In this document: piece after piece, positions 1 to 64,000 of the stretch
Position numbering within the stretch: position 1 is the first letter of the stretch
How the letters are laid out: each line of letters begins with the position of its first letter
DNA from: Escherichia phage VerenaGrendelmeier_Bas101
Sequence record: PQ850631.1
Reading direction: 5' to 3' (one strand)
Length of the DNA: 64,000 nucleotides
Translations under genes and position numbers: made by a program
Notes under the pieces: generated by a model
What the model was told of the DNA's origin: nothing
What the model saw: only the letters and a program-made list of their open reading frames with translations
Database searches by the model: none

Positions 1-1
1 C

Positions 2-781
2 CCATCCAACGCTATTGCGATGGCCTATCGTCGTGAGATGAAAGGTCTTTGCTATGCGATGATTGACGACTATCAAGCAGGAATTGCTGAGTGGCTTGAA
101 AAGAAGCAGGTGAAAAAGTTCTTTGCGCAAGACTCTGCTGATTCAACTTTTCAGACCTTGATGAAGCGCCTTCAACTGAAATGGGCAAAAGCATTCGCCC
201 GTGTTGGGTCAAAGATTGCTGCAGATTTCATCAAGTCAGTTGAAAAGGGTGCGACTTCTGCTACATTCGCAAGTCTTAAATCTGCAGGAATAGAAGCGCC
301 AAAAGCCACATATAATAAATTCGTTGAGAACACTCTTAAAACAAGCGAGACGTTCAACACGACTCTAGTGACTAAGGTTGGCGAGGATATTCACAACAGG
401 GTGTACGAAGCGGTGATGCTTTCGCTGACTTCGCCAGACCCAGCGCAGCAAGGCACATCCGGCATTCAGGCGGCACTAAGGAATGTAAAACAATTCTCTG
501 CAAAACGCGTAGACCTTATCGCCAAAGACCAAACGAGCAAACTTTATTGCGTATTAAGTGATGAAAGGATGCGACAGAATGGCGTTGAGGAATTTGAGTG
601 GGCGCATTCAGGAGCAGGCAAAGAGCCGCGAATATCACATGAGCACGTCGACGGCATGAGATTCAAGCTTGATGACAAACGCTTATGGGAAGTAGGTGGA
701 GAACTTAAGTTCAAAAAGGGTGACATCGGTCCTCCTGGATGGGCAATACACTGCAAGTGCAGAAAAATACCAATTATCTGA
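2..781 (+). CDS. head morphogenesis protein, MuF/SPP1 gp7-like (5'-partial at window edge)
   Basis: Frame is open from the window start. C-terminal motif HSGAGKEPRISHEHVDGMRF...PPGWAIHCKCR is typical of the Mu F head morphogenesis domain. Confidence 0.65.
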   Translation, partial: PSNAIAMAYRREMKGLCYAMIDDYQAGIAEWLEKKQVKKFFAQDSADSTFQTLMKRLQLKWAKAFARVGSKIAADFIKSVEKGATSATFASLKSAGIEAPKATYNKFVENTLKTSETFNTTLVTKVGEDIHNRVYEAVMLSLTSPDPAQQGTSGIQAALRNVKQFSAKRVDLIAKDQTSKLYCVLSDERMRQNGVEEFEWAHSGAGKEPRISHEHVDGMRFKLDDKRLWEVGGELKFKKGDIGPPGWAIHCKCRKIPII

Positions 782-788
782 GGTCATT

Positions 789-1709
789 ATGACGATACCA
801 ATCAACACATTCCCTCTATCTGGACAAACTCCAGTCTTGCCTGCGGTGTATGCTAATGGCTTGGCAATTGTCTCAGAATTCACTTCTGATAAAAACTTGA
901 TTGTTCCACTGAGCCCGCCGCTTGCATCAGGGTATAACTCAGTAGGTCAATTCTTTATGATTGGCAATGATGGCGATTCGACCAGCAAGCCTAACCTGAC
1001 ATTGTCTGTGCCTAAGATGAACATCACAGACGTTCAAACTGGCTTGACTGCATCAACAATCACCATTGCTTTTGGTGAAGCAGTGATCATAGGTATGGAG
1101 TCTGGAGGGTCGAAAAACGCTGTCGCAGTCAAAGTTGTGAAAACCAGCGGCAACCAATACACGTTACCAGCGGCAACAGCTTCCGTTCTTGGTGGCGTCA
1201 AAATAGGCACCGGAATAAGCGTAGCAGGTGATGGTACAATCAGCGTCACCCAATACTCATTGCCGATTGCCTCAGCATCTACTTTAGGCGGCGTAAAGGT
1301 CGGTACAACTCTATCAATTGATGGGTCTGGTGTGCTTAATGCAGCAGCAAGTACCGTCCAGAATGCCACTAATAGCGTCAGCAATCCTCCAACAACTTTG
1401 GTCAATCTGGCAACCTTAAACCTTCCTGCAGGGAAATGGCTTGTAACAGCAAGTCAGTTGACTGTCGCGACAGCAGGCGTTCAAGCGAATACCGGAATTA
1501 CAGTCAAATTGTCAACAAGCAATTCAGATATTACGGATGATGCATTTGCCATGTCAGCTGGAATTCGGGCTGCAGGTCGCTTCGGCGGCAACATCCCAAC
1601 AAAAGTAATTACTCTTGCCGCGCCTGGTAATGTGTATTTAAACTATCAGTGCACCGACGCGTTGACATCTACCGTTTACGGACAGATCACCGCAATTAAG
1701 CTGAACTAA
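789..1709 (+). CDS. structural protein with tandem fiber-like repeats
   Basis: GAGG RBS 5 nt upstream of ATG. Internal ~32-aa repeats (PAATASVLGGVKIGTGISVAGDGTISV / PIASASTLGGVKVGTTLSIDGSGVL) resemble fiber-type repeats. Confidence 0.55.
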   Translation: MTIPINTFPLSGQTPVLPAVYANGLAIVSEFTSDKNLIVPLSPPLASGYNSVGQFFMIGNDGDSTSKPNLTLSVPKMNITDVQTGLTASTITIAFGEAVIIGMESGGSKNAVAVKVVKTSGNQYTLPAATASVLGGVKIGTGISVAGDGTISVTQYSLPIASASTLGGVKVGTTLSIDGSGVLNAAASTVQNATNSVSNPPTTLVNLATLNLPAGKWLVTASQLTVATAGVQANTGITVKLSTSNSDITDDAFAMSAGIRAAGRFGGNIPTKVITLAAPGNVYLNYQCTDALTSTVYGQITAIKLN

Positions 1710-1719
1710 AGAGGAAGTT

Positions 1720-1857
1720 ATGCAAAAGATTATTCAGTCACGTTATGTTAAAGTGCGAAATATTAATTGCAACTCTTTGCTTTCTTGGAAATGGGCTGTT
1801 TATGACTCGATGTTGATTGGCGTTTTAGTGGCAGGAGTGCTATTTAATATTCACTGA
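1720..1857 (+). CDS. small hydrophobic protein (45 aa)
   Basis: ATG preceded by GAGGAAG RBS; C-terminal hydrophobic stretch MLIGVLVAGVLF. Below the ORF-track size cut-off. Confidence 0.3.
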   Translation: MQKIIQSRYVKVRNINCNSLLSWKWAVYDSMLIGVLVAGVLFNIH

Positions 1858-1890
1858 ATTCATCGGCAAAGGATTGCCGCGAGTTTTATA

Positions 1891-2160
1891 CGTATAATGA
1901 CGTATCATCCGTATCAAGTAAGTTGTTGTTTTCAAAAGAATCTTACGGATGATACGCGTTGCCGCCGTACCATATAGGAATTCAAATAAATTAATTTAAA
2001 ATTATATATCTAATTTAATTTTATTTTTTTATAAACTCTTATATATGAAAAGTATCCGTATCATCCGTATCATCCGTAGCACACCAGTGATAGCGCGACT
2101 TATACACCGATACGGATAAAAATACGCCTCATTTTATCCGTATCATCCGTATCACACTAA
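1891..2160. repeat. iteron-like region: at least 8 copies of the 9-10-mer TCATCCGTA(TCA), both orientations, flanking an AT-rich tract (1981-2050)
   Basis: Copies at 1905-1916, 1943-1953 (rc), 2052-2078 (three tandem), 2109-2118 (rc), 2135-2154. Shares blocks with 54327-54615. Confidence 0.7.
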
Positions 2161-2211
2161 TAAAGGCGCGGCTATATCGGTTGTTATACATATTCAAACC
2201 ATAATTATTGT

Positions 2212-2240
2212 TTGCCTAAGTTTTTTTCATTAGATATAAT
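2212..2240 (+). promoter_or_regulatory. sigma70-like promoter TTGCCT-17-TATAAT for the structural operon
   Basis: -35 at 2212-2217, 17-bp spacer, -10 at 2235-2240, about 25 nt upstream of the 2264 start. Confidence 0.4.
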
Positions 2241-2263
2241 ACACAATACTTATTTGAGGGTGG

Positions 2264-3685
2264 ATGCGAATGCAAACGGCACGCGAAATTGACAAAAATG
2301 GATTCTTGACGATTATGGGTTGTCCAATTTCGTCATTTGGCATTTTTGATTATTCTGCTGGTCAAGTTGGTCTTGATGGTGATCCGAATCGCATCGTAAA
2401 AGTCTATCGCCCTGAGTCAGCGGTGAAAGACCCCGAAGCGATAGATTCATTCAAAAATATCCCTTTCATCGACAATCACGAAATGCTTTCTGGATTTGAA
2501 GGTGATGAGGATAACACGGCACCCGAAGAGTATGGTGTCGATGGCGTTCTAACTGGCAATGTTTATTATGACAAGCCATGGATGCGCGGCGACCTTAAAG
2601 TGTTCAGCCGTCGTCTTAAGAAGGCCATTGATTCTGGAAAGGTTGACTTGTCTTTGGGCTATGACTGTGAATTCATCATACAGTCTGGAGAGTTTGACGG
2701 GCAGCCGTATGAAGTGGTGCAGACAACTCTTCGCGGCAACCACATTGCTCTCGTGGACGTTGGTCGAGTACCAGGTGCACGGGTGCTGGATGGTCGTTGC
2801 TTTGACCATCTTTGTTTGACGACTGTAACACCATCCAACGAGGATTTAGACATGCCAAAACCGTTAAAAGGTAAAGCGCGTGATAATGCTGTTGAACAGC
2901 TGAAATCACTGATCCCTGCGCTCGAACAATTTCTGAATGAAGAGAGTGCTGAAGCTGCTCATCAGGACGAAGTTGAAGTGAAAGCAGAAGAGAAGGACTC
3001 AACCGAAAATCGTGAAGAAGTAATGGTTGATCCAGAAGTCAAGGCAGAAGCAGAAGAAACCCCAGAAGGTGAAGAGAAGTTTGAAGTTGAAACTGAATCT
3101 CACGCTGACGGCGAACTTCCGCAATTGATCAGCCAAATCGAAGCACTTATTGCAAAACTGAAAGGTGGCGCGGTAGGTGATGAAGAAGAAGTTGAAGCCG
3201 AAGTCAAAGACGAAGAAGAAGTTGAAGTCAAGGCTGAAGATGTATCACCTTGCGACAAAGCTGAAGATGTGGTTAGCGGCCTGCAAAACAGCAACGTAAA
3301 GGGGGCTTCGGTCGAAAAAGATGACAAACCGACAAAAGCGGCGAAAGCGTCGCCAGGTCCAGCAAAAGGGGAACACTCAATGGCATCTGATTCAGCAGTT
3401 GCTGCTTTCTACGCTGATTCTGCTCGTAAGAATAGCCTCTACCAGCGCCTGTCTAAAGTTGTTGGTGCCTTTGATCATGCAACTATGGACTCCAAGTCCG
3501 TAGCGAAATATGGCGCTAAAAAGTTAGGCTTGAAGTGCGTTGATGGTGCTGAGTTTGACGTGGTGGATAATTATCTGCGCGGCGTTGAGCACGGTCAAAA
3601 ACAGCGTGTAGTCGCAAAACAAAAGGCCGCTGCGGATTCTGCAGCAACTGACGAAGCATTTGAAGCTTGGTTGAAAGGGGAATAA
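2264..3685 (+). CDS. capsid maturation protease / scaffolding-like protein (DUF2213-like N-terminal domain, acidic repeat C-terminal half)
   Basis: N-terminal 200 aa resemble phage prohead protease-like domains. C-terminal half is highly acidic with tandem EEEVEAEVKDEEEVEVKAED repeats. An in-frame ATG at 2270 has better RBS spacing. Confidence 0.5.
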   Translation: MRMQTAREIDKNGFLTIMGCPISSFGIFDYSAGQVGLDGDPNRIVKVYRPESAVKDPEAIDSFKNIPFIDNHEMLSGFEGDEDNTAPEEYGVDGVLTGNVYYDKPWMRGDLKVFSRRLKKAIDSGKVDLSLGYDCEFIIQSGEFDGQPYEVVQTTLRGNHIALVDVGRVPGARVLDGRCFDHLCLTTVTPSNEDLDMPKPLKGKARDNAVEQLKSLIPALEQFLNEESAEAAHQDEVEVKAEEKDSTENREEVMVDPEVKAEAEETPEGEEKFEVETESHADGELPQLISQIEALIAKLKGGAVGDEEEVEAEVKDEEEVEVKAEDVSPCDKAEDVVSGLQNSNVKGASVEKDDKPTKAAKASPGPAKGEHSMASDSAVAAFYADSARKNSLYQRLSKVVGAFDHATMDSKSVAKYGAKKLGLKCVDGAEFDVVDNYLRGVEHGQKQRVVAKQKAAADSAATDEAFEAWLKGE

Positions 3686-3687
3686 AC

Positions 3688-4305
3688 ATGATTTTCCAAA
3701 CTAGTGTAGGCCGTCAATATACAACTGGCTTTCCTGGCGACATCGTTCGCGACGGCCCACAGCGTGGGAAGCCAGGCCGAATCGTTAGCGCCAACGACGG
3801 TGCAAACGTAAACGCCATCAGCCGTGTGTTTGGTTTTAAGGCTGACGTGTCATTAATGGGTACTGGCCAAACCAAAACCTTGGGCGCGCAGGACTTTGAA
3901 GTTGAACTGGGCGGCACCAATTACTATGGCATCCTTGGCAACAGCAAGCGTTACGCTCTGTATGGCAACTCTACTGGTCCTTTGGGTGCCAGCATGGTTC
4001 TGCCTCAATATAGCGAAGGCGAGTTCTATGATATGTGCACGGGCCTCGTAGTTGAAGTATTCAACCCAAGCACCAGTCCGCAGACGCTGAACTACGGCGA
4101 CCTGCTCGCTTATGTACCTAAAGGCATTTCCAGCGGTAACAACCCGAACAACTTGCCTATCGGTGCAATTATCGCCTATACTGGCTCACTGCCAACTGGC
4201 ATGGTTGCCATTCCAGGCGGTATCGTGATTGACCCGACTGCTATTGCCCTTTCCGGCCCAAGCGTCCAGTCTTCCACTTATACCATTGTACAATTGACTC
4301 GTTAA
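3688..4305 (+). CDS. head protein of unknown function (possible decoration/cement protein)
   Basis: AAGGGG RBS then ATG at 3688; lies between protease/scaffold and major capsid genes. Confidence 0.4.
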   Translation: MIFQTSVGRQYTTGFPGDIVRDGPQRGKPGRIVSANDGANVNAISRVFGFKADVSLMGTGQTKTLGAQDFEVELGGTNYYGILGNSKRYALYGNSTGPLGASMVLPQYSEGEFYDMCTGLVVEVFNPSTSPQTLNYGDLLAYVPKGISSGNNPNNLPIGAIIAYTGSLPTGMVAIPGGIVIDPTAIALSGPSVQSSTYTIVQLTR

Positions 4306-4319
4306 TAGGCAGGTGAATA

Positions 4320-5459
4320 ATGACTCGCATTAGCCAAACACACTCTCGCCTCCCAGCGAGCAAGGTGCGCCCTTTTGATATGCAATCCGTTACTGACGCG
4401 GCTGTTTCCCAGCTTGCTCGTATCGGTATTGTGTTTGATTCCGCGATTGTGCGTGATCAGATTGAGCACTTAAACCGTGCAGGCGCTTTCCGCGTAGGTG
4501 ACGCCGCGTTTACTGCGCCGCAGACTACTCCGTCAATCCCGACCCCGTTGCAATTCCTGCAGCAGTGGCTGCCTGGCTTCGTCAAAATCATGACCGCTGC
4601 TCGTAAAATCGACGAGCTGGTTGGTATTGATACCGTTGGTCAGTGGGAAGATGCAGAAATCGTTCAGGGCATCGTTGAACCAGCTGGCACCGCAGTTGAA
4701 TATGGTGATTTCACATCTATTCCTCTGGCAAGCTGGAACGTAAACTTTGAACGTCGTTCTATCGTTCGTGGCGAAATGGGCATGGCAGTTGGTATGCTGG
4801 AAGAAGGCCGCGCATCCGCTATGCGTCTGAACTCCGCAGAAACCAAGCGCCAGCAGGCTGCTGTATCTCTGGAAATCATGCGTAACGCAATCGGCTTCTA
4901 TGGTTGGTACAACGGGAACAACCGCACATTCGGCTTCCTGAATGATCCAAACCTGCCAGCAGCGATGACTTCCAACACCACTTCCGGCTGGGCTACTGCG
5001 ACTTTCCAACAGGTAACTGCAGACATCCGTTTGATGGTTCGTCAAATTCGTGTGAACTCTCAGGACCAGATTGATCCAGAGAAAGTTGACATGACTCTGG
5101 CGCTGCCGACTAACTCTATCGATTGGCTGTCCAACACCACTGACTTCGGTATTTCTGTACGTGACTGGATCACCCAGACTTATCCGAAGATGAAGATCAA
5201 ATCTGCACCGGAACTCAACGGCGCACTTGGCAGTGACCCGACTTTCTTGAACGTGGCATACCTGTACGCCGATCACATCGATTCCTCAATCGATGGTTCA
5301 AGCGATGATGGTTCCGTATTCAGTCAGCTGGTTCAAACCAAGTTCATGACTCTGGGCGTTGAAAAGCGTGCTAAGAGCTACGTTGAAGACTACGCAAACG
5401 CAACAGCAGGCGTTCTGCTCAAGCGTCCGTTCGCAGTCGTCCGTATGACTGGTATTTAA
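4320..5459 (+). CDS. major capsid protein
   Basis: 379 aa, position after scaffold, strongly optimised codon usage, followed by a hairpin; resembles the DUF2184-type capsid family. Confidence 0.7.
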
Positions 5460-5486
5460 TTGCTGTGATTACACAGTAAAACACAT

Positions 5487-5512
5487 GGGGCGTGGTCGAA
5501 AGGCTTCGCCCC
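5487..5512 (+). terminator. GC-rich hairpin after capsid gene (attenuator/terminator)
   Basis: GGGGCG...CGCCCC stem at 5487-5512; weak U-tract. Confidence 0.4.
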
Positions 5513-5574
5513 ATATCAATAGACCTCAAGGGCTGTAGGGGCTTATCTGAGGCTTATATAAATAGGACTACAAA

Positions 5575-6039
5575 ATGTCAAAATACATCGTTTCAACTAT
5601 GTCTATGTCAGTTAACTACACTTTCTATACGGAAGTGAAAGAAAACCCGAATGCAAAAGCTGGTTCAGGCGCTCTTCCAAATATTCGCAAACAGATTCTA
5701 ATCAAGGGCGGCGCTGGTCTTACTTCAGCAACTTCCGGCTTTGGTGAAATGGCAAAAGGCGCTGACGGTGCACCTTTGTGGACTCCTGAAGGAATCGTCA
5801 CCGTTGTAAGCGATGCAGATTTTGAGCATCTGAAAGATCATCACGTGTTTAAGCAGCATCTTGAAAAAGGTTTGGTGAAAGTCGTAAATCACGACATTGT
5901 TGGCAACCACAAAGCCGTCGCTAAAGAAGTTCGCAGCATGTCAGACGACCCGTTTGCGCCTATGACGCGCGAAACTGCTGACAAGCGCATCAAGGTAAAA
6001 TTGAGCGGCGACCAAGAAGATGATTTGTTCCGCGTTTAA
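5575..6039 (+). CDS. hypothetical structural protein
   Basis: ORF with ATG start in the structural operon. Confidence 0.45.
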   Translation: MSKYIVSTMSMSVNYTFYTEVKENPNAKAGSGALPNIRKQILIKGGAGLTSATSGFGEMAKGADGAPLWTPEGIVTVVSDADFEHLKDHHVFKQHLEKGLVKVVNHDIVGNHKAVAKEVRSMSDDPFAPMTRETADKRIKVKLSGDQEDDLFRV

Positions 6040-6053
6040 ATAAGGTGAATGCC

Positions 6054-6509
6054 ATGTCATTAGATTACGAAAAGTTCAGAATTAAATTTCCACAGTTTGC
6101 TGATCAGGTTAAATTCCCTGACACAACACTTCAAGTATTCTATGACATGGCATGTGAATTTATTGAATCACAAGACAGTCCTTGTCGTGTTTTAAATGGC
6201 AGTAAATTGGAGCTGGCATTGGAATATATGACGGCTCATCTTTTATGCATAGCCGCAGACCAACAAGTGTCTGTGTCTTCTGGTGACGGAGTTGAACAAG
6301 GCGGCTTCGTGACTGGCGCAACAATTGGTGACATCACAGTGAACAAAGTCGCGCCGCCTGCGAGTGATGGCTGGGAATACTGGCTATCAAGCACTCCATA
6401 TGGCATGGCGCTGTGGGCGCTTCTTCAAGCACTGGCCGTTGGCGGCTTGTCATTCGGCGGTCTTCCAGAGCGTGAAGGATTCCGTAAAATTGGTGGGGTA
6501 TTCTGGTGA
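6054..6509 (+). CDS. head-tail connector-like protein (DUF4054-like)
   Basis: AAGGTG RBS 6 nt before ATG at 6054; size and position fit. Confidence 0.4.
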   Translation: MSLDYEKFRIKFPQFADQVKFPDTTLQVFYDMACEFIESQDSPCRVLNGSKLELALEYMTAHLLCIAADQQVSVSSGDGVEQGGFVTGATIGDITVNKVAPPASDGWEYWLSSTPYGMALWALLQALAVGGLSFGGLPEREGFRKIGGVFW

Positions 6510-6892
6510 GGATTCCTGGCGTAAACTTATATCGAGTTGCGACAAAGGTTATCGGTCGCCAACCGATTCAATATTACATGTACAAGGGGCGCACCCTTGA
6601 TAAGATGCGCAACTATGTCACTACATATGAAGAACCAATCACTTTACTTGCTTCGGTGCAGGCTGTACTTCGAAACCAATACGTTGAGCTTGGATTAGAG
6701 CTTCAAAAGAACTATGTCAAAATCTGGGTGGACAAAGACATTGTTGACCTTGACCGCGACGCTTCCGGCGACTATTTTGTGTTTGGTGGCAAAACGTACA
6801 AGATGGAAGATGAAACGACATGGTTTGACCAAGATGGTTGGACGTCTTGCCTTGCCGTGGAAGTAAAACAAAGCTTTCCAGTGTCTACTTGA
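6506..6892 (+). CDS. hypothetical structural protein
   Basis: GTG start overlapping upstream stop (GTGA), suggesting translational coupling. Confidence 0.4.
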   Translation: MRIPGVNLYRVATKVIGRQPIQYYMYKGRTLDKMRNYVTTYEEPITLLASVQAVLRNQYVELGLELQKNYVKIWVDKDIVDLDRDASGDYFVFGGKTYKMEDETTWFDQDGWTSCLAVEVKQSFPVST

Positions 6893-6899
6893 GGTGTAT

Positions 6900-7475
6900 A
6901 TGACAGATGTCGACCTGATTGACATGCTGGCAACGCGAATTGAAGAAGGTCTGGCGGCGTATAGTCGTGCAGACCTTTCTGCTGTTCCGGTCCAGAAAAA
7001 ATACCAACCGACTCAACAGGGCATTCCGACTGGTGATCAGATTTGGTTTAACCTTTTATTCTCAGTTCCATTTGGTTGGTCGATGAGAAAGAATGAATTT
7101 GTCAATGATGAATCTCAATTCGTTAATGGCAAATTTAAAGATATTGAAGATCAGATATACGCAACACGTTTTCAAATTAGCGGTTTATTTCCAGAAGTCC
7201 CTGGCGATCCAGAAAAGCCTACGGCTAATGACGTTTTGACTTATTTAGCAAGATTCATAACCCACAAGGCTAATTTGAGAGATTGGTTTAAAAAGCATCA
7301 AGCTTCAGTATATAGAGTCGACATGAACAACAATGAAAAGTTCTATGACGACATGTCGCAATTTGAATCGTTTCCTTCTTTTGATTTGGTAATCCTTCAC
7401 AGAAACGCAATTTCAATTGACACGCCTGCTGTTGCAAGAGCTGTTAATAACGATTTAGGCGATATTCCGGTGTGA
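6900..7475 (+). CDS. hypothetical structural protein
   Basis: GAGG RBS then ATG at 6900. Confidence 0.45.
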   Translation: MTDVDLIDMLATRIEEGLAAYSRADLSAVPVQKKYQPTQQGIPTGDQIWFNLLFSVPFGWSMRKNEFVNDESQFVNGKFKDIEDQIYATRFQISGLFPEVPGDPEKPTANDVLTYLARFITHKANLRDWFKKHQASVYRVDMNNNEKFYDDMSQFESFPSFDLVILHRNAISIDTPAVARAVNNDLGDIPV

Positions 7476-7476
7476 T

Positions 7477-7962
7477 ATGACAAAATCAAAAATGATAGAA
7501 AAACAGATAAAGGCGCTTCAATCGATGAAGGGTCTTACTGTAGAGGCAGGATGGTTTGATTCTACCAGATACCCTTCAGAAACTGGTGGAGAAGGGATGT
7601 TGGTGTCAGAAGTCGCGCGGCTTAATGAATTTGGTCACATAGCCGTTTTGAACTTTGGACAAGGTCCAGTCAGGGTAGAAGTGCCACCCAGACCATTCAT
7701 GAGATATGCCTATGAATTATTCGTTAGTGAGCGCAGTGAAATAGAGAATAAAATTGCTAAAAAGATTTTTTCCGGTAAAATAGACGCTAGACAGGCATTA
7801 GGTCAGATTGGGCTTGCGATGGAAGCAAAGATTGTCGAATCAATTAAAAACGGACCGTGGCAGCCAAACGCCAGATATACTGTACGTGTGAAGGGATTCG
7901 ACAAACCTTTGATTCACACCAGCCTCATGTGGCAATCTGTCAGCAGCCAAGTCATTAAATAA
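7477..7962 (+). CDS. hypothetical structural protein (possible tail completion/neck)
   Basis: ATG start, tight packing. Confidence 0.4.
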   Translation: MTKSKMIEKQIKALQSMKGLTVEAGWFDSTRYPSETGGEGMLVSEVARLNEFGHIAVLNFGQGPVRVEVPPRPFMRYAYELFVSERSEIENKIAKKIFSGKIDARQALGQIGLAMEAKIVESIKNGPWQPNARYTVRVKGFDKPLIHTSLMWQSVSSQVIK

Positions 7963-7974
7963 GAGGACACCGAC

Positions 7975-9513
7975 GTGATCAGTCAATCTCGTTATATTAA
8001 AATTGTATCAGGGGTCGGAGCAGGCGCGGCTGTTGCAGTTCGCAAACTGTCGCTTCGCATCATGACTTCCAATACAGTCCTGCCGCCGGGCATTGTAGCA
8101 GAATTTTCAACTGCTGATGCCGTTGGATCATATTTCGGTTTTTCTTCCGAAGAATACAAGCGTGCAGCATTGTATTTTGGATTCATCAGCAAGCAAATCA
8201 ACTCGCCTGATTCAATCAGCTTTTCTCGCGTTGTATCCACGGCGATTCCTGCAATGGTTATCGGCGATACTGAGCCTAAAACGCTTGCTACTTTTCAGGC
8301 ATTCACTGGCGCTATCTTAAGCATCACTTATGACGGCACAGACTACCTGACTGACGCCATCAACCTTTCAGCGGCAACAAGCCTTGCCAACGTAGCGGAA
8401 CTTTTGGAAACGGCAATCAACACCAAGTTTGCAGCCGAAGGTGGCACGTCGGTGCCTGCACTTGCTGATGCAGAAGTGTATTGGAATGCCAACACCCAGC
8501 AGTTCACTTTGGAAGCCGCTACGTCGACCGCTGGTGCTGGAAACCTTTCGATTAACGTCACAGGTCAACCGACAGACCCATCTCAGGCGCTTGGTTGGAC
8601 GACTACTGGCACCGTTACGGTTGCTGGCCAGGGTGTAGCAAGTCCGGTAGAAGCCATCGCGGCATCTGTGGAGATTTCCAACAACTTTGGCTCATTCCTT
8701 TTCGCTGGAGCAGACCGAACGCTGGAAGAAATCACAGCCGTTGCAGCTTGGACTCACTCGCAGAACAATATGTACATGTATCTGTTCTCGACTGCATTCG
8801 CCAACATTGGCTCATACTATACCGCACTGAAAGGTTACTCAGGCGTTGGTATGATGATCCGTGCAACCAACCTTGCGAATGATTACATCGACCAGGCACC
8901 TGCTGAAATTCTCGCGGCGACAAACTATAATACTGTAAATGCAACTCAAAACTACATGTACTATCAGTTTGACACGCGAAATGTTACTGTATCGACTGAT
9001 TCACGCGCAGATACTGCTGATCAAAACCGTGCAAACTATATCGGCGCTACTCAGCAAGCTGGTCAAACGCTCGCGTTCTTCCAGCGTGGTGTTCTGATGG
9101 GCGGGTCTACCGCAGCAGTTGACATGAACACTTATGCCAACGAGATGTGGCTTAAATCTGCTATTACTTCTCAGCTGTTCAGCATGTTCTTGAATCTTGG
9201 TCGCGTGCCTGCAAACGAAGAAGGCAAAGCGACTGTCCAAGCCATGATTCAAGTTGCTGTTGACAATGCGAAGGTTAACGGCACCATCTCTGTCGGTAAG
9301 GCGCTGACGGAAATTCAGAAACAGTACATCACGCAAACCTCCGGTGACAACACTGCTTGGCGGCAGGTTGAGACTATCGGTTATTGGTTGACTGTCGATT
9401 TTGACACTGAAACCACTTCCGATAACCGCACCGAATACTATGCAACATACACGCTAATCTACTCTAAAGATGATGCTGTGCGTCGCGTTGAAGGTCGTGA
9501 CGTTCTTATTTAA
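7975..9513 (+). CDS. tail sheath-like protein (DUF3383-like)
   Basis: 512 aa, immediately upstream of tube-like gene; AAGAGGA RBS then GTG. Confidence 0.5.
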   Translation: MISQSRYIKIVSGVGAGAAVAVRKLSLRIMTSNTVLPPGIVAEFSTADAVGSYFGFSSEEYKRAALYFGFISKQINSPDSISFSRVVSTAIPAMVIGDTEPKTLATFQAFTGAILSITYDGTDYLTDAINLSAATSLANVAELLETAINTKFAAEGGTSVPALADAEVYWNANTQQFTLEAATSTAGAGNLSINVTGQPTDPSQALGWTTTGTVTVAGQGVASPVEAIAASVEISNNFGSFLFAGADRTLEEITAVAAWTHSQNNMYMYLFSTAFANIGSYYTALKGYSGVGMMIRATNLANDYIDQAPAEILAATNYNTVNATQNYMYYQFDTRNVTVSTDSRADTADQNRANYIGATQQAGQTLAFFQRGVLMGGSTAAVDMNTYANEMWLKSAITSQLFSMFLNLGRVPANEEGKATVQAMIQVAVDNAKVNGTISVGKALTEIQKQYITQTSGDNTAWRQVETIGYWLTVDFDTETTSDNRTEYYATYTLIYSKDDAVRRVEGRDVLI

Positions 9514-9560
9514 ATAATTGCCGCCGTAACTGGCGGCCATCTCTCTGAGAGGAATCTGTA

Positions 9561-10028
9561 ATGATTAACGTTTCCGGTTTTGGCGCTTCGATTCGTTTGG
9601 TAGCATCAAACACTTTCCCTAATGGTGTGACCCTTTCTGATTTTGCAGATGATGCTGATCCGATTGACGCGCCGGACCTGCAAATCTCTGAGGCTGCAAT
9701 GGGCCTTAACGGTGACTTAGTAGTGTGGAACCGTGCAAACCCGCTTGAAGTAGGTGTGAACATCATCCCTACTTCTGAAAGTGATGTTAACTTGGACGTT
9801 CTTGCAGCTGCAAACCGCGTAGGCAAGCGCAAGAACTCCGCAAAAGACGTGATCACACTTGTGCTGACTTATCCTTCTGGAATGGTTATCACGCTAAACA
9901 AAGGCACCTTGACAACTGGTTCAGTAATTCCTGGCATCCAGTCTCAAGGTCGTGTGAAAACACGTCAATATCGCTTCAAGTTTGAGAACGTAGTCAAAAC
10001 TGGCGTGAGCAACCAAGAGATTTTATAA
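9561..10028 (+). CDS. tail tube-like protein
   Basis: 155 aa directly after sheath-like gene; N-terminus MINVSGFGASIRLVA; paralog of 10979-11476. Confidence 0.5.
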   Translation: MINVSGFGASIRLVASNTFPNGVTLSDFADDADPIDAPDLQISEAAMGLNGDLVVWNRANPLEVGVNIIPTSESDVNLDVLAAANRVGKRKNSAKDVITLVLTYPSGMVITLNKGTLTTGSVIPGIQSQGRVKTRQYRFKFENVVKTGVSNQEIL

Positions 10029-10357
10029 TGTATCAAATACCACTTGACAGCGTACCTAACCAGAATATCAGCTTTAACGTTGACGGTGCATATTGGCAGT
10101 TGCACATTTTTGCCGCTATCGAGCATATGTGTGCCGACGTATATCGCAATGGTGAACTTTTGATTCAAGGGGTGCGCTGTTTTGGTGGTATCCCAATGGT
10201 GCCTTATAAGTATCTCATGATTGGGTACGGTAATTTCATTTTCGACAGCGTACCTGATTATGAAAGGTTTAACTCAGGCGGCTGTAATCTATATTACATG
10301 TCAGAATCTGAGTTGGCTGAATTCCAGGCCACTGCTGAAGCGGAGTTTGCAATTTGA
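10028..10357 (+). CDS. hypothetical protein
   Basis: ATG overlaps upstream stop (TAATG). Confidence 0.4.
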   Translation: MYQIPLDSVPNQNISFNVDGAYWQLHIFAAIEHMCADVYRNGELLIQGVRCFGGIPMVPYKYLMIGYGNFIFDSVPDYERFNSGGCNLYYMSESELAEFQATAEAEFAI

Positions 10358-10710
10358 CAACTCTAACCATTGAAGTGAACGAAAATAATGACCTTTTTCT
10401 ACCTGATGGAAGAAACTTAAATATTCTTTCAGGAGAAAAAGCGATGGTGCAAGTAATCAAGGCCGCGCATCAGATGCGACTTGGTGAAGACTTGTACGAT
10501 ATAGAAAACGGGGTCGATTATTTGGGGACCGTTTTCAAGTCGCCCGTTGACGAAGACGGTGCGCGAAAGTCGATTGCAGATGCTATTCTGAAGAAAGCAG
10601 ACGTTGCCGGAATCGACTCATTGACTGTCACCATCCAAAACGGTATCCTTGGATTCACTGCAGAAGTGGTGACTATTTATGGCGAACGTATAAAGGTGAG
10701 TAATCAATAA
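10354..10710 (+). CDS. hypothetical protein
   Basis: TTG start overlapping upstream stop; start uncertain. Confidence 0.35.
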   Translation: MTTLTIEVNENNDLFLPDGRNLNILSGEKAMVQVIKAAHQMRLGEDLYDIENGVDYLGTVFKSPVDEDGARKSIADAILKKADVAGIDSLTVTIQNGILGFTAEVVTIYGERIKVSNQ

Positions 10711-10976
10711 TGGCACAAGTAATTCATTTTGCAAATGGCGTCATGAAATTTGGCGAAAAATTTGAAGACGCATCAGAGCTGTTTAATAAGAAGGTTGAGC
10801 CTGTTACAGAAATCAAAGAGCAGGTCGAAGAAAAGTCCGTTGAACAAAAACTCGATTTTGATTCCATGAGCGTTTCAGAATTGAAGTCTTATGCCAAAGA
10901 AAATGGCATAGACATCAAGGGTCTTTCTTATAAGGATGAAATTCTTGCTGCAGTTAAATCTGCATCTGCGGAGTAA
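10710..10976 (+). CDS. hypothetical protein
   Basis: AAGGTGAG RBS then ATG at 10710. Confidence 0.4.
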   Translation: MAQVIHFANGVMKFGEKFEDASELFNKKVEPVTEIKEQVEEKSVEQKLDFDSMSVSELKSYAKENGIDIKGLSYKDEILAAVKSASAE

Positions 10977-10978
10977 AC

Positions 10979-11476
10979 ATGGTCAATATTAGTGGATTTG
11001 GCACAAGCATTAGAATTGTCGCTCTTCAATCTTTTCCTGTTGGGCTGAATATCAGTTCTTTGTCTGATGACCAGGATTCGCTAATTATTGAGGAAGTTGA
11101 ATCAGTAGGTTATCAACTTACTTACGACGGCGGCATTTGCATATACGACAAAGCCGCCGTCGTTCGCGTATCCATTGCGGTCATTCCAAACACTGAAGAT
11201 GACATAAATCTTAAGCTTTTATTATCTGCCCGTAAAGGTGGATTCAAGTGGTTGCCAATTCAGGATGTGACATCAATGCTTATTACATATCCTGACGGTG
11301 GAAGGGTGGCATTCTCTAACGGAACAATAATCAGCGGTCCGCTTGGTGACTCCATAGAGCAATCAGGCCGTCGCAAGACAAACCGATACACATTTGTGTT
11401 TGCCAGCTACGGCGGCGCGCAGAGCACGTCTCAAATTGCCAAGGGCGTGGTGCAGAGCATATTGGGGTCCATTTAA
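10979..11476 (+). CDS. tail tube-like protein, paralog
   Basis: N-terminus MVNISGFGTSIRIVALQSFP parallels MINVSGFGASIRLVASNTFP of 9561-10028; similarity continues along the protein. Confidence 0.45.
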   Translation: MVNISGFGTSIRIVALQSFPVGLNISSLSDDQDSLIIEEVESVGYQLTYDGGICIYDKAAVVRVSIAVIPNTEDDINLKLLLSARKGGFKWLPIQDVTSMLITYPDGGRVAFSNGTIISGPLGDSIEQSGRRKTNRYTFVFASYGGAQSTSQIAKGVVQSILGSI

Positions 11477-12009
11477 TGGCTATCGATTTACTGTCATATA
11501 GTCTATCAAACAGAAGCTTCACGATAAAGAGCTTCAACCTTGGAGAAGTATCCACGCTTGGATGGGCCATAGTCAACGTCAAAATAAGACTCCAAGCGAA
11601 GATATTCAAAAACCAAAGGGAAGACGGCAGCTATATTGTCGATGGCAGAGTAAAGATGCCGCGAATACTCACTGTCACCGTGATAGCGCAAACGAAAAGT
11701 GCATCAGATGCAATAGCTAAAATGCTGCAAAACAGGTCGACTATATACACAATTAATTCCCGTGGTCTAATATTCGAACGTATGGTGCTGCAAAATAACA
11801 ACTTCAGCCAGGACGCTGACAATATAACGTCTCAGCCCATACAATTGGTCTTCCATGAGATATTAACACAGCAGGATGTGTCTATTCAAACAGCGCAGGC
11901 AGGCGACTCAACAGTAATAGAGCGCGGCATTGCATACATAAAAGAAACTTCTGCCAGCGTCACTGGCGTCGCTACAAAGGTGATGAATGGTATCAAGGGG
12001 ATGTTCTGA
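11476..12009 (+). CDS. hypothetical tail protein
   Basis: ATG overlapping upstream stop. Confidence 0.4.
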   Translation: MAIDLLSYSLSNRSFTIKSFNLGEVSTLGWAIVNVKIRLQAKIFKNQREDGSYIVDGRVKMPRILTVTVIAQTKSASDAIAKMLQNRSTIYTINSRGLIFERMVLQNNNFSQDADNITSQPIQLVFHEILTQQDVSIQTAQAGDSTVIERGIAYIKETSASVTGVATKVMNGIKGMF

Positions 12010-12569
12010 TGGACTTCGTTTCGATTCTGCTTTCTGGTCAATCTTTGACCATAACGAATGAGTCAACAGGTCTTCCTGTCTGGACAAGGCTTTCACCTGT
12101 TTCTGCAGAAATAACATCCCCAGCAGAAACAACTCAATTCCCTCTTGCTGGTACAGCCATGCAGGTTGTCGAAGTATCAAGCACGTCATCAGTAAGCAAT
12201 TTACAGGCGGCAAAGGTTGTAATGCCAGCCCATATGGCGTTAAACGTAATTTGCAATGACCAGTCTACAATTGAAAATATCATAAATTCATTTGATGATG
12301 ACGAAGTCACATTTTCAATAACTTCACGAAGCATCATTGCCAGTAAAATGTCGATGTCCGACGTTGAAATAACCCAGTCAGAAGAAAACTTGAATGGAGT
12401 CTCAATAGTAATAACCTTCGAGCAAACGTCATTTAGCATTCAAGGAAGCTTCGACCCTAAACAATCTGCAGACGAATCATCAAATGGTGTTGCTATTAAA
12501 GAACCAGTCAGTTTGACTACAACTGTGAGTTCGTTATATAATAAAATAAAATCAACAGTAGGAATATAA
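12009..12569 (+). CDS. hypothetical tail protein
   Basis: ATG overlapping upstream stop. Confidence 0.4.
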   Translation: MDFVSILLSGQSLTITNESTGLPVWTRLSPVSAEITSPAETTQFPLAGTAMQVVEVSSTSSVSNLQAAKVVMPAHMALNVICNDQSTIENIINSFDDDEVTFSITSRSIIASKMSMSDVEITQSEENLNGVSIVITFEQTSFSIQGSFDPKQSADESSNGVAIKEPVSLTTTVSSLYNKIKSTVGI

Positions 12570-12570
12570 A

Positions 12571-12987
12571 ATGAAGATCACCAACAAACAAACTGGTCGT
12601 ACAGTAGAAATTAAAATCAGCAAAATGACTGCGATGGAAGGCTGGAATATTCAGCGTCGCTTTGTCGAATTTGCAATGTCGAAAGACCCTGCTTTTCGTT
12701 CAGAGTATACGATGGAAGTGTTGAGCTTCGCAAAAGTCGAGCTTGATGTGGGCCAAGAAATCCCATTAAGTACTGGTGCACTAATTGACAACCATCTTGG
12801 TGACTGGGAAAACCTTAAAGAAGTCTTCGAAGCAGTCCTCATGGAGAACGGTATAAACCCAGATACTCACGCCGAGCGTGAAGGCTACTGGGAACAAGCT
12901 GGCGGCGAAATGGCTGCAGCATTCATCGGCGAATCGATGCGATTAATCGCGCCATTCCTCAGCGGCGAGACTCCAAACAAGGGGTAA
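12571..12987 (+). CDS. putative tail assembly chaperone
   Basis: Small acidic protein immediately upstream of tape measure gene. Confidence 0.3.
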   Translation: MKITNKQTGRTVEIKISKMTAMEGWNIQRRFVEFAMSKDPAFRSEYTMEVLSFAKVELDVGQEIPLSTGALIDNHLGDWENLKEVFEAVLMENGINPDTHAEREGYWEQAGGEMAAAFIGESMRLIAPFLSGETPNKG

Positions 12988-12990
12988 ACT

Positions 12991-15171
12991 GTGTCTGACT
13001 CATTAGAAAAATTTGTGCTTCAATATACGGTGGACTTGAAAGAGTCCATCAATCGTCTTGAGCAATTGCAAGATAAGGTTGATCAGACAAACAAAAAGGC
13101 GAAATCCGCTGGCAAAGATTTCTCTGGAGCATTCAAAGATGTTTTTGGCGAGCTAAAGCCGCTTACTGGTGAGCTAGGGTCAATTGACGGAATACTTGCG
13201 CGGCTGACATATCGTTTTGCCGCGCTCGTTCCTGTTGTCGCAGGATTGGCCGTCGTCGTCAAATCCATCGTTGATGTTCGAAAAGAATACGAAGCGCAAA
13301 GAAAGCTTGGTTTTGAAGCCGGACTCTCTCCAATGGGCGTCGAACAACTACAACGACAGTTGAATGAAAGTTCAGGTGGCATCCTTGGCGCACAGGGGTC
13401 GCGCGATTTAATCAGCAAAGCTTCTAATCTGGCATTCAATGCATACACCAACCCCGATGTGATGAACAAGGACAACTTGTTGTTGAACAAGATGGGGACA
13501 AGTCCTTTCAACAGTAACGGCGGCATCAAAGACACGAATCAGCTGCTTGATGAAATTGGAACAAAGCTGAGAAGTGTGAATGAGCAAACCGCTCGTGCTA
13601 TTGGTGCTCTGGCAGGTTTTACCGCCGATGAAGTCCGCGCCCTTCGCGAGCGCAACCAGTCTGTGAAAGAAAGCACACGCATAAGCGATGAGGAAACGGC
13701 AAAGCTGCAGCGCCAACAAGCTGCTCTTGAGACTATACGAAATAGTATGGGGCAAATTCAAGAAGATTGGCGGCGTATTGAACTGGTTATCGGTGAAAAC
13801 GTTATGCCTGCATTCTCGACGCTTGTCAGCAAGACCGCCGATACAGTCGAAGGATTCCAGATGATGTTCCAAAGAATGTCTGACGGATGGAGCGAATTTG
13901 TCGACAATTTCATCGCTGACTTGAAACACCCGTTTGATAAACAGGCGGCTGTTAACGAGCGTCACGAGCGTGCCGTTGATAGATGGATCACGCAGATGGC
14001 CGAAGGCGATGTGAAACGCCAGAGGAACCAGGAGCAAAACGCTGCTGAACAACGCTCTGCACAGGCTCTTTTTACTCGCGATATCAACCTGTTTTCAAGT
14101 GCCGTTTCAACCTTTGCTGGCGTGATTGATGAGCGTCAAGCTTGGGCGGCATGGGCAGGTGAAATCGGGCGCAGCGCAGGGCAATCCGCGATGCCTGGAA
14201 CACCAGCATTGAATACTGGCGCGACCGTAGGGAATAATCTTGGGTCAGGGAATCCGACAGCATATGACTCAATATATGAGGAAGCTTCAAAACGCTATGG
14301 CATACCTGTAGCGATGATGAAGGCTGTAACTGAAGTCGAATCTGGATTCAATCCAAATGCTGTGAGCGGAGCAGGCGCGACTGGTTTGATGCAAATCATG
14401 CCTTCTAACTTCAAGGGTCTTGGAATAACAGATGGTAATGATCCTCGACAAAACATTATGGGCGGCGCTCAACTTTTGAAAGAGTATCTGAACGCCGCCA
14501 ACGGCGATTGGAATCTTGCGCTGACGATGTATCACGGCGGCTACGACCGAAGCGGCTGGGGCAAGAACACACGCGCGTATCCTGGAAAGGTGATGGCCGC
14601 TCTCGCCCGACAATCCAATGGCGAGTATGCCACGACAGCGCCGCAAGGTGCACCAGTTACTCCAGTACTTAGCGGTAGCGGAGCGGAAGCGCCAAAGGGC
14701 CGTTATGCACCAGTACAAGGTCAATCGCGCCAAACGGTGCAATACAGGCAATTGCAAGAAGCCATTGCAGGATACCTGAACGTACCAGTTGAGCAGTTGA
14801 TGCAGGGACAAGTCAACAAAGGTGATATTGACTTTGCTCAAACTTACCTTAAGCTTGGCACGCAAAGGGATTATATTAAAAACATGCAACTGGCTTCAAC
14901 TCCAGGTGTAAGACCGAACATTCAAGCCGAAGCTATGAAAAACGCTCGTCTTGCTGCATTCCAACTTGAAGCATTCCAGAAATACGGCGGCGACCTTTCC
15001 GCGAATAGTCGACCTGGTGGGCGTGATATTACTATGGGTCAGAAAAACGTTGTCATCAACATCAACGGCGCTCAAGACCCACGCAGCACGGCATTCGAAA
15101 CGAAACGAGTGCTTGAACAAGATGATATCAACGACATAAACAACCTTACTGCTACACCTTTGAAGTGGTGA
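12991..15171 (+). CDS. tape measure protein with C-terminal lytic transglycosylase (SLT) domain
   Basis: 726 aa; coiled-coil N-terminal part, hydrophobic segment, SLT signature EVESGFNPNAVSGAGATGLMQIM...YHGGYD. Confidence 0.7.
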   Translation: MSDSLEKFVLQYTVDLKESINRLEQLQDKVDQTNKKAKSAGKDFSGAFKDVFGELKPLTGELGSIDGILARLTYRFAALVPVVAGLAVVVKSIVDVRKEYEAQRKLGFEAGLSPMGVEQLQRQLNESSGGILGAQGSRDLISKASNLAFNAYTNPDVMNKDNLLLNKMGTSPFNSNGGIKDTNQLLDEIGTKLRSVNEQTARAIGALAGFTADEVRALRERNQSVKESTRISDEETAKLQRQQAALETIRNSMGQIQEDWRRIELVIGENVMPAFSTLVSKTADTVEGFQMMFQRMSDGWSEFVDNFIADLKHPFDKQAAVNERHERAVDRWITQMAEGDVKRQRNQEQNAAEQRSAQALFTRDINLFSSAVSTFAGVIDERQAWAAWAGEIGRSAGQSAMPGTPALNTGATVGNNLGSGNPTAYDSIYEEASKRYGIPVAMMKAVTEVESGFNPNAVSGAGATGLMQIMPSNFKGLGITDGNDPRQNIMGGAQLLKEYLNAANGDWNLALTMYHGGYDRSGWGKNTRAYPGKVMAALARQSNGEYATTAPQGAPVTPVLSGSGAEAPKGRYAPVQGQSRQTVQYRQLQEAIAGYLNVPVEQLMQGQVNKGDIDFAQTYLKLGTQRDYIKNMQLASTPGVRPNIQAEAMKNARLAAFQLEAFQKYGGDLSANSRPGGRDITMGQKNVVININGAQDPRSTAFETKRVLEQDDINDINNLTATPLKW

Positions 15172-15175
15172 TAAT

Positions 15176-16048
15176 TTGAAAAAGAGAATCCTTAAAGTCA
15201 CCTTATCTATGCCGGATGGCACAAGCCAAGTGCTTGATGAAGGATTGATGCTTAGATGCCGAATCAAAAAGGCAGCACTTTCCGTGCAAAATAAGGCCAC
15301 AATCGAAGTCGCAGGATTGACAGGGTACTTAAGAGAGTACCTGCTTTCCAACTTCACCGCATTCAACAAACGTCTGCGTGATCAAGGCCAATTGGCGGCG
15401 AATTATGTCAACGTAACAATTGAAGCTGGATATAGAGAAGGCAACGTTGTTAGTAGCAACTTAGTCTACAAGGGGCAAGTCACAACGGTCGAGATAACAG
15501 CGCCGCCGCCGAACATCGTCATACGCATCACTTGCTACACCAACCAGATAAACAGGACTAAGTTTATCACTCAAGCTGCACCGTCAAACCCAACATTCAA
15601 AGAGTTTGTGGAGTGGTCGGCAAAGCAAATGGATATTGATACTGTTATATGCGATACTTCGATTAACAATCAGCGCCTTGTTAACCCAGGCCGCACAACA
15701 TATGTTGCAGCCGCCTTGTTGCTTGAGATTCAGAACTATCAAAGGAACTCTATTGCGGCATATATCGATGATGATACGCTCATCGTCAAGGATAAAGACA
15801 AAATTCTGAATCCAGAACAGATAACGGTGATTGAGGAATTTGTCGGAATACCGATGTGGAACGAGTGGGGTGCTGACTTCACTTGCATGTATAACGCGGA
15901 TTTGAAGCTTGCCCAAGGTGTGAAATTCAAATCAGTCTTAAACCCAAGCTTGAACGACACCACATTTGTCATCATGCAACTTGAATATGATTTAGCAAGT
16001 CGTGATGATATATTTACGGTGACGGGCGGCGTTGCACCATCGGCCTAA
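15176..16048 (+). CDS. hypothetical tail/baseplate protein
   Basis: TTG start after RBS-like GTGGTG; position after tape measure. Confidence 0.4.
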   Translation: MKKRILKVTLSMPDGTSQVLDEGLMLRCRIKKAALSVQNKATIEVAGLTGYLREYLLSNFTAFNKRLRDQGQLAANYVNVTIEAGYREGNVVSSNLVYKGQVTTVEITAPPPNIVIRITCYTNQINRTKFITQAAPSNPTFKEFVEWSAKQMDIDTVICDTSINNQRLVNPGRTTYVAAALLLEIQNYQRNSIAAYIDDDTLIVKDKDKILNPEQITVIEEFVGIPMWNEWGADFTCMYNADLKLAQGVKFKSVLNPSLNDTTFVIMQLEYDLASRDDIFTVTGGVAPSA

Positions 16049-16050
16049 AT

Positions 16051-16572
16051 ATGAGAAAGAATAAAGTAATTGAGCTGTTTGGAGTTACTTATGAAATACA
16101 TCAATTCAGCGCAATAGACGCGTTTGAAATGGTTGATGCGATAAGCATATTAACTCCACTTGAATTATTAAGTGAATGTCATGTTATTAAATATGACGGA
16201 ACTAAAGTCAGATTAAACTCTGAGAAGGCCATCAGTGAAGAAGTGAAAAGTGTGCCAAATCACTTGCCGCCCAACCTTGTATTGAAAGTTCTAATGGAAG
16301 CGGTAAAGAAGCACAATTTTGGATTCCTCAGTGATTGGAAAGGCACTAAGATTCCAAATAGATTCTTGGCTGACGTCCCGACCGTAGAGCCTAATTATCT
16401 TGAGCCGATGGTTGCAAGCCTAATAAACAATGGTCTTGCTTCGTTAAAAGAATTGGAAGAATATTATTCATTGCGTGATGCATTCGCTATGTTTGATGGA
16501 CTAATAGCAAAATCACTTAATGAAGCCTACTCAAACGAAGCTGCCATTAAAGAATCAAAGTCAAATCGCTAA
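16051..16572 (+). CDS. hypothetical baseplate protein
   Basis: ATG start. Confidence 0.4.
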   Translation: MRKNKVIELFGVTYEIHQFSAIDAFEMVDAISILTPLELLSECHVIKYDGTKVRLNSEKAISEEVKSVPNHLPPNLVLKVLMEAVKKHNFGFLSDWKGTKIPNRFLADVPTVEPNYLEPMVASLINNGLASLKELEEYYSLRDAFAMFDGLIAKSLNEAYSNEAAIKESKSNR

Positions 16573-16582
16573 AATATTGCTT

Positions 16583-16631
16583 ATAGACTCCTTATAGATT
16601 ATAATTTGTTGATCAGATATAAGGAGTCTAT
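16583..16631 (+). repeat. perfect 14-bp inverted repeat (ATAGACTCCTTATA / TATAAGGAGTCTAT) enclosing the RBS of the spike gene
   Basis: Arms at 16583-16596 and 16618-16631, 21-nt loop; right arm contains AAGGAG and abuts the start codon. Confidence 0.6.
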
Positions 16632-16632
16632 G

Positions 16633-17358
16633 ATGGCAGAGAAGTTAACTCAACTTACAAGCCCCAACCAAACTGACAAATCAAGTATGTTTGCCGCGCT
16701 GCAGGGAATGCTGGATCGTGGCAAGTATACCACTGACGGCATGATTCCTGCACAAGTAATATCTTATGACCGCAAACAGAATTTAGCAGTCATAAAGCCT
16801 GTTATTCATTTCGTAAGTCTTGATGATAAACCAGTGGAGCGTCAACCTCTGGTGTCAATTCCTGTATTGGCAATCGGCGGCGGCGGCTTTGTAATCAACT
16901 TTCCTTTGAAAGAAGGTGATTTGGGCTGGATATTCGCTGGCGACCGCGAGTTGTCGACATTCCTTGAAGAATTGAAGCCGACCGCGCCTACCAATGGTCG
17001 CGTGAAAACTTTCGCTGATGGACTGTTCATACCGGATGTATTCCGAAAATACACCATAAGCGGAGAGGATGCAGGCTCAATGGTAATTCAGTCACTCAGC
17101 GGCGCTGTACGAATTGCATTAAGTGATGACTCGATAAACATAACCGCATCAGCTGGGGTAAACGTGAAAACACCAATCACCACTATCGACCAACAACTGA
17201 TAGTGAATGGAAAGGCAACATTCAATGGTGGTATAGAAGGGAAAGAAGGAACGACGGCAACGCTTCCGACTGGCACCACAATCGGCGGCACAAATGTATC
17301 CACTCACGGGCACATAGGTAACGGACCTGGAAACAGAACTGGGGACATGATAGAATGA
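16633..17358 (+). CDS. baseplate central spike protein (gpV / Mu gp45-like)
   Basis: OB-fold-like region PVLAIGGGGFVINFPLKEGDLGWIFAGD; C-terminal GTNVSTHGHIGNGPGNRTG. Start chosen at ATG with AAGGAG spacing. Confidence 0.55.
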   Translation: MAEKLTQLTSPNQTDKSSMFAALQGMLDRGKYTTDGMIPAQVISYDRKQNLAVIKPVIHFVSLDDKPVERQPLVSIPVLAIGGGGFVINFPLKEGDLGWIFAGDRELSTFLEELKPTAPTNGRVKTFADGLFIPDVFRKYTISGEDAGSMVIQSLSGAVRIALSDDSINITASAGVNVKTPITTIDQQLIVNGKATFNGGIEGKEGTTATLPTGTTIGGTNVSTHGHIGNGPGNRTGDMIE

Positions 17359-18626
17359 GTGCACAATATTCTTACATAGTAAGCACTGGTGTAATAACCA
17401 TCGACACAGCCGATTTGCTGGCTGACGTTCAGAATGAATGGATTGAGTCATTAGGGGTCGGGCTTGACGTTGATGCATCGACACCGCAAGGCACCCTAAT
17501 CGCGACAGAGACTTTGGCAAGAACTTCAGTCATGAAGAACAACGCCGAGCTGGGAAGTCTCATCAACCCTAATTATTCATATGGCGTATACCTTGATGCC
17601 ATCGCGGCACTGCTTGGTATTGAGCGAACGAAAAACATCAGCACGATGTTGAAAGGAATTACCGCAGAAGGAACGCCGCTGTTGGAAATTCCTGCTGGAA
17701 GTTTGCTGACGGATTCAAACGGCACATACTGGTATGTTCTTGAAGACGTTCAAATCACTTCGACTGGCAAGACAAGCAACATGACTCTTGCATCAAAAGA
17801 TTATGGCTCATTTACGGTTGCCCCTGATGAAGAGTTTACAGTGGTGCAAGGTTATGACGTCATCGGATGGTCAAGAACGTATTCAACATCAGCAACGACG
17901 ACTGTGCCAGGAACGCAATACATGGGCGACGGAGCGTTAAAGGCCGCTCGCGTTAAGCGTCTTTACCAGCAGGGCATTGCATCGCTTGGTGCCATTCGCG
18001 CTCGCGCCATGTCGGTCGACGGCGTGGAATCTGTGATGGTCGTGGAGAACGACACGGGATTGCCTGGAACGGTACGCGGCATCACCTTTTCAACGCCTAA
18101 CGGTGTTTGGGTGTGCGCAAGCGGAACTTTCGATAAGCAAGTTTTTGCTGAGACTATTTTCAAAGCGAAAATGGGCGGCCAGCCGTGGGACTTTGGTGCT
18201 GCCAACCAGGGCAATCCAGTCAACTCTCCTGATGGAATAGAAGTTGTCGACGAAGAATCACAACTGTCTTATTTCGTGAAGTTCAACACTGCAGTAATAT
18301 ATGACTTGTATGTCGATATTACTGTTTCAAGAGGCACCGCAACCGCCGATGCGGAATCTATTATTGCCGCTGTGTTGAATTACGGCAATGGCAATTTTAA
18401 CGGTGAGCAAGGGTATACAGTAGGTCAATCTCAATCTTCTTTTGAAATTGCTTCAGCAGTGTCTTGCGAGTATCCAGGCTTGTATATTAAAGATTGCAAA
18501 ATTGCAGCAGTTAAAAGCGGACAGGCAGCGCCAAATTATCCATCCGATTACGGCAGCGAGTGGATTGCCAATCCTTGGGATAAGGCGAATACTATGCGCG
18601 GCTTCATCAACGTTAAATTTGTGTGA
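17355..18626 (+). CDS. baseplate J-like protein
   Basis: 423 aa, position after spike; ATGA overlap with upstream gene. Confidence 0.55.
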   Translation: MSAQYSYIVSTGVITIDTADLLADVQNEWIESLGVGLDVDASTPQGTLIATETLARTSVMKNNAELGSLINPNYSYGVYLDAIAALLGIERTKNISTMLKGITAEGTPLLEIPAGSLLTDSNGTYWYVLEDVQITSTGKTSNMTLASKDYGSFTVAPDEEFTVVQGYDVIGWSRTYSTSATTTVPGTQYMGDGALKAARVKRLYQQGIASLGAIRARAMSVDGVESVMVVENDTGLPGTVRGITFSTPNGVWVCASGTFDKQVFAETIFKAKMGGQPWDFGAANQGNPVNSPDGIEVVDEESQLSYFVKFNTAVIYDLYVDITVSRGTATADAESIIAAVLNYGNGNFNGEQGYTVGQSQSSFEIASAVSCEYPGLYIKDCKIAAVKSGQAAPNYPSDYGSEWIANPWDKANTMRGFINVKFV

Positions 18627-18632
18627 GGAACT

Positions 18633-21371
18633 ATGCAAAAGTTTGACACAAACCTGTTGCAAAACCTTAAGTGGATGCAGAACAATGCACCAAACATTAC
18701 ATCTTTGGTGCAAAAGAAAAGTGACTGGTATGAAAGATACCAAGATCAGTTTTGGACTGACTGGTACAATAACATTTTTAACATTGACACTTGTGATGCA
18801 ATGGGCATTTATATTTGGTGCGACATTCTTTGCATACCAAGAGACTTTGTGGACTTAAGCAATTATGAGCACAACTGGGCGTTTGGACCGACGCGCGACA
18901 ACTTTGAAGGTGCGGACAACATCGGCGGCAACTTCTTTGGTGCTGGCGGGAAGGTTGTAAAGAATATCGAAGAAGCGCGCATACTTCTTAAGCTTCGTTA
19001 TCTGACGCTTACAAGTGATGGCCGCATCGAAAGTATCAACCGCATGCTTAAGTGGATTTTTAACCGTGGAGAGGCTTGGGATTACTCTTCATCACGCTAC
19101 GCATATGTGACCGACAATACTCAAGGTGCGGTGTCTTCATCTGAATCAACAAATGGCTCATTCCTTCTGTACGACTGGCAAGGGTCAACTGAGATTCAGC
19201 ATGATTATAAGCAGATACTTTTAAGCCATGGCAACAACGCCGGGCTGACCATCAGCGGAGTGTCAGGCGCCGTGTCACGGATGGCGCACCCAGATTGGTA
19301 CTCATGGGGGAATGGCTCCGGCACAGGTCTTGTCGGCGGCGACACCAGACAGTATGGCGGCCCTGATTACTATGGACAGTTGTGTGGTGATTACCCAGGC
19401 GAGGCCATAGAGAATTTTGCCAACGCAGTAAGGGTAGTCAAGACTGCTTCAAGCGGTGAGCCTGTGTATTCTTTGGCAAATAATCCAAGCGCCCAATCCA
19501 TTGCGCTTCCTTCGCAGGCTGGCGTTAACGTTTGTTATAGCTTCTACATAAAGGTGCTTTCTGAAAATGTCGCTTCTGTTTCGGTTACAGAGAATAGTGA
19601 TGCATCGAGTAATGGAAAGCTGTTTGACCCCGTCACTGGCCAGTTCAACTTGGACCCGTCATTGAGCTATTTCATCAAAGGCAAATTCGATGGAGTAAGA
19701 AGGGAATCAAACCGTGGTGGCATAAAAGCAATTGGCGGCGATTGGTATCGAATCTGGATTGTAGAGCAGACGGCAACCGCTGCTTCTGGAGTAAGTACCA
19801 GCTTTTCAATAGAGTTGAAGGCGACTGCCGCTGGATCAACTCAAACTCGTGAATTGCCTGAAGGGTCTGATGCTCTTTTGTTTGGATACTCGATTTGCGT
19901 CTGCGACCCTGTTCAGAATCCAAATGGACCTGAGCCTTATTTTTATGGAACGCAAAACCCTCCTTCTGACGGAACAGCAATCCTGTCTGTAACGGCGGGA
20001 ACACTCAATAACATCTCCTGTGCAAACGGACCGCTGACGACAAGAAACGGTGTAGTTGGCGAGTCATTCATGCAACCTGGCTCATCACTTGCATACTCTG
20101 GCTCAATCGGCGGCTACCCGTACCCAGGGAACGCCACGCTGATTGCAGAGACTGATGGAATCAGACGCTCATGGAACGTTAGCAGGCTGGATGGAGTACC
20201 GCCGCCGCCGACCGCCGACTATTACATGGAATACGTCATCGGACCTTATTTCGCCAACAACCTGTCTGACAACTTTAAGACGCTAGTTGGTGACAGGAAT
20301 GAAGGATTCTTGCCAGCAAATGCCGGAATACGCTGGCAGCTTTACCAAGAAGTCGCAGACTTATCTGATATTGATTTGACTGTCAGCGACATAACAGACA
20401 CGCGCGTAGGATTTGAAACGGAAGGTGTTGCGTGGATTAACACTGACGGTATCATCAGAGTTGGCGGCATCAACGAGTGGCCGCTGAACAACTTCAACGG
20501 TGTGATACGCCAGCTTGAATCTTTGAAAGGTGTAAACCAGGTCGTCGACGGCGCGCTTGTCAACGACTATTCAATCTCAAAAGCATCAAGAGATGACTTT
20601 GGTCGTGAAATACCACGCGCGGCAATCACTAACTATTGGCGCTACACACAGCCAAATGACGGTACATCTTTTGGCAATATCATTGAGGATGGCGCAAACA
20701 CTGTCACAGCGATGCCAATCAGCGGTGTGCCCAACCAGTTCCCATCATTCAAGCTTTCCGCTACAATAGGGACTGTGCCAACGTCCGGTTATGCACGCGC
20801 TGTACTTGCTACTAAATACACTGGCACCCTGACTGGCCCTTTGTCATTTATCGCAATAGTCAAAAACAACACGGTTAACGGTCAAAAACTTTTTGTAACT
20901 GTACCGGATGGGATGGGCGGCTATATCCCTAAATTCTACAACATAGGCGCAGGTGATTTGCAACGTATCGAAATTGACCTTGCCGCTGAGATTGTTGAAG
21001 GCGCTACCTGGGATGGATCAACAGGCGGCATCAGCATCGGTTTGATATCAGGGAAAGACTTGCCGACCGAAGTTGGTACTACTCTTGAACTTGATATTTT
21101 AAGCTTGATGCTTGTGTCTGGTAGTACGATGAATGCGCTTGCAATTTCAACAAGCGAAGATTTCGCAAAGAAAACTGCGACTTCTATATACATCAAAAAC
21201 CCAGGATCACTTGCCACTGGAGTTCAATTGATTGCTTCTAATGGTGATGTTGTAGCAACAGTAAACTTTCCGAGAAGTGCTGCTGGTGGTTATGTTTCAA
21301 GCATGAACATAACTGACTTAACTGGTGATTGGGCATCGACCCTTTTATCAAAAATTAAATACATCGTGTAG
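18633..21371 (+). CDS. large baseplate wedge / tail fiber-associated protein
   Basis: 912 aa, GAGGA RBS, position between baseplate J and fiber. Confidence 0.45.
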   Translation: MQKFDTNLLQNLKWMQNNAPNITSLVQKKSDWYERYQDQFWTDWYNNIFNIDTCDAMGIYIWCDILCIPRDFVDLSNYEHNWAFGPTRDNFEGADNIGGNFFGAGGKVVKNIEEARILLKLRYLTLTSDGRIESINRMLKWIFNRGEAWDYSSSRYAYVTDNTQGAVSSSESTNGSFLLYDWQGSTEIQHDYKQILLSHGNNAGLTISGVSGAVSRMAHPDWYSWGNGSGTGLVGGDTRQYGGPDYYGQLCGDYPGEAIENFANAVRVVKTASSGEPVYSLANNPSAQSIALPSQAGVNVCYSFYIKVLSENVASVSVTENSDASSNGKLFDPVTGQFNLDPSLSYFIKGKFDGVRRESNRGGIKAIGGDWYRIWIVEQTATAASGVSTSFSIELKATAAGSTQTRELPEGSDALLFGYSICVCDPVQNPNGPEPYFYGTQNPPSDGTAILSVTAGTLNNISCANGPLTTRNGVVGESFMQPGSSLAYSGSIGGYPYPGNATLIAETDGIRRSWNVSRLDGVPPPPTADYYMEYVIGPYFANNLSDNFKTLVGDRNEGFLPANAGIRWQLYQEVADLSDIDLTVSDITDTRVGFETEGVAWINTDGIIRVGGINEWPLNNFNGVIRQLESLKGVNQVVDGALVNDYSISKASRDDFGREIPRAAITNYWRYTQPNDGTSFGNIIEDGANTVTAMPISGVPNQFPSFKLSATIGTVPTSGYARAVLATKYTGTLTGPLSFIAIVKNNTVNGQKLFVTVPDGMGGYIPKFYNIGAGDLQRIEIDLAAEIVEGATWDGSTGGISIGLISGKDLPTEVGTTLELDILSLMLVSGSTMNALAISTSEDFAKKTATSIYIKNPGSLATGVQLIASNGDVVATVNFPRSAAGGYVSSMNITDLTGDWASTLLSKIKYIV

Positions 21372-21381
21372 AGGAACGGCA

Positions 21382-23169
21382 ATGCCAACACTTATTAACA
21401 GACCTTTCGCGCAAAGCGGTGATGTATCCGTGGTGCCGGATGCAAGTCCAAGCGGTTATGTGAACTTCCAGCGCGGCTACACCCCTGACTATGCACTTGC
21501 GCTGGAAGCCGGAAACGTAGCCGCGAAAGCAGTTGAACGTGAGTCGATGAACTGGTTGCTGAATCTGATCACCGACAACCTTATGTTCATACAGGACCAC
21601 GGCGCTCAACAGTATTTCTCGTCTGACTTGAAGCCAGATGGATACCCGAAAAATGCCATCGTTGTCAGCAACTCTGGCACCCCTTCAGCGCCTGAATGGC
21701 GCATTTTCCAGAGTGTGGTAGACGGCAACACCAGCGCAGTCCCAGCTAACGGCGAAACGGAATCTTGGCAGGAATTGACGCTGCCTAGCGAAGCGAGAAA
21801 ATATATTCCTATGCCTGCTGGCGGCGATGCGCAAAACCCGTATTTTGTTCGCGGACTGATTTCAAACTTTGTGGACTTTGATAATATCACGACTTCCACA
21901 ACTATTGTCATTCAATCTGATGCCGTTGCCGCTCTCTGCTCTAACATCCCGAATGCGGTTGGTGCGACGAAGGTTGCAGGACGTCTCCAGGTTTGCGCTT
22001 GGCAGGTTGATGCGCAGACTTTCGCCCTGCAACAATACACGTCAATGAACGGATATGTTTTCACCCGCTCTTATACGTCTGGTGCTTGGAGTGCTTGGAT
22101 TCAAAATGCAACTGTTCAAGACGTGCAAATCGGCACGCCGAATCTTGCATCAGGTAAAGGCGCACAAGATATAATCCTTACCGTTCCGGCAGGTTATGCA
22201 TGGCCGCCGTCAGCAGGTAGTCGCCTGACAATTGTCAATGATGTAACGACTACCGGACCTGTTACCGTGACCATTGGTGCAAACAAGGTTGCCGTCCTTG
22301 GATTCGACGGCGGCGAGTTGCCAGCAGGGTCCATCGTCGGTCTGCTGCCTTTCACCATTATTTATGACGGAACAGTCTGGCGTCTTCTTCAAGCATTCGG
22401 CGCGGCGCAAATCGGTGTTGATGCTAGTGAGCCGCAACAGTTTGTGACAAAGCGTCAACTCGATGATTTGGCTTCTAAGTTGATCACTATGGGTGATGTA
22501 TTCGAAGTCGGTGAGACTCGATTCTTGACTAATGGCACCAACCCAAACACCAAGCTTGGCGCTTATGGACAGGTGTGGACCAGATTGCCTGATAACATGG
22601 TCATCAGAACATCCGGCACGGCACGAAACGGTCTTGCCACTGGCGGCGCGGACTCCGTCACCCTTACCGCCGCCATGCTTCCTCTGCACAATCACAGCGT
22701 GAACATTACTACGCGACAAAGCGGTCCATGGTCAAATACCACTGGAGATGCGGGCAACCATAACCACACAGGCGATACCAGTCAAAACGGTGCTCACGTG
22801 CACGGAATGGATTCGGCAGGCAACCACCACCATGACAGTAGCTGGGGTGAGGCGAATACGAATGATGCGCGGTATGGCGTGTATGACAATACGCACAACA
22901 ACTTCGGCAGTCGAAAGGGCGGCGACTGGGATAACTACAAATACAACACCTCGACTAACGGCAACCACGTCCACAATATCCAATCTTCTGGGTCACACAC
23001 CCATGGGTTGAATATAAATTACGCTGGCAATCACAGCCATAGCTATACCCTTCCCGCTCACACTCACGATGTGGTCGGTAACACTGGCAACGCAGGGCAG
23101 TCTGTTCCAACGGCTGTCTCAACCCTGCCGCGATATGTCGTCTTGAACGGCTGGTACAGAAGCGCATAA
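21382..23169 (+). CDS. tail fiber protein with C-terminal His-rich HxH repeats
   Basis: GAGGA RBS; C-terminal GNHNHTGDT...AHVHGMD...NHHHD...NHVHNIQ...SHTHGL...NHSHSY...AHTHDV. Confidence 0.65.
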   Translation: MPTLINRPFAQSGDVSVVPDASPSGYVNFQRGYTPDYALALEAGNVAAKAVERESMNWLLNLITDNLMFIQDHGAQQYFSSDLKPDGYPKNAIVVSNSGTPSAPEWRIFQSVVDGNTSAVPANGETESWQELTLPSEARKYIPMPAGGDAQNPYFVRGLISNFVDFDNITTSTTIVIQSDAVAALCSNIPNAVGATKVAGRLQVCAWQVDAQTFALQQYTSMNGYVFTRSYTSGAWSAWIQNATVQDVQIGTPNLASGKGAQDIILTVPAGYAWPPSAGSRLTIVNDVTTTGPVTVTIGANKVAVLGFDGGELPAGSIVGLLPFTIIYDGTVWRLLQAFGAAQIGVDASEPQQFVTKRQLDDLASKLITMGDVFEVGETRFLTNGTNPNTKLGAYGQVWTRLPDNMVIRTSGTARNGLATGGADSVTLTAAMLPLHNHSVNITTRQSGPWSNTTGDAGNHNHTGDTSQNGAHVHGMDSAGNHHHDSSWGEANTNDARYGVYDNTHNNFGSRKGGDWDNYKYNTSTNGNHVHNIQSSGSHTHGLNINYAGNHSHSYTLPAHTHDVVGNTGNAGQSVPTAVSTLPRYVVLNGWYRSA

Positions 23170-23177
23170 GGTGATTT

Positions 23178-23822
23178 ATGATTAATGCAAACGTGATATC
23201 TAAAGGGACCGGATGCAGCATGGATGTCGCAGAGAAATGGGTGGACCCTTTCAAGCAGGCTTGTGAGCACTACGGAATCAAAAGCAAGAACGCCATCGCG
23301 GCGTTGCTTGCAAACGTAGGAGTGGAAACAGGCAGTCTGAAGACATTTGTGGAAAACTTGAATTATTCCGCTCAAGGTCTTGCTAATACATGGCCTAGCC
23401 GTTACAGCGCCAGCGGTCGTTTCGGCGGTGCACCCAACTCCTTGGCATTGTCGATTGCCCGTAAACCAATGGAAATCGCCAATAATACATATGCAAACCG
23501 CATGGGCAACGGTTCGGTAGCATCGGGAGACGGTTGGAAGTACCGTGGCCGTGGTGCCATTCAGCTGACTGGAAAGGATAACTATGCAGATTATTCAAAG
23601 CAATCAGGCTATGACGCATTGAACAATCCTGATATTCTGACTGAACCAAAATACATCGCTGACAGCGCGGCATGGTTCTTTAAGAATAGCGGCTGTATTC
23701 CTCTTGCCGATGCGGGTGCATTTGATTCGACTGTTAAGCGGATTAACGGGGCCGCGCCGAATACGGCTAACCATGGGGATTTGCGACGGAAGCGTTACAA
23801 GGATGCACTAGCAGTTATGTAA
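23178..23822 (+). CDS. endolysin, glycoside hydrolase family 19-like
   Basis: Motif YRGRGAIQLTGKDNYADY and AAWFFKNSG consistent with GH19. Confidence 0.75.
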   Translation: MINANVISKGTGCSMDVAEKWVDPFKQACEHYGIKSKNAIAALLANVGVETGSLKTFVENLNYSAQGLANTWPSRYSASGRFGGAPNSLALSIARKPMEIANNTYANRMGNGSVASGDGWKYRGRGAIQLTGKDNYADYSKQSGYDALNNPDILTEPKYIADSAAWFFKNSGCIPLADAGAFDSTVKRINGAAPNTANHGDLRRKRYKDALAVM

Positions 23823-23823
23823 G

Positions 23824-23854
23824 AAAAAGGCCCATATGGGCCTTTGTTTATTTT
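23824..23854. terminator. bidirectional rho-independent terminator
   Basis: Palindrome GGCCCATATGGGCC flanked by A-tract upstream and T-tract downstream, between convergent genes. Confidence 0.7.
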
Positions 23855-24078
23855 ACGGCTTCAACCTGGACGGGCGGCGCGGAGCTTGTATCAATGTCTG
23901 GCAAGTCGAAGTAATACCCCGCCATGCCAATCACGCCAACAATCGCGGCCCGTGCCACCTTGTTGCTAATTGACTCCCCAATAAGCTTTACCAACAGGGA
24001 CAAGATTTGAGACGTCAAAGCCTTTTTCAGCCTTTTGTTTTCTTCCAAATCTTTCTGCATAACTACCACCCATGTCAA
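23848..24078 (-). CDS. small membrane protein (one TM)
   Basis: Hydrophobic segment AAIVGVIGMAGYYF. Confidence 0.4.
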   Translation of the reverse strand: MTWVVVMQKDLEENKRLKKALTSQILSLLVKLIGESISNKVARAAIVGVIGMAGYYFDLPDIDTSSAPPVQVEAVK

Positions 24079-24617
24079 CGCACATCCTGTGTCTTAACAT
24101 TACCTGAAGCATCTCTTAAGGGCAGTGGATAGTAGGCCATTTGGTAGTCTGATACGCCTTCAACATGATAAAACACGATTACGTCTTTGCTGTTGATGAG
24201 CATGTTAACGACATCTGATTTATCTTCTGGAGTAAGTATGAGTGCGCCGCCTGTCCTGCTGTCTACTGCAACAGGGTATGTCTTGTCGACAAGGCCGCTG
24301 TCCAATGTATTATACCTGACAACGATTTCAGGGGCATCAACTTTTGCAATTGACATTCCGAACACAAACGACACGACTTGGCGACCGCGATCATTCATTA
24401 CGCACATCTTTTCCTTGTCAAACCTTTCCTTTATCACATCGTATTTGTTCCAGCAAAATTCGAACGATTGGCCGTTGTTAAAATATCGAGTTAATACTTT
24501 TGCATTGCTGTTTGGCGGCGTAAACATACTTTCAGCCGCAGCACTTTTGGTGAAGAACAAAACTGTCAGCATAGCCATGATGATGATCAAAACAATCTTT
24601 AAATTTTTTGATTTCAT
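24075..24617 (-). CDS. secreted protein with N-terminal signal peptide
   Basis: MKSKNLKIVLIIIMAMLTVLFFTKSAAAES resembles a Sec signal peptide. Confidence 0.5.
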   Translation of the reverse strand: MKSKNLKIVLIIIMAMLTVLFFTKSAAAESMFTPPNSNAKVLTRYFNNGQSFEFCWNKYDVIKERFDKEKMCVMNDRGRQVVSFVFGMSIAKVDAPEIVVRYNTLDSGLVDKTYPVAVDSRTGGALILTPEDKSDVVNMLINSKDVIVFYHVEGVSDYQMAYYPLPLRDASGNVKTQDVR

Positions 24618-24793
24618 TATAATTCACCTTTTGATTACGAATATTAATAGTATAGGCCGAAGGTTTTGAAAGTAAATAAGGCGAAAGGTAAATAAAAGAA
24701 AAGCCGGAGATTTCCGGCTTTATGTATACACTGCAGATTTAATTCTATAAAACGGCGCGATAGATTATCCGCACCAATTATTTATCCAGTGTC

Positions 24794-25771
24794 TTAAAAA
24801 TACTCCATATCGGTAATATCACGGAAGCATTTATACAAAGCAGAGCGCGGCACATCGACAATGCCAAAGTTAAAGAATTTATATGTAAGATACTTGTTGC
24901 GATAATTCTCGCGATTCTCCCAAAGCATTTTTCTCTCTGCCATAGGCATTGAACCAGCGGAGACGCGGAAAGGAATCATTTCGCCTTTCTCATCAACATA
25001 TTTTGGATTGACGACTACGAATGAGCCAAGGTATCCTTTTGCGACTAATCCTTCAGCCTCTTTTGAACGCTTAGTGCGACCCAACTCATCAATGAATGCT
25101 TCGTTGTTGTTCTCCATCATCTCAACGAAGTCTATGATCAGTCCTTCTTCATCGGTCCACGGCTTGTCCTTCCACACATCACGTGACTTTGGCGTCGCGC
25201 GGCCATGCTTGTATTTACCCGTCCAAGACTTGCCATACAAGCCTTCATAGCCAAGCTGGTCTGCTTCGATTTGCATTGCCGCGTACTGCTCCATATTTTC
25301 GATGTTGCGATATTCGAGAGCGCGAAGGAATGGGCGTCGACCATGGTTGATGAGGTGCTGATTGACTTCAGCAACTCTAGCGCGATAGTTTGCATAACGC
25401 TTTTCAAAAGGCAAATCAGGGTCGCTGAAATCATCAAACACCCACCATGTAAAGTTAGTGATTGCATCAGTATTCATGCATGCAGTATAGGCCTGTTGCA
25501 TGACGTTCTTATCATTTGGATTGCCGTCGATTAGCTCTCCATCAAGTCCGTGAATTAATTCACCCAAGAAGAGGAACTCTTTTTTGATTTGAATGTTTCG
25601 CAGTGCCATGCCGGACGTGCCCATTGGCAAGTTGTCATACGCCATTGCGCGTATGCCATCGACCTTGAATGACAATCCGCAAGGCAGCGGCACGTCTTCG
25701 CCGCGCTCGATTATTTGCTTACGCTGGCAACCCTTCATTGGTTTTAATGCTTTGATTTCTCCTGCCATCAC
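24794..25771 (-). CDS. ATP-dependent DNA ligase
   Basis: Nucleotidyltransferase motif I KVDGIRA; also GELIDG and EGLVAKG. Confidence 0.65.
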   Translation of the reverse strand: MMAGEIKALKPMKGCQRKQIIERGEDVPLPCGLSFKVDGIRAMAYDNLPMGTSGMALRNIQIKKEFLFLGELIHGLDGELIDGNPNDKNVMQQAYTACMNTDAITNFTWWVFDDFSDPDLPFEKRYANYRARVAEVNQHLINHGRRPFLRALEYRNIENMEQYAAMQIEADQLGYEGLYGKSWTGKYKHGRATPKSRDVWKDKPWTDEEGLIIDFVEMMENNNEAFIDELGRTKRSKEAEGLVAKGYLGSFVVVNPKYVDEKGEMIPFRVSAGSMPMAERKMLWENRENYRNKYLTYKFFNFGIVDVPRSALYKCFRDITDMEYF

Positions 25772-26361
25772 TCAAACTCCTTATTCATCACTTGTTCCAG
25801 CGCATAGGCGTAAGCCTGATCAGTCGATTTGATGAATGTGCCGTTGTACATGACACCTTTTCGGTCTTTAATGTCTTCGTAGGCCGCTTGCGCACAGTCG
25901 GATAAGCGAAGGCCATAATCATGAGCTACGCCGGAAAGGTAATCGGATGCGGCCATGATGGTCACGTCAATATCCATGGTCTGATTCTTAGCGATTGCAT
26001 CACCAAGTCGTCCAAGGGTCTTTGCCAGGCGAAGGATAAATGAATGAGGGTGAGCACCTTTATCAGCGCAACCGCCGCCATTAATGTTTTCGATTTCAGT
26101 ACCGTTTTGCGCTGCCAGGATGGTCAACACAACAAGGCAATCGCCGATGTCGTCCTTAATTGCTGCCTGCAAGTCACAGATGGCTTGCTCTGTATATCCA
26201 ATTTCAGGGTCGAAGAACACAAGGTCATGGAGTTGATCAACGTGGTCGGTTAACTCCCCGAACTCGCTGATAAGCTTCGGGTATTGGTCCTTAAGGTCGC
26301 AACCTTGGATGATGTTACGGTCAGAAGCCCACTGGCGAATGTTTGCATAAATCTGTTTCAT
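25768..26361 (-). CDS. MazG-like nucleotide pyrophosphohydrolase
   Basis: IRQWASDRNI, LISEFGELTDHV and IGDCLVVLTILAAQNG match the MazG-type EExxE helical pattern. Confidence 0.5.
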   Translation of the reverse strand: MKQIYANIRQWASDRNIIQGCDLKDQYPKLISEFGELTDHVDQLHDLVFFDPEIGYTEQAICDLQAAIKDDIGDCLVVLTILAAQNGTEIENINGGGCADKGAHPHSFILRLAKTLGRLGDAIAKNQTMDIDVTIMAASDYLSGVAHDYGLRLSDCAQAAYEDIKDRKGVMYNGTFIKSTDQAYAYALEQVMNKEFE

Positions 26362-26876
26362 TTATTTTCCTTTGATGCATTGAATTGATCGATTTTTATT
26401 TTAGCCTGATTATAAGTATCAATCAAGCTATTAACTTTCTCTTTTAATCGATTTGTTTCTGCGGCGAACTGAACAAGAAAACTGACATCTTCTTCTGATA
26501 GTCCACAGTTTCCTTCTGGGATAGAGAGGCGTCCAGTGGTCGCAGAGTCGGGCATACTCCTGAGTAACTCACGGGAGCAGCTGAGTTGCGCGCGCAACTT
26601 GATATTCCCAGACTTGTAACGAGCAATAGTGTCATCAGCAACCAGTTGCGCTTCCTGGCGACCCTTCTCATATGCCGATGCCGATTCAACCTGTAAAGAT
26701 GCAATTTGCTCTTCGAGTGCATTTATCTTGTCCTTACGCTCATTAAGCGATGTCAGATATTGATTATCCTTGACCAGTGATGCGTTGGTTTGCTGCAGGT
26801 CTTCAACGTATGATCCAGCGGCAAACGCGCCAACAAGGGCCAGAATCTTCAGGAGCGGTACAATTCTTTCTATCAT
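26358..26876 (-). CDS. Rz: i-spanin (Rz-like)
   Basis: N-terminal TM (ILALVGAFAAGSYV) followed by coiled-coil periplasmic domain; contains an embedded lipoprotein ORF. Confidence 0.65.
   Translation of the reverse strand: MIERIVPLLKILALVGAFAAGSYVEDLQQTNASLVKDNQYLTSLNERKDKINALEEQIASLQVESASAYEKGRQEAQLVADDTIARYKSGNIKLRAQLSCSRELLRSMPDSATTGRLSIPEGNCGLSEEDVSFLVQFAAETNRLKEKVNSLIDTYNQAKIKIDQFNASKENK
26444..26671 (-). CDS. Rz1: o-spanin (Rz1-like) lipoprotein, embedded in the Rz frame
   Basis: Alternative frame inside 26358-26876: MRRVARKRNWLLMTLLLVTSLGISSC with lipobox Cys; Pro-containing mature part. Confidence 0.55.
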   Translation of the reverse strand: MRRVARKRNWLLMTLLLVTSLGISSCARNSAAPVSYSGVCPTLRPLDASLSQKETVDYQKKMSVFLFSSPQKQID

Positions 26877-26894
26877 GATGCACCAGATAAATAA

Positions 26895-26916
26895 AAGGCC
26901 GCCAATCGGCAGCCTT
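26895..26916 (-). terminator. rho-independent terminator (minus strand)
   Basis: 9-bp stem with one mismatch; minus-strand transcript followed by UUUUAUUUAU. Confidence 0.5.
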
Positions 26917-26933
26917 GTTGATTTGATTGTCGA

Positions 26934-27794
26934 TTAAAACTCTTCTGCGTCGGTCGGAGTTTCATTGACAGGACCAGCGGCACCGCTTGCTTCTTCCTGC
27001 TTGCTGCGGTCAATGTTAACGTTGCCGCCAACTACGTCATTGTGGAATGCCTTGGCGACTTCGTACAGACCTTTATCCTGCACCAGACCTTCCAGCTCAA
27101 ACTTAAGAACTGACCAGGTGTTGCCGTCTTTGGACTGAGATGCAGTGCCCATGCGAACAATGTTCATAAAGGTCGGCGGCGTTTTCAGACCCTGCGGAGT
27201 CTGAACTTTCTTCTGCTGCAGAGCGGTCATCAGCATGCGAGACGGCTTGATCATGGAAGAAGTCAGAGACAGCATTGCGCTACCAAATTCACCAGTTTCT
27301 TCGTTCAACAGAATTACGAAGTGGTTGCGTGTATCTGCGTAGTAAGGCGATTTCTTCTCGTGCACCTTGCCGTTTTCGTCCGGCACGAATACCTTACCGT
27401 TGATCTCAACAGCGCGGCCTGCCGCGACTTCTGCATCAACGTGCTCTTTGGTGAATTCACCTTTAAAGCCTTTATCATCGGACTCGCGACCGCCCCAAAG
27501 GATGAAGGTGCGTTTGAATGCGCAAGGGATGATCTGCACGCCTTTCTTGCCGTCATACAACTCACCAGTAACGGTGTTGTAAAGCATGCCAGCTTTTGCG
27601 CCAGGAACGTGTTTTGGATCATCTTCGTCGACCATAGGAGACATCTTCTGCAGTACGACGATAAAAGGAATGGCATACGCATCGGCATCGGCACCTTCAA
27701 AACCAGCGCCAAAATCGGTCATGTCGACAAAATCAGCCATAGCGGACATCTGGGTGTTTTTCACTGCAACTTCGGTGGTTTCTTTCTTAGACAT
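26934..27794 (-). CDS. putative single-stranded DNA-binding protein (acidic C-terminal tail ending in Phe)
   Basis: 286 aa; C-terminus ...NETPTDAEEF resembles the T7 gp2.5-type acidic tail with terminal aromatic residue. Confidence 0.4.
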   Translation of the reverse strand: MSKKETTEVAVKNTQMSAMADFVDMTDFGAGFEGADADAYAIPFIVVLQKMSPMVDEDDPKHVPGAKAGMLYNTVTGELYDGKKGVQIIPCAFKRTFILWGGRESDDKGFKGEFTKEHVDAEVAAGRAVEINGKVFVPDENGKVHEKKSPYYADTRNHFVILLNEETGEFGSAMLSLTSSMIKPSRMLMTALQQKKVQTPQGLKTPPTFMNIVRMGTASQSKDGNTWSVLKFELEGLVQDKGLYEVAKAFHNDVVGGNVNIDRSKQEEASGAAGPVNETPTDAEEF

Positions 27795-27853
27795 TTGATA
27801 TTTTCCTATAGTATCAAGTTTCGTGGCAACCTGATTTCAAGATAAAGGTTAAA

Positions 27854-28411
27854 TTACTTTTTGCTTTTAGGCAAGGTTATTTTAGCTTCTTTGTATTCAA
27901 AAACGCTAATATCTTCACTAACTGGATTGCCCGCTTCCAGCTGTTCTTTTACAAACGACTTCAGTGTAGCAGAATGAACGCCTTGTTTCAACGTGGCTTC
28001 AACACCATCTTCACGCAGTGCGGCAACAATCTCTTGCGCCTGTTCGATTTCTTCGCGACCGAACTCAGCCGTGACGCTGGACTTGATCAAGCCGCCGTAA
28101 CCGTTGTTGACAAGCCAATCGAAAACTTTTAATTCGTTTTCTTTCTTGATTGAAGCATTCACCTTGGACTCGACTTTGATTTTGGTCTTGTCCTCAAGCT
28201 TGATTTCAGACACACCAAGCTCATCCATTACGCCAGGAAGCAGAACAGTTTTGATTTCACTGATGCGCTGCTTTTGCATATCAGCTTCATCTTCAAGCTC
28301 TGTCAAAGCTTCTTGGCGTTCTGCCAGTTCAGATACTAAGCGCGCAAGGCGCTCTTGAATGCTCTCAGGAGCGACCTGCGGCAAATCATCTTCCCAATTA
28401 ATATTGCTCAT
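27854..28411 (-). CDS. hypothetical protein with N-terminal coiled coil
   Basis: 185 aa, acidic, coiled-coil N-terminus. Confidence 0.4.
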   Translation of the reverse strand: MSNINWEDDLPQVAPESIQERLARLVSELAERQEALTELEDEADMQKQRISEIKTVLLPGVMDELGVSEIKLEDKTKIKVESKVNASIKKENELKVFDWLVNNGYGGLIKSSVTAEFGREEIEQAQEIVAALREDGVEATLKQGVHSATLKSFVKEQLEAGNPVSEDISVFEYKEAKITLPKSKK

Positions 28412-28671
28412 ATTTTACCTTCTTGCATTAGCCCTTCAACACGGGTCATTTGATAACGTTCAGGTTTCCAAGCCGCCAAAGCCTTCTCAGCGCCTTTTAA
28501 GGTTTTATATGCCTTGATGCCAGGCATAATAACGGTATTCACCCCAGCACCGTTGCCATAATCAAACTCTTTAACAACGCGGAACATTCCGTCAATTTCT
28601 TTGACCAAAAGACGTTTGAAAGCGATTGCGCCAGTAGCTTCATTTTTGTAACGTTCAAGGATGCGTACCAT
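28408..28671 (-). CDS. hypothetical protein
   Basis: 87 aa ORF, overlapping stop/start with neighbour. Confidence 0.4.
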   Translation of the reverse strand: MVRILERYKNEATGAIAFKRLLVKEIDGMFRVVKEFDYGNGAGVNTVIMPGIKAYKTLKGAEKALAAWKPERYQMTRVEGLMQEGKI

Positions 28672-28747
28672 TTTGTATTCCTCTGTTTCGTTTCTATGAA
28701 TTAATTATGACTCATCTTCCGTGACAAGTCAAATTATTTTTTTGATA

Positions 28748-30271
28748 TTAATTCATCTTTTTGCCGTCGAGGATGTGATCAGCAAGCATAGACTTCATAC
28801 TTAGTGATCGCTGAATTTCTTCGTCGATGGTATCAACACCAATAAAATCAACATACAACACGCTTGATTTGGTGCCGATGCGGTGATTTCGGTCTTCGGA
28901 TTGCTTGCGCAGCTCGTTGTCATAGTTGCAAGAATAATAGATTGCCAAGTCGGCAGCGGTAAGCGTGATTCCGATGCCTGCCGCTGCAGCGTGGCAAACC
29001 AACACCTGTGTTCCACCATTCGCGACTGTGTTCTTCTGGAAGTCATCAATTAAGAACTCGCGCTGCTCTTTGGACGTTTCACCGTTGTATACACCAGTGA
29101 CCACGCCTTCAGACCCAAGCCAGTCCTTAATCTGGTTCATCTCTTCCTTAAAGATGGCCCAAACGATGAATTTGCGCTCTGGGTCGTCTTCCAGCACCCC
29201 TTCCACATAGTCCTTAAAGGCCGTGAATCGTGGGTTGTCTTCCATGTAGACCATCTCATCATACACCTTAACAAAGCCTGATGTCACCTGCTTCATCTTA
29301 GTGCGAGATGCGATCATCTCAAACTTAACGTTTTCTTCTTCGCCTTTGTACTCCATCAGATAGTTGTACTCATTCTTGAGTTCATCGTATACATCGCGCT
29401 GCTTAGGAGACAACTCGAAGTCGATAAACTTGTACACCTTCTCTGGAAGGTCCGGCAAGTATTCCGCTTTTGTCGCACGGAAATAGTGCGGCTCCATCAG
29501 CCGGATAAGCTTGTCAAGGTTTTTATACATCGGTCGGCCAAACTGGTCTTTGCGCGGCACTTGCGGAATGCCATAACCGTTGCCGCCGATTTTCTTGAGA
29601 ATGGCCTGCATCTCTGGGTCGTGCGCTTCAAGCAGCACTGTGAATTCAGAGTTGAATGCACGGAACGATTTGGTGCCGAGCAAGCCAGCTTCAAGGAAGT
29701 GATACTGCATGTAAATATCAGCAGGCGAGCGCGGCAGCGGCGTGCCGGAAAGTATGCGACGGGCCTTTGCCAGCCGTCCCAATTCTACAACCTTGATGGA
29801 GCGTTTGGCTGTGTTATTTTTGATACGCGTCGATTCGTCAATGATCATCAAACAGCGGTACTTCTTCAGGACAGACTCGATGTGTTGATAACCGACTGGT
29901 GTGTTGACAGTATCGATGTTGAATGAGAAGATGCGCGCAGGCACTTCACCTTCAGGATAGTGATCAGCAAACATCTTCTCCCAAATGGCTTTACCCTTTT
30001 TAGTTTTCATCTTGTCATTTCCGCGCCAGTAATGACCAATCCATTTAATGGAAAGGTGTTCTGGTGCTTCACGACGAATCCAGTTCGAGTGGACACCGTT
30101 AGGAGCGATGACAACCATGGCATCAAATGCGCCAGCGGCGAAGTGTTTTTCAAACTCTGCCAAAGCAGTCCAGGTTTTACCAAGACCCTGTTCCATAAAA
30201 TAAGCAAAGTATTTTCTGCGGCCTGCTTTATCAAGCGCCAATAATTGGTGGCGCATCCCTTGTGTTTTCAT
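28748..30271 (-). CDS. SNF2-family helicase
   Basis: Walker A QGLGKT, DExx-like IIDESTRIKN, LSGTPLP, motif VI EDRNHRIG. Confidence 0.7.
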   Translation of the reverse strand: MKTQGMRHQLLALDKAGRRKYFAYFMEQGLGKTWTALAEFEKHFAAGAFDAMVVIAPNGVHSNWIRREAPEHLSIKWIGHYWRGNDKMKTKKGKAIWEKMFADHYPEGEVPARIFSFNIDTVNTPVGYQHIESVLKKYRCLMIIDESTRIKNNTAKRSIKVVELGRLAKARRILSGTPLPRSPADIYMQYHFLEAGLLGTKSFRAFNSEFTVLLEAHDPEMQAILKKIGGNGYGIPQVPRKDQFGRPMYKNLDKLIRLMEPHYFRATKAEYLPDLPEKVYKFIDFELSPKQRDVYDELKNEYNYLMEYKGEEENVKFEMIASRTKMKQVTSGFVKVYDEMVYMEDNPRFTAFKDYVEGVLEDDPERKFIVWAIFKEEMNQIKDWLGSEGVVTGVYNGETSKEQREFLIDDFQKNTVANGGTQVLVCHAAAAGIGITLTAADLAIYYSCNYDNELRKQSEDRNHRIGTKSSVLYVDFIGVDTIDEEIQRSLSMKSMLADHILDGKKMN

Positions 30272-30690
30272 GACAATTCCTCTAAATACTTGATGATGTG
30301 ATGAATAGTTCCCTTCACGATTATCTCACGTTGAACGTCTGCAATATTATAACGCTTTAATTCAATAGAAGGGTGGACTAAATAAAACATCTTCTCAGAA
30401 TCAACCTTAAGCAGAACAAATGATGGGTATTTCCAATCATTCCACGAAGAAAGAAAGCTGCATTGGCCTTTCTCAAATGCATTTCTGAAAGGTGCAGTGG
30501 TGGCCCTTGCAGGCCACGATTCAAAGAACTTCATTTCAAGCCAAAAGCCGCGCCCTTTCCGGTTTGTGCCGATTACGTCCGGCACGCCATCACCAGTCAT
30601 CGACTCGATTCTTTGAAGCTTCAATACCGATTCTGAATGCTTCTTCAAAGGCACGAATATGTATTTCTGCTCACGGTTATTTGTTGCCAT
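30268..30690 (-). CDS. VRR-NUC domain nuclease
   Basis: GVPDVIG...GFWLEMKF matches the PD-(D/E)xK VRR-NUC pattern. Confidence 0.6.
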   Translation of the reverse strand: MATNNREQKYIFVPLKKHSESVLKLQRIESMTGDGVPDVIGTNRKGRGFWLEMKFFESWPARATTAPFRNAFEKGQCSFLSSWNDWKYPSFVLLKVDSEKMFYLVHPSIELKRYNIADVQREIIVKGTIHHIIKYLEELS

Positions 30691-33574
30691 CTGGATACAC
30701 CTGTTTGATCACATCAACGATGAACATGTCAATGCCTTCAAGCTTACGACCTTTCATCAGGAAGAATGCGCCGTTCCCGACGTTTTCAGCAATGTACTTC
30801 CCGTACTTCTGGAACTTCTCTGGACGAATCCTGAAGCGCATTGGCGAGTCGGTCGAGTCGTCTTTGCACATAAGGTCGATGAACTGAGTCTCAAGCTTGT
30901 TCCCGTACTGGTCAAACTCTGCGTAGCGGCCATCAGCTTGAAGACCCTTTTTAAGCTTTCCGTGCTTTGTATAAATGCCGCGCTCAAGACGTTTACGGAT
31001 GCGTGTTGCTTCGTTCTCGTCTGCAAGCACTTTCTTTGTCAACTTGCCGATTACTATTGCGCGCTCGTCATCACCGACTTCCTTCATCTGGCGTATTGAA
31101 GCACCGGAAGTAACGCCAATCAGATAGGGGTCATTATACGCCCAGCCGAACTTGGTGTGCATCTCTGTAAGGTCGCCGTATTTAACTTCAGCATTGGCCA
31201 ATGCACCCTTTTGCTTTTGCGTTAAGGTTCCGGCTTCACGTGCTTCGATATACTTCATCGCCTTCACCATTCCGTACCCTTTCGCGTTCATGATGCCGCC
31301 GATTAGCTTTCCGTTCGCGATGGTCCAGTTCATCGAAGAGTGATCAGGGTCGATTGGAACGTAATCCACGCCTTCCTTCGCAAGTTCACGTAATATCGCA
31401 ATCGTCTGGTCTTCGTCCTTAGCAGCGCGTAAGCAGGCAGCGGCAAATTCCAACGGGTAGTGTCGCTTAAGCCACAAGGTCCAGTAGGTCACGACCGCGT
31501 ATGACACGGAGTGTGACTTGTTAAAGCCCCATGACCCGAACGTAGCCATCGCTTGCCAAAGCTTTCTTGCATCCGCTTCCGGTACGCCGTTATTGATTGC
31601 GCCTGCAACAAAGTCCTCGCCAAGCTTGTTAAAGTATTCTTCACCCTTACGGCCTGACATCGCCTTACGTACAGCGGACGTTTTCGCCCAGTCAAATGAA
31701 CCAATCTCTTTAACAACGGCCATGATTTGCTCTTGGTAAAGAAACACGCCGTAAGTCTCTTTTAAGTATGGCTCAAGCTGCGGCACGTCGTATTCAATCG
31801 GCGCACGCCCTGCCGCGCGTTCAATGTATTTCTGGGCCATACCGGATGACAACGGGCCAGGTCGACCCAAAGCTGTCAGGTTGTCGATTTTGTTAAAGTT
31901 ATCGACGTGAACAAAGTTTGTTACTGAACGTACAGCATCACCTTCAAACTGGAAGATGCCTGACATCTTGTTTTCGTTAAGAATGTCAAGGACGCTTTGA
32001 TCATCAAGCTTGATTCCGTAGAGCGTTTCAGCATCAATAACGCCTGTATCAGAAATAATGCCGAGAGTACGAAGGCCCAACGCATCAAGCTTCAAAAGGT
32101 TAAGGTATTCGCTGTCAGGCTTATCGATTTGCGCAATCCCTTCTGCAGTTACAGTACAGTAATCAGAGATTGGGTCATTACACACAATGATTCCCGCTGC
32201 GTGAACACCTGTGTGAGACGGGTGAATCTCAAGGTCACCCATGCAACGCGCGGCGTCAGGATATTTCGCCACGAACTCTTGACCCGTGGTCGTTGTTGCA
32301 AAGGTATCCTCCAGGCCGTGACCATAACGGGCGTCACCGGATGAGTATTCAAGCAGTGCGTTTTTAATGTTGGCCGTTTCGTGGTATCCAATGTTGAACT
32401 TCTTACCAACCTGCGCCATTACTGAGTTGGCCTTAAGCGTGTTGATGTTGCCAAGCTTTGCAACGTTCATTTCGCCGTATTTCTCTTTAAGATAATCAAA
32501 CACCATATAGCGTTTGGTATCTTCAAAGTCGATGTCGATGTCAGGAAGGTCGGCGCGGCTTACGTCGATGAATCGGGCAAACAGTAGCTTATACGGGATT
32601 GGGTCCACTTCCGTGATGCCGAGGCAATAGCAAACAAGTGAACCAGCCGATGAGCCGCGCGCAGGACCGACGAGCATTTTTGTTTTTGCGAATCGCACAA
32701 GGTCCGCTACCACCAGAAAGTATGAGTCGAAATCTTTCAGCTGAATCTGGTGAATCTCTTCGTTGAAGCGGTCCTCATATTCCTGAGTCCATTCTTTGAT
32801 GTGACCTGCTTTTAGACGGTACTCCATCCCCTCACGAGCAAGCTTTACCATGTCACCAGCAAGGTGAATAATCGGTGCCTTACGCAATTTCAAGTCAAGT
32901 CCGACTATGCCGTTTGCTATGTCAACAGCATTGGCCGTTGCCTGATCAAGTTCATCTTCAGTCAAGATGCCTTTAAGCTGTTTGCGCAAGTCTTCCGCGT
33001 CAACGATGCAATGCGGCTTGACCGTGTCGCGCACTTCCCAAGCATAAGCAAAGTCAACGTGCTCAGGTGAAGGCATGTGGTTGTATCCGGTTAAAACCAG
33101 CGGCCTTCCACCGCTACGATGAGCCAATGCCTGGCGCTTTGCCAAAAGGAACGATGATGGGTTGACGTCTATATAGTCGTAGTCCTCTGGCCGCAGCAAC
33201 TCCACGGCACCGCCACAGAATTTAACGACGCCATCGAGCGCACCGAACTCTGCACGGGTAAGCCCACCGCGCTGCGTTGAAAGTGTTGTAGCATTGTAAA
33301 AAGATTTTAAGTCAAGGGCCAATATCCAAGCCTTCGGTTTGAATCCCTTTTTAGGGTCCGCATCAGGGTCGATGATTGGAATCTCCATCCCAAACATAGG
33401 CTTAATATCATTTTTCTGGCATTCCTTTTCCCAGCGAACGTGACCCCATGTGTTGTTATCAACTAATGCCGCGACTTCGCAGCCCAACTCTTTGAGCCGT
33501 GCTATAATTTCAGGATGCCGTCCATAAACTTCTTTGAACGTGTAACCGCTGCGAACTCTCAATTGTGGAAACAT
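30677..33574 (-). CDS. dnaE: DNA polymerase III alpha subunit-like (DnaE family)
   Basis: 965 aa; PHP-like N-terminus; catalytic block GPARGSSAGSLVCYCLGITEVDP...DLPDIDIDFE parallels E. coli DnaE. Confidence 0.8.
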   Translation of the reverse strand: MFPQLRVRSGYTFKEVYGRHPEIIARLKELGCEVAALVDNNTWGHVRWEKECQKNDIKPMFGMEIPIIDPDADPKKGFKPKAWILALDLKSFYNATTLSTQRGGLTRAEFGALDGVVKFCGGAVELLRPEDYDYIDVNPSSFLLAKRQALAHRSGGRPLVLTGYNHMPSPEHVDFAYAWEVRDTVKPHCIVDAEDLRKQLKGILTEDELDQATANAVDIANGIVGLDLKLRKAPIIHLAGDMVKLAREGMEYRLKAGHIKEWTQEYEDRFNEEIHQIQLKDFDSYFLVVADLVRFAKTKMLVGPARGSSAGSLVCYCLGITEVDPIPYKLLFARFIDVSRADLPDIDIDFEDTKRYMVFDYLKEKYGEMNVAKLGNINTLKANSVMAQVGKKFNIGYHETANIKNALLEYSSGDARYGHGLEDTFATTTTGQEFVAKYPDAARCMGDLEIHPSHTGVHAAGIIVCNDPISDYCTVTAEGIAQIDKPDSEYLNLLKLDALGLRTLGIISDTGVIDAETLYGIKLDDQSVLDILNENKMSGIFQFEGDAVRSVTNFVHVDNFNKIDNLTALGRPGPLSSGMAQKYIERAAGRAPIEYDVPQLEPYLKETYGVFLYQEQIMAVVKEIGSFDWAKTSAVRKAMSGRKGEEYFNKLGEDFVAGAINNGVPEADARKLWQAMATFGSWGFNKSHSVSYAVVTYWTLWLKRHYPLEFAAACLRAAKDEDQTIAILRELAKEGVDYVPIDPDHSSMNWTIANGKLIGGIMNAKGYGMVKAMKYIEAREAGTLTQKQKGALANAEVKYGDLTEMHTKFGWAYNDPYLIGVTSGASIRQMKEVGDDERAIVIGKLTKKVLADENEATRIRKRLERGIYTKHGKLKKGLQADGRYAEFDQYGNKLETQFIDLMCKDDSTDSPMRFRIRPEKFQKYGKYIAENVGNGAFFLMKGRKLEGIDMFIVDVIKQVYPDGNK

Positions 33575-34116
33575 TATTTACTCCAGATGTCATATACGCC
33601 AATTTGTTGGCAGACTTTGTGCAGTAATATTACGTCGTCTAATGCACGGTGTTTCTGTTCATATTTTCCGAAATATAATTCATACAGCTCTTGAAGCTTA
33701 ACTCTTCGGCCAAAAATAGGCAAGGTTTGCTCAACTGTACAAATGTTTATTTCTGGAAAATTAACATCATCAAGCGTAAGTCCTTCGCGCTGTAGTGCAT
33801 AATCAAGAATGTTTTTATCGAACGCATGGTTGTGCGCGATAGTGGCATCCGTCTTCTTGAAGATTTCTTTTAGCTGCGGGACAAAATTGATGAATGGTGG
33901 ATTGCACTCAAGGTCTTCATTTGTTAATCCGGTAATCTTTGTGATAATTTCTTCAATCACGATTTCAGGATTAATTATGAATTCAAACGTTTCAAGAATC
34001 TCTTTGCCGTCTGTCAACAGACCTGCAAATTCAATAGGGCGCGGCTGCATCCCAAGCGGCGCTTTCGGGTGCACGGTCAATCCGGTTGTTTCGAAGTCAT
34101 AAGGGAGAAATAACAC
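33574..34116 (-). CDS. dnaQ: DnaQ-like 3'-5' proofreading exonuclease
   Basis: Exo motifs DFETTGL, AHNHAFD, HRALDD. Confidence 0.75.
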   Translation of the reverse strand: MLFLPYDFETTGLTVHPKAPLGMQPRPIEFAGLLTDGKEILETFEFIINPEIVIEEIITKITGLTNEDLECNPPFINFVPQLKEIFKKTDATIAHNHAFDKNILDYALQREGLTLDDVNFPEINICTVEQTLPIFGRRVKLQELYELYFGKYEQKHRALDDVILLHKVCQQIGVYDIWSK

Positions 34117-34139
34117 ATTAGCCTCCTACAAAAAGGCCG

Positions 34140-34159
34140 CCCATTAGGACGGCCACATA
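34140..34159 (-). terminator. rho-independent terminator (minus strand)
   Basis: 8-bp stem with one GU wobble; minus-strand transcript followed by UUUUUG, then AGGAGG RBS of the exonuclease gene. Confidence 0.55.
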
Positions 34160-34170
34160 TTCACGATTTG

Positions 34171-34722
34171 TTATACAGTGTACGGAGTACCGTCTTGATT
34201 CAACCGCACGATGAACTTAAGGTCAACACCAATGATTTCACGCGTATCAAAGATCACATAGTTGTAACGACGCTGACCAGCAATGTTTGGGTTGGTGTGA
34301 GAGTCGGTCACAACTTCCTGTGCAACCTGAATGCCTTCTTCGCTAAAGAACTTACGCCATTCAGCAAGTTCAGCGGCAGTCACGTGCATGCCAAGGTGGC
34401 TGACCTGATTGTCATGCGCATCGATATATTCGATGTTTTCGTTAATCCAGTTGCAGCCCATTGTGTAGTCAAGGATTTCAAGCTCAAGAGGCTTACCAGC
34501 GCCGCCATCAGTACCGTTGCCAGCCTGATAGTTGAAGCGCAAGTCAGCTTCATTGGTACAATCGTCGCGACGACCTTTAAAGTCATCAGCTTCAAATACG
34601 CGACCAGTAGCAACAACATGATCATGGAACCATTCTGTCAGGCCGATTTTAGCCAAGAAATCCTGTGCGCGCTGAGCATCTGGAATTGACAGGGCGATTT
34701 GTTCAATTTTAAAATGTGGCAT
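34171..34722 (-). CDS. VOC (glyoxalase/bleomycin-resistance)-like protein
   Basis: 183 aa; N-terminal HFKIEQIALSIPDAQRAQDFLAKIGL resembles VOC beta-alpha-beta modules. Confidence 0.3.
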   Translation of the reverse strand: MPHFKIEQIALSIPDAQRAQDFLAKIGLTEWFHDHVVATGRVFEADDFKGRRDDCTNEADLRFNYQAGNGTDGGAGKPLELEILDYTMGCNWINENIEYIDAHDNQVSHLGMHVTAAELAEWRKFFSEEGIQVAQEVVTDSHTNPNIAGQRRYNYVIFDTREIIGVDLKFIVRLNQDGTPYTV

Positions 34723-34818
34723 TTTGTTTCCTTAATTAAATATTATTGATTAATTACTGTGTTGTCTTCGTCCTGTTTCTTTTCAGGAGCGGGTGTGACA
34801 ACTTCAAATGTTCGTGAT

Positions 34819-35502
34819 TTATTTACCGAATGGAATATCAGTACCAGACATAAAGCGCCATGCGCCCGTAATTAAGATATGGCGAATGAAGTCAGCAATT
34901 ACTTGCGGCTCAGTCTCCAATCCGTTCATCAATGCCTTTTTCTGGTATTCAGCAGCATACTCAGGAGTCCAGCCGCGAGTCGCGCAAACAGCATCTTCAA
35001 TCTGTTTGGACATGCCAGTACCACGTAGCTTGTTAGGACTAATAGAAAATACCGTGATCCCGTATTTAGGCGTAAGCTCGTGAGCCATCTGCTTGCTAAT
35101 CATAAGCGCAGCGGCCTTGGAAGCATTATAACACAAGCTGGACGTCATAGGAATATGCGCAGCGTTGGAAACGATATTGATCACAAAACCTTTGTTGTCG
35201 ATAAGACTTTTCAGCGCGGCTTGAGTCGTGTTGACGAAAGAGAAGGCGTTGGTGTGCATAACGCGATTGAACTCTTCGTAGTTAACATCTTCAAACCAGT
35301 TGTTGGAGTTGACGCCAGCACAGTTGATCAAGCCTTCTACATCATATGGGCTTAAAATTTCTTTCATCTGTTTCGCGTCGCGGACGTCATATCCGTATGC
35401 TGAATCGATTCCAAGCACGTTATGACCGTAAGCGCCAAGGGTGTCAAAAATAGATTTACCAAGACCGGAATTGGAACCTGTTACAACAATTACTTTTTTC
35501 AT
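34819..35502 (-). CDS. short-chain dehydrogenase/reductase (SDR)
   Basis: Cofactor motif VTGSNSGLGKS and catalytic YNASK. Confidence 0.7.
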   Translation of the reverse strand: MKKVIVVTGSNSGLGKSIFDTLGAYGHNVLGIDSAYGYDVRDAKQMKEILSPYDVEGLINCAGVNSNNWFEDVNYEEFNRVMHTNAFSFVNTTQAALKSLIDNKGFVINIVSNAAHIPMTSSLCYNASKAAALMISKQMAHELTPKYGITVFSISPNKLRGTGMSKQIEDAVCATRGWTPEYAAEYQKKALMNGLETEPQVIADFIRHILITGAWRFMSGTDIPFGK

Positions 35503-35567
35503 TTATTTATCCTTTTTGGACTTCATTTCGATGAGATAAATATAACTCATCGAAACGCACAAGTAAA

Positions 35568-36440
35568 CTATTTATTGAAATTAATATTGTGGGTGTTGAC
35601 GAGACGTTCACACATGGCGCTGTAAACACCATCATCGTGTATAGAGTCTTCGTGCTTCAGGCCGCTGATTGCAAAGCGTGTAAGCTTGACAATCTTAAGC
35701 TCGAACAGATGCCACATGTGGTAGTCTTCCGGCGTTTTCAACGTTACGCCATTAGGGAAAAGCACCTGCATAACCTGGCCTACCATCACAGCGTTATCGC
35801 CATAGACAGCGTTACGCTCACGGAAAGTCGCGGCCATCGCATCAAGAATATCGGCGGCGGTTGCCGGAGATTGTTTGATTTCCACTGCTTTAGTCTCTTC
35901 TTGCCCCGTTGCGCTTGGATCAACTGCTAATCGTTGCACTACTTCACCTGCCTTGCAAAGATTAAATGTAAAAGCGATTTTATTTTGAGCAACGGAATTA
36001 TAATCCATAGCTTCTTTACGCATCGCCGCGAGTACGTCTTGTCTGTCGTCAAACACATTAATGATTCGATAATCGCCGTGACGCAATGCGTAATATAGCC
36101 ATTCAGACTTCATAATAGTTGATGGACGTTTGTCGCCATAGTCTCTCATCTTGATTGTAAATTCATCAAAAGGGAAAACATTGTCCAGACGTTCAAAAGT
36201 CACTTGTCTGTATTTTTCTGGCCTTGCAGTCCAATATTCAACCGCCTCACCGCGAAGAGATGCCGACTCTACTGCTGATGCAATGTGAGGATAGAACTGA
36301 TCATAACCAATACCGCTGTAATAATCATCATAGTCTGACAACGGACCTGCCACCTTGATGCGGTCTAAGCGCCAACGGTCATCAAACAGCGTTCCGTCAA
36401 GGTCGAATACGTTTAAAATTTCGCTGTTTTTAATGCTCAT
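35568..36440 (-). CDS. HAD-family phosphatase fused to a C-terminal domain of unknown function
   Basis: Motif I FDLDGTLFDD, later NVFDDRQDV; ~140-aa C-terminal extension. Confidence 0.55.
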   Translation of the reverse strand: MSIKNSEILNVFDLDGTLFDDRWRLDRIKVAGPLSDYDDYYSGIGYDQFYPHIASAVESASLRGEAVEYWTARPEKYRQVTFERLDNVFPFDEFTIKMRDYGDKRPSTIMKSEWLYYALRHGDYRIINVFDDRQDVLAAMRKEAMDYNSVAQNKIAFTFNLCKAGEVVQRLAVDPSATGQEETKAVEIKQSPATAADILDAMAATFRERNAVYGDNAVMVGQVMQVLFPNGVTLKTPEDYHMWHLFELKIVKLTRFAISGLKHEDSIHDDGVYSAMCERLVNTHNINFNK

Positions 36441-37240
36441 CCTTTTGATACTCCATCTTTAGCAACTGGATTGTTGGTGATTGGCATCGCACTCCAAAAC
36501 TGGATGCGTAACTCTTCTTGCTGTGCCGTGGTATCCATCCAATCACGATACCAAGGGCAATGGGCTTTGCCATGACGAGGAAACGCGCATTTACCCATAC
36601 CGATGCATTGCGGCTGTAATAATGGATTTGCCCACGGGTGCACCTTGAGGACTTCCGCAACCATTGCTCGGAATACTTCTTGATACTCGCCTTGTGTGCG
36701 CGTGCACAAGCGGTTGGAAGCCATCTGTTGCAGCGTTCGCAAGTTGAACTTTGCCATGATATGCGTTTGCATATTAGAAGGCAACACGGCACGTGCATCT
36801 TGAATCTCTGCGCCAGCCGCGCGAAGCTCTTGATACAAAGCATCGATAGTCGCCATCGCATCATCCCACTTCTCTGCCAGTTCAGCGGCCTTCTCGTCAT
36901 GACGAGTCCATCCCTTTGGATCATCCTCTGGGTAAGTAAACTTAGCAGGGCGAATCGCATCAAATGCAGACGACTCCTGAGCGCGGCTGGTGCGTTCTTG
37001 ATATGCGCCTGTGCGTGTGCGCACCATCTGATGGGTCATATTCTTTGATACATCAGTGATGTCAAAGATATAGTCCACAAAGTCAAAAGGCGACTTGATT
37101 GTATCAAGCATGTAGCGCCAGTGCTCTTGCTTCTCTGATTCTGTCATCTCAGAGACTGGCTTACCAGTCATGCGCGTGTTCTTTGTTTCCAGCAAAAGGT
37201 CAAGTGCATCTTGGGTGTATCGAATTAATTCAACTTTCAT
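36437..37240 (-). CDS. thyX: ThyX-like flavin-dependent thymidylate synthase (variant RTR motif, C-terminal Cys/His extension)
   Basis: RTRTGAYQERTSR aligns with the ThyX RHR-X7-8-S motif; ARAVLPSNMQTHIMAKFNLRTLQQM aligns with the ThyX LP/N.R.L block; extra C-terminus QCIGMGKCAFPRHGKAHC. Confidence 0.55.
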   Translation of the reverse strand: MKVELIRYTQDALDLLLETKNTRMTGKPVSEMTESEKQEHWRYMLDTIKSPFDFVDYIFDITDVSKNMTHQMVRTRTGAYQERTSRAQESSAFDAIRPAKFTYPEDDPKGWTRHDEKAAELAEKWDDAMATIDALYQELRAAGAEIQDARAVLPSNMQTHIMAKFNLRTLQQMASNRLCTRTQGEYQEVFRAMVAEVLKVHPWANPLLQPQCIGMGKCAFPRHGKAHCPWYRDWMDTTAQQEELRIQFWSAMPITNNPVAKDGVSKG

Positions 37241-37253
37241 TTTAATTATCCTA

Positions 37254-37700
37254 TTAACGGTAATTCACTAGTTGCTGATCACCAGAGAAGGTGCAATGAT
37301 AAACGAATTGTGCGTTATAAAGCAACTGAAAACTTTTCTTTGGTTCATTATTAGAACTCATTGATGTAAAGATTTCTGCACCAGAACGGTTTTCACCAAT
37401 CAGGTTAATAAAGCCGCCAGTTGAACGAGGCTGAACGAAAGTGAAACGCTGCATCCACGGAGTCCGGTTGGCACCTTTTCCGGTGAATCCCTGAATCTGA
37501 ATATTCAGACCTTCTTGCTCGTTCACACCGATGTAAGTGGTAATTGTTGCGCCAGTCGTCGCTGCGGTCTTGCCGTCCATCGCTTCGCAATCGTAAACAG
37601 CGATTGAATCGGAAGTACGGACAGCGGCTTCAGTCGCTTCCATATACATGGTTCCGAGAATAGCAGTCGCGGCAAGCGCGATTCCAGTGATGCGTTTCAT
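37254..37700 (-). CDS. secreted protein with signal peptide, unknown function
   Basis: MKRITGIALAATAILGTMYMEATEAA signal-like N-terminus; two Cys. Confidence 0.5.
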   Translation of the reverse strand: MKRITGIALAATAILGTMYMEATEAAVRTSDSIAVYDCEAMDGKTAATTGATITTYIGVNEQEGLNIQIQGFTGKGANRTPWMQRFTFVQPRSTGGFINLIGENRSGAEIFTSMSSNNEPKKSFQLLYNAQFVYHCTFSGDQQLVNYR

Positions 37701-37720
37701 TTTCGTTTCCTCTATGAGTT

Positions 37721-37757
37721 CTGCTTCAATGATTAAAGTATACGCCCATTGAAGCAG
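37721..37757. promoter_or_regulatory. 11-bp-stem hairpin in intergenic region
   Basis: CTGCTTCAATG ... CATTGAAGCAG, 15-nt loop, directly upstream of the RBS of the 37254-37700 gene on the minus strand. Confidence 0.5.
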
Positions 37758-37765
37758 AAAGCAAA

Positions 37766-38761
37766 TTATTTATTAGCAATATAAGCAAATTTTTGATAGT
37801 TATTTGCTTTGATGAGTTTTTCAACTTCAGCAAGGTCATGAGCGACGTCATCAAGCAAAATGTTTCGCCAAGTAGCGAATCGACCGACACTGAATACGTT
37901 CAAATCCATAGTCAACTGGAGCAGTAAGGCGTGGCGCAAGTCTTTCGGAATGTCGACAATTTTGCCATACTTCTGGTCAACCTTTTCAACTTCTTCCAAA
38001 GAGATGTCATTCCATGAAAGACCAAAAGCGGTAAGAACTTCATCCACTTCTGCACGCAGCTTCATGTCGCGATAACGTGTAATGCCGCCAGCGGCTTCAA
38101 CTGCTGCCGCGCTGACGCTTACCAATGGAATTGTTTCAATGATCAGCGTGTCACCAGTGATTGATGCGCGGTAAGTCCTTACAGAATAGTCAGGGAAGTA
38201 AATTGTTTGATACAACTCACACTTGCGCTTAATCTTAAAACGATAAACGCGAATATTTGCCTTATCAAACGAGAAGTCGAGCTTTTGATCAATACCAGCA
38301 AGCTTCATCATGACTGGCAGCGGCGATGTGTTGATGATTGGCGTCTCGCTATAGCCGCAAAGCGTGTCGACCGGAGTATTAAAGAATATACGGTCACCCA
38401 GTTTATCGACAAGTTGATCATAAAAGTCATCCGGCGCTATGTAGCGCGTAGCAGTTTGAAGCTTCATGATTGAGCGGCTGCCAAACTGGTTGGTGACTTT
38501 CATAGAGTACATATTGGCAAGGTTGATTGGGCAATGGTCGTGATAGTAGTTACCGCGAAAATACACGGCCTTGTCAACTGTCACTGCCTTAAAAGGGATT
38601 CCGGTAATACGGCTTACTTCTTCGCCGCGAAAGCGTAGCAGCGCCTTGTGCTGTGGCGCTCGCTCCCCTGCTTCGTACACAATAGAGTTCGGGAAGTGAC
38701 ACGCGGTAATAAGTCCTGCCAAACCGCCGCCGATAATCATTACAGGTTGTTTCATGTTCAT
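37766..38761 (-). CDS. FAD/NAD(P)-binding flavoprotein, UDP-galactopyranose mutase-like
   Basis: Rossmann motif IIGGGLAGL then acidic residue; C-terminal VGRFATWRNILLDDVAHD resembles the Glf-type C-terminus. Confidence 0.4.
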   Translation of the reverse strand: MNMKQPVMIIGGGLAGLITACHFPNSIVYEAGERAPQHKALLRFRGEEVSRITGIPFKAVTVDKAVYFRGNYYHDHCPINLANMYSMKVTNQFGSRSIMKLQTATRYIAPDDFYDQLVDKLGDRIFFNTPVDTLCGYSETPIINTSPLPVMMKLAGIDQKLDFSFDKANIRVYRFKIKRKCELYQTIYFPDYSVRTYRASITGDTLIIETIPLVSVSAAAVEAAGGITRYRDMKLRAEVDEVLTAFGLSWNDISLEEVEKVDQKYGKIVDIPKDLRHALLLQLTMDLNVFSVGRFATWRNILLDDVAHDLAEVEKLIKANNYQKFAYIANK

Positions 38762-38840
38762 TTGTCCTTTGTGGGTGATATGAGAAGTATAATAGCTAAA
38801 TTATTTTACAGCAACAAGTCATTTCTATTTAGTACAGACG

Positions 38841-38868
38841 AAAAAAAGACCCACAACAAGTGTGGGTC
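38841..38868 (-). terminator. rho-independent terminator (minus strand)
   Basis: GACCCACA...TGTGGGTC stem; minus-strand transcript followed by seven U. Confidence 0.65.
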
Positions 38869-38896
38869 AATTACCGCTATATAACCGTCCTACAGG

Positions 38897-39742
38897 TTAT
38901 TCCGCTTGATCACCGTCTTCAGCATCGTCGTTGGATTCAACATCGACAAACTCGATGTGGCCCATCTCTTCCAGCTTGCTCAGGTAGGAGCGAACGGAAG
39001 CGCCAAACAGTTGATCTTTAACTTTCTCGCCCAGCTCATCGATAGACTGTGCCACGCCAACTTCGCCTTCTTTGATCGCAGCCAGAACGCGTCCACGGGT
39101 GGAATGCTCTTGCGGCTGGCTCAGGCCATTACCAGTGTAGATGAAGTGAGTAGCTTTTGCACGACGCTGACCGTTTGCCTTTTTAGCAGCCTTACGTTCT
39201 GCGATGGCTTTGCGACGTTCTTCAGCTTCTTTCTTACGCTGTTCTTTCTGCTGTTCTGCAGCTTCTTTCGCCGCAATCTTAGCAGCTTCACGCTCTGCCT
39301 TGCGTTTCGCTTTAGCTTCTTCTTTGGCCTTCTCTTTTTCGGCCTTCGCTGCAGCACGGGCTTGATCACGCTCTGCTTTCTTAGCAGCAGCTTGTTCAGC
39401 TTTCAGGCGCTTGGCTTCTTCTTTAGCCTTTGCCTTTTCGATTTCTTTCGCTGCTTTAGCGGCTTCACGCTCTGCTTTCTTAGCAGCGGCCTTTTCTGCA
39501 CGCTCTTTAGCTTTCTTGGCTGCTTCTTCAGCACGCTTCTGAGCCTTCTCATCAGCAGCCTGCTTGCGTTTCAGCGCAGCTTCTTCACGCTTGGCTTGTT
39601 TTTCCTGCTCACGCTTCTGGCGTTTTTCTTCGGCTTCTTTCTTTTTAGCCAGGCGTTTTTCTTCAGCCACGCGACGACGTTCTGCTGCAGCTGCTTGTTT
39701 TTCTTCTTTAGATAATACTTTGATTGCTTCGGCCATGTTCAC
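38897..39742 (-). CDS. Lys/Glu/Ala-rich protein (long predicted single alpha-helix) with small C-terminal globular domain
   Basis: About 200 aa of KEEKQAAAAERRRVAEEKRLAKKKEAEEKR-type low complexity, then an ~80-aa C-terminal domain. Confidence 0.5.
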   Translation of the reverse strand: MNMAEAIKVLSKEEKQAAAAERRRVAEEKRLAKKKEAEEKRQKREQEKQAKREEAALKRKQAADEKAQKRAEEAAKKAKERAEKAAAKKAEREAAKAAKEIEKAKAKEEAKRLKAEQAAAKKAERDQARAAAKAEKEKAKEEAKAKRKAEREAAKIAAKEAAEQQKEQRKKEAEERRKAIAERKAAKKANGQRRAKATHFIYTGNGLSQPQEHSTRGRVLAAIKEGEVGVAQSIDELGEKVKDQLFGASVRSYLSKLEEMGHIEFVDVESNDDAEDGDQAE

Positions 39743-39895
39743 AGTCCTTAAATAAATTAGTTTATTTTATATTCCCCGTTTGGGATAACTTAATTATGCC
39801 TTCAGTCGCCGCCAGTAGCAACTAAAAACTATGGCGGCGATGCCACTTTAATTAAACTGATTTTCAGTTTTATTTTTCGTAAATTTACGTCAACA

Positions 39896-41080
39896 TTAAC
39901 GCGCTTTCAAATCACGGTACACGGTCAGATTCTTCTTAGCACGGGTGATTGCGGTGTACATCATCTTGGAGTACGGAACGCCGCGCAAGATTTCTTCCAG
40001 CACGCACACATTATCCCACTCGCTGCCTTGCGATTTGTGCACCGTGATGACATAGCCATAGTCCATCCCGCCAACAGCGCGTTGCGCTTCTTTGCGCACT
40101 TCCTGATCAGTAGAGAAGGAAAGAGGATTAATCTTAACCTTTATATCTTTACCATCAGTCAATGAACGCAAGTTGACATACATTATTTCATTCGACTCAT
40201 CTTCATCCCTTTCAAAGTCCGGCACTGGCTCATAGCCAATAACAATCCCTTGCTCGCCATTACAGAATCCTGGCCCGTGTTGGTTGAAGGTGCAAATAAC
40301 CTTCTCGCCGATTCCTGGCATTGGTGTTATACGTCCGCTCACTTGCCGTAATAATGAATTCCATTTATCTTTGGTGCTATTATAGGAGCAAATAATTTGA
40401 TCATCTTCGCCCATGAATTTCTTCAATGCAGTAACGCGCGGCGATTCTGCCAATACTTTGACGTCATCGTATTCACGCGGAGGAAGGCGGTTGCCTTGGC
40501 GAACGAAGAAGGAAGCACGGATGATGTTGGACTCTTTCCCTTGCCGCATGATTTCTGTTAACAGTACGTCAACGGCTTCTTCGGTAAAGTAGGCGGCGGC
40601 TTTTACCGGAGGGACTTGTCCAATGTCGCCTAATGCCAGCACAGGGATGCGGTGATCAAGAAGGCGCTCTGTGTCCCACTCGCCAACCATTGAAGCTTCA
40701 TCAAGGACTACAAGATGCGGCTTTTCGTCCAGCTTTGACTTTCTCGAGAATATTGGCTCATTGTCGTCATTTACGCCGCGCACGTTATAGATGAACTGGT
40801 GAAGGGTCTTAGCGCCACGACAACCTTTTTGCTTTAATCTGCTTGCAGCCTTTCCGGTCGGCGCAATATAGATAGCGCCGTACTCACCGACACAACGGCG
40901 CACAATCTCGCGAGCAATAGAGGTTTTACCAGTCCCTGCATAGCCAGCGATGAAAAACACGCGCTTCGTCGTTTTACCGTCTTGCAATCGCTTGTACCAT
41001 GCAACGGCCTTTTCGATGGCGTCAATTTGTTGCGCGTTAAACTGAATCACTGGCTCATCATTAAATTCTGGAATGTTCAT
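39896..41080 (-). CDS. SF1 helicase, Dda/RecD-like
   Basis: Walker A GYAGTGKTS, Walker B VVLDEASMV, C-terminal VITVHKSQGSEWDNV and YTAITRAKKNL. Confidence 0.7.
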   Translation of the reverse strand: MNIPEFNDEPVIQFNAQQIDAIEKAVAWYKRLQDGKTTKRVFFIAGYAGTGKTSIAREIVRRCVGEYGAIYIAPTGKAASRLKQKGCRGAKTLHQFIYNVRGVNDDNEPIFSRKSKLDEKPHLVVLDEASMVGEWDTERLLDHRIPVLALGDIGQVPPVKAAAYFTEEAVDVLLTEIMRQGKESNIIRASFFVRQGNRLPPREYDDVKVLAESPRVTALKKFMGEDDQIICSYNSTKDKWNSLLRQVSGRITPMPGIGEKVICTFNQHGPGFCNGEQGIVIGYEPVPDFERDEDESNEIMYVNLRSLTDGKDIKVKINPLSFSTDQEVRKEAQRAVGGMDYGYVITVHKSQGSEWDNVCVLEEILRGVPYSKMMYTAITRAKKNLTVYRDLKAR

Positions 41081-41406
41081 TATAACTCCACTACGCTGTC
41101 AAGGTCCAGATATACTGGAATAAAATGGCAATCTTCTTTTCGTTCAAACATCTCACCATCAACATGGCTGAAGAAAACAGTTGTATTTGGTATCTTCCAT
41201 CCTTTCTCGTCGCGCACTAAGTACGCCATGGATTCAACAGGGATGTGCAGCGATACCGGATTTGCGGCAAAAATAAATTTGATTCTGTCTGGTTGACCCA
41301 GGAATCGCATGATTGTTAGGCTTGAATTCAATCTTGTATTAAGGAAGGACTCAACGATTCCGACGTGTGTTGCACGTTCGCGTTGCTTCGTCTCTTTTTC
41401 GTTCAT
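41080..41406 (-). CDS. hypothetical protein
   Basis: First gene of the leftward block; ATGA overlap with helicase gene. Confidence 0.4.
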   Translation of the reverse strand: MNEKETKQRERATHVGIVESFLNTRLNSSLTIMRFLGQPDRIKFIFAANPVSLHIPVESMAYLVRDEKGWKIPNTTVFFSHVDGEMFERKEDCHFIPVYLDLDSVVEL

Positions 41407-41444
41407 TTCAGGCGACCTTTGTTAGTGCGGAAATATTTTCTGAT

Positions 41445-41473
41445 AGTATAATTGCAGATATAGTATAAAGCAA
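41445..41473 (-). promoter_or_regulatory. sigma70-like promoter for the leftward block (TTGCTT-17-TATACT on minus strand)
   Basis: -10 complement at 41445-41450, -35 complement at 41468-41473. Confidence 0.4.
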
Positions 41474-41509
41474 AGTAAATCGAAATTGTGAACTAAATGG
41501 TAAATATTG

Positions 41510-41537
41510 TTGACTTTGTATCACTCAATATTATACT
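41510..41537 (+). promoter_or_regulatory. sigma70-like promoter for the rightward early block (TTGACT-16-TATACT)
   Basis: -35 at 41510-41515, -10 at 41532-41537, about 30 nt upstream of the primase gene. Confidence 0.45.
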
Positions 41538-41566
41538 GCAGGTATTGATCACCGAAGGAAAGAAAG

Positions 41567-42649
41567 ATGGCTAGTTTAAGAGAAGAAGCAAAAATAATTG
41601 AAGAGTTTTTAACAGAACTCCAAAGAGGCATCCCAGAAGATGAGCGCGTCATGACGGTGTTTGCTCCTGAAGCAACGGTACAGACCGACGAGCGCGGCAA
41701 GAAGATCAACAGCAGCTTCTGGCCTAAGCCTTGGAAGTTGGGCAAGCCGCTCATGCAGCACCAAAACGGCTATGCTTGCATCAGTTCAATGCGTAAGTCT
41801 CCCAACCCAAAGACGGGTGAGATGCGATACTGGCGTACAGAGTCGGCCTTTGGTCACGGCATGGCGATGATGGTCGACGACATCGGTCACGGTAAAGGGT
41901 CCAAAGGCGATTTAGATTTGGAGTTCTTTTTCGAGCGACTGAAGCCGACTGTCATAGTCGAGACGTCACCGAACAACCACCAGCTTTGGTACTTCTTTAA
42001 AGAACCGATTGACCATCTTATTCAGTTCAAAGCATTTCTTGGGTCTTTCGTTAACATGGTACTCAAGAAGGGCGGCGACAACACGATTAAAGACGTAACG
42101 CGCGTTGGCCGTGTTCCTGGGTGCATCAACAACAAGCGTGTGACTCACGACGGCCCCTATAAATATGTCGATGAGAACGGCGACCCGTTCCGCTGCCGAC
42201 TTGTCCATGCAGACTACTCCTTGCGCTACACCATCGAAGACATCTGTCAGGCATTCGGCTTTCACGTCGTTATGCCGCAAAAGCGTGAGATTCAAATTGA
42301 CGTAGATGAATACAAGTACGATGCTGTTTGGTATAAAATAGCCCAGCAGATTCTAGCGCGCAACAAGATGGGTGAAGGGTCTGATGGCGACGTCATCGAG
42401 AATATGTCAGGCAAGTGCCGCATAATCTGCCCTTGGGGTGAAGAACACACCAACGGCGACCCGTATGGCGCTTACTTTCGCGGCCCTATCCCTGGTGCAG
42501 AACATGAGTTTGTGTTCGGTTGCGCCCACGACTGTCACCGGAAAGGGGAAGGCAAGAAAGGTTGGACTGCTTTTGTTGAAGCAATCGTCATGCCTTATAT
42601 TGAGAATCAACTTGACATGATAAATCGTCGTGCAGGTGGCATAAAATAG
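41567..42649 (+). CDS. AEP-family primase-polymerase with C-terminal zinc-binding motif
   Basis: AEP motifs MMVDDIG, SPNNHQLWYFF and RVGRVPGCINNK (R.PG..N.K); C-terminal CPWGEEH...CAHDCH. Confidence 0.55.
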   Translation: MASLREEAKIIEEFLTELQRGIPEDERVMTVFAPEATVQTDERGKKINSSFWPKPWKLGKPLMQHQNGYACISSMRKSPNPKTGEMRYWRTESAFGHGMAMMVDDIGHGKGSKGDLDLEFFFERLKPTVIVETSPNNHQLWYFFKEPIDHLIQFKAFLGSFVNMVLKKGGDNTIKDVTRVGRVPGCINNKRVTHDGPYKYVDENGDPFRCRLVHADYSLRYTIEDICQAFGFHVVMPQKREIQIDVDEYKYDAVWYKIAQQILARNKMGEGSDGDVIENMSGKCRIICPWGEEHTNGDPYGAYFRGPIPGAEHEFVFGCAHDCHRKGEGKKGWTAFVEAIVMPYIENQLDMINRRAGGIK

Positions 42650-42707
42650 TTTGCTTTTATTTTCATAGCAACTATAATCATTTTATGAACTGAAGCAGAG
42701 GTGATTC

Positions 42708-42854
42708 ATGCAAAGCGAAGAATTGAACATCGAGGTTGAATGTCTGTTAAAGTCGTTAGAACCTAAACCAGCAGAGCTTCCGACCCTTCAAGGAGTCACG
42801 GCTCACCATCAAGCGGCTGCGGCCAAACACTACTCTGAATTTGTTAAGGAATAA
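42708..42854 (+). CDS. small hypothetical protein (48 aa)
   Basis: GAGGTG RBS, ATG at 42708, fills the gap between flanking genes. Confidence 0.3.
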   Translation: MQSEELNIEVECLLKSLEPKPAELPTLQGVTAHHQAAAAKHYSEFVKE

Positions 42855-42856
42855 AA

Positions 42857-43147
42857 ATGAACGAACCAAAAATGATGACCGTTGAAGAAGCACAAAAGCT
42901 TCGTGTTGAAAACGAGCTTAAGCTTGTCAACCAGATTCTCCCCTTGTTTGCAGGCTACGCAGTGGAGGAAGTTGTTGGTGCAATCCTTAACGTATCAACG
43001 CATGTCGCTATGAATCTTCAGGCCGAACGATTCAATACGCTGCTGACTATTAAAAACCTTACGGTCAGTGCAACGTTCACCGTTGAGCCAGTCAATTTTG
43101 ACGAAGCTTCAGCCGCAATTCAACAGCAAAGAGATCAAGAGGTGTAG
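42857..43147 (+). CDS. hypothetical protein
   Basis: ATG start. Confidence 0.4.
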   Translation: MNEPKMMTVEEAQKLRVENELKLVNQILPLFAGYAVEEVVGAILNVSTHVAMNLQAERFNTLLTIKNLTVSATFTVEPVNFDEASAAIQQQRDQEV

Positions 43148-43148
43148 C

Positions 43149-43412
43149 ATGGGTGCTTTCCGTAATGAGTTCACCTGGAACGTTACCAGCAATCTCTCGA
43201 CTTGTCCTAACTGTGCAAGCGATGTTATCAAGGTGCGGCAGCATCGCAACGCGGAGGAAGGTGCCTGGGAGGATGGCGACCTTGTAGAATGCCAGTGCTG
43301 CTCTCATGAAGGTGTTGTGGAGCTTTACGCTGGCGAAGGTTGCCCACCAGCAGAACGCACAGCACGCGTTGAATGGGATGCAACAGACTCCATTGGTGAT
43401 CCTCAACAGTAA
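43149..43412 (+). CDS. small zinc-ribbon-like protein
   Basis: CPNC...CQCC cysteine pairs; start at ATG after the upstream stop. Confidence 0.4.
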   Translation: MGAFRNEFTWNVTSNLSTCPNCASDVIKVRQHRNAEEGAWEDGDLVECQCCSHEGVVELYAGEGCPPAERTARVEWDATDSIGDPQQ

Positions 43413-43430
43413 ATTTAGGTATAGATACTT

Positions 43431-43535
43431 ATGAAAGCCGTAAAGAAATACACATTAATCATTTCCCTTGTTATCATCCTGGGGCTATTATATGTATTGG
43501 ATATGGCATATTATTTGGCAGGGGTGAGTAAATGA
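43431..43535 (+). CDS. very small membrane peptide (34 aa)
   Basis: MKAVKKYTLIISLVIILGLLYVLDMAYYLAGVSK; ATGA overlap with next gene. Confidence 0.25.
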   Translation: MKAVKKYTLIISLVIILGLLYVLDMAYYLAGVSK

Positions 43536-43822
43536 ATATTGTAATTCTTTATGGTGAAAATATCAGCGATGACGACATCGAAGTTGCCGTTGATGTTTAC
43601 GGTATCGATGAGGTGAAACGTGTTGAAGAAATTAGTGGCGCAAATCTCAATGAGATTGTCAAAGAAGCTGGTTGCCCTTCGGAAGAGATTCTGGTGGTTA
43701 CTAACGATGACCTGTCTTCTATGGATCATTTGCGCCGCATCTTCACCGATTGCCAATACCTTCATGCTGTTCAATCAGTAAACAAATTGAGAAAGGCATA
43801 CGCCAACCAATTTCCTTGCTGA
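43532..43822 (+). CDS. hypothetical protein
   Basis: ATG start. Confidence 0.4.
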   Translation: MNIVILYGENISDDDIEVAVDVYGIDEVKRVEEISGANLNEIVKEAGCPSEEILVVTNDDLSSMDHLRRIFTDCQYLHAVQSVNKLRKAYANQFPC

Positions 43823-43872
43823 TAGTTCACCAGTTATATTGCTTTAAATTGAGTTTTACTATATTAATATAC

Positions 43873-43897
43873 AACGCCAGATTTCTGGCGTTTATTT
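43873..43897 (+). terminator. rho-independent terminator
   Basis: CGCCAG...CTGGCG stem followed by TTTATTT. Confidence 0.6.
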
Positions 43898-43958
43898 ACC
43901 GCACCCTGAAAGGATATATCCATGCAACAATATAACAAAGCCGTATCAGGAGGATTAA

Positions 43959-45629
43959 ATGTCAATTAATAATGACAATCTTCCAGAGGATACAGGTGAT
44001 GAATTTGGTGCAATCTTTGACGAAATTCAAGATGCAGGCGTTTCGGAAGAAATGCAGGCAGCAGAGCAGCAAGGCACCAGAGCTAAAATCAGCCTTCAAC
44101 ACAAAGCCGTTGAAAAAGATTCAGAGCGCATGGAGTGTTACGGTGAAGAAGACTTGGTTGAAAGAGCACGCTTGCTCGCCTCACTTCAGGTAATCAAGTT
44201 CCCTCACTACAAGCCGACCAAAGATGACTTCGTTCTACAGGCAGACCGGACGAGTGACATGAACCGCTATGCGGTGTTCGACGCGTTGTTTGATAAGGGA
44301 AGTGGCATTGTTCCATTCCCTCACAAAGATACTTTTCGTGGGCGCTTAGTCGACCATCGCGGCGAAACATTCACTGACCGTACCTTGGAAGTCACAGAGA
44401 TAGTTGCCGCTGTCGACGCAGCAGGGCTGTCTAACCCAAACTCACGTCAGGTTGCTCAATCCTATAAGGAATGGGCCATGCGTTATCAGCGCGACGACCT
44501 GATGGACTTCTTCTACAAGAAGCTGCCTGAATGGGACGGTACTGCGCGCATCGAGAAATACCTTATCGAGCTATTCCGACCGTTCGATACAGAGTTAAAC
44601 CGACAAATCGGTGTGTATTTTTGGCTATCGCTCTACAACCGCCTGACCAACCCTGGCTGTCAAGCGCCAATCTCCATCGCGCTCATCGGCGGCCAGAACG
44701 CAGGGAAGAGTTATTTTAGCAAGCTGCTTTGCGAAGCTATTATGAACGACCGCCACGCAACACCGATTCCGTTGAACTTAGCCGCGCAAAACTTCAACCC
44801 GTTCTTGCGAGCTATTACGGGTCGCTCGATTATCGCGAACGTCGGCGAGATGACAGGCTTTAAAAAGGCCGACATCGAAAACATGAAAGCATTCCTGACT
44901 AAGACGGAAGATGACCTGGACTTCAAATTTGAAGATACGCAGGTTAAACCACGCCAGTGGATTGCTATCATGGACGGCAACGAATACGCAGGCATGCAGC
45001 GTGATGACACGGGCAACCGTCGTGTGTATCCTATCTTTGTTGGCCAACTCGCCGACAAGGACGGGCAACCGAACTGGTCGAAAGATTTCCAAGCTGACCT
45101 TTCCACTTTGAAAGAAGACGTTTGGCAGCTTATGGCTGAGTGCGCTGCGTGGATGGAGAAGCACGGCGAAGCAGGCTATAACGCGTTTGTTGGTGAAACA
45201 TCTCGCATGCTTACTGAGTTCAGTAAAAACGAGATGGAACGCGCTCGCGGCGTTATCCGTGATGAGATGGTTGACAACGACCTTGTTGAAGTCGTCATCA
45301 CCGCGCCTTATGATCGACATCACAGCGGACGCTGGCACATCACCAGTGGTGCTATTGCTATGGGATTCAGAGCGAAGTGCGGCAAGTCGCCTTTCTCTCG
45401 TACCCTTGCGCCGCACATGTCGAAGCTTGGTTTTGAGCCTGCAACCTATCGCAACCAGCGCGGTTACTTTACGCCGCTGATTAAGAATGAAGCAGGGGAA
45501 TACATTTCTGATTTGATGACCATCTTAGCGTATCTTATCCGCGATGAGTCTGACCCTGAAGATATTGAATTCTTGAAGAAGGTTATCGAGCGTAAACGTT
45601 CTTTGGGAAGAGATAAGGATGAATTCTGA
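43959..45629 (+). CDS. P-loop NTPase, VirE/D5-like primase-associated helicase
   Basis: 556 aa; Walker A IALIGGQNAGKSY; AGGAGGA RBS. Confidence 0.5.
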   Translation: MSINNDNLPEDTGDEFGAIFDEIQDAGVSEEMQAAEQQGTRAKISLQHKAVEKDSERMECYGEEDLVERARLLASLQVIKFPHYKPTKDDFVLQADRTSDMNRYAVFDALFDKGSGIVPFPHKDTFRGRLVDHRGETFTDRTLEVTEIVAAVDAAGLSNPNSRQVAQSYKEWAMRYQRDDLMDFFYKKLPEWDGTARIEKYLIELFRPFDTELNRQIGVYFWLSLYNRLTNPGCQAPISIALIGGQNAGKSYFSKLLCEAIMNDRHATPIPLNLAAQNFNPFLRAITGRSIIANVGEMTGFKKADIENMKAFLTKTEDDLDFKFEDTQVKPRQWIAIMDGNEYAGMQRDDTGNRRVYPIFVGQLADKDGQPNWSKDFQADLSTLKEDVWQLMAECAAWMEKHGEAGYNAFVGETSRMLTEFSKNEMERARGVIRDEMVDNDLVEVVITAPYDRHHSGRWHITSGAIAMGFRAKCGKSPFSRTLAPHMSKLGFEPATYRNQRGYFTPLIKNEAGEYISDLMTILAYLIRDESDPEDIEFLKKVIERKRSLGRDKDEF

Positions 45630-46276
45630 TGAATAAAGCAATCAACATCGCTAAATTCTTTCAACATCTTGGTGAACTGAACAAAGAAAGTGACGTTCAC
45701 GGCGAAGAAATGAACCGGATGATCTCAACCGTGTTGCGTGGCTTTGGTTATGATAAGGACTCAATCACTTGCAAGCGTACAAAGCTTGTTGATGAGTCTT
45801 ATCTTTACTACGTAGAGTTGCGCATCGGGAAAGATGTGATGATCATTGACCCTAAACTGGAAGGGGCGCACTGTTTTGGCGCTCACCCTCGTGCGAGTGA
45901 ATTCAAGGGTCGCGGTCGCAACCGAATCCAGAAGCTTGATGACGCAGGTGACTTGAACATTGCCATGTTCCTTAAAGAGTTCCTTGCGCTACCGAAGGTT
46001 GCATCATCCACTGGTCGTGATGACCCTTGCAAGATTGGATTCCGAACTAAAGATTTGCGCAATGCGCTACGCAAGAAGGGATTTGTGCCTTCTTATGACA
46101 ACGTCGCCGCGCTGATGGCTTCAATGGAGGAAGCTGAAGCGATGGACAAGGTGCGCGGCTATTTCCTGAATACAGGCTTCACCATGTATGAATGGCACAC
46201 GAAGGGATTGACTGTCGCCGACTTCATCTATTCATTAGAGCAGAAGTATGTACGCAATATGCAGGCCACAGGATAA
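45629..46276 (+). CDS. hypothetical protein
   Basis: ATGA overlap with upstream gene. Confidence 0.45.
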   Translation: MNKAINIAKFFQHLGELNKESDVHGEEMNRMISTVLRGFGYDKDSITCKRTKLVDESYLYYVELRIGKDVMIIDPKLEGAHCFGAHPRASEFKGRGRNRIQKLDDAGDLNIAMFLKEFLALPKVASSTGRDDPCKIGFRTKDLRNALRKKGFVPSYDNVAALMASMEEAEAMDKVRGYFLNTGFTMYEWHTKGLTVADFIYSLEQKYVRNMQATG

Positions 46277-46315
46277 TTATCATCAAAATATTTGCTTTTC
46301 TGACGAGGTGATATT

Positions 46316-46540
46316 ATGATTAATTTAGACAGGATTGAGTTAGCACTTAGTACCTTAATCAAATATTACCAGTTTGCTTTTAAGGCTAGTTTGTTCGGCT
46401 TGTTCAATCCTCATCAAGCAGCAAAGGCGCGAAGCAATGCTAACCGCCTGCGCTGTACTGGTATAGTTATCCACGACCGGATATTGACAGAGGGTAGATT
46501 CAGCCATGAATACACAAGGGAGAATAACAAAGCAACGTAG
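46316..46540 (+). CDS. hypothetical protein
   Basis: GAGGTG RBS, ATG start. Confidence 0.4.
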   Translation: MINLDRIELALSTLIKYYQFAFKASLFGLFNPHQAAKARSNANRLRCTGIVIHDRILTEGRFSHEYTRENNKAT

Positions 46541-46715
46541 GGCTTTACAAGTCCTCATCCACTACCTGTCACGCCTTTATCCAACGGCGCACGAGCAGAA
46601 TCCATCAACGGGTCACCTGTTTAAGCGCCGTAACCTTTCGTTGAAAACATTCGCTTTAATCCAATACGACCGCTACCTGGACGGGCGCTACTGCGGCCCG
46701 AAGGATTCTCTATGA
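46506..46715 (+). CDS. hypothetical protein
   Basis: Fills the gap; overlaps neighbours at both ends. Confidence 0.3.
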   Translation: MNTQGRITKQRRALQVLIHYLSRLYPTAHEQNPSTGHLFKRRNLSLKTFALIQYDRYLDGRYCGPKDSL

Positions 46716-46990
46716 TTACTACATACAAAGTATTCTTTGTCAAGTGCACATCATCTATTGATGACCAATTTACTGCTGACAAGAATTATCCCGTGATTTC
46801 TGAGTCAAGGCTAGATATAATCTTGAATGATCATGAGATCTATGAGCCGATGCCAGCGACTGCGTTTGATGTTATCGGTCACGTTCGGATTAAGACGAAT
46901 GTTGAGACGATGCATGACCCGTTGTTCAAGAAGCAAATCAAGAATGCTATGCAAGACTTTTGCGCGGCTATGTTTAAATATTATAAGTGA
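46712..46990 (+). CDS. hypothetical protein
   Basis: ATG start. Confidence 0.4.
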   Translation: MITTYKVFFVKCTSSIDDQFTADKNYPVISESRLDIILNDHEIYEPMPATAFDVIGHVRIKTNVETMHDPLFKKQIKNAMQDFCAAMFKYYK

Positions 46991-46997
46991 GTTGAAG

Positions 46998-47219
46998 ATG
47001 AGCAAGAAAACCCTTAAGGCTGGCGACCGTATCCGTTGGGTATCAGGACAACATGTGCGAGCAGGAACCATCCTTGAGCTGGATGAATACCTTACCGATT
47101 CTCGCGGTCGCAATCATTACCGTGTAAGAATCGATACAGTAAAAGAAGATGACAAATCAATGGTTGGTGAAGTGGTCATCGTTACTCCACGTCAAATTAA
47201 GGCGGCTTGTGAAGCATGA
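46998..47219 (+). CDS. hypothetical protein
   Basis: ATG at 46998. Confidence 0.4.
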   Translation: MSKKTLKAGDRIRWVSGQHVRAGTILELDEYLTDSRGRNHYRVRIDTVKEDDKSMVGEVVIVTPRQIKAACEA

Positions 47220-47371
47220 ATAAATATCAATTTAGCGATAATAAAATCAGTAAGGCAGATGCAATCAAGCAGCTTCGCCGCGTACTTGAAGCCAGCGGAC
47301 ATACGAAAGAGCGTGCACGCGTCCTGGCCAAAGAGCATTATAAACGTTTTGTGTCACAAATCAGAGGTTAA
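47216..47371 (+). CDS. small hypothetical protein (51 aa)
   Basis: ATG overlapping upstream stop; fills the gap to 47374. Confidence 0.35.
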   Translation: MNKYQFSDNKISKADAIKQLRRVLEASGHTKERARVLAKEHYKRFVSQIRG

Positions 47372-47373
47372 TT

Positions 47374-47865
47374 ATGATCATTCATCGCCCTTTAATGTTA
47401 AACAAAGAAGAGTGTGAAGAAATTTTACACGCATTGAGACGTGCAGAGGCAGATGTCAACATTCGTGTAAAGGTAAGAAACTTTATCATGAATGAGTTTA
47501 AAGGTTATGATGTTGACTATGCCATCGATAAATTACTGAATCGAAACGTCAAGGGTGCAACAAGACCTATTCACCATCAATCACGTTGCGTAAGAGTTCC
47601 TATTAAAACTTATGTTGATAAAAAGCCGCGCCTTAAGCCAATTGACATATTTGACATAAAGAACGGCTACTCAATCATAAGCAAGGACGCGGAAGAGGGT
47701 GCAATTCCTGTCAATGGCCGAGTGATTCACGTGTCGCACGATGCTGATCAGACTTTAATTCAATGGGTAAGGTTTGATAACACTGGCGGCGGCAAATATC
47801 GCTACTATGGCGACGAGCGATTCACCACTAAATTCTATAAGGTACTCGACCATGGCTCATGTTAA
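47374..47865 (+). CDS. hypothetical protein
   Basis: ATG start. Confidence 0.45.
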   Translation: MIIHRPLMLNKEECEEILHALRRAEADVNIRVKVRNFIMNEFKGYDVDYAIDKLLNRNVKGATRPIHHQSRCVRVPIKTYVDKKPRLKPIDIFDIKNGYSIISKDAEEGAIPVNGRVIHVSHDADQTLIQWVRFDNTGGGKYRYYGDERFTTKFYKVLDHGSC

Positions 47866-48199
47866 AGACGAAGTGCTGTTTGGCGCAGAGATTAAGAAAC
47901 GTGTCAGAGAAATGGCAGGAGAAGAAAGAATGAAGTCGCTGCGAAAAGGTTTTGATCACATCAATGGCGTATCCGGCACGAAGGAGATGGGCGTGTTGGT
48001 AAAAGACATTCGCATTGGCGATGTCATGGTCATCGACCGACAAGCGCGCGTCGTTATCCAGGTACAGCCGAACGATGATGAAGGTTGTGTCCTATTGAAG
48101 CTGAAGAAGCTTTCATCCAGCCCAGCGAAAGCCGTCATCAAGAAGGTATGGCCCGAAGGATTACGCAAACTCATTCGTCGACCCGTGGAGAATGTTTAA
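47852..48199 (+). CDS. hypothetical protein
   Basis: Internal ATG chosen to minimise overlap with upstream gene. Confidence 0.4.
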   Translation: MAHVKDEVLFGAEIKKRVREMAGEERMKSLRKGFDHINGVSGTKEMGVLVKDIRIGDVMVIDRQARVVIQVQPNDDEGCVLLKLKKLSSSPAKAVIKKVWPEGLRKLIRRPVENV

Positions 48200-48435
48200 T
48201 GGAAGATTATATCAACGCTATGTATATGGCATTCTATGTCGTGCAACTTCCCAATGGCGCGGTATTTTATGGCGAGTATACCTTTGACGTTCAATATGAC
48301 GTTTCAGAGCGTACAGTGTTAACAAGGGAGTTGATTGCGGACCTTAAGGACGACATCAAACGCGTCGCGCGGCAGCAGTTCAATTTGGATGACACAGTCA
48401 TCGTTCGAATTACCGGAATAACAGAGGTGCAGTGA
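48199..48435 (+). CDS. hypothetical protein
   Basis: TAATG overlap. Confidence 0.4.
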   Translation: MEDYINAMYMAFYVVQLPNGAVFYGEYTFDVQYDVSERTVLTRELIADLKDDIKRVARQQFNLDDTVIVRITGITEVQ

Positions 48436-48764
48436 TGACCCGTGATCAGATACTCGCCGCGCATGAGCGTGGACTGATAAAGGAAGTGTGGAAGAAGGCC
48501 AATGCATTTGCTGATTCTTATTACTTCTTAAAGAAGTGCATAAAAGAAAATGCAAGAATGGGCAACACAGTATTGACTTTCAATCTTCTGTCTTATGGCG
48601 AAAGGCTTAATGCAATATATGCTTGTAGACTAGCCAGCATGAAGTTTGATAGAGGAAATGACGGAGAGTTGACCATCTATCGATTCTCTCACCGGACGGG
48701 TGATACAAAGATAACAAGGACACGTGAACAGATAGAGATTGACCTACTCCACTATGTAAAATGA
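48435..48764 (+). CDS. hypothetical protein
   Basis: AGAGGTG RBS, ATG at 48435. Confidence 0.4.
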   Translation: MTRDQILAAHERGLIKEVWKKANAFADSYYFLKKCIKENARMGNTVLTFNLLSYGERLNAIYACRLASMKFDRGNDGELTIYRFSHRTGDTKITRTREQIEIDLLHYVK

Positions 48765-48769
48765 ATATC

Positions 48770-48849
48770 AAAAAGGTGAGCTAAATGCTTGCCTTTTCTT
48801 TTATCAATACCTATACTCTTTTCATCAAGACGAACAATTGAGGTGAATT
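48770..48849 (+). promoter_or_regulatory. terminator-promoter cassette, copy A (hairpin overlapping -35, TTGCCT-17-TATACT)
   Basis: AAAAGGTGAGCTAAATGCTTGCCTTTT hairpin plus T-tract; -35 at 48789-48794, -10 at 48812-48817; homologous to 50021-50097. Confidence 0.5.
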
Positions 48850-49167
48850 ATGATTTACTTAGGAATGGACCAGGAACAAAACGAGTTGCTAGGAAGCGTG
48901 TTAAACGTAGACTTGAACACAGCTGTACACATCAAGCCTTGGCCAGAGGACCACGGCGACGTAGTTGTACCCGTTGCGCCTTGGACGCGTTACGTGGCCA
49001 TTGACAATGACGGCCTCGTACATTGTTATTCAGAAAAGCCGACTTACTTCGAAAAGTATCACCAATGGCTGATGACTGGATGGGCAAAGGTGCGCTGTTG
49101 CGGCGAAGTCAGTCTGGAAGGCTGGAGCTTCGAGGCTAGTGAATCGTGTGTCGAGGTGAAATTATGA
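48850..49167 (+). CDS. hypothetical protein (shares a domain with 52644-53135)
   Basis: RYVAIDNDGLVHCYSEKPTYFEKYHQWL parallels RFVARDSNGTIWAYEEKPVWEERRGQWL. Confidence 0.45.
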   Translation: MIYLGMDQEQNELLGSVLNVDLNTAVHIKPWPEDHGDVVVPVAPWTRYVAIDNDGLVHCYSEKPTYFEKYHQWLMTGWAKVRCCGEVSLEGWSFEASESCVEVKL

Positions 49168-49382
49168 ATGCCGCGCTGGGTAAGTTGTCGTTCAATAAGC
49201 GTAACGAATTGCGCATGGTGTCGCGCTTTCAACAAACGCATTTATCACTAATCAAGATTGCAAACAAGGCCTACTCTCTAAATTGTCCTGAAGAAGAATG
49301 GAAAGAATTGAATGAGCGTCATAAACAATTACAAAAGGCTGCATTTAAGCTGCAGCAATATGCTATGGAGTATGCAAAATGA
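49164..49382 (+). CDS. hypothetical protein
   Basis: ATGA overlap. Confidence 0.4.
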   Translation: MNAALGKLSFNKRNELRMVSRFQQTHLSLIKIANKAYSLNCPEEEWKELNERHKQLQKAAFKLQQYAMEYAK

Positions 49383-49762
49383 GAATGAAGCGTTGCCCTT
49401 ACTGCCACGATGTGATGCATCTTCCACACGAAGAGTTTGTGCAGCACATGACTAACTGTGATAAGAATCCTAAGAGCGAAAGCCAACTTGAAGAAAGAAT
49501 GTTCTTGGTGTCATTCAAAGCTTCTGCTTATGAAGTGCAACGTTCTTACGGCGCACCAAGTACGATTTACTGTCCAACAACGTTGAGAAGCGACATCGAC
49601 TCAATTCAGCTTTCGACTTGGATTAACGTTAAGGAAGGAGTCACGCCTCACTTTATTGCGCGCATTCAATCTCAGATTCTACAAATCAAGCGCGAATACA
49701 ACCGTGACATCACTGAAGTGAAGGTGTTGTCTATCACGCCGATGAATAAGGAGATGCCGTGA
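49379..49762 (+). CDS. hypothetical protein with N-terminal Cys/His motif
   Basis: CPYCH...H...C near the N-terminus. Confidence 0.4.
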   Translation: MRMKRCPYCHDVMHLPHEEFVQHMTNCDKNPKSESQLEERMFLVSFKASAYEVQRSYGAPSTIYCPTTLRSDIDSIQLSTWINVKEGVTPHFIARIQSQILQIKREYNRDITEVKVLSITPMNKEMP

Positions 49763-50019
49763 ACAAGGGTCCGATGACGAAGTTGGCCGTTGCCGCGCGG
49801 AAGCTTCGACAAGCCGTTAATGGGTCGCGGCCCGTGGCATTAACACTCGACGACGCAAAGGCACTGGTAGAGCTACTCGACGAGCACAACCGACGCAAGA
49901 ATCTGGAGAACACATTACGCTGGCGCGTTACTCCGAAAGGGCGGGAGAGTGAAAAGAAAGCTTACTTGCGACGCAAACTAAGGTCAGTCGGCCTCCACGA
50001 AGAAGCAAAGAATATTTAA
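49759..50019 (+). CDS. hypothetical protein
   Basis: GTG start after AAGGAG. Confidence 0.35.
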   Translation: MNKGPMTKLAVAARKLRQAVNGSRPVALTLDDAKALVELLDEHNRRKNLENTLRWRVTPKGRESEKKAYLRRKLRSVGLHEEAKNI

Positions 50020-50020
50020 T

Positions 50021-50097
50021 TCAAAAAGGTGAGCTATATGCTTGCCTTTTTATTTGACTGTATTATACTTAGTTCATCAAGCAAAGGAGATTTGATT
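50021..50097 (+). promoter_or_regulatory. terminator-promoter cassette, copy B (TTGCCT-17-TATACT)
   Basis: AAAAGGTGAGCTATATGCTTGCCTTTTT; -35 at 50044-50049, -10 at 50067-50072; then AAGGAGA RBS of next gene. Confidence 0.5.
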
Positions 50098-50349
50098 ATG
50101 CGTATCAAACCAGCAACCCATCGAGTCCAAGACCTAAGTGGCTTTCTTGAGAAGCAAATTAACATTAATGAATTGAAAGGTGATATTTCAGCGTATTTTT
50201 CAATTAAGCAGATGCAGTTGGATGCGCAAGAAGATGGTGATATGGAAATGGCTGCTGCATTTGGATCAAGTATGAGACAGATTCGTGAGAAGTATGACGA
50301 AAGAGTTTGGAAAAAAGAGATTGGATTGATTCAAGCAAAGGAGAAATGA
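50098..50349 (+). CDS. hypothetical protein
   Basis: AAGGAGA RBS, ATG at 50098. Confidence 0.45.
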   Translation: MRIKPATHRVQDLSGFLEKQININELKGDISAYFSIKQMQLDAQEDGDMEMAAAFGSSMRQIREKYDERVWKKEIGLIQAKEK

Positions 50350-50657
50350 TTATGAGTTACGACGAAAGGTTTGGCAGAAGCGTATTGTTTCATGATGCTG
50401 TTTGGATGGACAGCCAAGATGTTGTCTGCGTAGCGTTGAATGAATCTTATAACGGTGTGCTCAAGCCGTTCAAAATCGGTGAGACATACGAGCTGTTTCA
50501 CGGATGGTTGACGCGTCGCAACAACCTTCCTGATATGGAAGTCTGGTGGATAGAATACAAGGGTCAGGCTCATCGGTGCAAGGTTGTAGAGATGCACGGC
50601 GTCAAATACTATCAATCGATTATCAGCGGCTTTGTTTTTAAAGAGGGTGAGATATGA
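50346..50657 (+). CDS. hypothetical protein
   Basis: ATG overlapping upstream stop. Confidence 0.4.
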   Translation: MIMSYDERFGRSVLFHDAVWMDSQDVVCVALNESYNGVLKPFKIGETYELFHGWLTRRNNLPDMEVWWIEYKGQAHRCKVVEMHGVKYYQSIISGFVFKEGEI

Positions 50658-50959
50658 GCACCGAAGCGATGAAGAGCAAGTTGTTGAAGGTGATGCAGGC
50701 CGCTGTCGAGTGCGGCGCTATTCAGGATTTCAAAGAGACGCAAGAAGGCGGTGAGCCAGTATTCTTCTTCAAGAACAAGAAAGGTGCGGCGGCTGCGGTG
50801 ATGCTCTTGAAGAACAGCGACACGACCTTTATCCTTTGCGCAGGCGGTTATGACCTTGTTGCCGATGACTCTTACATCACCTGCGCGACGGGTATTAATC
50901 CTATGTTAACGTTCGAGCGTCGCGGTATTCGTGTTGCGACATTTGGAGGCTGTTTATGA
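50654..50959 (+). CDS. hypothetical protein
   Basis: ATG start with RBS. Confidence 0.4.
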   Translation: MSTEAMKSKLLKVMQAAVECGAIQDFKETQEGGEPVFFFKNKKGAAAAVMLLKNSDTTFILCAGGYDLVADDSYITCATGINPMLTFERRGIRVATFGGCL

Positions 50960-51252
50960 AACTAAGTTTAGCACAAGTCCAAACATTATACCGTATGGAA
51001 GACGGGACGCGATATATGTTGCGTGGCGATTGCAAGAAGGCTCATGAGAAGCGCCCATCGCTGTTTCATGACGTCAATGCACCATCAATCCCTGTCTTGT
51101 TTCGCCTTGGGCTTGTTGATTGGGCGGTTCAAGGAGAAAAAGACCCAAGGCTATATTCATTTGTGGTGATGACAAAGAAGGGTCGCGAGGCATTACAAGG
51201 AATTAAAGAGAATATGAGAAGAGGAAAATACTATTATGACATCCAACCTTAA
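50956..51252 (+). CDS. hypothetical protein
   Basis: ATG start with GGAGG RBS. Confidence 0.4.
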   Translation: MKLSLAQVQTLYRMEDGTRYMLRGDCKKAHEKRPSLFHDVNAPSIPVLFRLGLVDWAVQGEKDPRLYSFVVMTKKGREALQGIKENMRRGKYYYDIQP

Positions 51253-51472
51253 AGCCCGTTTATTATTCATCAAGCCGCATGTGCCGTATAAGATTAGTAA
51301 GCGCACCTGGCTTAACATTTACAACCGCAGCGGCAACCGTTGTTTGTACAAGGCAAAGCGGCGCAAGAAGGTATATTTAAAGGCTGTGATGTCGCAACCC
51401 GTTGATGCATTCAACATCGGCGAAAATGAATTGTCAATCGGCTATCAAATTGAACTAGGAGTAAAGAAATGA
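51236..51472 (+). CDS. hypothetical basic protein
   Basis: ATG start; Lys/Arg-rich. Confidence 0.35.
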   Translation: MTSNLKARLLFIKPHVPYKISKRTWLNIYNRSGNRCLYKAKRRKKVYLKAVMSQPVDAFNIGENELSIGYQIELGVKK

Positions 51473-51978
51473 AAATCGAACAACTCGAAGCAGTATTGGC
51501 AATGGCTGTTAAAGCAGGCGCAATCAAAAGCTGGCATCGCGAGAAGTCGGATGATGGCGCGCATTTTTGTCGCAACTTCTATATCGTCGGCAACCTTAAC
51601 GACCACTACACCATCGAGTGGTATATTAACATGATGACGCTTAAGTCGCGCACCATGGAGCTTTGGTTTGATGACGTTTGCCTTTCTCATAGCCACCCGT
51701 GCTACGACGTTGCGCTTGGATTCTTTTACAAAAGCAACCAACCAATCGCCCACATCGGTGAGAAGCATGAGCATTTGAAGGATAAGCAAAAGACTGCTGA
51801 CGGCTGGATTGATTGGGACGGCAGCGACTCGAATCCAGTACCAGGTAAGAAAGTTATGTATAAGCTTCGAGACGGTTATGAATCAAGAAGGCCTGTACTT
51901 TCGGATAGTATGACATGGGAAATTGTCGGTAGACCTTTTGGCGACGACATCATCGCTTATCGCGTCGTGGAGGAATAA
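51469..51978 (+). CDS. hypothetical protein (C-terminal domain shared with 53132-53551)
   Basis: C-terminus NPVPGKKVMYKLRDG...DIIAYRVVEE parallels NPVPGEIVEYKLRNG...DIIAYRVVKEG. Confidence 0.45.
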   Translation: MKIEQLEAVLAMAVKAGAIKSWHREKSDDGAHFCRNFYIVGNLNDHYTIEWYINMMTLKSRTMELWFDDVCLSHSHPCYDVALGFFYKSNQPIAHIGEKHEHLKDKQKTADGWIDWDGSDSNPVPGKKVMYKLRDGYESRRPVLSDSMTWEIVGRPFGDDIIAYRVVEE

Positions 51979-52319
51979 TGGAAGAGCAAGAAGGACGTGA
52001 GCTAACGTTCGACGAGCAGATGCAAGAGCTTCAGCGCACATCGCCGCTGCGCGGTAAGGTTGTTGACATCGAGGCGAGCAAGTCCAATCTCACTCAGTGG
52101 CGGCTCAAGTGCACCAGCACAAGCAAAGAACTGTCGAGCTTCAAAGTCGGTCAGACCTATTTGCTTTATGAGGCAAAAGGACTTATTATTGATGGAAGGC
52201 AAATTGTCTTCACGGTAGTCAGCGGAATGCGTTGGTTCGTGAAGCGTGATGTCGAGGGCCGTGACATGTTTGTCGCAGGCTTTCCAGAAACAAGATTCCA
52301 ATTGGAGAAGGTTAAATGA
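51978..52319 (+). CDS. hypothetical protein
   Basis: ATG start. Confidence 0.4.
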   Translation: MEEQEGRELTFDEQMQELQRTSPLRGKVVDIEASKSNLTQWRLKCTSTSKELSSFKVGQTYLLYEAKGLIIDGRQIVFTVVSGMRWFVKRDVEGRDMFVAGFPETRFQLEKVK

Positions 52320-52651
52320 AATTGAAATGGTACGTGGACCCTGAGCCGACAGGCTCATACAGGTCATTCCAACGTCGCGGCTGGCCGATTTGTTACAGCG
52401 GTAATCCCGATAAAGAAGACTGCGAGATGCTCGCCGCGATAGTAAGTCTTAATCATGACGGCTATGAAGGCCACTACGCGAGAGCAACCAACCTTCGGCT
52501 CAAGGTGCGCATCCATTTCAAGGTCGCAGGCGAGGACCGCACAGGACTCTCCAAGGAAGAGTTCAGCAGCATTGCCGAAGCAAAGGCATGGCTCAAGGCA
52601 TTCTATAAGAACAACCTAAATTTTATCCAACTAAGGACGCATCATGACTAA
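52316..52651 (+). CDS. hypothetical protein
   Basis: ATG start. Confidence 0.4.
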   Translation: MKLKWYVDPEPTGSYRSFQRRGWPICYSGNPDKEDCEMLAAIVSLNHDGYEGHYARATNLRLKVRIHFKVAGEDRTGLSKEEFSSIAEAKAWLKAFYKNNLNFIQLRTHHD

Positions 52652-53135
52652 CAAAACGCAACGCATCAATTTTGAAGGTAAAGAATACGAAATAGACGCT
52701 CGTGCAAGATTCGTCGCGCGTGACTCTAACGGAACCATCTGGGCGTACGAGGAAAAACCTGTATGGGAAGAGCGGCGCGGCCAGTGGTTGTATGAAACAT
52801 GCGGTTCAGTTTGGTGCGAGCGCATCGACCAAGTGAAGACGTTTGAAAAGAACAGGCCATCATCACGTGATTCATTGAAGGAAGTCGAATCAATCAAAAT
52901 CAAAGACCCAGCGCCGTCGACCGATAAACAATACGCAGTCGGGCAACGTGACATCGAGCAACTCGACGAGGGCGGCTATTATACGCGCCACATCCATGCC
53001 ATGACTCAAGAAGGACTTTACAGCAAGTCGGACATCGCCGCTGAACTGGCCCATCGTGACTTACAAATCGACCTTCTCAAGATAGAAGTGCAGAACTTAC
53101 GAAACACCCTGTTAAATACTTGGAGCTTAAAATGA
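52644..53135 (+). CDS. hypothetical protein (shares a domain with 48850-49167)
   Basis: See 48850-49167. Confidence 0.45.
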   Translation: MTNKTQRINFEGKEYEIDARARFVARDSNGTIWAYEEKPVWEERRGQWLYETCGSVWCERIDQVKTFEKNRPSSRDSLKEVESIKIKDPAPSTDKQYAVGQRDIEQLDEGGYYTRHIHAMTQEGLYSKSDIAAELAHRDLQIDLLKIEVQNLRNTLLNTWSLK

Positions 53136-53551
53136 TACAGCGTTACGATGTTGATTATTGCACGCAGCACGCTTGCACTTGTGAAGTTGTAAAGGATGAT
53201 GAAGGCGGCTATGTTGAATATGAGGACTATGAATCACTACTCAAGCTTAATGAGTCGCTAACAAAAGAGATTGAGCAATACCGCGAGCGCATCAAAGTCG
53301 CTGAAGATATTATCAAGCTTTTTAGCGAGGCTGTTGAGAAATACAAGGAGCGCAACGTACCGATTAAGGAGGAAGCGTGGACCGTGTGGCGTGGTGGCGA
53401 TAATCCGGTGCCTGGTGAGATTGTTGAATACAAGCTGCGCAATGGAGGTGATAAAGTTCTGTCGAGACTTTCTGATCATCTTCACTGGGGTCATATAGGC
53501 GCGTTAAAGGGCAGCGACATCATTGCTTATCGGGTCGTTAAGGAGGGGTGA
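53132..53551 (+). CDS. hypothetical protein (C-terminal domain shared with 51469-51978)
   Basis: ATGA overlap; Cys-rich N-terminus CTQHACTC. Confidence 0.45.
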   Translation: MIQRYDVDYCTQHACTCEVVKDDEGGYVEYEDYESLLKLNESLTKEIEQYRERIKVAEDIIKLFSEAVEKYKERNVPIKEEAWTVWRGGDNPVPGEIVEYKLRNGGDKVLSRLSDHLHWGHIGALKGSDIIAYRVVKEG

Positions 53552-54000
53552 TGGGCAAACGGCTTATCGCCGCTGGTTGGGCCATACCGAAGTGGGGCCA
53601 TCGTGCGCATTACTTTGACGAAGGAGAAGGGCAAAGCCTTTGTGGTCGCGCAACATATTTCGGTGATGAGCGCGTCAGCGGCGATTATATCGATTCGCTT
53701 TTAGGTAAAGGTGATTGCAAGAAGTGCCAAAATATATTAAGAGATATTCTTACGCAAAAAGGATTGCTTGAGCTTGATGAATCGGAAGAAGTAATTGATC
53801 TTAAGCTGGAAGCCAATCACCTTATTAATATGTTCAAGAATTATTACTTAACTAATATGCGCTCAAAGATGCGTAAGGAAGTAATAGAAGAGGTACTCAC
53901 TTACAATCCTTTAAGGATGAATAAAACTAAATTGAAGAAGTTTAATATAATGATAAGGAAGGAATTTAAAAGGCTTGGAGTGAAGAATTTTATATTTTAA
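53551..54000 (+). CDS. hypothetical protein
   Basis: AGGAGG RBS; CxxC...CxxC-like cysteines; last gene before terminator. Confidence 0.4.
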   Translation: MGKRLIAAGWAIPKWGHRAHYFDEGEGQSLCGRATYFGDERVSGDYIDSLLGKGDCKKCQNILRDILTQKGLLELDESEEVIDLKLEANHLINMFKNYYLTNMRSKMRKEVIEEVLTYNPLRMNKTKLKKFNIMIRKEFKRLGVKNFIF

Positions 54001-54016
54001 TAGTGATTAATGTTAA

Positions 54017-54038
54017 GAGGGCCGATTGGCCCTTTTTG
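54017..54038 (+). terminator. rho-independent terminator ending the early block
   Basis: GGGCCGATTGGCCC followed by TTTTT. Confidence 0.65.
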
Positions 54039-54039
54039 T

Positions 54040-54290
54040 TTGCCTGTGGTATGTGAGGATTTATTATCGGATAAAGCGATTGATTTGTGCAAATCTATTA
54101 GAGGGTCATGGGTAGTGAGGATTGTGACGTGAATTTTGTGTCTTGAATATGTGTGCGAATCTGGAAGATTATTGTACTGTGGTGCTGTGGGATTGTAGAG
54201 GGAATCACTAGGAATTGGAGCGTGTACCGTGGTGTGTGGTCCTGTAGGCTGCGCCGTCTATGGGATTGTCGCTTGAAATTAAAAAGGAGA
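54040..54290. repeat. non-coding GT-rich tract with GGGATTGT / GAGGATTGT repeats
   Basis: Strong G+T skew on plus strand; no ORF; repeats near 54118, 54192, 54262. Confidence 0.5.
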
Positions 54291-54326
54291 TATAGTTAGC
54301 TGGCTAACCTTACGCATAGAATTTAA

Positions 54327-54615
54327 GCGTATAATGACGTAAGATTTGGACCTATCCGTAGTTCACTCCACACACTTCTATGGTGCGCCGCGACTGGGTT
54401 CAGTGGTACATCTTACGGATGATACGGATGATACGCGTCGCCGCTATACTTTATACAACTTTGAAAAAAACAATTAACTCCATTTTGAATTAATTTAAAT
54501 TAATTTTTTTCTACATCCTCATACTTATACTAAACTTATATTTATACGTATTATCCGTAAGATATAAGTAAAAACAAAGACTTGCGGCAATACGGATGAT
54601 ACGTCACGATACGCT
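54327..54615. repeat. second iteron-like region homologous to 1891-2160
   Basis: Shared blocks GCGTATAATGACGTA, ATCTTACGGATGATACG...GCCGC, AT-rich AATTAATTTAAA tract, TATCCGTA copies. Confidence 0.65.
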
Positions 54616-54778
54616 TCAACCAGCCAGCAGCGGCTAAGTCATTGATTTGCATAACAAGCGACGAAAGGGATGGATTTCTTTTATACGTATCAAACAGTAC
54701 ACCACGCACCACGGTCCGTTATCCATCCAGCACTATGATTTGTGTACGTTTATAGCCATAATGAACATCAATCTGCAC

Positions 54779-54807
54779 TTGAATATAATGTCCATCCATT
54801 GTATAAT
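54779..54807 (+). promoter_or_regulatory. sigma70-like promoter TTGAAT-17-TATAAT
   Basis: -35 at 54779-54784, -10 at 54802-54807, upstream of the TerS-like ORF. Confidence 0.35.
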
Positions 54808-54817
54808 TCACACTATT

Positions 54818-56298
54818 AATTTGCACTATGGGATTTTGCACTATGAGTCAAGATTATGTAGCGATGCCTGAAGACTTTGAAGACCCGCGATTCGCAGAGC
54901 ACAATCAGGCTTTATTCGATGAGTTCATTGACCTTGTTATTCAGGGCCATGACATGCGCGCAGCTTTTGCACTAGTATTTGGAATGGAAGTTGCAACGGA
55001 TAACTACACTGGCCAGCGAATCCTTTGCACGCAACGCAATCCATACTACAAGATGCGCTTCAAAAAGCGTATGGAAGAGATGCCACTCAAGGATTTGTGG
55101 AGCGTAAAAGGTGCAATTCACAATTTGGTCAAGCTTGTGCGTGATCCAGAAGTCGCGGCGTCAGCCAAGCTTAATGCTATTCGTGAACTGAATATCATCT
55201 ATGGCATCACGATGATTGATGAAAACGGCAATAGTAAAATGGGCCGTTCTATGGACGATTTCTACAAGGATTTTGGAGAGGCGGCCAAAGAAGGCGAGCA
55301 ATTCTCCCGCCACTAGCCAATTTGCACTATAAAACGGCCCTAGAACACATTGTCTCCACTTCTAGGGCCATCGGTAATACGACGGGGAAGGTTGCAACCG
55401 TAAACGCGTTAGAAAGTGTATTATTATAAGTCATCTTTTAGTCACCTTACGTAACAATTTACGACCTTCAACCGTCCAATCGAACGACTCCACCAGCAGA
55501 TTCGCACTATAACCTAAGATGATGCGCCCTTTCTCGTTATCGACCCGCCAACAAGTCTCGAATAGCATTCGATTTGCACTATTAACTATCGCCGCAACGC
55601 GCGTTGGGTAAACGCAATTTGCACTATGGTCGTAAAGGGATAAGGTGCGACCACTTCCGATGGACAATGTAGCGATGAGAATAAGCGTATTCATAAGCCA
55701 CCAATTTGCACTATGAAAAGCGACCCCGAAGGGCCGCCATTCGATTAGATAATCTGGAATGTGTAGGACTTGTTGCCGAACTCAAAGTTCAAGCGTCCAG
55801 CTTCTTTAAGCTTCATGCGGAAGCGAATGTGCTTACTATCCGGTAAGCCCAGCGCGGCGAACGCCACGCGGACCGATTTGAACTCGCCTACACCCTCGAC
55901 CATAACGCCGTTACGCGTGAGACGCTTTTGCGCCACTTCCTTGTTATCCCAACTTTTTGCAATACCTTCGCTATTCGAACGGCGATGGGAAGGAGTTCCA
56001 TTTTGCACTACGCAATTTGCACTATCGTTTAGGCCGCTTTTAACGAAGGCTTCATACTCTTCGTCGGTCATCGCGTCGAGTTCTTCCTGGGTCGGCTCGG
56101 CCTTTTTAACGACCGCACGCGCCTTATGCGTTTTTACATCGCTGGACACTTCCTCGCGCGGCTTCGCGTCGGGAATGGGCGATTCGTTGGACGGCTCATC
56201 GAGCGCGTTTAAGGACTCGATTAACGCGATTACGCGAGTCTCGGCGGTACGGCGGTCCGCAAATTTCTTAATCGGCTTCGAACCGGAATTTGCATTAT
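54818..56298 (+). repeat. strand-specific array of about 10 copies of the 12-mer AATTTGCACTAT (and one-mismatch variants)
   Basis: Copies at 54818, 54833, 55319, 55499, 55571, 55616, 55703, 55999, 56014, 56287, all in the same orientation, irregular spacing, crossing coding and non-coding DNA. Confidence 0.75.
54828..55316 (+). CDS. terminase small subunit-like DNA-binding protein (orphan; start ambiguous 54828/54843)
   Basis: HTH-like GHDMRAAFALVFG followed by LKDLWSVKGAIHNLVKLVRDPEVAASAKLNAIRELNIIYGIT; no large terminase gene adjacent. Confidence 0.35.
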   Translation: MGFCTMSQDYVAMPEDFEDPRFAEHNQALFDEFIDLVIQGHDMRAAFALVFGMEVATDNYTGQRILCTQRNPYYKMRFKKRMEEMPLKDLWSVKGAIHNLVKLVRDPEVAASAKLNAIRELNIIYGITMIDENGNSKMGRSMDDFYKDFGEAAKEGEQFSRH

Positions 56299-56371
56299 AA
56301 AATGCAACGAGGTCGGCGGTCTTAGTTGCGATAACGTCGCCGCTAGTCGAGAAACGATTTAAGCTAACCAT
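55745..56371 (-). CDS. hypothetical protein (208 aa)
   Basis: Long ORF with codon usage distinct from the structural genes (AAG, CGC, TCG-rich); contains embedded 12-mer copies. Confidence 0.4.
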   Translation of the reverse strand: MVSLNRFSTSGDVIATKTADLVAFYNANSGSKPIKKFADRRTAETRVIALIESLNALDEPSNESPIPDAKPREEVSSDVKTHKARAVVKKAEPTQEELDAMTDEEYEAFVKSGLNDSANCVVQNGTPSHRRSNSEGIAKSWDNKEVAQKRLTRNGVMVEGVGEFKSVRVAFAALGLPDSKHIRFRMKLKEAGRLNFEFGNKSYTFQII

Positions 56372-56451
56372 AATGAACTCCTATTTGTTAGGGCGCTAGG
56401 CGCGAAAGAATTTTATTAAAGCGCCGCGCGCGACGCTCTAAAAATCCTCTC

Positions 56452-56766
56452 TTACTCTTCGTCGTCTTCGATTAATTCGAGGGCGAAGGCGTAAGCTTTG
56501 CTATCGTAATTAACTAAAACGGCGAGTTCGAACTCGTTAATAAACGCCGTTTTACCGCATAAATTTAATTCCGCATCGACTTCGAAGAATCCGTTTTCGT
56601 CGCGCTCTAAGCGAGAAGCAGCGAGTTGCTCGATTACCGTCGCGTCGTTAATTTCTTCGCCTAAGCGAACGCCGGAGAATTTCGCGAGAATTTCGCCGTA
56701 AGTAAGCGTAACGCCCTGGACTTCGGCGGTTGCGTTTTCGAGGGTAAAGCGGGTAACGATAGCCAT
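56452..56766 (-). CDS. small acidic protein (104 aa)
   Basis: Strongly acidic, ends ...LIEDDEE. Confidence 0.45.
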   Translation of the reverse strand: MAIVTRFTLENATAEVQGVTLTYGEILAKFSGVRLGEEINDATVIEQLAASRLERDENGFFEVDAELNLCGKTAFINEFELAVLVNYDSKAYAFALELIEDDEE

Positions 56767-56906
56767 AATAAACTCCTAGTTGGGAGAGGCGTTAACGACC
56801 TATTCGTTAACTCATCCCGTCCCGATATGAGTACATTATAATATAGTGTAGAAAAAAGTAAAGCACTTTTTCGATAAAAATGCGATAAATTATTTTATCT
56901 TTTTTC

Positions 56907-56934
56907 TTTACTTCTTCGTACACTCGCGTATACT
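56907..56934 (+). promoter_or_regulatory. sigma70-like promoter TTTACT-16-TATACT with conserved GTACACT spacer and TTGTTTATATCGAGA leader
   Basis: Near-identical architecture to 57305-57333. Confidence 0.45.
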
Positions 56935-56988
56935 TGTTTATATCGAGACGGGCGATGGCCCTTCCTTCTACTAGCATCGGGAGTTTTA

Positions 56989-57293
56989 TTATGACCACTT
57001 TAATCTCTTCTATCCTTACTTACGACGAAGACCGTTTAACCGTTCGCTCTCTTATCGCCGCCGTTAACGCGGAACTAGAATCCACCATTATTAAGGTCCG
57101 CGCGGTCGCTTTCGTCGGCCTTTCCTTCGACGATATTAAGTACGCCGAACGTAGCGCCATCCGCTTCGCGAAGACCGACGACGAAGCCGTTACCCTTATC
57201 GAGACGGTTACGCCGCGCGGCGAAGCGTTAATTATCGTCGAGTATATCGACGTAGAAGGCGATAAGGCTTATAAATATTTTATTGCAGAATAA
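56989..57293 (+). CDS. small acidic protein (101 aa)
   Basis: ATG at 56989; acidic. Confidence 0.45.
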
Positions 57294-57304
57294 CGAAAAA
57301 GTGC

Positions 57305-57333
57305 TTTACTTCTTCGTACACTAAGACTATAAT
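57305..57333 (+). promoter_or_regulatory. sigma70-like promoter TTTACT-17-TATAAT, paralog of 56907-56934
   Basis: Shares CTTTACTTCTTCGTACACT and the GTTTTATATCGAGAG leader. Confidence 0.45.
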
Positions 57334-57400
57334 GTTTTATATCGAGAGGGGATGAGGTAGCGAATAGGTCGCTACCCGCCCGACCAACTAGGAGATTATT

Positions 57401-57691
57401 ATGATTACTTTAGCCGCTATCCGTTCCGCTCGCGTCGAGACTTCCGAAAACTCTAACGTATTTGGCGAAACCTTAGAGAGCGTTTATCTCTCTAACGTAG
57501 ACGCAACTATCGAACCTATTTATGAGCCGATCAACTTCCTCGACCTTTACAAGTATCGCGACGAGGACATCGTATCATCCCGCGTAACGATTAACGGCTT
57601 CGTCTATACGATTACCGAAATCGGCGGCGAATATCTCGCTGTACCGCAACTCGGCGGCGAAGTAACTTATTTTAAAATTGTCTCCTTATAA
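57401..57691 (+). CDS. small acidic protein (96 aa)
   Basis: GGAG RBS, ATG at 57401. Confidence 0.45.
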   Translation: MITLAAIRSARVETSENSNVFGETLESVYLSNVDATIEPIYEPINFLDLYKYRDEDIVSSRVTINGFVYTITEIGGEYLAVPQLGGEVTYFKIVSL

Positions 57692-57710
57692 TATCCTTCC
57701 GTTACTAATA

Positions 57711-57736
57711 GGCCGCGCTTAGTCGCGGCTTTTCTT
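57711..57736 (+). terminator. rho-independent terminator
   Basis: GCCGCG...CGCGGC stem followed by TTTTCTT. Confidence 0.6.
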
Positions 57737-57854
57737 CGTCCCTATCTCGATGCGCTTCTCCGCGAAAACTCCTTTATCCTTCCCTTCGTCGTCGCATAAT
57801 CTTCGTCGAGATGCGCCTTAGTTCGCATAACAGGTATTACGTTAAATGGAGAAC

Positions 57855-57931
57855 ATCGCGTAAGTCCTTGTTTTATATAGACACCTATATCGGACCGTTA
57901 GGGCGGGTCGCGTAAGTCGTTGTTTTATAAA
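57855..57931 (+). repeat. direct repeat pair TCGCGTAAGTC(C/G)TTGTTTTATA
   Basis: Copies at 57855-57879 and 57907-57931; shares TTGTTTTATA with the leaders of the two promoters upstream. Confidence 0.55.
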
Positions 57932-58055
57932 GGCGCAAAACTTTCCCTTCGTTCCGAACTAAAACGAGGAATATGCCGACCCTTCGCCCGAAAATAGTAC
58001 GCATGCGAAATCACATGCATCTCGAATAATCCCCACCGATATTATCCTACACGCA

Positions 58056-58118
58056 ATCATTCGCTTTCGAATCATTATGCTTCATATTATTATGCGTCGA
58101 ATCATTCGCTTTCGAATT
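58056..58118 (+). repeat. direct repeat pair AATCATTCGCTTTCGAAT
   Basis: Copies at 58056-58073 and 58101-58118, each with a TTCGAA palindrome. Confidence 0.55.
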
Positions 58119-58205
58119 GTAACGCTGGAAACTGTAACGGCGATTGATTATTGCGTTCGTGTGGTTTTTAGGGCATGGGTCTTTTGGTGCGTTTTGGTGC
58201 TTGAT

Positions 58206-58318
58206 GGAATTTGCGGTACACTAATCAAAATACGACACATTTGGTCCACTAACTTTTCAAAGAAAAAGTCCTAGACAGTACCGTACTATTTTGTACCCAC
58301 AGGAATTTGCAGTACACT
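58206..58318 (+). repeat. direct repeat pair GGAATTTGC(G/A)GTACACT
   Basis: Copies at 58206-58222 and 58302-58318; combines the AATTTGC core with the GTACACT promoter-spacer motif. Confidence 0.5.
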
Positions 58319-58388
58319 CCTGCGCGGCAGGCAAAATAAAGGGCCGCCCTAAGCGACCCACGATTCATGGTTAAATCAGCAACACCCA

Positions 58389-58769
58389 CTATTCACTCTT
58401 ATGGGCATCACCAAATCCATCAGCAATCTGGCTGATCAACGACTCAATGGACACAGTTTTACCAATTGATCGAGCGGTTATGGCGAGCATATTATCAATC
58501 AAACCACGATTGGCTTCACATGTTCCAGGCTTTAATTCATCTTTAGGACCACCAAAAAGCTGGTCGCGCAGACTTTCAAGAGAACGCTCAATATTTTCCA
58601 ACTTCTCTTCTAAATCGGATTGGCGACGTAAAACCCACGTCAAGTCACGGTTGCCAACTTCCAATCCATCAGAATAGCAAGGTGGAGCGTCAATTTTGAT
58701 GCTGGAACCAAAAGCAGTGCCGCTGCCTTTAGTATAAGTATGGCTCATAGAATCATTTTTATTTGACAT
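58389..58769 (-). CDS. hypothetical protein (126 aa)
   Basis: Start set at internal ATG with AAAGG RBS; the longer ORF-track N-terminus reads through a terminator hairpin. Confidence 0.4.
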   Translation of the reverse strand: MSNKNDSMSHTYTKGSGTAFGSSIKIDAPPCYSDGLEVGNRDLTWVLRRQSDLEEKLENIERSLESLRDQLFGGPKDELKPGTCEANRGLIDNMLAITARSIGKTVSIESLISQIADGFGDAHKSE

Positions 58770-58814
58770 ATCATTACCTTTAATATTTGGGTGATTAACA
58801 ATAACTATAATAAA

Positions 58815-58829
58815 GCCGCATAGCGCGGC
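58815..58829 (-). terminator. small GC hairpin plus U-tract (minus strand)
   Basis: GCCGC...GCGGC; minus-strand transcript followed by UUUAUUAU. Confidence 0.35.
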
Positions 58830-58831
58830 AT

Positions 58832-59092
58832 TCAAATCGATTTATTAATTGTGACGATTGGATTCATCAATCGATACCAATTGCGCAGGGTCGCCGGATA
58901 CCGTTGAGCCGATGATACCCATCTGAGAGAAAATTCTGAATAAACTTCTTTCCAGTACTTGCGCGCAGCTTTCTGGGCTTGCCCTTTGCGCTTATAACTT
59001 TTGCCTTGAAAGATGAAGCGGTCTTTTGGAGCGTAATACTCCACCACACCTTCCAGCCATTGTAAGAATGCTACTGATTCATTTTGATTCAT
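58832..59092 (-). CDS. hypothetical protein (86 aa)
   Basis: GAGGT RBS upstream of ATG on minus strand. Confidence 0.4.
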   Translation of the reverse strand: MNQNESVAFLQWLEGVVEYYAPKDRFIFQGKSYKRKGQAQKAARKYWKEVYSEFSLRWVSSAQRYPATLRNWYRLMNPIVTINKSI

Positions 59093-59099
59093 GTTAACC

Positions 59100-59495
59100 T
59101 CAATATTTTAATAAGAAAGCACCCAACCAACTTTCCTCGACCTCGCGGCCAGTAGCCACACGGTCGGTCTTGGCTATGGGTCTGGATTCGCCGCAGGGCA
59201 ACCCGTCCTGTAGATGTGTACTATTGCCAATTCTCACCATGACCTTTCCATCAGGGTCGATATAAGCGCGACAACCCATGATTTCGAGTCGTTGTAGACA
59301 CTGGCGAATCGTTTTCAGCTTCTCACCGGACCGGATAGAGCGCGGTCGCGACCGCTGACCGTTTTTATTCACTGTACGCTTGACGACCGGAATCTCATTG
59401 GTGCGTTGCGGCTTGGGTCGGTAATAAGCCTCTTCGCCAGGAGTCGCACCTGGCGTTAATTCGCGCTTGAGAGCCTTTTCAATATCGATGATCAT
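59100..59495 (-). CDS. hypothetical basic protein (131 aa)
   Basis: Arg/Lys-rich ORF. Confidence 0.4.
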   Translation of the reverse strand: MIIDIEKALKRELTPGATPGEEAYYRPKPQRTNEIPVVKRTVNKNGQRSRPRSIRSGEKLKTIRQCLQRLEIMGCRAYIDPDGKVMVRIGNSTHLQDGLPCGESRPIAKTDRVATGREVEESWLGAFLLKY

Positions 59496-59589
59496 AATTC
59501 ATGCCGCAGCAGCGTGGATGATTGCGTAAACGATTCCAAACAGGGCGACAATACAAACCGTGCCCCAAAATGCAAAGCGTCGCGCCTCT

Positions 59590-59877
59590 TTATCCATTAG
59601 AGCCTTCTCCGCTGTTAATGTTGTCCAAAATCAAGGTTGGAATTTCATCTTGAGTCCTGACTTTGTAATGCGAAGGCATTTTGCTTTCTAACAATGCCTG
59701 TTCAGCTTCTCCCTTTGTCTCAAAGAGCGGGATGCACCAATCAACTGCATTGCCGTGTTCATCACCCTTGACGGCCTTCAAAAAGACAAGGCGCTTGTCC
59801 GCAGGGTCGATGCCGCAAATTAAGTATTTTGGAAGAGATTTTGCTTTCTGAGCTTTATCAATATCTTCAAATTTCAT
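59590..59877 (-). CDS. hypothetical protein (95 aa)
   Basis: Start at ATG with GAGGTG RBS. Confidence 0.4.
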   Translation of the reverse strand: MKFEDIDKAQKAKSLPKYLICGIDPADKRLVFLKAVKGDEHGNAVDWCIPLFETKGEAEQALLESKMPSHYKVRTQDEIPTLILDNINSGEGSNG

Positions 59878-59958
59878 AAAACACCTCACTTGTTAACGTA
59901 TAATGAGTATAACTTAATAGCGCATAAAGTAAAGGCGCTTTTCAGCGCCTTGAGTGAA

Positions 59959-62292
59959 TTATTTCGCTGCTTTTAGCGCGGCTATCTCTGCCTCTAGTGA
60001 CTCGACCTTTTTCATCAACTCCTGTACCACGTGCATCGTATCCAAAAGCATAGGTGTCGTATCAAGTTGTTTTTGTTCAACTTCGACACCTTCACTCGGA
60101 TAGAATTTAATCGTCTTAACATACAAAGGATCAATAATCTCTGCCTGTTGAGCGATAATACCCCTTCTTATCCTTTCCTTTTCATCATTGTTGTATATGA
60201 ACGTTACATACTCCAGCGATGAAAGGTTGCTCCATGCTTTTTCAACCGTTCCTGGTTTTATGTCATGCTTCAAATTCTCATCAGAGATGGCATTCTTCTG
60301 AAGCGTGTAAAAACTATCTGATCCAAGAATTGACACAGAGAAGAATACATCATGAGAGTTTGGCTGGATGTTCATCCTTGTTTGGTATTGCGCGTTATCG
60401 TCACCTACGACAAGCCAAGTCCCCTGAGCAAAACTTCCATTATTATTGTGGATCAAACCGTGATGAAGAGTGGTCGCATAGCCTGTATCTACTTGTTGAC
60501 CGCCGCTAAAAAGGCTGTTGAATGCATAGTTTTGACCTATTGACTGTCTCACCGTTGCATAAGTGCCGATTCTTGTGCCAGTCTCATTCCAAGACATGAG
60601 ACTTCCGTATCTTGCTGCGTATCGGTCGCTACTCAGGGTTCCTGAATCATCAAACGCAAGGTCTTTTGTAACTCCTTTTGTTTTGTTATATACAGATAAA
60701 ATTGCATAATAAAAGCCATCCATGTATGCATCGCACCGAAGCCCAGCATCAGCCTCAACGACGGTTCCGATTTTGTATTGAGCCCTTATCTGACCAGATG
60801 ATGCCTTGACTCCAGAACCTGGGCGAACGGAGTCAGCATTGATGACCTGCCATTGCGTATCCGCGGCAACGAATCCACCCGATGCACGAATCACCCAAAC
60901 TCCGACGAAGTTGCGCGGAACAATTTCCGCTGCTGAACGACCATAAACAGGACTGCAGCGAGAAGCGTCAAAGTTTGTTTGTATGAATCTTGACCCAGAG
61001 CCTGCTGCCGCAGGAGAGTCACCCGAAGTTATTGACTGAAAAGCACCATTAGTTGCCACCTGGCTTGGTGCAGAAGCCAGCGTCACCATTGTGTGCGGCG
61101 CTGAGTAAATTATATTTGGAGCGCCTGATTCAGACACAACCCCGTTGGATGATGAATTCCCACCGTCACCCCTGCCAAATAAGGCCTGTATGGAACCAGT
61201 TTGAACACCGTTCCTGTCAGGCACTCGAAACGTCGTCGTTCCGTTGCCCAGAGAATATTTGCCGCGTTTTGCTGGGTCTGCTAACCAATCTGCATCAGCA
61301 ATAGGTGAAAGCATTTGCGCATACGCCCAAAGCTCAGGCCAATCAGCACGATTGAGTAGTTGACCGTCAGCGACGACTTCATAAGGTTGAATATAAGCGC
61401 GGCTGTCGCGTAAGTGGAAGTCGCCGACGCCATAGTTCATCACGCCGTTCATACTTGGGCCAACGGTGCCTGTGTTCACCAAGTTCTCAACCCAACGCTT
61501 CGTAGTAGCATCATAGTCGTTAACTGGGTCGCCAGCGAGCGGCGTTGATCCTTGAGGGCGTATGTTCAACCAAGCCTGAGCATTATCTGCAGAGCCTGTG
61601 CCGCCCATGGAAGTTGGCACGATGTCTTGATCAGCGACTGCGCCAAATCCAAAGGCCGACTTCACACCATCAATAGTTGTCTGGCCTGTGCCGCCGTTAG
61701 CTACTGGGATTACGGTTGACTCGGAATAAATCATGACCCAAGAAGACCATGATTGAGTTTCCATGGTGAATCTTCTTTGATATGTATTGTTGGAATCGAA
61801 TGTCGTATATCGTTGAATGCAACTTTCTGATATAACGCCTGTCTGCAATACTTCTAATACTCCTGCTTGCTGCGCAGGGTAATTCAAAGCTGAAGATGCA
61901 CCACCGTTTGAATTTTGGAAGTACTGCCCAAACCAAGTCCCTGTAAGCGCATTAAGATTCATGCCGGATGGAACAATCCCAAAGTTTCGGACAGTGCCCG
62001 TCAAAGTCGCGGCAGTAGTTCGAATGGAAAGCATATCGCCCGCCGCCCATGCACGAGCTGCAGTACCTTCCTGCGCACGCTGCACGGTTAGAACGTTTCC
62101 AACAACGGCTGTTACTGTGACGATTTCGAACTGGAGGCCTGTTGCAGCGTCGACGATTGTCGCCACTACACGCTCGTTTGCGCCCAAGGTCGGAAAGCCC
62201 GACCCTGAGCGGATTGTGATTGTGGTGCCTGAAGTCGTCGTTGGCTGAGCGAGCGCGACCTCAAAGTTGTTTTTGAATATTAGCCTTGGCAT
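59959..62292 (-). CDS. tail fiber / tailspike protein with C-terminal intramolecular chaperone (peptidase S74-like) domain
   Basis: 777 aa; C-terminal SDENLKHDIKP...LEYVTFIYNND...RRGIIAQQAEIIDPLYV and terminal coiled coil. Confidence 0.65.
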   Translation of the reverse strand: MPRLIFKNNFEVALAQPTTTSGTTITIRSGSGFPTLGANERVVATIVDAATGLQFEIVTVTAVVGNVLTVQRAQEGTAARAWAAGDMLSIRTTAATLTGTVRNFGIVPSGMNLNALTGTWFGQYFQNSNGGASSALNYPAQQAGVLEVLQTGVISESCIQRYTTFDSNNTYQRRFTMETQSWSSWVMIYSESTVIPVANGGTGQTTIDGVKSAFGFGAVADQDIVPTSMGGTGSADNAQAWLNIRPQGSTPLAGDPVNDYDATTKRWVENLVNTGTVGPSMNGVMNYGVGDFHLRDSRAYIQPYEVVADGQLLNRADWPELWAYAQMLSPIADADWLADPAKRGKYSLGNGTTTFRVPDRNGVQTGSIQALFGRGDGGNSSSNGVVSESGAPNIIYSAPHTMVTLASAPSQVATNGAFQSITSGDSPAAAGSGSRFIQTNFDASRCSPVYGRSAAEIVPRNFVGVWVIRASGGFVAADTQWQVINADSVRPGSGVKASSGQIRAQYKIGTVVEADAGLRCDAYMDGFYYAILSVYNKTKGVTKDLAFDDSGTLSSDRYAARYGSLMSWNETGTRIGTYATVRQSIGQNYAFNSLFSGGQQVDTGYATTLHHGLIHNNNGSFAQGTWLVVGDDNAQYQTRMNIQPNSHDVFFSVSILGSDSFYTLQKNAISDENLKHDIKPGTVEKAWSNLSSLEYVTFIYNNDEKERIRRGIIAQQAEIIDPLYVKTIKFYPSEGVEVEQKQLDTTPMLLDTMHVVQELMKKVESLEAEIAALKAAK

Positions 62293-62330
62293 TTTACGGT
62301 CCTCGTTTTGTCGACAACCGTATTATAACC

Positions 62331-62672
62331 TTAATTTCTTTTGAGAGGAATATGACGGTGGCTGCCATTATTTGGTTTAATAATGAGCATAAAAACGATT
62401 AGAAAGATGATGGCTGATATACTTAATTCAATCAGCGCGGCTTGAGATATAGATTGATCTTCATGATACTGCTTTTGCATTTCTGCTTTCTTCTGAGCGC
62501 AAACTTCAGGTGATATGTAATCACCTTTTGAGTTGCCATAATAAATTTCGCCGTTTTCAGAAATCAGTCTGCCGCAAATATCCGTTTCAGCCTTTGCGCT
62601 CGACATCATAATAACGGTGCCGATGATAGCGGCGATAGTCCAGATTAACAGTTGTGATAAAGTGTTGTTCAT
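62331..62672 (-). CDS. membrane protein with N-terminal signal peptide and C-terminal TM anchor
   Basis: Start at ATG with AGAGG RBS; MNNTLSQLLIWTIAAIIGTVIMMSSAKA; C-terminal LIELSISAIIFLIVFMLII. Confidence 0.45.
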   Translation of the reverse strand: MNNTLSQLLIWTIAAIIGTVIMMSSAKAETDICGRLISENGEIYYGNSKGDYISPEVCAQKKAEMQKQYHEDQSISQAALIELSISAIIFLIVFMLIIKPNNGSHRHIPLKRN

Positions 62673-62868
62673 GATAACCTCTTTAAATTCCCTTCCCATA
62701 TCGGGAAGGGTGAATATTATTCTACTCGAAAGAACAGGCGCGTACCACACAGCGAGTCCCAACGGCCTTCACCATCCCATACCGACCCAACGCCAGCGGT
62801 GATAACCCCAGCAGAATTGGCGGCATTGGCCCAGGCGAGACGTTTCAGCTTCCAACTGCACCAACGAT

Positions 62869-63105
62869 TCACAGGTCATCTCCTAACTGTAAAATAGAGC
62901 CTGCATAAATGATCGCTAGAGCTAAAGGCGCACCGCTTCCAACTTCTCTATTCTCTTTAATTTGAAGAGTATCCTTAAGGAATTGAAGTTGCACGTTAAA
63001 TTCACTTTCGACTCCAAGAGATACGGCCAATCCCCTTATGGACTCAGCAAAAACTTTTGTCAAGACTTCTTGGGGGATATCAACTGTAATTTTTTCACTT
63101 GCCAT
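62869..63105 (-). CDS. hypothetical protein
   Basis: Start at ATG (alternative TTG at 63123). Confidence 0.35.
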   Translation of the reverse strand: MASEKITVDIPQEVLTKVFAESIRGLAVSLGVESEFNVQLQFLKDTLQIKENREVGSGAPLALAIIYAGSILQLGDDL

Positions 63106-63316
63106 TTTCTTTCCACTCCACAAATGTGCTATCGCTTGTTTCTCTATTTAGCAGGTATCTGCCGCGCATTCCATGAAGGCTAAACTCAACCGTCGATGGA
63201 TTAGATTTTGAAAGCCATATAGGTTGCCCGTCGAATGGACCGCCTATGCACGTGTATTTAGCTTTTGGCTCACTCCTTTTGGGCCGTTTCGCCCGCTCTT
63301 TGATTGATAGTCTCAT
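63095..63316 (-). CDS. hypothetical basic protein
   Basis: 73 aa ORF. Confidence 0.35.
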   Translation of the reverse strand: MRLSIKERAKRPKRSEPKAKYTCIGGPFDGQPIWLSKSNPSTVEFSLHGMRGRYLLNRETSDSTFVEWKENGK

Positions 63317-63531
63317 CAGTCTTCACCTTGAGATTCCAGACAAGTAAGGACAAGCCAAGTCATCGGAAGAATCAAAACCAGAGAAATGAGGGACCAGATA
63401 GACCAGCACAGGATGACAGACTTGAATGTGTGAACGTCGCCAAACGCAGCAGTAAAACAGAATCCCATTACAAATGCAATAGCTGTGGAATGGTTATCTA
63501 TGGCTTTGATGGCGCGGTCGATGAGTTTCAT
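63316..63531 (-). CDS. small two-TM membrane protein (holin-like candidate)
   Basis: 71 aa, two hydrophobic segments (AIAFVMGFCFTAAFG; ILCWSIWSLISLVLILPMTWLVL), charged C-terminus. Confidence 0.4.
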   Translation of the reverse strand: MKLIDRAIKAIDNHSTAIAFVMGFCFTAAFGDVHTFKSVILCWSIWSLISLVLILPMTWLVLTCLESQGED

Positions 63532-63619
63532 ATTACCTCCGATTTTGAGTTAATATGATTATAACGCAGAGTTTCAGAAAGGCAAACTTTTTGTGAATTA
63601 TGCCGTCCATGGCATCGTA

Positions 63620-63850
63620 TCAGTGTGAAGACGCAATTAATGTGCCACTTCCCTTTGCGAAAATCTCAACGCCTGGCGGGATTGTGACTGTACCAACAAC
63701 TGCGATTCCGATCAAATTGTCATCGGCCTTTTCCCCAAAACAAATCTCAGCGGCACCGCCGCGAACTTGAATAAGTGCTCCTGATACGTTTTCAGCAACA
63801 GAGATTACGGAAGTATAAGAGGGAGTGAGTTGAATGTTGACTAGGGCCAT
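63620..63850 (-). CDS. hypothetical protein
   Basis: AGGAG RBS upstream of ATG on minus strand. Confidence 0.4.
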   Translation of the reverse strand: MALVNIQLTPSYTSVISVAENVSGALIQVRGGAAEICFGEKADDNLIGIAVVGTVTIPPGVEIFAKGSGTLIASSH

Positions 63851-63871
63851 GGTTTACTCCTGATAAAAAAA

Positions 63872-63891
63872 TGGCCAGAAAGAATCTGGCC
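63872..63891 (-). terminator. hairpin plus U-tract immediately upstream of the 63850 gene (minus strand)
   Basis: GGCCAGA...TCTGGCC; minus-strand transcript followed by seven U. Confidence 0.45.
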
Positions 63892-64000
63892 GAAAGATCA
63901 CCCTTTATCCACTACTAAGCTGGAATCATAATTTTACTTGATATAGCTTGCACAAGCAAACTATAATATGAATAAAATATCAACACATAATTGGAAAGTC

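What the first reader, a model, noticed from the sequence alone, without database searches (positions are those of the whole stretch)
54040..54290. Non-coding GT-rich tract with GGGATTGT repeats after the early-block terminator
About 250 bp with strong G+T skew on the plus strand, no ORF, and recurring (G)GGATTGT and TGTG units. It lies between the early terminator and the second iteron region, near the TerS-like gene. Candidates: packaging-site structure, a structured non-coding RNA, or a recombination hotspot.
Basis: seen in the sequence. Interest (0 to 1): 0.4.

Follow-up and report, generated by a model that had tools for sequence, protein, structure and literature searches.

The report
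G+T-rich flank of phage packaging cut
The G+T-rich stretch is real, does not encode a protein or a folded RNA, and is one strand-polar flank of the site where this phage's packaging enzyme cuts its DNA; the same layout recurs, without sequence similarity, in distant PB1-like phages whose packaging signal has never been defined.

Summary
The window is a Wifcevirus, an E. coli myovirus related to Pseudomonas phage PB1. The tract at 54040-54290 is real: at 69% G+T it is the most G+T-rich 250 nt in the 64 kb (z about 5.4), with only 11% C.

It follows the terminator of the last unique-region gene. It lies 190-440 bp upstream of the left boundary of the 3.7-kb direct terminal repeat (54481/54482, placed by homology to WFH and Mansfield). 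The small terminase gene terS starts at 54843.

- There is no Rfam hit, no excess RNA folding, no exact Chi site and no credible gene.
- Other Wifcevirus lineages carry unalignable sequence here that is still G+T-rich and GGATT-enriched.
- In 11 of 17 terS-linked lineages, including PB1, the strongest G+T peak in about 6 kb lies 710-960 nt upstream of terS.
- An AT-rich centre follows. In Pbunavirus it carries the published fixed end and putative pac site. A mirror C+A-rich arm comes next.
- GCCGC pentamers point inward from both sides.

Best reading (confidence 0.42): the tract is the outer arm of a dyad-symmetric packaging-initiation region. The role of the skew itself is unproven. Rivals are GT-rich 3' tails for recombination or end protection, a Rho loading site, and an origin flank.

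The parts
53548..54000 (+). Last gene of the unique region (150 aa, unknown function, phrog_2358)
   Evidence: ORF list. PHROG hit E=1.4e-64, with no Pfam hit. Annotated as hypothetical in all relatives.
54019..54037 (+). Intrinsic terminator closing the rightward gene block (GGGCCGATTGGCCC followed by a T-rich tail)
   Evidence: Read directly. Annotated as a terminator at the homologous place in WFH. The simple scan tool did not list it.
54040..54067 (+). Possible sigma-70 promoter TTGCCT-16-TATTAT (weak, found in this lineage only)
   Evidence: 9 of 12 consensus match. In nine close relatives the TTG and TATTAT are invariant, while the 16-nt spacer is hypervariable but has no indels. No equivalent in the other Wifcevirus lineages.
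54040..54290 (+). The finding: G+T-rich, C-poor non-coding tract, interpreted as the outer left arm of the packaging-initiation region
   Evidence: Composition extreme of the window. GGATT enriched. It is the most variable part of the non-coding region among close relatives, with 21% polymorphic columns and G<->T the commonest change. The composition is kept in unalignable versions.
54119..54125 (+). GGATTGT copy 1 (GAGGATTGTGACG)
54189..54196 (+). GGGATTGT copy 2 (CTGTGGGATTGT)
   Evidence: family D2.
54262..54269 (+). GGGATTGT copy 3. It is preceded by the GC-rich element GCTGCGCCGTC, a degenerate version of the family-wide GCCGCG...CTGG(G)ATT element
54226..54240 (+). ACCGTGGTGTGTGGT, which forms an inverted repeat with 54701-54715
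   Evidence: 14 of 15 positions complementary (pair I7). It is the best local match of the tract to the far side of the cut (P=0.017 against shuffles). CCGTGGTG recurs in the other lineages.
54291..54481 (.). Nearly invariant core left of the cut. It holds GCCGC at 54387 and 54440 and the iterons TTACGGATGATACGGATGATACG at 54413-54435
   Evidence: Only 4.7% polymorphic columns over 54291-54546. Homology among all Wifcevirus lineages resumes at 54410-54420. Motif positions.
54481..54482 (.). Left boundary of the direct terminal repeat, taken as the terminase cut (AATTAACTCC|ATTTTGAATTAATTT) inside an AT-rich run
   Evidence: Nucleotide 1 of WFH and nucleotide 1 of Mansfield (opened at the PhageTerm boundary) both align to 54482, and Mansfield's last base aligns to 54481. 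This is inferred by homology, not measured for this isolate.
54482..58184 (.). Direct terminal repeat (3703 bp; one copy in the window)
   Evidence: The end of the WFH record and nucleotide 3673 of Mansfield (annotated repeat_region 1..3673) both align to 58184.
54544..54634 (.). Core right of the cut: inverted iteron 54544-54566, iteron 54590-54603, and GCGGC at 54584 and 54630
   Evidence: (I1, I9, I12, D1).
54699..54735 (+). Short C+A-rich element (ACACCACGCACCACGGTCCGTTATCCATCCAGCAC). It is the weak counterpart of the strong C+A-rich arm seen in PB1-like relatives
   Evidence: Read. Inverted repeats I4, I6 and I7. The corresponding arm in PB1 and JG024 has 45-49% C and 8-10% G.
54762..54807 (+). 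Two overlapping sigma-70-like promoters for terS
   Evidence: 10 of 12 matches each. Conserved in the other lineages.
54843..55316 (+). terS (small terminase subunit, 157 aa)
   Evidence: A profile of four family members hits PDB 7UXE 'Small terminase' with E=6.4e-74. Annotated as terminase small subunit in Mansfield.

Best explanation
The tract is the outer, left-hand arm of the phage's packaging-initiation region. This is the roughly 800-bp non-coding stretch between the last gene of the unique region and terS.

Layout of the region:
- G+T-rich arm (54040-54290).
- Invariant core with GCCGC pentamers and TACGGAT-type iterons.
- AT-rich centre, where terminase cuts to make the left genome end (54481/54482).
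- Iterons and GCGGC pentamers in the opposite orientation.
- A short C+A-rich element.
- terS promoters and terS.

Shown:
- The position of the cut, by homology to two independently determined relatives.
- The dyad-symmetric layout, and its recurrence around the published fixed end and putative pac site of Pbunavirus.
- Conservation of the arm's composition, strand polarity and distance from terS without conservation of sequence.

Inferred:
- Ring-shaped TerS (a homologue of the E217 decamer), with or without TerL, assembles on oriented short motifs on both sides of the easily melted centre. This resembles pacL and pacR flanking pacC in phage SPP1.
- The arms contribute low-specificity, oriented contacts (GGATT, GGTTG and GTGG-type units) and flexible TG/CA steps. 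These help wrap or loop the DNA and give the complex its polarity, so that TerL cuts at one defined place.

Why the arm must be G+T-rich on this particular strand is not explained by this model alone.
For: Context.
- The window is a Wifcevirus.
- The DTR boundaries at 54482 and 58184 agree between WFH and Mansfield.
- terS identity rests on PDB 7UXE.

Constraint pattern.
- The core 54291-54546 is almost invariant, while the tract is variable.
- All Wifcevirus lineages regain homology at 54410-54420, about 70 bp before the cut.
- The replaced spacers are nevertheless G+T-rich: 0.65-0.73 over 200 nt with 7-9% C.
- GGATT is enriched in three of the four spacer types.

Family level.
- PB1 and JG024 share no nucleotide homology with the window, and their TerS is 41% identical.
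- Even so, they show terminator, then a G+T arm (GC skew up to +0.71, 6-9% C, with TGGATT units), then an AT-rich centre, then a C+A arm (45-49% C), then terS.
- In 11 of 17 non-redundant lineages the locus-wide G+T maximum lies 710-960 nt upstream of terS (binomial P about 2e-10).
- In 9 of 17 the locus-wide minimum lies 186-310 nt upstream.

The centre is a real end.
- Nucleotide 1 of Ab27 was set from reads with a fixed termination (PMC4482731).
- It equals JG024 position 59,376, the published putative pac site supported by a pac fragment (PMC10913387).

Dyad symmetry.
- Left of the centre: GCCGC 33 vs GCGGC 10.
- Right of the centre: GCCGC 1 vs GCGGC 63.
- This orientation runs against what the local base composition favours.

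Not regional drift. Four-fold degenerate sites of the neighbouring genes have GC skew of -0.06 to -0.17.
Against: - There is no experiment on this phage. The boundary is transferred by homology.
- TerS of the window phage (spacer class A) is 100% identical to that of WFC (class C), although their arms are unalignable. TerS therefore cannot be reading the arm's specific sequence.
- E217 TerS showed no appreciable DNA binding in vitro (review PMC9611059).
- The arm is the least conserved part of the region.
- In Pantoea phage Kyle, Xanthomonas phage XcP1 and some metagenomic relatives the arm is weak or absent.
- In the window the C+A counterpart is short, and GGATT units also occur in the same orientation right of the cut (about 54674 and 54831, read). 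The motif itself is therefore not mirrored.
- The count of GCCGC/GCGGC in the window (4 in 850 bp) is what the genome-wide density predicts.
- DNA flexibility alone would not require a fixed strand polarity.
Confidence: 0.42

Rival explanations
1. End-related single-strand signal. After terminase cuts at the centre, 5'-to-3' resection would leave 3' tails that are G+T-rich on both sides: the top strand on the left and the bottom strand on the right. GT-rich single strands are the preferred substrates of RecA-family recombinases, and this is also the polarity of Chi and of telomeric overhangs. The arms would then promote strand invasion (recombination-dependent replication, rescue of the unpackaged concatemer end) or slow exonucleases.
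For: - Mirror polarity of the two arms about the cut in PB1, JG024 and many relatives.
- Composition rather than sequence is conserved across phages of very different hosts, as expected for a host-independent property.
- G<->T is the commonest substitution class in the tract, so G and T behave as interchangeable.
- A 75-nt G+T-rich segment (0.79) also spans the right DTR boundary on the strand that ends 3' there.
- The RecA preference for GT-rich DNA is from my own knowledge (Tracy and Kowalczykowski, 1996-97).
Against: - There is no exact Chi (GCTGGTGG) in the tract, although that would be the simplest way to tame RecBCD in E. coli.
- In the mature Wifcevirus genome the tract lies about 3.9 kb from the right end, not next to an end.
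- Nothing shows that resection occurs or that resected ends reach progeny.
- The C+A arm is weak in the window.
Confidence: 0.16
2. Rho loading (rut) sites. RNA transcribed outward from the centre would be C-rich, G-poor and unstructured on both sides. The arms would then be back-to-back Rho-dependent terminators that stop transcripts that have crossed the packaging site from invading the neighbouring transcription units.
For: - Minus-sense RNA of the tract is 33% C and 11% G, and folds to only -20 kcal/mol over 263 nt.
- Its best 80-nt C/G ratio is in the top 0.06% of all windows on both strands.
- A hairpin (54037-54019) follows in that direction.
- A composition-only signal fits the sequence turnover.
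- In PB1 the rightward C-rich arm (45-49% C, 8-10% G) sits upstream of terS.
Against: - No convincing leftward promoter lies between 54290 and 54900. The only minus-strand sites are 9 of 12 matches, no better than in shuffles.
- The leftward genes of the DTR end at an annotated terminator in WFH (about window 55335-55370 by coordinate offset), beyond terS from the tract.
- The upstream block already has an intrinsic terminator.
- The GCCGC polarity points to a DNA-level dyad complex rather than an RNA signal.
Confidence: 0.1
3. Flank of a replication origin. An AT-rich unwinding element is flanked by inverted arrays of initiator sites (GCCGC/GCGGC and iterons). The skewed arms would serve helicase loading or priming, or R-loop formation from the promoter at 54040-54067.
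For: - The inverted short-motif arrays around an AT-rich centre resemble known origins.
- In Pbunavirus-like relatives a 529-579-aa primase/helicase gene ends just before the arm.
- A possible promoter reads into a G-rich non-template strand.
Against: - The energy of an RNA:DNA hybrid relative to the duplex is not extreme in the tract (z about -1.4; many coding regions are stronger).
- The promoter is absent from the other lineages.
- The skew switch (+ to -) is that of a terminus, not an origin.
- Direct evidence at the centre is for DNA ends, and it adjoins terS.
- In Wifcevirus the large minus-strand ORFs that relatives annotate as replication genes lie at about 24-41 kb, far from the tract.
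Confidence: 0.1
4. No function. The tract would be a mutational footprint (for example deamination of a strand that is often single-stranded next to the cut) in a dispensable, mosaic spacer.
For: - It is the most variable part of the region and is swapped between lineages.
- The mirror polarity matches what 3'-tail exposure would produce.
Against: - Deamination gives transitions, but transversions outnumber transitions in the tract (41 vs 31), with G<->T the commonest class.
- G is enriched to 33%, not only C depleted.
- Neighbouring four-fold sites show no such bias.
- The position is fixed to within a few hundred nucleotides across lineages whose TerS is only 31-43% identical.
- None of the 17 Wifcevirus loci examined lacks a G+T-rich stretch here.
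Confidence: 0.08
5. A transcript with its own function: a small RNA or a long terS leader made from the promoter at 54040-54067 (for example a GGA-rich protein sponge), or a small protein from ORF 54153-54299.
For: - The promoter-like site has a conserved TTG and -10 hexamer and a variable spacer of fixed length.
- There are 10 GGA motifs (P=0.04).
- The ORF is open in nine genomes and is annotated in phage kaset.
Against: - No Rfam hit and no excess folding.
- No terminator at the 3' side.
- The promoter and the ORF are absent from the other lineages.
- The ORF has no ribosome-binding site (direct reading), and about 10 of its 48 positions change amino acid among near-identical genomes.
Confidence: 0.05

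Closest known systems
Tripartite pac site of Bacillus phage SPP1 (pacL - pacC - pacR next to and within gene 1, terS)
   Same: - Non-coding or 5'-terS region in which terminase contacts flank the cleavage site on both sides.
- Adjacent to terS.
- Multiple short boxes rather than one long site (summarised in PMC9611059; the details of the boxes are from my own knowledge).
   Different: - Here the region is about 800 bp rather than about 270 bp.
- The cut lies 361 bp upstream of terS.
- The flanks are strand-polar compositional arms (G+T vs C+A), with GCCGC pentamers in inverted orientation.
- Binding by TerS is not shown.
- In Wifcevirus the cut creates a fixed DTR boundary rather than starting a headful series.
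Lambda cos (cosQ - cosN - cosB - Nu1)
   Same: The order of elements is the same: an upstream element, the nick or cut site, a binding region, and then the small terminase gene. There is partial two-fold symmetry about the cut (own knowledge).
   Different: - No cohesive ends.
- No R-site or IHF architecture shown.
- The upstream element here is 250 bp of biased composition rather than a short specific cosQ.
T7/T3 concatemer junction with short-repeat arrays SRR and SRL flanking the terminal repeat
   Same: Non-coding short-repeat DNA lies in the unique sequence next to a direct terminal repeat, and its function is still unclear (own knowledge, Dunn and Studier 1983).
   Different: - There are only 3-4 GGATT(G) units at 62-73-bp spacing, not about 12 closely spaced heptamers.
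- The tract is separated from the repeat by 190 bp of invariant core.
- No comparable array lies beyond the right DTR boundary.
- The same arm also occurs in Pbunavirus, for which headful packaging without a DTR is reported.
Polar G-rich DNA signals read relative to an end or target (Chi for RecBCD, KOPS for FtsK, telomeric TG-rich 3' strands)
   Same: The G/T-rich strand points the same way relative to the break on both sides. The signal is degenerate and compositional in nature.
   Different: No Chi octamer and no KOPS octamer (direct reading). No evidence that any translocase or end-binding protein reads the arms.
E217 (Pbunavirus) small terminase, PDB 7UXE
   Same: The neighbouring gene product is a homologue (profile E=6.4e-74). 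The G+T arm / AT centre / C+A arm layout lies directly upstream of that gene in the Pbunavirus genomes examined, PB1 and JG024.
   Different: That work reported no appreciable DNA binding, and the review suggested T4-like packaging without a pac site. The layout found here offers a specific candidate substrate.

Membership tests
Terminase packaging-initiation (pac-type) region | Lies next to or within the small terminase gene | tested here: met
   terS is at 54843-55316. The tract ends 553 bp upstream of terS, and the cut is 361 bp upstream.
Terminase packaging-initiation (pac-type) region | Contains the site where terminase makes the defined initiating cut or fixed genome end | tested here: inconclusive
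   The region does. 54481/54482 equals nucleotide 1 of WFH and of Mansfield (PhageTerm), and the homologous centre in Pbunavirus is the Ab27 fixed end and the JG024 pac site. The tract itself lies 190-440 bp away, and no reads exist for this isolate.
Terminase packaging-initiation (pac-type) region | Bound by TerS or terminase and required in cis for packaging | not testable with these tools
   There is only indirect evidence: the oriented GCCGC arrays and GGATT enrichment. E217 TerS did not bind DNA in vitro.
T7-type short-repeat arrays flanking a terminal repeat (SRL/SRR) | Arrays of about ten or more closely spaced copies of one heptamer immediately adjacent to the repeat on both sides | tested here: not met
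   There are only 3 GGATTGT and 4 GGATT copies, 62-73 bp apart, 190 bp from the DTR. Tandem-repeat-like families are absent. Nothing similar lies right of 58184.
Rho-dependent terminator (rut site) | At least about 80 nt of C-rich, G-poor, unstructured RNA | tested here: met
   This holds for minus-sense RNA only: 33% C, 11% G, MFE -20 kcal/mol over 263 nt. The C/G ratio is in the top 0.06%.
Rho-dependent terminator (rut site) | Transcribed in that direction, with Rho-dependent 3' ends | tested here: inconclusive
   No convincing leftward promoter was found by consensus scan. No transcript data are available.
Chi recombination hotspot (E. coli) | The exact octamer GCTGGTGG in the active orientation | tested here: not met
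   The window has four Chi sites and none is in the tract. The nearest is 55490-55497 on the minus strand.
Structured non-coding RNA | Match to a curated family, or folding or covariation above background | tested here: not met
   The only Rfam evalue-mode hit in 52500-56000 is a chance-level mcrA match outside the tract. Folding z-scores are +0.86 and +0.97. Covariation cannot be assessed because divergent homologues do not align.
Iteron-type replication origin | AT-rich unwinding element with repeated initiator sites and demonstrated initiation | not testable with these tools
   The neighbouring core (54400-54640) has iterons and an AT-rich run. The tract has neither. R-loop energetics are unremarkable.
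Protein-coding gene | An ORF with a start signal, conserved under purifying selection | tested here: not met
   ORF 54010-54132 is frameshifted in two relatives. ORF 54153-54299 lacks an SD sequence (direct reading), about 10 of its 48 positions change amino acid, and it is lineage-restricted.

The most novel reading that the evidence does not exclude
The G+T arm and its mirror C+A arm would be a composition-encoded, host-independent end signal. On both sides of the terminase-made break the 3'-ending strand is G+T-rich, so that resected tails load a recombinase or resist exonucleases, in a telomere-like or Chi-like way. This would couple the packaging cut to recombination-dependent replication, or to rescue of the unpackaged concatemer end. 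The inward-pointing GCCGC pentamers would mark the terminase assembly site. It would be a new kind of cis-acting element at phage genome termini, shared by DTR and headful members of the PB1-like family.
Probability: 0.13. Interest if true: 0.8.

Novelty: new variant of a known kind. Interest (0 to 1): 0.55.

Why it matters
[quoted passage not shown] Wifceviruses are being rebuilt synthetically (PMC11074155). Their packaging signal is nevertheless undefined:
- The solved E217 TerS decamer showed no DNA binding in vitro, and the review suggested T4-like packaging without a pac site.
- Reports on the genome ends disagree (DTR, fixed end without DTR, or permuted).

The layout found here gives a concrete substrate to test: G+T arm, inward-pointing GCCGC pentamers, AT-rich cut site, mirror C+A arm, terS. 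It links the Wifcevirus DTR boundary to the Pbunavirus pac site as the same ancestral cut. It also shows a cis-element conserved as strand-polar composition rather than as sequence, which homology searches miss. For genome engineering, it marks about 800 bp that should not be split or used as an insertion site.

Tried and rejected
- Structured RNA: Rfam in evalue mode gave nothing in the tract. RNA folding of both strands was no better than shuffles.
- Giant hairpin or palindrome across the cut: local alignment of the left arm against the reverse complement of the right arm was tested against dinucleotide shuffles. In the window only the iteron pair (P=0.003) and one 15-mer (P=0.017) stand out. 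In PB1 nothing does (P=0.15-0.17).
- R-loop-prone sequence: nearest-neighbour RNA:DNA minus DNA:DNA energy gave z about -1.4, with many coding regions stronger.
- Regional mutational bias: four-fold degenerate sites of flanking genes have slightly negative GC skew.
- Chi: no exact site in the tract.
- TerS co-variation with arm type: TerS is identical between a class A phage and a class C phage.
- Promoter after the terminator as a general feature: present only in this lineage.
- Leftward promoter feeding a rut site: not found (and direct reading).
- Homology search for the tract: only nine close Wifceviruses carry it.
- Pfam and PHROGs gave no function for terS or the upstream genes. Only the PDB profile search identified TerS.
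- Host-factor consensus sites (DnaA, IHF, CRP/FNR, Tus, KOPS, matS) were compared by eye with the sequence. Only partial matches were seen and none was pursued. One was a near-IHF site on the minus strand at about 54073-54086.
- Literature searches found no description of this element.
- PS44 was fetched as a possible DTR-containing Pbunavirus, but its record end did not help.
Full report
**What the window is**

A 1.8-kb query around the finding matches 28 phage records at 91-95% identity. All are Wifcevirus, E. coli and Shigella myoviruses of 66-72 kb related to Pseudomonas phage PB1. The tract itself (54000-54420) is found in only 14 records, and only in part in two of them, Bas98 and Bas99. 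The best match is 95.4% identical, and there is nothing outside the genus.

**Checking the observation**

- The tract 54040-54290 has 83 G, 83 T, 58 A and 27 C. The 250-nt window starting at 54026 reaches 68.8% G+T.
- That is the maximum of the 64-kb window (mean 50.0%, sd 3.5%). GC skew in 200-nt windows reaches +0.55.
- GGATTGT occurs three times here, out of seven copies in the window.
- GGATT, GGATTG and TGTG exceed dinucleotide-preserving shuffles (P=0.001, 0.001 and 0.01).
- An intrinsic terminator (54019-54037, annotated in WFH) precedes the tract, and the ATACGGATGATACG repeats follow it.
- The two small ORFs are not credible genes. One is frameshifted in two relatives. The other has no ribosome-binding site, about 10 of its 48 positions change amino acid among genomes that are 94% identical, and it is missing from sister lineages.

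The exact 8-mer GGGATTGT is specific to this isolate, and the conserved unit is (G)GGATT(G).

**Where the tract sits**

[quoted passage not shown] Its record annotates repeat_region 1..3673.
- The WFH and WFC contigs include 'a terminal repeat of about 3.7 kb' (PMC6563267).
- Nucleotide 1 of both WFH and Mansfield aligns to window 54482. The WFH record end and Mansfield nucleotide 3673 both align to 58184.
- The DTR in the window is therefore 54482-58184, by homology.
- The 157-aa gene at 54843-55316 is annotated as small terminase in Mansfield. A four-member family profile hits PDB 7UXE (small terminase, 10 chains) at E=6.4e-74. Pfam and PHROGs give no function.

The tract thus lies between the last unique-region gene and the right-hand DTR copy, 190-440 bp before the cut and 553-803 bp before terS.

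**Conservation within the genus**

Seventeen loci fall into three types.
- Class A is the window plus eight phages that align throughout.
- Class B (Bas98, Bas99) diverges between 54063 and 54419.
- Class C (WFC, F13, Ro157lw, CWP003, EC150, TH35, RCIP0319) has a different last gene and a different spacer.

In all of them homology resumes at 54410-54420, about 70 bp before the cut.

Within class A the constraint varies sharply along the region.

| Segment | Polymorphic columns | Transitions | Transversions | G<->T changes |
|---|---|---|---|---|
| Core 54291-54546 | 4.7% | 8 | 4 | 0 |
| Upstream gene 53560-54000 | 12.7% | 42 | 20 | 9 |
| Tract 54040-54290 | 21.1% | 31 | 41 | 20 |

The tract is thus the least constrained part in sequence. 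Even so, the unalignable class B and C spacers are also G+T-rich (0.65-0.70 over 200 nt, 7-9% C). GGATT is enriched in A, C and RCIP0319 but not in B. Short elements recur in every class: CCGTGGTG, and GCGCCGCGCC followed by TGG(G)ATT. TerS is 100% identical between the window phage (class A) and WFC (class C), so TerS does not co-vary with the arm sequence.

**Beyond the genus**

PB1 and JG024 have 55% GC, a TerS 41% identical to the window's, and no nucleotide similarity to it. They show the same layout between the primase/helicase gene and terS:
- a terminator;
- about 250 bp of G+T-rich DNA (0.65-0.71, GC skew up to +0.71, 6-9% C) with TGGATT units;
- a GC-rich element;
- an AT-rich centre;
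- a mirror C+A-rich stretch (45-49% C, 8-10% G);
- terS.

A search of IMG/VR with a TerS alignment returned 38 loci.
- In 11 of 17 non-redundant lineages the locus-wide G+T maximum over about 6.4 kb lies 710-960 nt upstream of terS.
- In 9 of 17 the locus-wide minimum lies 186-310 nt upstream.
- An AT-rich dip lies between the two.
- Binomial P is about 2e-10 and 6e-11. Lineages are related, but the DNA is not alignable.
- In most GC-rich relatives a 529-579-aa ORF ends just before the arm.
- The arm is weak or absent in Pantoea phage Kyle, Xanthomonas phage XcP1 and a few metagenomic lineages.

**The centre is a real end in Pbunavirus too**

[quoted passage not shown] Ab27 nucleotide 1 aligns exactly to JG024 59,376, at the left edge of the AT-rich centre between the two arms. 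The same ancestral cut site therefore serves as a pac site in one genus and as a DTR boundary in another.

**A second, sequence-level symmetry**

- Across 14 arms the most over-represented 5-mers are GCCGC, CCGCG and CGCCG. GGATT also ranks among the most over-represented.
- Within 450 nt left of the centre, GCCGC outnumbers its complement GCGGC by 33 to 10.
- Right of the centre the count is 1 to 63, over 18 lineages.
- This is the opposite of what the local base composition would favour. The consensus is T(T/G)GCCGC(G/A).
- The window follows the rule (GCCGC at 54387 and 54440; GCGGC at 54584 and 54630). However, four pentamers in 850 bp is only the genome-wide density.
- The iterons are also inverted about the cut (pairs I1, I9, I12).

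**What the tract is not**

- It is not a structured RNA.
- It is not one arm of a long hairpin across the cut.
- It is not unusually R-loop-prone by nearest-neighbour energies.
- It is not a Chi site.
- It is not the product of a regional mutational bias, because four-fold sites of neighbouring genes have GC skew of -0.06 to -0.17.

**Most likely mechanism**

The dyad symmetry of pentamers, iterons and composition about a mapped terminase cut next to terS points to a DNA-level nucleoprotein complex. This is a packaging-initiation region of the SPP1 pacL-pacC-pacR kind. The G+T tract would be its outer left arm, contributing oriented low-specificity contacts and flexible TG/CA steps.

- Shown: position, layout and conservation.
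- Inferred: TerS or TerL binding and wrapping.

I put this at 0.42. The consistent strand polarity is not explained by wrapping alone. It keeps alive three readings that depend on strand identity:
- GT-rich 3' tails on both sides of the break, for recombinase loading or end protection (0.16);
- Rho loading sites for outward transcripts (0.10, weakened by the lack of a leftward promoter);
- an origin flank (0.10).

A purely mutational footprint (0.08) is disfavoured by the substitution spectrum and the fixed position. A functional transcript or peptide (0.05) is disfavoured by lineage restriction and by the lack of folding or coding signal.

**Novelty**

Packaging-initiation regions are a known kind. 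I found no description of mirror G+T and C+A arms with inward-pointing GCCGC pentamers in the papers searched. The review that covers the E217 TerS work treats the family as possibly lacking a pac site. I therefore rate it a new variant of a known kind, with interest 0.55. The tract in isolation is a modest feature. It leads to a testable definition of the packaging signal of a therapeutically used phage family, and to an unusual cis-element conserved only as composition.

Noticed in passing
window 54380-54640, and loci L024, L031, L036, L037, L042, L043, L052, L055, L057 upstream of terS: GCCGC pentamers (consensus T(T/G)GCCGC(G/A)) lie left of the AT-rich cut site, and their reverse complement GCGGC lies right of it. 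The counts are 33:10 on the left and 1:63 on the right over 18 lineages, against the local composition. This is a candidate for the specific terminase recognition element.
   Followed up: partly
window 54407-54429 / 54544-54566, and 54590-54603: TACGGATGATACG-type iterons are arranged as inverted repeats about the DTR boundary (23-nt arms, 87% complementary; P=0.003 against shuffles). Pantoea phage Kyle has a different iteron (AATATCCGAA) in the same arrangement.
   Followed up: partly
window 58141-58215: A 75-nt G+T-rich segment (0.79) spans the right DTR boundary at 58184/58185. It contains GCGATTGATT, a 10-mer also present in the invariant block of the tract (54076-54085). The Pbunavirus fixed end also begins CGATTGC.
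   Followed up: no
window 55490-55497 (minus strand): An exact Chi octamer lies about 1 kb inside the left genome end, in the orientation that RecBCD entering at that end would recognise. There are four Chi sites in the window, against 1.2 expected.
   Followed up: no
window 54046-54061 and 54105-54117: Two hypervariable patches among genomes that are 94% identical differ mostly by G<->T changes, with no indels in the first. The first patch is exactly the spacer of the promoter-like site TTGCCT-16-TATTAT.
   Followed up: partly
window 54082-54095: A 14-bp palindrome, GATTTGTGCAAATC, lies just downstream of the -10-like TATTAT and looks like an operator. It is perfect only in this isolate; relatives have GATTTGTGTAAATC.
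   Followed up: no
window 54410-54420: All three Wifcevirus spacer types share the same right-hand recombination breakpoint, at the start of the iteron TCTTACGGATGATACGG. Everything to its left, including the last gene in class C, is mosaic.
   Followed up: partly
window 56748-56895 and 57273-57418: An inverted duplication of about 148 bp (76% identity) inside the DTR coincides with divergent TTTACT-N16/17-TATAAT promoter-like sites at 56862 (minus strand) and 57305 (plus strand).
   Followed up: no
window 58207-58222 and 58303-58318: GGAATTTGCGGTACAC and GGAATTTGCAGTACAC are repeated about 96 bp apart, just outside the right DTR boundary.
   Followed up: no
JG024 record 59205-59786 (L064 1206-1787), kaset L005 1995-2261, and Bas98/Bas99 small CDSs: Automatic annotations place 'hypothetical protein' genes across the arms and across the pac/DTR cut site in several relatives. 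Given the composition, and the frameshifts seen in the window's lineage, these are probably spurious.
   Followed up: partly
window 48789-48817, 50042-50069, 54040-54067: Three plus-strand promoter-like sites share the -35 hexamer TTGCCT. At least two of them sit directly on or after a terminator, which suggests a recurring terminator-promoter module in the small-gene block.
   Followed up: no

What the first reader, a model, noticed from the sequence alone, without database searches (positions are those of the whole stretch)
54327..54615. Second copy of the iteron/AT-rich regulatory region, upstream of an orphan TerS-like gene
This copy lies about 200 bp upstream of the TTGAAT-17-TATAAT promoter and the TerS-like ORF, 52 kb from the first copy. 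Both copies precede rightward transcription units. If they are late-activator sites, the TerS-like gene is co-regulated with the capsid operon although physically separate; if they are origins, the phage has two.
Basis: partly seen in the sequence, partly recalled or inferred. Interest (0 to 1): 0.55.

Follow-up and report, generated by a model that had tools for sequence, protein, structure and literature searches.

The report
Phage packaging start site with twin
The flagged region is the spot where this E. coli phage (a Wifcevirus) cuts its DNA to start filling capsids, and its look-alike 16 kb away is a conserved twin that reads the same lineage-specific repeats but whose job is still unknown.

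Summary
Window 54327-54615 (module T) and ~1885-2160 (module P) share one architecture: a CGTATAATGACGTA box, TACGGATGA 9-mers, a ~100-bp AT-rich core and inverted 9-mers. These cores are the two lowest-GC spots in the 64 kb. The window is a Wifcevirus, and four independent GenBank records with terminal repeats start at window base 54482, inside the AT core of module T. So T holds the left physical end of the virion DNA; the direct terminal repeat is 54482-58184. The downstream ORF is a true small terminase, homologous to phage E217 TerS (PDB 7UXE, E 6e-34). The packaging start maps to the equivalent core in Pantoea phage Kyle and in Pseudomonas Pbunaviruses. Cut-to-repeat spacing is constant: 41-47 nt on the left and 63-71 nt on the right. 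Both modules exist in five lineages. Each lineage has its own repeat sequence, shared by its two modules, so one phage protein probably reads both. Best reading: T is a pac-type packaging initiation site. P is a conserved paralogue of unresolved role (second terminase site, origin or regulatory site). Whether TerS or the VapE-like primase-helicase binds the repeats is open.

The parts
54327..54615 (.). Module T (the finding): repeat arrays on both sides of an AT-rich core. It contains the packaging cut that forms the left genome end.
54328..54341 (+). CGTATAATGACGTA box. Its only other copy in the window is at 1891-1904 in module P.
54414..54435 (+). Left arm: two tandem TACGGATGA units (54414-54422, 54423-54431) plus GATACG. 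It is followed by a CGCGTCGCCGC G+C box. The inner repeat ends 46 nt before the cut. A further reverse unit lies at 54353-54361.
54445..54545 (.). AT-rich core, the lowest-GC segment of the window. The cut falls between 54481 and 54482 (AATTAACTCC|ATTTTGAA).
54551..54613 (.). Right arm: reverse unit TTATCCGTA (54551-54559), GCGGCAA box (54584), forward TACGGATGA (54591-54599), and GATACG at 54598 and 54608.
54482..58184 (+). Direct terminal repeat (3,703 bp) of the virion DNA, placed by homology to WFH, Mansfield and Ro157lw.
   Evidence: PMC6563267, PMC6753283
54779..54807 (+). Sigma-70-like promoter TTGAAT-17-TATAAT in front of the TerS gene.
54843..55316 (+). Small terminase gene (an alternative upstream ATG lies at 54828). 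It lies inside the DTR, so each virion carries two copies.
54730..56026 (+). Array of 9-10 same-strand (A)ATTTGCACTAT / GCACTA motifs just inside the left end. It crosses genes on both strands and is conserved in the SRR26188688 relative and in phage Kyle.
1885..2160 (.). Module P (the 'first copy'), a paralogue of T. Parts: box at 1891-1904; reverse unit 1905-1913; forward unit 1944-1952; AT core ~1975-2050; three reverse units 2052-2080; forward variant 2111-2119; two reverse units 2134-2151. It lacks the AACTCC|ATTTT cut sequence.
1864..1879 (+). Terminator-like hairpin that ends the upstream operon, just before module P.
2212..2240 (+). Sigma-70-like promoter TTGCCT-17-TATAAT in front of the head-maturation protease gene (2264-3685).
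43959..45629 (+). VapE-like primase-helicase gene, the rival candidate for the repeat-binding protein.

Best explanation
Window 54327-54615 is the packaging-initiation (pac-type) site and the left physical end of this Wifcevirus genome.

Shown:
- Terminase-generated virion DNA begins at base 54482, in the middle of the AT-rich core.
- The 3.7-kb direct terminal repeat runs from 54482 to 58184.
- The small-terminase gene starts about 360 nt inside the end.

Inferred:
- The lineage-specific 9-bp repeats on both sides of the core are docking sites for a phage-encoded sequence-specific DNA-binding protein. The most likely candidate is the small terminase encoded next door.
- This protein assembles on the two arms, deforms the easily melted core, and places the nuclease about four helical turns to the right of the inner left repeat.
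- The twin module upstream of the head-protease operon (1885-2160) binds the same protein. In Wifcevirus it lacks the cut-site sequence and is probably not cut.
- Its conserved role is unresolved. It may be a second terminase assembly or synapsis site, an origin, or a regulatory site for the head operon.
For: 1. Four independently produced records that include the terminal repeat (WFH, WFC, Ro157lw, Mansfield) all start at ATTTT(G/A)AA, which is window 54482. The literature reports a ~3.7-kb terminal repeat (PMC6563267) and a 3,673-bp repeat predicted by PhageTerm (PMC6753283).
2. The ORF at 54843-55316 matches the E217 small terminase structure 7UXE at E 6e-34. That protein was defined genetically and structurally.
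3. The same location holds in other genera. The 3,603-bp DTR of Pantoea phage Kyle starts in the AT core of its TerS-proximal module. In Pbunavirus JG024 the nanopore read-start hotspot at 59,376 +/- 5 lies in the homologous core. At least 5 Pbunavirus records start at that same place.
4. The geometry is constant across four lineages with unrelated repeats. The nearest left repeat ends 41-47 nt before the cut, and the nearest right repeat begins 63-71 nt after it.
5. There is selection on the sites. Left of the cut the sequence is non-homologous between Wifcevirus lineages, yet each keeps TACGGATGATACGGAT-type units at the same distance.
6. The cut sequence AATTAACTCC|ATTTT is invariant in the genus and in a relative with 69% TerS identity, but is absent from module P.
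7. The module stays next to the TerS gene in every lineage examined, including BcepF1.
Against: - E217 TerS was reported to show no appreciable DNA binding in vitro (review PMC9611059).
- A pure pac model does not explain why a second, uncut module is conserved across genera and is nearly invariant within the genus.
- Repeats flanking an AT-rich core are equally typical of replication origins.
- The phage has a VapE-like primase-helicase whose C-terminus diverges faster than its core. In E217 this gene ends 230 nt upstream of module T.
- A separate, genus-spanning oriented GCACTA array just inside the end could be the real terminase recognition signal.
- No end mapping was done on this very isolate. 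The terminus is transferred by homology (92-95% identity, exact 40-mer match).
Confidence: 0.72

Rival explanations
1. Both modules are replication origins of the iteron type with an AT-rich unwinding element. They would be read by a lineage-specific initiator, with the VapE-like primase-helicase (43959-45629) as candidate, as in SaPI Rep/ori, P4 ori/crr or SPP1 oriL/oriR. The packaging cut would merely share the TerS-proximal origin. This is not exclusive of the packaging role of module T.
For: - The architecture is repeats flanking the two least stable segments of the genome.
- Repeats are lineage-specific and shared by both modules, as expected for initiator-iteron co-evolution.
- The VapE-like protein has a conserved core (82-92% identity) and a fast-evolving C-terminal ~150 aa (47-70%) between Wifcevirus and a relative whose repeats have shifted.
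- In E217 this gene lies immediately upstream of module T.
- This model explains module P without extra assumptions.
Against: - No DnaA boxes occur in either module.
- GC skew simply follows gene orientation.
- A published Pbunavirus skew analysis places its minima in the replication-gene region, not at the modules (PMC12390725).
- The constant cut-to-repeat spacing in four lineages points to coupling of the repeats with the nuclease.
- No initiator has been identified by homology.
Confidence: 0.2
2. The repeats are binding sites for a phage transcription factor (late activator or repressor). This factor would co-regulate the TerS gene and the head operon from the promoters downstream of each module.
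For: - Each module lies between a terminator and a sigma-70-like promoter of a rightward unit.
- Earlier PB1-like papers noted AT-rich boxes and motifs in intergenic regions and guessed at a phage sigma factor. They also predicted a promoter inside the P core of JG024 (PMC3008698).
- Phage 14-1 has a second, phage-specific promoter class (PMC10914365).
Against: - No module precedes the TerL or portal genes or any other late gene block. Motif hits in Mansfield 1-17500 outside the two modules are scattered singles.
- The repeats are symmetric around a 100-bp core that lies 70-350 nt upstream of the promoters, which is unusual for an activator site.
- The model does not explain why the genome end sits in the core in three genera.
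Confidence: 0.07
3. The resemblance is a chance or neutral remnant of an old duplication with no present function.
For: None beyond the general possibility.
Against: - Shuffle controls exclude chance.
- Both modules persist in phages of E. coli, Pantoea, Salmonella and Pseudomonas with concerted change of the repeat sequence.
- Module P is almost invariant across six genomes whose flanking genes differ.
Confidence: 0.01

Closest known systems
pac sites of phages P1 and SPP1, and lambda cosB/cosN (from established knowledge, not tested here)
   Same: - Repeated short protein-binding elements lie on both sides of, or next to, the terminase cut.
- The central segment is bendable or AT-rich.
- The site sits immediately upstream of, or within, the small-terminase gene.
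- Spacing between binding sites and cut is fixed.
   Different: - The packaged product here has a fixed 3.7-kb direct terminal repeat rather than headful permutation or cohesive ends.
- The repeat sequence is unrelated to those systems.
- Binding by TerS is not shown.
- A conserved uncut twin exists elsewhere in the genome.
Phage T4 gene 16 / gene 19 pac-like sequences (Black's terminase synapsis model; from memory)
   Same: - Two homologous sites a few to many kb apart are proposed to be bound by the small terminase.
- The two sites flank the large-terminase gene.
   Different: - The T4 sites are short sequences inside genes. These are 300-bp intergenic modules with AT cores.
- The separation here is 16 kb.
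- There is no evidence of synapsis or amplification here.
Iteron origins: SaPI Rep/ori, P4 ori plus crr, SPP1 oriL/oriR, lambda ori (from memory)
   Same: - Lineage-specific short repeats flank or adjoin an AT-rich, easily melted segment.
- P4 and SPP1 have two separated repeat clusters read by one initiator.
- A primase-helicase with a variable C-terminus is present.
   Different: - One of the two modules here contains the packaging cut.
- No initiator has been assigned.
- No replication data exist.
T7 concatemer junction with the SRL/SRR short-repeat arrays and the end-proximal origins phiOL/phiOR (from memory)
   Same: - The phage has direct terminal repeats.
- Arrays of short repeats lie next to the ends.
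- Origin-like elements occur both at the ends and at an internal site roughly 15-25% from the left end.
   Different: - The T7 repeat is 160 bp, and its elements depend on T7 RNA polymerase promoters.
- This phage has no RNA polymerase gene.
- Its terminal repeat is 3.7 kb.
E217 / JG024 (Pbunavirus) terminase system
   Same: - The TerS is homologous, and the TerS gene is separated from TerL.
- Both modules are homologous in position.
- The packaging start lies in the same core.
   Different: - Pbunaviruses are reported as headful and circularly permuted (PMC12390725, PMC10913387). Wifcevirus and Kylevirus have fixed DTRs.
- The repeat sequence is AATTACC/GGTAATTT instead of TACGGATGA.

Membership tests
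Packaging initiation site (pac/cos-type terminase site) | Contains a physical end of the virion DNA | tested here: met
   Four DTR-containing Wifcevirus records begin at window 54482. The same holds for Kyle and for Pbunavirus read starts and record starts. The result is by homology, not by end mapping of this isolate.
Packaging initiation site (pac/cos-type terminase site) | Linked to the small-terminase gene | tested here: met
   The TerS gene (7UXE homologue) starts 361 nt to the right of the cut. The linkage is kept in every lineage examined.
Packaging initiation site (pac/cos-type terminase site) | Repeats are bound by terminase (TerS) | not testable with these tools
   Only indirect evidence exists. 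Cut-to-repeat spacing is constant, and the second N-terminal helix of TerS varies between lineages. E217 TerS was reported not to bind DNA in vitro.
Packaging initiation site (pac/cos-type terminase site) | Required in cis and sufficient for packaging | not testable with these tools
   Needs plasmid-transduction or deletion experiments.
Iteron-type replication origin | Clustered short repeats next to an AT-rich unwinding element | tested here: met
Iteron-type replication origin | An identified initiator that matches the repeats, or host DnaA boxes | tested here: inconclusive
   No DnaA boxes were found, and no known initiator family appears among the neighbouring ORFs or in the annotation. The VapE-like primase-helicase with a variable C-terminus is only a candidate.
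Iteron-type replication origin | Compositional or experimental sign of initiation at the site | tested here: inconclusive
   GC skew tracks gene orientation. No replication data are available.
Upstream activator sites of a co-regulated late regulon | Sites lie upstream of promoters of the regulated units | tested here: met
   Promoter-like sites occur at 54779-54807 and 2212-2240.
Upstream activator sites of a co-regulated late regulon | Present at the other late (packaging and structural) operon starts | tested here: not met
   There is no repeat cluster upstream of TerL or portal in Mansfield 1-17500, nor elsewhere in the window.
Small terminase (TerS) for ORF 54843-55316 | Sequence homology to an experimentally defined TerS | tested here: met
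   phmmer against PDB gives 7UXE (E217 TerS decamer), E 6e-34, over residues 7-152. Pfam and PHROGs give no TerS name.

The most novel reading that the evidence does not exclude
The whole PB1-like supergroup (Pbunavirus, Wifcevirus, Kylevirus and Salmonella and Burkholderia relatives) may use a two-site system. One lineage-specific DNA-binding protein would read both the pac site and a twin module 16 kb away in front of the head operon. That would physically or functionally couple packaging initiation to replication or to head-gene expression. A polar GCACTA array inside the end would act as a separate orientation signal. The same initiation site would serve either headful or fixed-DTR packaging, depending on the genus.
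Probability: 0.3. Interest if true: 0.75.

Novelty: new variant of a known kind. Interest (0 to 1): 0.55.

Why it matters
- Pbunaviruses are among the most used therapeutic Pseudomonas phages, and Wifceviruses are candidates against O157. Their genome ends have been disputed, and no packaging signal has been defined.
- A sequence-level definition of the pac site makes the mechanism directly testable. The definition covers the repeats, the core, the exact cut and the constant spacing.
- It also helps the design of synthetic or rebooted genomes and informs the risk of transduction.
- The conserved twin module, with repeats that change in concert, is a clean natural experiment for finding the protein that reads them.
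- The same initiation site serves headful packaging in one genus and fixed 3.7-kb terminal repeats in others. This gives a handle on how phages switch packaging mode.

Tried and rejected
- GC skew as an origin marker: it only follows gene orientation.
- Rfam on both modules: only sub-threshold chance hits.
- DnaA and IHF consensus scans: no DnaA box, and a single IHF-like match at 54635, outside the module.
- Pfam and PHROGs on the TerS ORF and neighbouring DTR ORFs: no informative names.
- Iterons at the right DTR boundary: none. That end has different features.
- Whether module P is ever a record start or end in ~290 Pbunavirus records: only E215 starts inside the P core. That matches chance, with about 0.4 expected.
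- Lokareddy et al. 2022 (E217 terminase paper) and the TSS tables of the 14-1 cappable-seq paper could not be read.
- Co-variation of the TerS helix or the VapE C-terminus with repeat type: both vary, so this does not discriminate between them.

Full report
**Identity of the window**

The region around the finding and the region around the first copy both match 28 phage records of the genus Wifcevirus at 92-98% identity. These are E. coli/Shigella myophages such as WFH, WFC, ECML-117, FEC19, Mansfield and Bas98-100. These phages have genomes of about 68 kb. They are distant relatives of the Pseudomonas PB1-like phages (Pbunavirus) (PMC11990801).

**The observation**

Window 54327-54615 (module T) and about 1885-2160 (module P) align over their whole length. 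From left to right both have:
- a CGTATAATGACGTA box, whose only two copies in the window are at 1891 and 54328;
- forward TACGGATGA units followed by a CGCGT(T/C)GCCGC box;
- an AT-rich core of about 100 bp;
- reverse units, and then further forward and reverse units.

The statistics:
- Eight of the nine exact TACGGATGA 9-mers lie in the two modules.
- Thirteen of the sixteen TACGGAT 7-mers lie in the two modules.
- The local alignment score is 47, against 12.2 +/- 1.8 for shuffles.
- The two cores are the two lowest-GC 150-nt segments of the 64 kb.
A terminator-like hairpin at 1864-1879 precedes P.

Phage Mansfield is annotated as opened at the boundary of a 3,673-bp direct terminal repeat predicted by PhageTerm (PMC6753283). 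WFH and WFC were published with a terminal repeat of about 3.7 kb at both ends of the record (PMC6563267).
- The first 40 bases of WFH match the window exactly at 54482. The last 40 bases of Mansfield's unique region end at 54481.
- WFC and Ro157lw also start at the same base.
- The right end of the repeat maps to window 58184 in WFH, Mansfield and Ro157lw. The WFC record runs 81 nt further.

The finding therefore straddles the left physical end of the virion DNA. The cut lies inside the AT-rich core (AATTAACTCC|ATTTTGAA), and the DTR is 54482-58184.

**The downstream gene**

Pfam and PHROGs give no name for the ORF. It matches PDB 7UXE, the decameric small terminase of Pseudomonas phage E217, at E 6e-34 over residues 7-152. 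A review of small terminases records two points about E217: its TerS gene is far from TerL, and the protein showed no appreciable DNA binding in vitro (PMC9611059). The 'orphan' position is thus a family trait. The gene lies inside the DTR.

**Comparative evidence for the packaging role**

- Within the genus. The sequence left of the cut is non-homologous between lineages beyond about 70 nt. Each lineage still keeps TACGGATGATACGGAT-type units at the same distance, with further related boxes further left. AATTAACTCC|ATTTT is invariant.
- SRR26188688 relative (metagenomic; TerS 69%, protease 70% identity). It has both modules and the same cut sequence.
- Pantoea phage Kyle (TerS 43% identity). 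Its DTR is 3,603 bp and again starts in the AT core of the TerS-proximal module.
- Pbunavirus JG024. It is reported as headful and permuted, and 36 of 161 long nanopore reads start at 59,376 +/- 5 (PMC10913387). That position lies in the core of the homologous module. At least five Pbunavirus records (Ab28, PB10, PAP8, Pa204, PA8P1) begin at that same place.
- Geometry. In four lineages the nearest left repeat ends 41-47 nt before the cut, and the nearest right repeat starts 63-71 nt after it, although the repeat sequences are unrelated.

Together this makes module T a packaging initiation site with high confidence.

**The twin module**

Module P sits upstream of the head-maturation protease gene (DUF2213). 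That is about 16 kb to the right of T on the real genome. It is present in Wifcevirus, the SRR relative, Kyle, E217 and Salmonella phage PCSE1.

An unbiased k-mer comparison shows that each lineage has its own repeat, shared by its two modules and rare elsewhere:

| Lineage | Repeat | In the two modules | Elsewhere |
|---|---|---|---|
| Wifcevirus | ATCCGTA | 13 | 3 |
| SRR relative | CGTATCA | 14 | 3 |
| Kyle | AATAACC | 13 | 0 |
| E217 | AATTACC | 6 | 1 |
| PCSE1 | CGTTATA | 12 | 0 |

Except between Wifcevirus and its close SRR relative, there is essentially no sharing between lineages. The TerS-proximal module of BcepF1 uses TAGTTAC. This concerted change argues that one phage-encoded protein reads both modules and that both are functional.

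Within Wifcevirus, P from about 1960 to 2270 is almost invariant across six genomes whose flanking genes differ. In this window P has one fewer left-arm unit than the other five genomes. In Wifcevirus, P lacks the AACTCC|ATTTT cut sequence. Only one of 291 Pbunavirus records opens inside P, which is consistent with chance. So there is no sign that P is cut.

**Mechanism and rivals**

The best-supported reading is as follows. The repeats recruit a phage DNA-binding protein to both arms of T, and the terminase nuclease is placed at a fixed distance in the deformable core. This resembles P1 pac, SPP1 pac or lambda cosB/cosN, which I cite from established knowledge.

Who binds is not settled. TerS is the neighbour, and its second N-terminal helix differs between lineages. 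However, the VapE-like primase-helicase (43959-45629) has a C-terminal ~150 aa that diverges much faster than its core. In E217 its gene ends 230 nt upstream of module T. Repeats flanking an AT core are also the signature of SaPI-, P4- or SPP1-type origins. The origin model explains P naturally and is not exclusive of packaging at T.

Evidence bearing on the other tests:
- No DnaA boxes were found.
- GC skew is uninformative.
- Rfam finds nothing.
- The late-activator idea is the weakest, because no module precedes the TerL or portal genes. Earlier PB1-like papers did note AT-rich boxes and motifs of unknown function in intergenic regions (PMC3008698).

**Novelty**

The DTR boundary itself is already annotated in GenBank. 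The following appear in none of the papers I could search or read:
- the repeat/core architecture of the site;
- its conservation as the packaging start across headful and DTR genera;
- the constant cut geometry;
- the paralogous twin with concerted repeat evolution.

It is a new variant of a known kind of element.

Noticed in passing
window 54730-56026 (+ strand); L017 9889-10869; Kyle NC_048796 477-1478: The most clustered 7-mer of the whole window is TGCACTA, within (A)ATTTGCACTAT. There are 9-10 copies in 1.3 kb just inside the left end, all on the + strand (12 on + against 1 on - in 64 kb). They cross the TerS gene and minus-strand genes. Two of them contain the ATGs at 54828 and 54843. 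The same oriented GCACTA array is present in the SRR26188688 relative and in Pantoea phage Kyle, so it is conserved across genera while the iterons are not. It may be a polar packaging or other end-related signal.
   Followed up: partly
Kyle NC_048796 255-1972; L018 323-1824; window 55490: Kyle has 9 exact E. coli Chi octamers, all written CCACCAGC on the top strand, within 2 kb of its left end. The metagenomic relative L018 has 6. By textbook reasoning this orientation would be active against RecBCD entering at the left end. The window has only one such site in the DTR.
   Followed up: partly
window 58207-58226 and 58303-58320; Kyle just right of 3603: GTACACTAATCA lies 25-40 nt outside the right DTR boundary in both the window and Kyle. 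GGAATTTGCrGTACACT occurs twice in the window. This could be a right-end signal or a promoter element.
   Followed up: no
window 58039-58126: Two 43-nt direct repeats (ATATTATyyTrCr..AATCATTCGCTTTCGAAT) lie about 60-145 nt inside the right end of the DTR.
   Followed up: no
window 54040-54320: A G/T-rich non-coding stretch (GC skew up to +0.55, many GTGG motifs) lies between the last early gene's terminator (about 54019-54045) and module T. It is replaced by unrelated sequence in other Wifcevirus lineages.
   Followed up: partly
window 1944-1952: This phage has one TACGGATGA unit in the left arm of module P, where five other Wifcevirus genomes have two. This is a 9-bp indel in an otherwise nearly invariant region.
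   Followed up: yes
E217 MF490240 58488-59108 (gp77); JG024 PJG24_078; Mansfield CDS 125-283: Annotated 'hypothetical protein' ORFs overlap the TerS-proximal module or its leader in several records. They are probably not genes.
   Followed up: no
E215 NC_042080 position 1 (= E217 12803): One Pbunavirus record starts inside the AT core of the protease-proximal module. This is within chance expectation, but worth a look in raw reads.
   Followed up: partly
window 56844-56876 / 57291-57323: A 33-nt inverted repeat (88% complementary) has arms 414 nt apart, inside the DTR.
   Followed up: no
all modules (e.g. window 54438-54445, 54584-54590, 1955-1965, 2155-2165): G+C boxes of the type TGCCGC/GCGGCA recur inside the modules of every lineage (Wifcevirus, Kyle, E217, PCSE1, BcepF1), although the iterons differ. 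The motif is common genome-wide, so its significance is untested.
   Followed up: partly

What the first reader, a model, noticed from the sequence alone, without database searches (positions are those of the whole stretch)
54818..56298. Strand-specific array of about ten AATTTGCACTAT 12-mers across 1.5 kb
The same 12-mer (core AATTTGCACTAT, a few one-base variants) recurs about ten times between 54818 and 56298, always on the plus strand, with irregular spacing and two tandem doublets 12-15 bp apart. It crosses an intergenic region, the TerS-like ORF and two minus-strand ORFs, so it is a DNA-level signal, not a by-product of protein repeats. It has no sigma70 -10 partner and is not a DnaA box. 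Candidates: pac/TerS-binding repeats, centromere-like or initiator iterons, promoters for a phage-encoded single-subunit RNA polymerase (CACTAT resembles the core of T7/SP6-class promoters), or strand-specific nick sites of the kind described in T5- and phiKMV-type phages.
Basis: seen in the sequence. Interest (0 to 1): 0.8.

Follow-up and report, generated by a model that had tools for sequence, protein, structure and literature searches.

The report
One-strand 12-mer array around phage terS
A short DNA word (AATTTGCACTAT) is written about a dozen times, always on the same strand, around the small-terminase gene inside the terminal repeat of an E. coli phage and its distant relatives; it is most likely an undescribed directional signal for handling the genome end, probably in DNA packaging.

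Summary
AATTTGCACTAT has 8 matches at one mismatch or fewer (0.62 expected) and 12-13 copies of the core TTyGCACTAy between 54805 and 56298. All are on the + strand and there is no other cluster in the 64 kb.

The window is a Wifcevirus, an E. coli myovirus. The array fills the left half of its ~3.7-kb direct terminal repeat (DTR, ~54482-58184), starting ~320 bp from the left genome end. It surrounds a genuine small-terminase gene: the homologue of phage E217 TerS, PDB 7UXE.

The same word class (rATTyGCACTAy) forms one-strand arrays around terS in nine lineages, down to 41% TerS identity, with about 95 copies on the terS strand and none opposite. Copy positions shift, and copies sit in rare codons and in a disordered linker, so selection acts on the DNA.

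In seven of those lineages the array is interleaved with co-oriented arrays of the host Chi site. Relatives with permuted genomes (Pbunavirus) lack the word.

My best reading, at about 0.37, is an oriented terminase (TerS) recognition array, like cosB or pac. The main rival is a Chi-like signal for processing the genome end. Phage-RNA-polymerase promoters and DnaA boxes are rejected. No description was found in the papers searched.

The parts
54482..58184 (.). Direct terminal repeat (DTR) of the phage genome. The array occupies its left half.
   Evidence: Boundaries were transferred by alignment from Escherichia phage Mansfield, whose PhageTerm DTR is 1-3673. WFC and WFH records carry a ~3.7-kb repeat at both ends.
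54805..54816 (+). Motif copy 1, degenerate (AATTCACACTAT). First of a triple directly after the -10 of the terS promoter.
54818..54829 (+). Motif copy 2, exact AATTTGCACTAT
54833..54844 (+). Motif copy 3 (ATTTTGCACTAT). Its last two bases are the AT of the terS start codon (ATG at 54843).
54964..54975 (+). Motif copy 4, weak (CTTTTGCACTAG), inside terS. It encodes F-A-L using the rarest Leu codon, CTA.
55319..55330 (+). Motif copy 5, exact. It lies 2 bp after the terS stop and just before the bidirectional terminator hairpin (55336-55369).
55499..55510 (+). Motif copy 6 (GATTCGCACTAT). It lies 1 bp after the only exact Chi complement in the DTR (CCACCAGC, 55490-55497) and sits inside the 87-aa minus-strand ORF.
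55571..55582 (+). Motif copy 7 (GATTTGCACTAT), inside the 87-aa ORF. The position is conserved across several lineages.
55616..55627 (+). Motif copy 8, exact, inside the 87-aa ORF. The 45-bp spacing to copy 7 recurs in L017, L140, L141 and L142.
55703..55714 (+). Motif copy 9, exact. It lies between the start of the 87-aa ORF and the terminator that follows the 208-aa ORF.
56000..56011 (+). Motif copy 10 (ATTTTGCACTAC), in the disordered linker of the 208-aa ORF. Absent from ECML-117-type Wifceviruses.
56014..56025 (+). Motif copy 11, exact, in the same linker. Absent from ECML-117-type Wifceviruses.
56287..56298 (+). Motif copy 12 (AATTTGCATTAT). It differs from the ECML-117 allele only by synonymous changes.
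54843..55316 (+). terS, the small terminase subunit. It is the candidate reader of the motif.
   Evidence: A profile of 12 homologues matches PDB 7UXE (phage E217 TerS) at E=1.2e-64. The AlphaFold model's best PDB fold match is 7UXE at E=1.9e-6, followed by PaP3 and NV1 TerS.
54779..54807 (+). Sigma70-like promoter of terS (TTGAAT-17-TATAAT)
   Evidence: A TATAAT box occupies the same place in L017, L018 and Kyle.
55431..55694 (-). 87-aa ORF with a signal-peptide-like N-terminus. It hosts three copies and is found only in motif-bearing lineages.
55745..56371 (-). 208-aa ORF (phrog_4730). It hosts three lineage-specific copies and is not correlated with the motif.
54407..54603 (.). Terminus module. 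An AT-rich core holds the left genome end (~54482), bracketed by TACGGATGATACG repeats. It is a possible cut site that would work with the array.

Best explanation
The array is the oriented recognition site of the packaging terminase, read by TerS. It would be the counterpart of lambda cosB or a pac site, for a phage that makes exact 3.7-kb terminal repeats.

Proposed mechanism:
1. TerS rings (the homologue is a decamer) bind the rATTTGCACTAy words spread over ~1.5 kb around their own gene.
2. Because all words point the same way, they load and orient the TerS-TerL complex beside the left DTR boundary. That boundary lies in an AT-rich module ~320 bp upstream.
3. The array thereby licenses cutting there, and not at the duplicate of that module elsewhere in the genome.
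4. The three copies on the terS promoter and start codon additionally let TerS limit its own synthesis.

Shown: the anatomy, TerS identity, uniqueness in the genome, strict orientation, conservation of the word, and selection at the DNA level.
For: 1. The array wraps a bona fide terS and begins ~320 bp from the PhageTerm-defined left terminus. By established knowledge, TerS recognition sites of lambda, P22, SPP1 and P1 lie in or next to the terS gene and next to the cut site.
2. It is the only cluster in 64 of ~68 kb, as expected of a packaging signal.
3. The word class is kept in nine lineages whose TerS is 41-97% identical. Five relatives lack it while keeping terS and the 208-aa gene: Pbunavirus PS44, MyoSmar, XcP1, Maja and Gekk3-15.
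4. Pbunaviruses are reported as circularly permuted, i.e. headful packagers (PMC12345254). Their E217 TerS shows no appreciable DNA binding in vitro (PMC9611059).
5. A TerS sequence switch tracks the motif. All 11 motif-lineage sequences have [Q/K/R]-R-N-(P/R)-Y; all 5 non-motif sequences have an acidic residue (E or D) followed by S, F or A at those two positions. The position is the end of a helix in the N-terminal helical domain.
6. Selection is on the DNA. Copies use the rarest Leu codon (CTA, 3.8%) and the rarest Ser codon (AGT, 9.3%). They occupy every intergenic gap. Two were written into a disordered linker (pLDDT <50), and one arises by synonymous changes only. The nine copies shared by all Wifceviruses vary at 4/108 columns against 238/1568 elsewhere (p=3e-4; this subset was chosen post hoc).
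7. TerS overexpression lowers E217 infectivity (PMC9611059). That fits a need for autoregulation at the promoter-proximal triple.
Against: - No binding data exist, and the only characterised homologue (E217 TerS) did not bind DNA in vitro.
- The array is far longer (1-1.5 kb) and more irregularly spaced than known pac or cosB sites.
- Known TerS sites do not show such absolute co-orientation.
- The word barely changes while TerS diverges to 41% identity. That is unusually stable for a TerS specificity and would also fit a conserved host factor.
- MyoSmar has an exact DTR but no such array.
- The promoter-proximal triple is absent in Kyle and L018, so autoregulation is not universal.
- Co-extension and co-orientation with Chi arrays point at least as naturally to a process that starts from the free left end at infection.
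- Across all 12 copies, within-genus conservation is no better than background.
Confidence: 0.37

Rival explanations
1. An oriented end-processing or recombination signal that works alongside Chi. The word would be read by a machine entering the naked left genome end at infection: a host or phage helicase-nuclease, or a factor acting on the resected strand such as a primase/helicase loader or a protective protein. It would stop degradation inside the redundant DTR and start recombination-dependent circularisation, concatemerisation or replication.
For: - Seven of nine motif lineages carry 2-10 copies of CCACCAGC (five of them 5-10 copies). This is the complement of Chi (GCTGGTGG). MyoSmar, which lacks the motif, carries 4.
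- These Chi copies are interleaved with the motif, in the same ~0.3-2 kb from the left end and on the same strand, with none opposite.
- That orientation is the one active for RecBCD entering from the left end (orientation rule in PMC12315714).
- Strict one-strand use and count-not-position conservation are the signature of translocase-read signals. Chi and KOPS are the established examples.
- Terminally clustered Chi in phages lacking their own recombination genes is documented (PMC12315714).
Against: - The word is unrelated to any Chi sequence recalled here (E. coli, Haemophilus, Pseudomonas, Bacillus, Lactococcus, Staphylococcus; a list from memory, not a database check).
- E. coli has no known second sequence-regulated end-processing nuclease.
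- The E. coli phages, where Chi would work, lack the Chi array but keep the word. Motif and Chi counts are neither complementary nor proportional.
- The relative order of motif and Chi in adjacent pairs is inconsistent between lineages.
- Only the left end would be served.
Confidence: 0.2
2. Binding sites for a sequence-specific DNA-binding protein other than TerS. This could be a phage early/late regulator, a replication initiator (a dispersed iteron field next to the AT-rich terminus module), or a host protein that holds or stalls the entering DNA, as proposed for the DnaA boxes of the T5 injection-stop signal.
For: - An asymmetric 11-12-bp word with an A/T tract plus GCACTA is typical of a site for a monomeric helix-turn-helix protein (general knowledge).
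- Three copies sit at +1 to +40 of the terS promoter, which is an operator-like position.
- An AT-rich module flanked by another repeat family lies 320 bp upstream.
- T5 carries eight host-factor boxes in its terminal repeat (bioRxiv 10.1101/866236).
- The near-invariance of the word across divergent phages would suit a conserved host factor.
Against: - No candidate protein emerged. The 208-aa protein with a weakly winged-helix-like C-terminal domain (E>0.1) is also present in phages without the word. The 87-aa ORF looks secreted.
- Simple duplex binding does not explain roughly 95:0 strand bias.
- Spacing is unlike iterons, and the primase/helicase genes are 8-10 kb away.
- The word is not a DnaA box. 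It mismatches TTWTNCACA at positions 1 and 9, the invariant 3' TA(Y) lies outside the box, and the relatives' variant TCCGCACTA is worse.
Confidence: 0.18
3. Sites of strand-specific nicks introduced into replicating or packaged DNA. The nicks would provide 3' ends for strand-displacement synthesis that duplicates the terminal repeat. This is nicking of the kind seen in T5, phiKMV and tf.
For: - The signal is on one strand only and lies inside the DTR, where models of repeat duplication need a nick (T7 model, established knowledge).
- T5 and BF23 carry nicks in one strand (PMC10644984).
Against: - The word does not match the published nick consensus sequences as I recall them (phiKMV CGACNNNNNCCTACTCCGG; tf TACT/RTGMC).
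- Known nick sites are scattered along genomes, not clustered 12 times in 1.5 kb.
- No nickase candidate was identified.
- Nothing in the sequence can show a nick.
Confidence: 0.07
4. Promoters for a phage-encoded single-subunit RNA polymerase (T7/SP6 class), suggested by the shared CACTAT.
For: CACTAT(A/G) resembles the -5 to +1 part of the T7 and SP6 promoters (from memory).
Against: - No RNA polymerase gene is present in the fully annotated near-identical genome Bas98 or among the window's ORFs >=220 aa.
- Conservation covers ~11 bp, not ~23.
- Six copies lie inside minus-strand ORFs, antisense to them.
- Copies sit 13-15 bp apart, and one overlaps a start codon.
Confidence: 0.02

Closest known systems
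Lambda cosB (R1-R3 sites bound by gpNu1) and the pac sites of SPP1, P22 and P1
   Same: It is a cluster of short repeated words in and next to the small-terminase gene, beside the packaging cut site, and unique in the genome. The presumed reader is a ring-forming TerS with an N-terminal helical DNA-binding domain.
   Different: - 12 copies spread over 1.5 kb, rather than 3-7 copies in about 100-200 bp.
- Absolute co-orientation.
- It lies inside a 3.7-kb direct terminal repeat.
- The word is conserved across TerS proteins only 41% identical.
- Binding is untested.
Chi (GCTGGTGG) arrays clustered near phage genome ends (phage LLS and other Rec-less lambdoid phages; P1) - PMC12315714
   Same: It is a strictly oriented short word, enriched near one genome end and conserved in count rather than position. 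In seven related lineages it is physically interleaved with true Chi arrays of the same orientation.
   Different: The sequence is unrelated to Chi and no enzyme is known to read it. It is present in E. coli phages that lack the Chi array.
T5 injection-stop signal (DnaA boxes in the left terminal repeat) - bioRxiv 10.1101/866236
   Same: It is an array of a short protein-binding word inside the long terminal repeat of a virulent coliphage, conserved across the phage group.
   Different: - T5 boxes are paired, in both orientations, and confined to an untranslated region. They match a known host-factor site.
- Here the word runs through genes, uses one strand only, and fails the DnaA-box consensus.
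T7 short repeat arrays flanking the terminal repetition (recalled from Dunn and Studier 1983; not checked here)
   Same: These are strand-specific short direct repeats next to or within the terminal repeat of a DTR phage, with an unproven role in concatemer processing.
   Different: T7 repeats are 7-bp units closely packed in ~170 bp of non-coding DNA. Here, 11-12-bp words are scattered over 1.5 kb that is mostly coding.
KOPS (FtsK-orienting polar sequences)
   Same: Oriented 8-12-mers that would load or steer a dsDNA translocase in one direction through a winged-helix reader. This is the mechanistic analogy for how co-orientation would serve a terminase.
   Different: KOPS are chromosome-wide and read by FtsK gamma. 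This is an analogy only and nothing was tested.

Membership tests
TerS recognition site (pac / cosB type) | Lies in or adjacent to the small-terminase gene | tested here: met
   Copies run from 38 bp upstream of the terS ATG to ~980 bp past its stop. terS identity rests on 7UXE.
TerS recognition site (pac / cosB type) | Lies next to the packaging cleavage site or genome terminus | tested here: met
   The first copy is ~320 bp inside the left DTR boundary, defined by PhageTerm in Mansfield and transferred by alignment. The layout is the same in Kyle, whose DTR is 3603 bp.
TerS recognition site (pac / cosB type) | Unique in the genome | tested here: met
   There is no second cluster in 64 kb. 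One stray TTGCACTA occurs at 35934. About 4.7 kb of the genome lies outside the window.
TerS recognition site (pac / cosB type) | Bound sequence-specifically by the cognate TerS | not testable with these tools
   The only data concern a homologue: E217 TerS shows no appreciable DNA binding in vitro (PMC9611059).
TerS recognition site (pac / cosB type) | Presence tracks the TerS lineage and packaging mode | tested here: inconclusive
   The word is present in all 9 lineages of one TerS clade and absent in 5 outgroups. A [QKR]-R versus acidic-[SFA] switch correlates with this. However, MyoSmar has an exact DTR without the word, and the lineages are not phylogenetically independent.
Chi-type oriented hotspot | Single orientation relative to a DNA end, with conservation of number rather than position | tested here: met
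   About 95 copies on the terS strand and 0 opposite in the arrays of nine lineages. Positions shift between lineages.
Chi-type oriented hotspot | Sequence equals the host's Chi | tested here: not met
   ATAGTGCAAATT is not GCTGGTGG. The window's DTR has only one exact Chi complement, which is the background level.
Chi-type oriented hotspot | Modulates a helicase-nuclease entering from the end | not testable with these tools
   The only pointer is co-location and co-orientation with true Chi arrays in relatives.
Iteron-type replication origin | Regularly spaced direct repeats (~20 bp units) beside an AT-rich region and the initiator gene | tested here: not met
   Spacings run from 13 to 486 bp. 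The repeats are mostly inside genes. The primase/helicase genes are 8-10 kb away. An AT-rich module exists 320 bp upstream, but it has its own different repeats.
T7/SP6-class phage RNA polymerase promoters | A phage-encoded single-subunit RNA polymerase plus a ~23-bp promoter upstream of co-oriented genes | tested here: not met
   There is no such gene. The conserved word is ~11 bp. Six copies lie inside minus-strand ORFs, antisense to them.
DnaA boxes (as in the T5 injection-stop signal) | Match to TTWTNCACA | tested here: not met
   ATTTGCACT mismatches at positions 1 and 9. The invariant TA(Y) lies outside the box. The relatives' variants TTCGCACT and TCCGCACT add further mismatches (consensus as quoted).
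Localized single-strand interruptions (T5, phiKMV, tf) | A nick present at the motif in virion DNA | not testable with these tools
   This needs denaturing gels or read-start analysis of raw reads. The word does not match the published nick consensus sequences as recalled from memory.

The most novel reading that the evidence does not exclude
The word is a second polar signal, used alongside Chi at the genome end. It would be read on one strand by a helicase-nuclease, or by a phage replication or recombination loader, moving in from the left genome end. Phages of this clade would then carry two interleaved 'stop degrading, start recombining or replicating' codes in their terminal repeat. One code is borrowed from the host (Chi); the other is of unknown reader.
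Probability: 0.17. Interest if true: 0.85.

Novelty: new variant of a known kind. Interest (0 to 1): 0.62.

Why it matters
How phages with long exact terminal repeats choose their cut sites and duplicate the repeat is, to my knowledge, largely unknown. This covers T5-, SPO1-, Wifcevirus- and many therapy-relevant myoviruses.

A conserved, strictly oriented word array around terS, 320 bp from the terminus, gives a concrete and mutable candidate for that signal. Wifcevirus genomes can already be rebuilt from PCR fragments (PMC11074155), so the test is feasible.

If the array instead works with the co-oriented Chi arrays of its relatives, it would reveal a new directional DNA code at the first-exposed end of an infecting genome. 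Either result matters for engineering these phages: synonymous recoding of terS and its neighbours could silently destroy an essential cis element.

Tried and rejected
1. A full-text search for the word and its complement returned only unrelated primers and oligonucleotides.
It returned unrelated tandem or coding repeats, none with a terS or p208 homologue. It was uninformative and not evidence of wider distribution.
3. Full-length or C-terminal-domain homologues exist in MyoSmar, XcP1 and Gekk3-15, which have no GCACTA array. Its fold matches to winged-helix proteins are not significant.
4. The sigma70, sigma54, extended -10 and MotA-box-like readings were rejected. There is no consistent partner element in the flanks (inspection).
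5. The DnaA box reading was rejected (against the consensus).
6. RNA element: there is no Rfam match, and the word is on the antisense strand of two genes.
7. By-product of a protein repeat: rejected. Copies lie in three ORFs on two strands, in two reading frames and in intergenic DNA, and they use the rarest codons.
8. An analogous array of a different word in Pbunavirus PS44, MyoSmar, XcP1, Maja or Gekk3-15 was not found. The Pseudomonas Chi is also not enriched in PS44.
9. The TTTGCRGTACAC pair just outside the right DTR boundary is Wifcevirus-specific and not seen in L017, so it was not counted as part of the array.
10. Avoidance of the word elsewhere in the genome: none is detectable, but counts are too small to say.
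11. Pfam and PDB searches of the other DTR proteins and of the 150-aa ORF before the DTR gave nothing.
Full report
**1. What the window is**

The region 54000-57000 is 93-97% identical to 28 phage records, all of genus Wifcevirus (E. coli/Shigella myoviruses such as WFH, WFC, FEC19, ECML-117, Mansfield and BASEL Bas98-100).

These phages have ~68-kb genomes with a ~3.7-kb direct terminal repeat (DTR):
- In Mansfield the DTR is defined by PhageTerm (PMC6753283).
- In WFC and WFH it is defined by sequencing (PMC6563267).

Aligning the Mansfield ends to the window puts the DTR at about 54482-58184. The reported array therefore lies inside the DTR. It starts ~320 bp from the left genome end and occupies the left half of the repeat. 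The window covers about 64 of ~68 kb, so a whole-window count is close to a whole-genome count.

**2.

- AATTTGCACTAT has 5 exact matches and 8 at <=1 mismatch, all on the + strand, against 0.62 expected. No shuffle gave more than 3.
- Weaker copies bring the total to 12-13 between 54805 and 56298, with none on the minus strand.
- Outside this stretch, the core 6- and 7-mers occur at expected frequency on both strands.
- The conserved word is c-(A/G)ATT(T/C)GCACTA(T/C). GCACTA is nearly invariant.

**3. Anatomy**

- A sigma70-like promoter (TATAAT at 54802-54807) is followed at once by three copies. The third overlaps the ATG (54843) of a 157-aa ORF.
- One weak copy lies inside that ORF.
- One copy follows its stop, just before a bidirectional terminator hairpin.
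- Three copies lie in an 87-aa minus-strand ORF, and one lies between that ORF's start and the next terminator.
- Three copies lie in a 208-aa minus-strand ORF.

Inside ORFs the word is read in two frames on the minus strand (S-A-N and V-Q-N) and as F-A-L on the plus strand. It uses the rarest Leu codon (CTA, 3.8%) and the rarest Ser codon (AGT, 9.3%) of this genome.

In ECML-117-type Wifceviruses the doublet at 56000/56014 is missing. The protein there reads NDAPVGADKIAS instead of NDSANCVVQNGT, in a linker that AlphaFold predicts as disordered (pLDDT <50). The copy at 56287 differs from the ECML-117 allele only by synonymous changes.

The signal is therefore selected at the DNA level. It is not a shadow of a protein repeat.

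**4. The neighbouring gene is a real small terminase**

- A profile of 12 homologues matches PDB 7UXE, the decameric TerS of Pseudomonas phage E217 (a Pbunavirus), at E=1.2e-64.
- The AlphaFold model's best PDB fold match is 7UXE (E=1.9e-6). The PaP3 and NV1 TerS structures come next.
- According to a review (PMC9611059), E217 TerS is encoded far from terL, lowers infectivity when overexpressed, and shows no appreciable DNA binding in vitro.

**5. Comparative evidence**

tblastn and protein searches recovered terS homologues at the same position (~350-600 bp from a DTR or contig end) in many relatives.

One-strand arrays of the same word class surround terS in nine lineages:

| Lineage | TerS identity to window | GCACTA-core copies on terS strand |
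|---|---|---|
| Window (Wifcevirus) | - | 11 (12-13 with variant cores) |
| L017 | 66-69% | 10 |
| L018 | 48-51% | 9 |
| L019 | 45-47% | 7 |
| Pantoea phage Kyle | 41-43% | 14 |
| L140 | 46% | 8 |
| L141 | 41% | 13 |
| L142 | 49% | 11 |
| L143 | 51% | 10 |

- Together that is about 95 copies on the terS strand and none on the other strand within the arrays.
- About 0.5 GCACTA per array window would be expected by chance.
- Some positions are ancient, such as the 45-bp pair in the 87-aa ORF. Others differ between lineages.
- Five further relatives keep terS and the 208-aa gene but have no such array: Pbunavirus PS44, Serratia phage MyoSmar, Xanthomonas XcP1, Burkholderia Maja and Aeromonas Gekk3-15.

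Two features track the array:
- The small, secreted-looking 87-aa ORF is found only in motif-bearing lineages.
- The TerS clade itself tracks it. It carries [Q/K/R]-R-N-(P/R)-Y where all outgroups have an acidic residue followed by S, F or A, at the end of a helix in the N-terminal helical domain.

Pbunaviruses are reported to be circularly permuted, i.e. headful packagers (PMC12345254).

Within Wifcevirus (10 genomes):
- The nine copies shared by all vary at 4 of 108 columns, against 238 of 1568 elsewhere (p=3e-4).
- Taking all 12 copies, there is no difference, because the three copies in the 208-aa ORF are lineage-specific.

**6. An unexpected companion**

In seven of the nine motif lineages, and also in MyoSmar, the same ~0.3-2 kb stretch carries arrays of CCACCAGC. 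This is the complement of the E. coli Chi site GCTGGTGG. There are 2-10 copies per lineage, all on the terS strand and none opposite.

This is the orientation recognised by RecBCD entering from the left genome end (orientation rule quoted in PMC12315714). That paper describes terminally clustered Chi in lambdoid phages that lack their own recombination genes.

Wifcevirus and L017 lack the Chi array. The window's DTR has one exact copy, at 55490, one base before a motif copy.

The two words are interleaved, co-extensive and co-oriented. Their counts are not complementary, and their order in adjacent pairs is not fixed.

**7. Interpretation**

The data establish an undescribed cis-acting word. 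It is strictly polar and confined to the left part of the DTR around terS. It has been maintained by selection on the DNA across a clade of enterobacterial myoviruses.

*Best reading (confidence ~0.37): an oriented terminase recognition array.*
- It has the location, uniqueness and gene association of cosB or pac sites.
- Its distribution matches one TerS clade.
- The best-studied outgroup lacking it, Pbunavirus, is a reported headful packager whose TerS does not bind DNA.
- Co-orientation would serve to load the motor in one direction, as cosB does for lambda and KOPS does for FtsK (an analogy).
- The promoter-proximal triple would give autoregulation.
- The terminus itself lies in the AT-rich centre of a ~240-bp module bracketed by a different repeat, TACGGATGATACG. 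That module has an inverted duplicate at 1880-2140. If the module is the cut site, the adjacent array could be what licenses cutting at only one of the two copies. This last step is inference.

*Main rival (~0.20): a Chi-like or Chi-cooperating signal.*
- It would be read from the free left end at infection.
- The strict polarity and the interleaved Chi arrays suggest it.
- No reader is known.
- The E. coli phages, where Chi would work, keep the word but not the Chi array.

*Other rivals.*
- A non-TerS DNA-binding protein acting as operator, dispersed initiator sites, or a T5-like injection stop: ~0.18.
- Nick sites: ~0.07.
- Phage RNA-polymerase promoters: ~0.02. There is no polymerase gene, the word is only ~11 bp, and six copies are antisense to ORFs.
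- DnaA boxes: rejected, because the word mismatches the box at positions 1 and 9 and keeps an invariant TA(Y) outside it.

**8. Novelty**

Searches found no description of this word or array. These covered papers mentioning Wifcevirus, Pbunavirus with direct terminal repeats, vB_Eco4M-7 or ECML-117, and the word itself.

If it is a TerS site, it is a new and unusually extended, polar variant of a known kind. To my knowledge it would be the first candidate packaging signal for a long-DTR myovirus group.

If it is a second polar end-processing code, it would be more novel. The evidence does not exclude that reading.

Noticed in passing
L011 (Pantoea phage Kyle) 255-1972; L018 323-1824; L140-L143 (terS-sense coordinates ~3040-5210); L013 (MyoSmar) 5653-5993; window 55490: Relatives carry arrays of CCACCAGC, the complement of Chi, with 4-10 copies. 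All are on the terS strand, in the first ~2 kb of the terminal repeat, and none are opposite. This is the orientation active for RecBCD entering from the left genome end. Wifcevirus and L017 lack the array; the window has one copy.
   Followed up: partly
window 54407-54603 and window 1880-2140: A second repeat family, TACGGAT(G/A)ATACG, brackets the left DTR terminus in both orientations (54414+, 54423+, 54547-, 54591+). The terminus (~54482) sits in the AT-rich centre. The whole ~240-bp module recurs, inverted and 71% identical, in the gap before the head protease gene (1901-, 1944+, 2057-, 2066-, 2139-). It could be a cut-site module, late-gene regulator sites, or an origin-like element.
   Followed up: partly
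window 58210-58221 and 58306-58317: Two + strand copies of TTTGC(G/A)GTACAC lie 96 bp apart, just outside the right DTR boundary (~58184). They share (A)ATTTGC with the array word. They are conserved in Mansfield but not seen in L017.
   Followed up: partly
window 56764-56876 versus 57291-57403: Long inverted repeats (arms of 65 nt at 82% and 33 nt at 88% complementarity) flank the + strand ORF 56934-57293. They mirror the promoter and 5' regions of the divergent genes in the right half of the DTR.
   Followed up: no
window 55985-56030 versus L005 (ECML-117) 4485-4530: Two alleles of the 208-aa protein differ by a same-length ~30-nt replacement in a disordered linker (NDSANCVVQNGT versus NDAPVGADKIAS). 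Only the window's allele carries the motif doublet.
   Followed up: yes
L011 803-817; L018 901-915; L141 and L143 (terS 3' end): The composite ATTyGCACTAyCCACCAGC (motif directly abutting Chi) encodes the conserved H-Y-P-P-A of the flexible TerS C-terminal tail in four lineages. The window's TerS lacks this tail motif.
   Followed up: no
L019 (3983-bp contig); contigs of P0006/P0129 (3755 bp) and P0134 (3983 bp): Several metagenome assemblies hold stand-alone 3.7-4.0-kb contigs that start a few hundred bp upstream of terS. These are probably terminal repeats assembled separately because of double coverage, which would imply DTRs of similar size in those lineages.
   Followed up: no
window 58039-58126 and 57856-57932: Direct repeats of 43 nt (74% identical, 45 bp apart) and 25 nt (92%, 52 bp apart) lie in the non-coding right end of the DTR, close to its right boundary.
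   Followed up: no
window 55431-55694 (-): The 87-aa ORF has a signal-peptide-like N-terminus (MNTLILIATLSIGSG). It has homologues only in the motif-bearing lineages (27-59% identity). Its function is unknown.
   Followed up: partly
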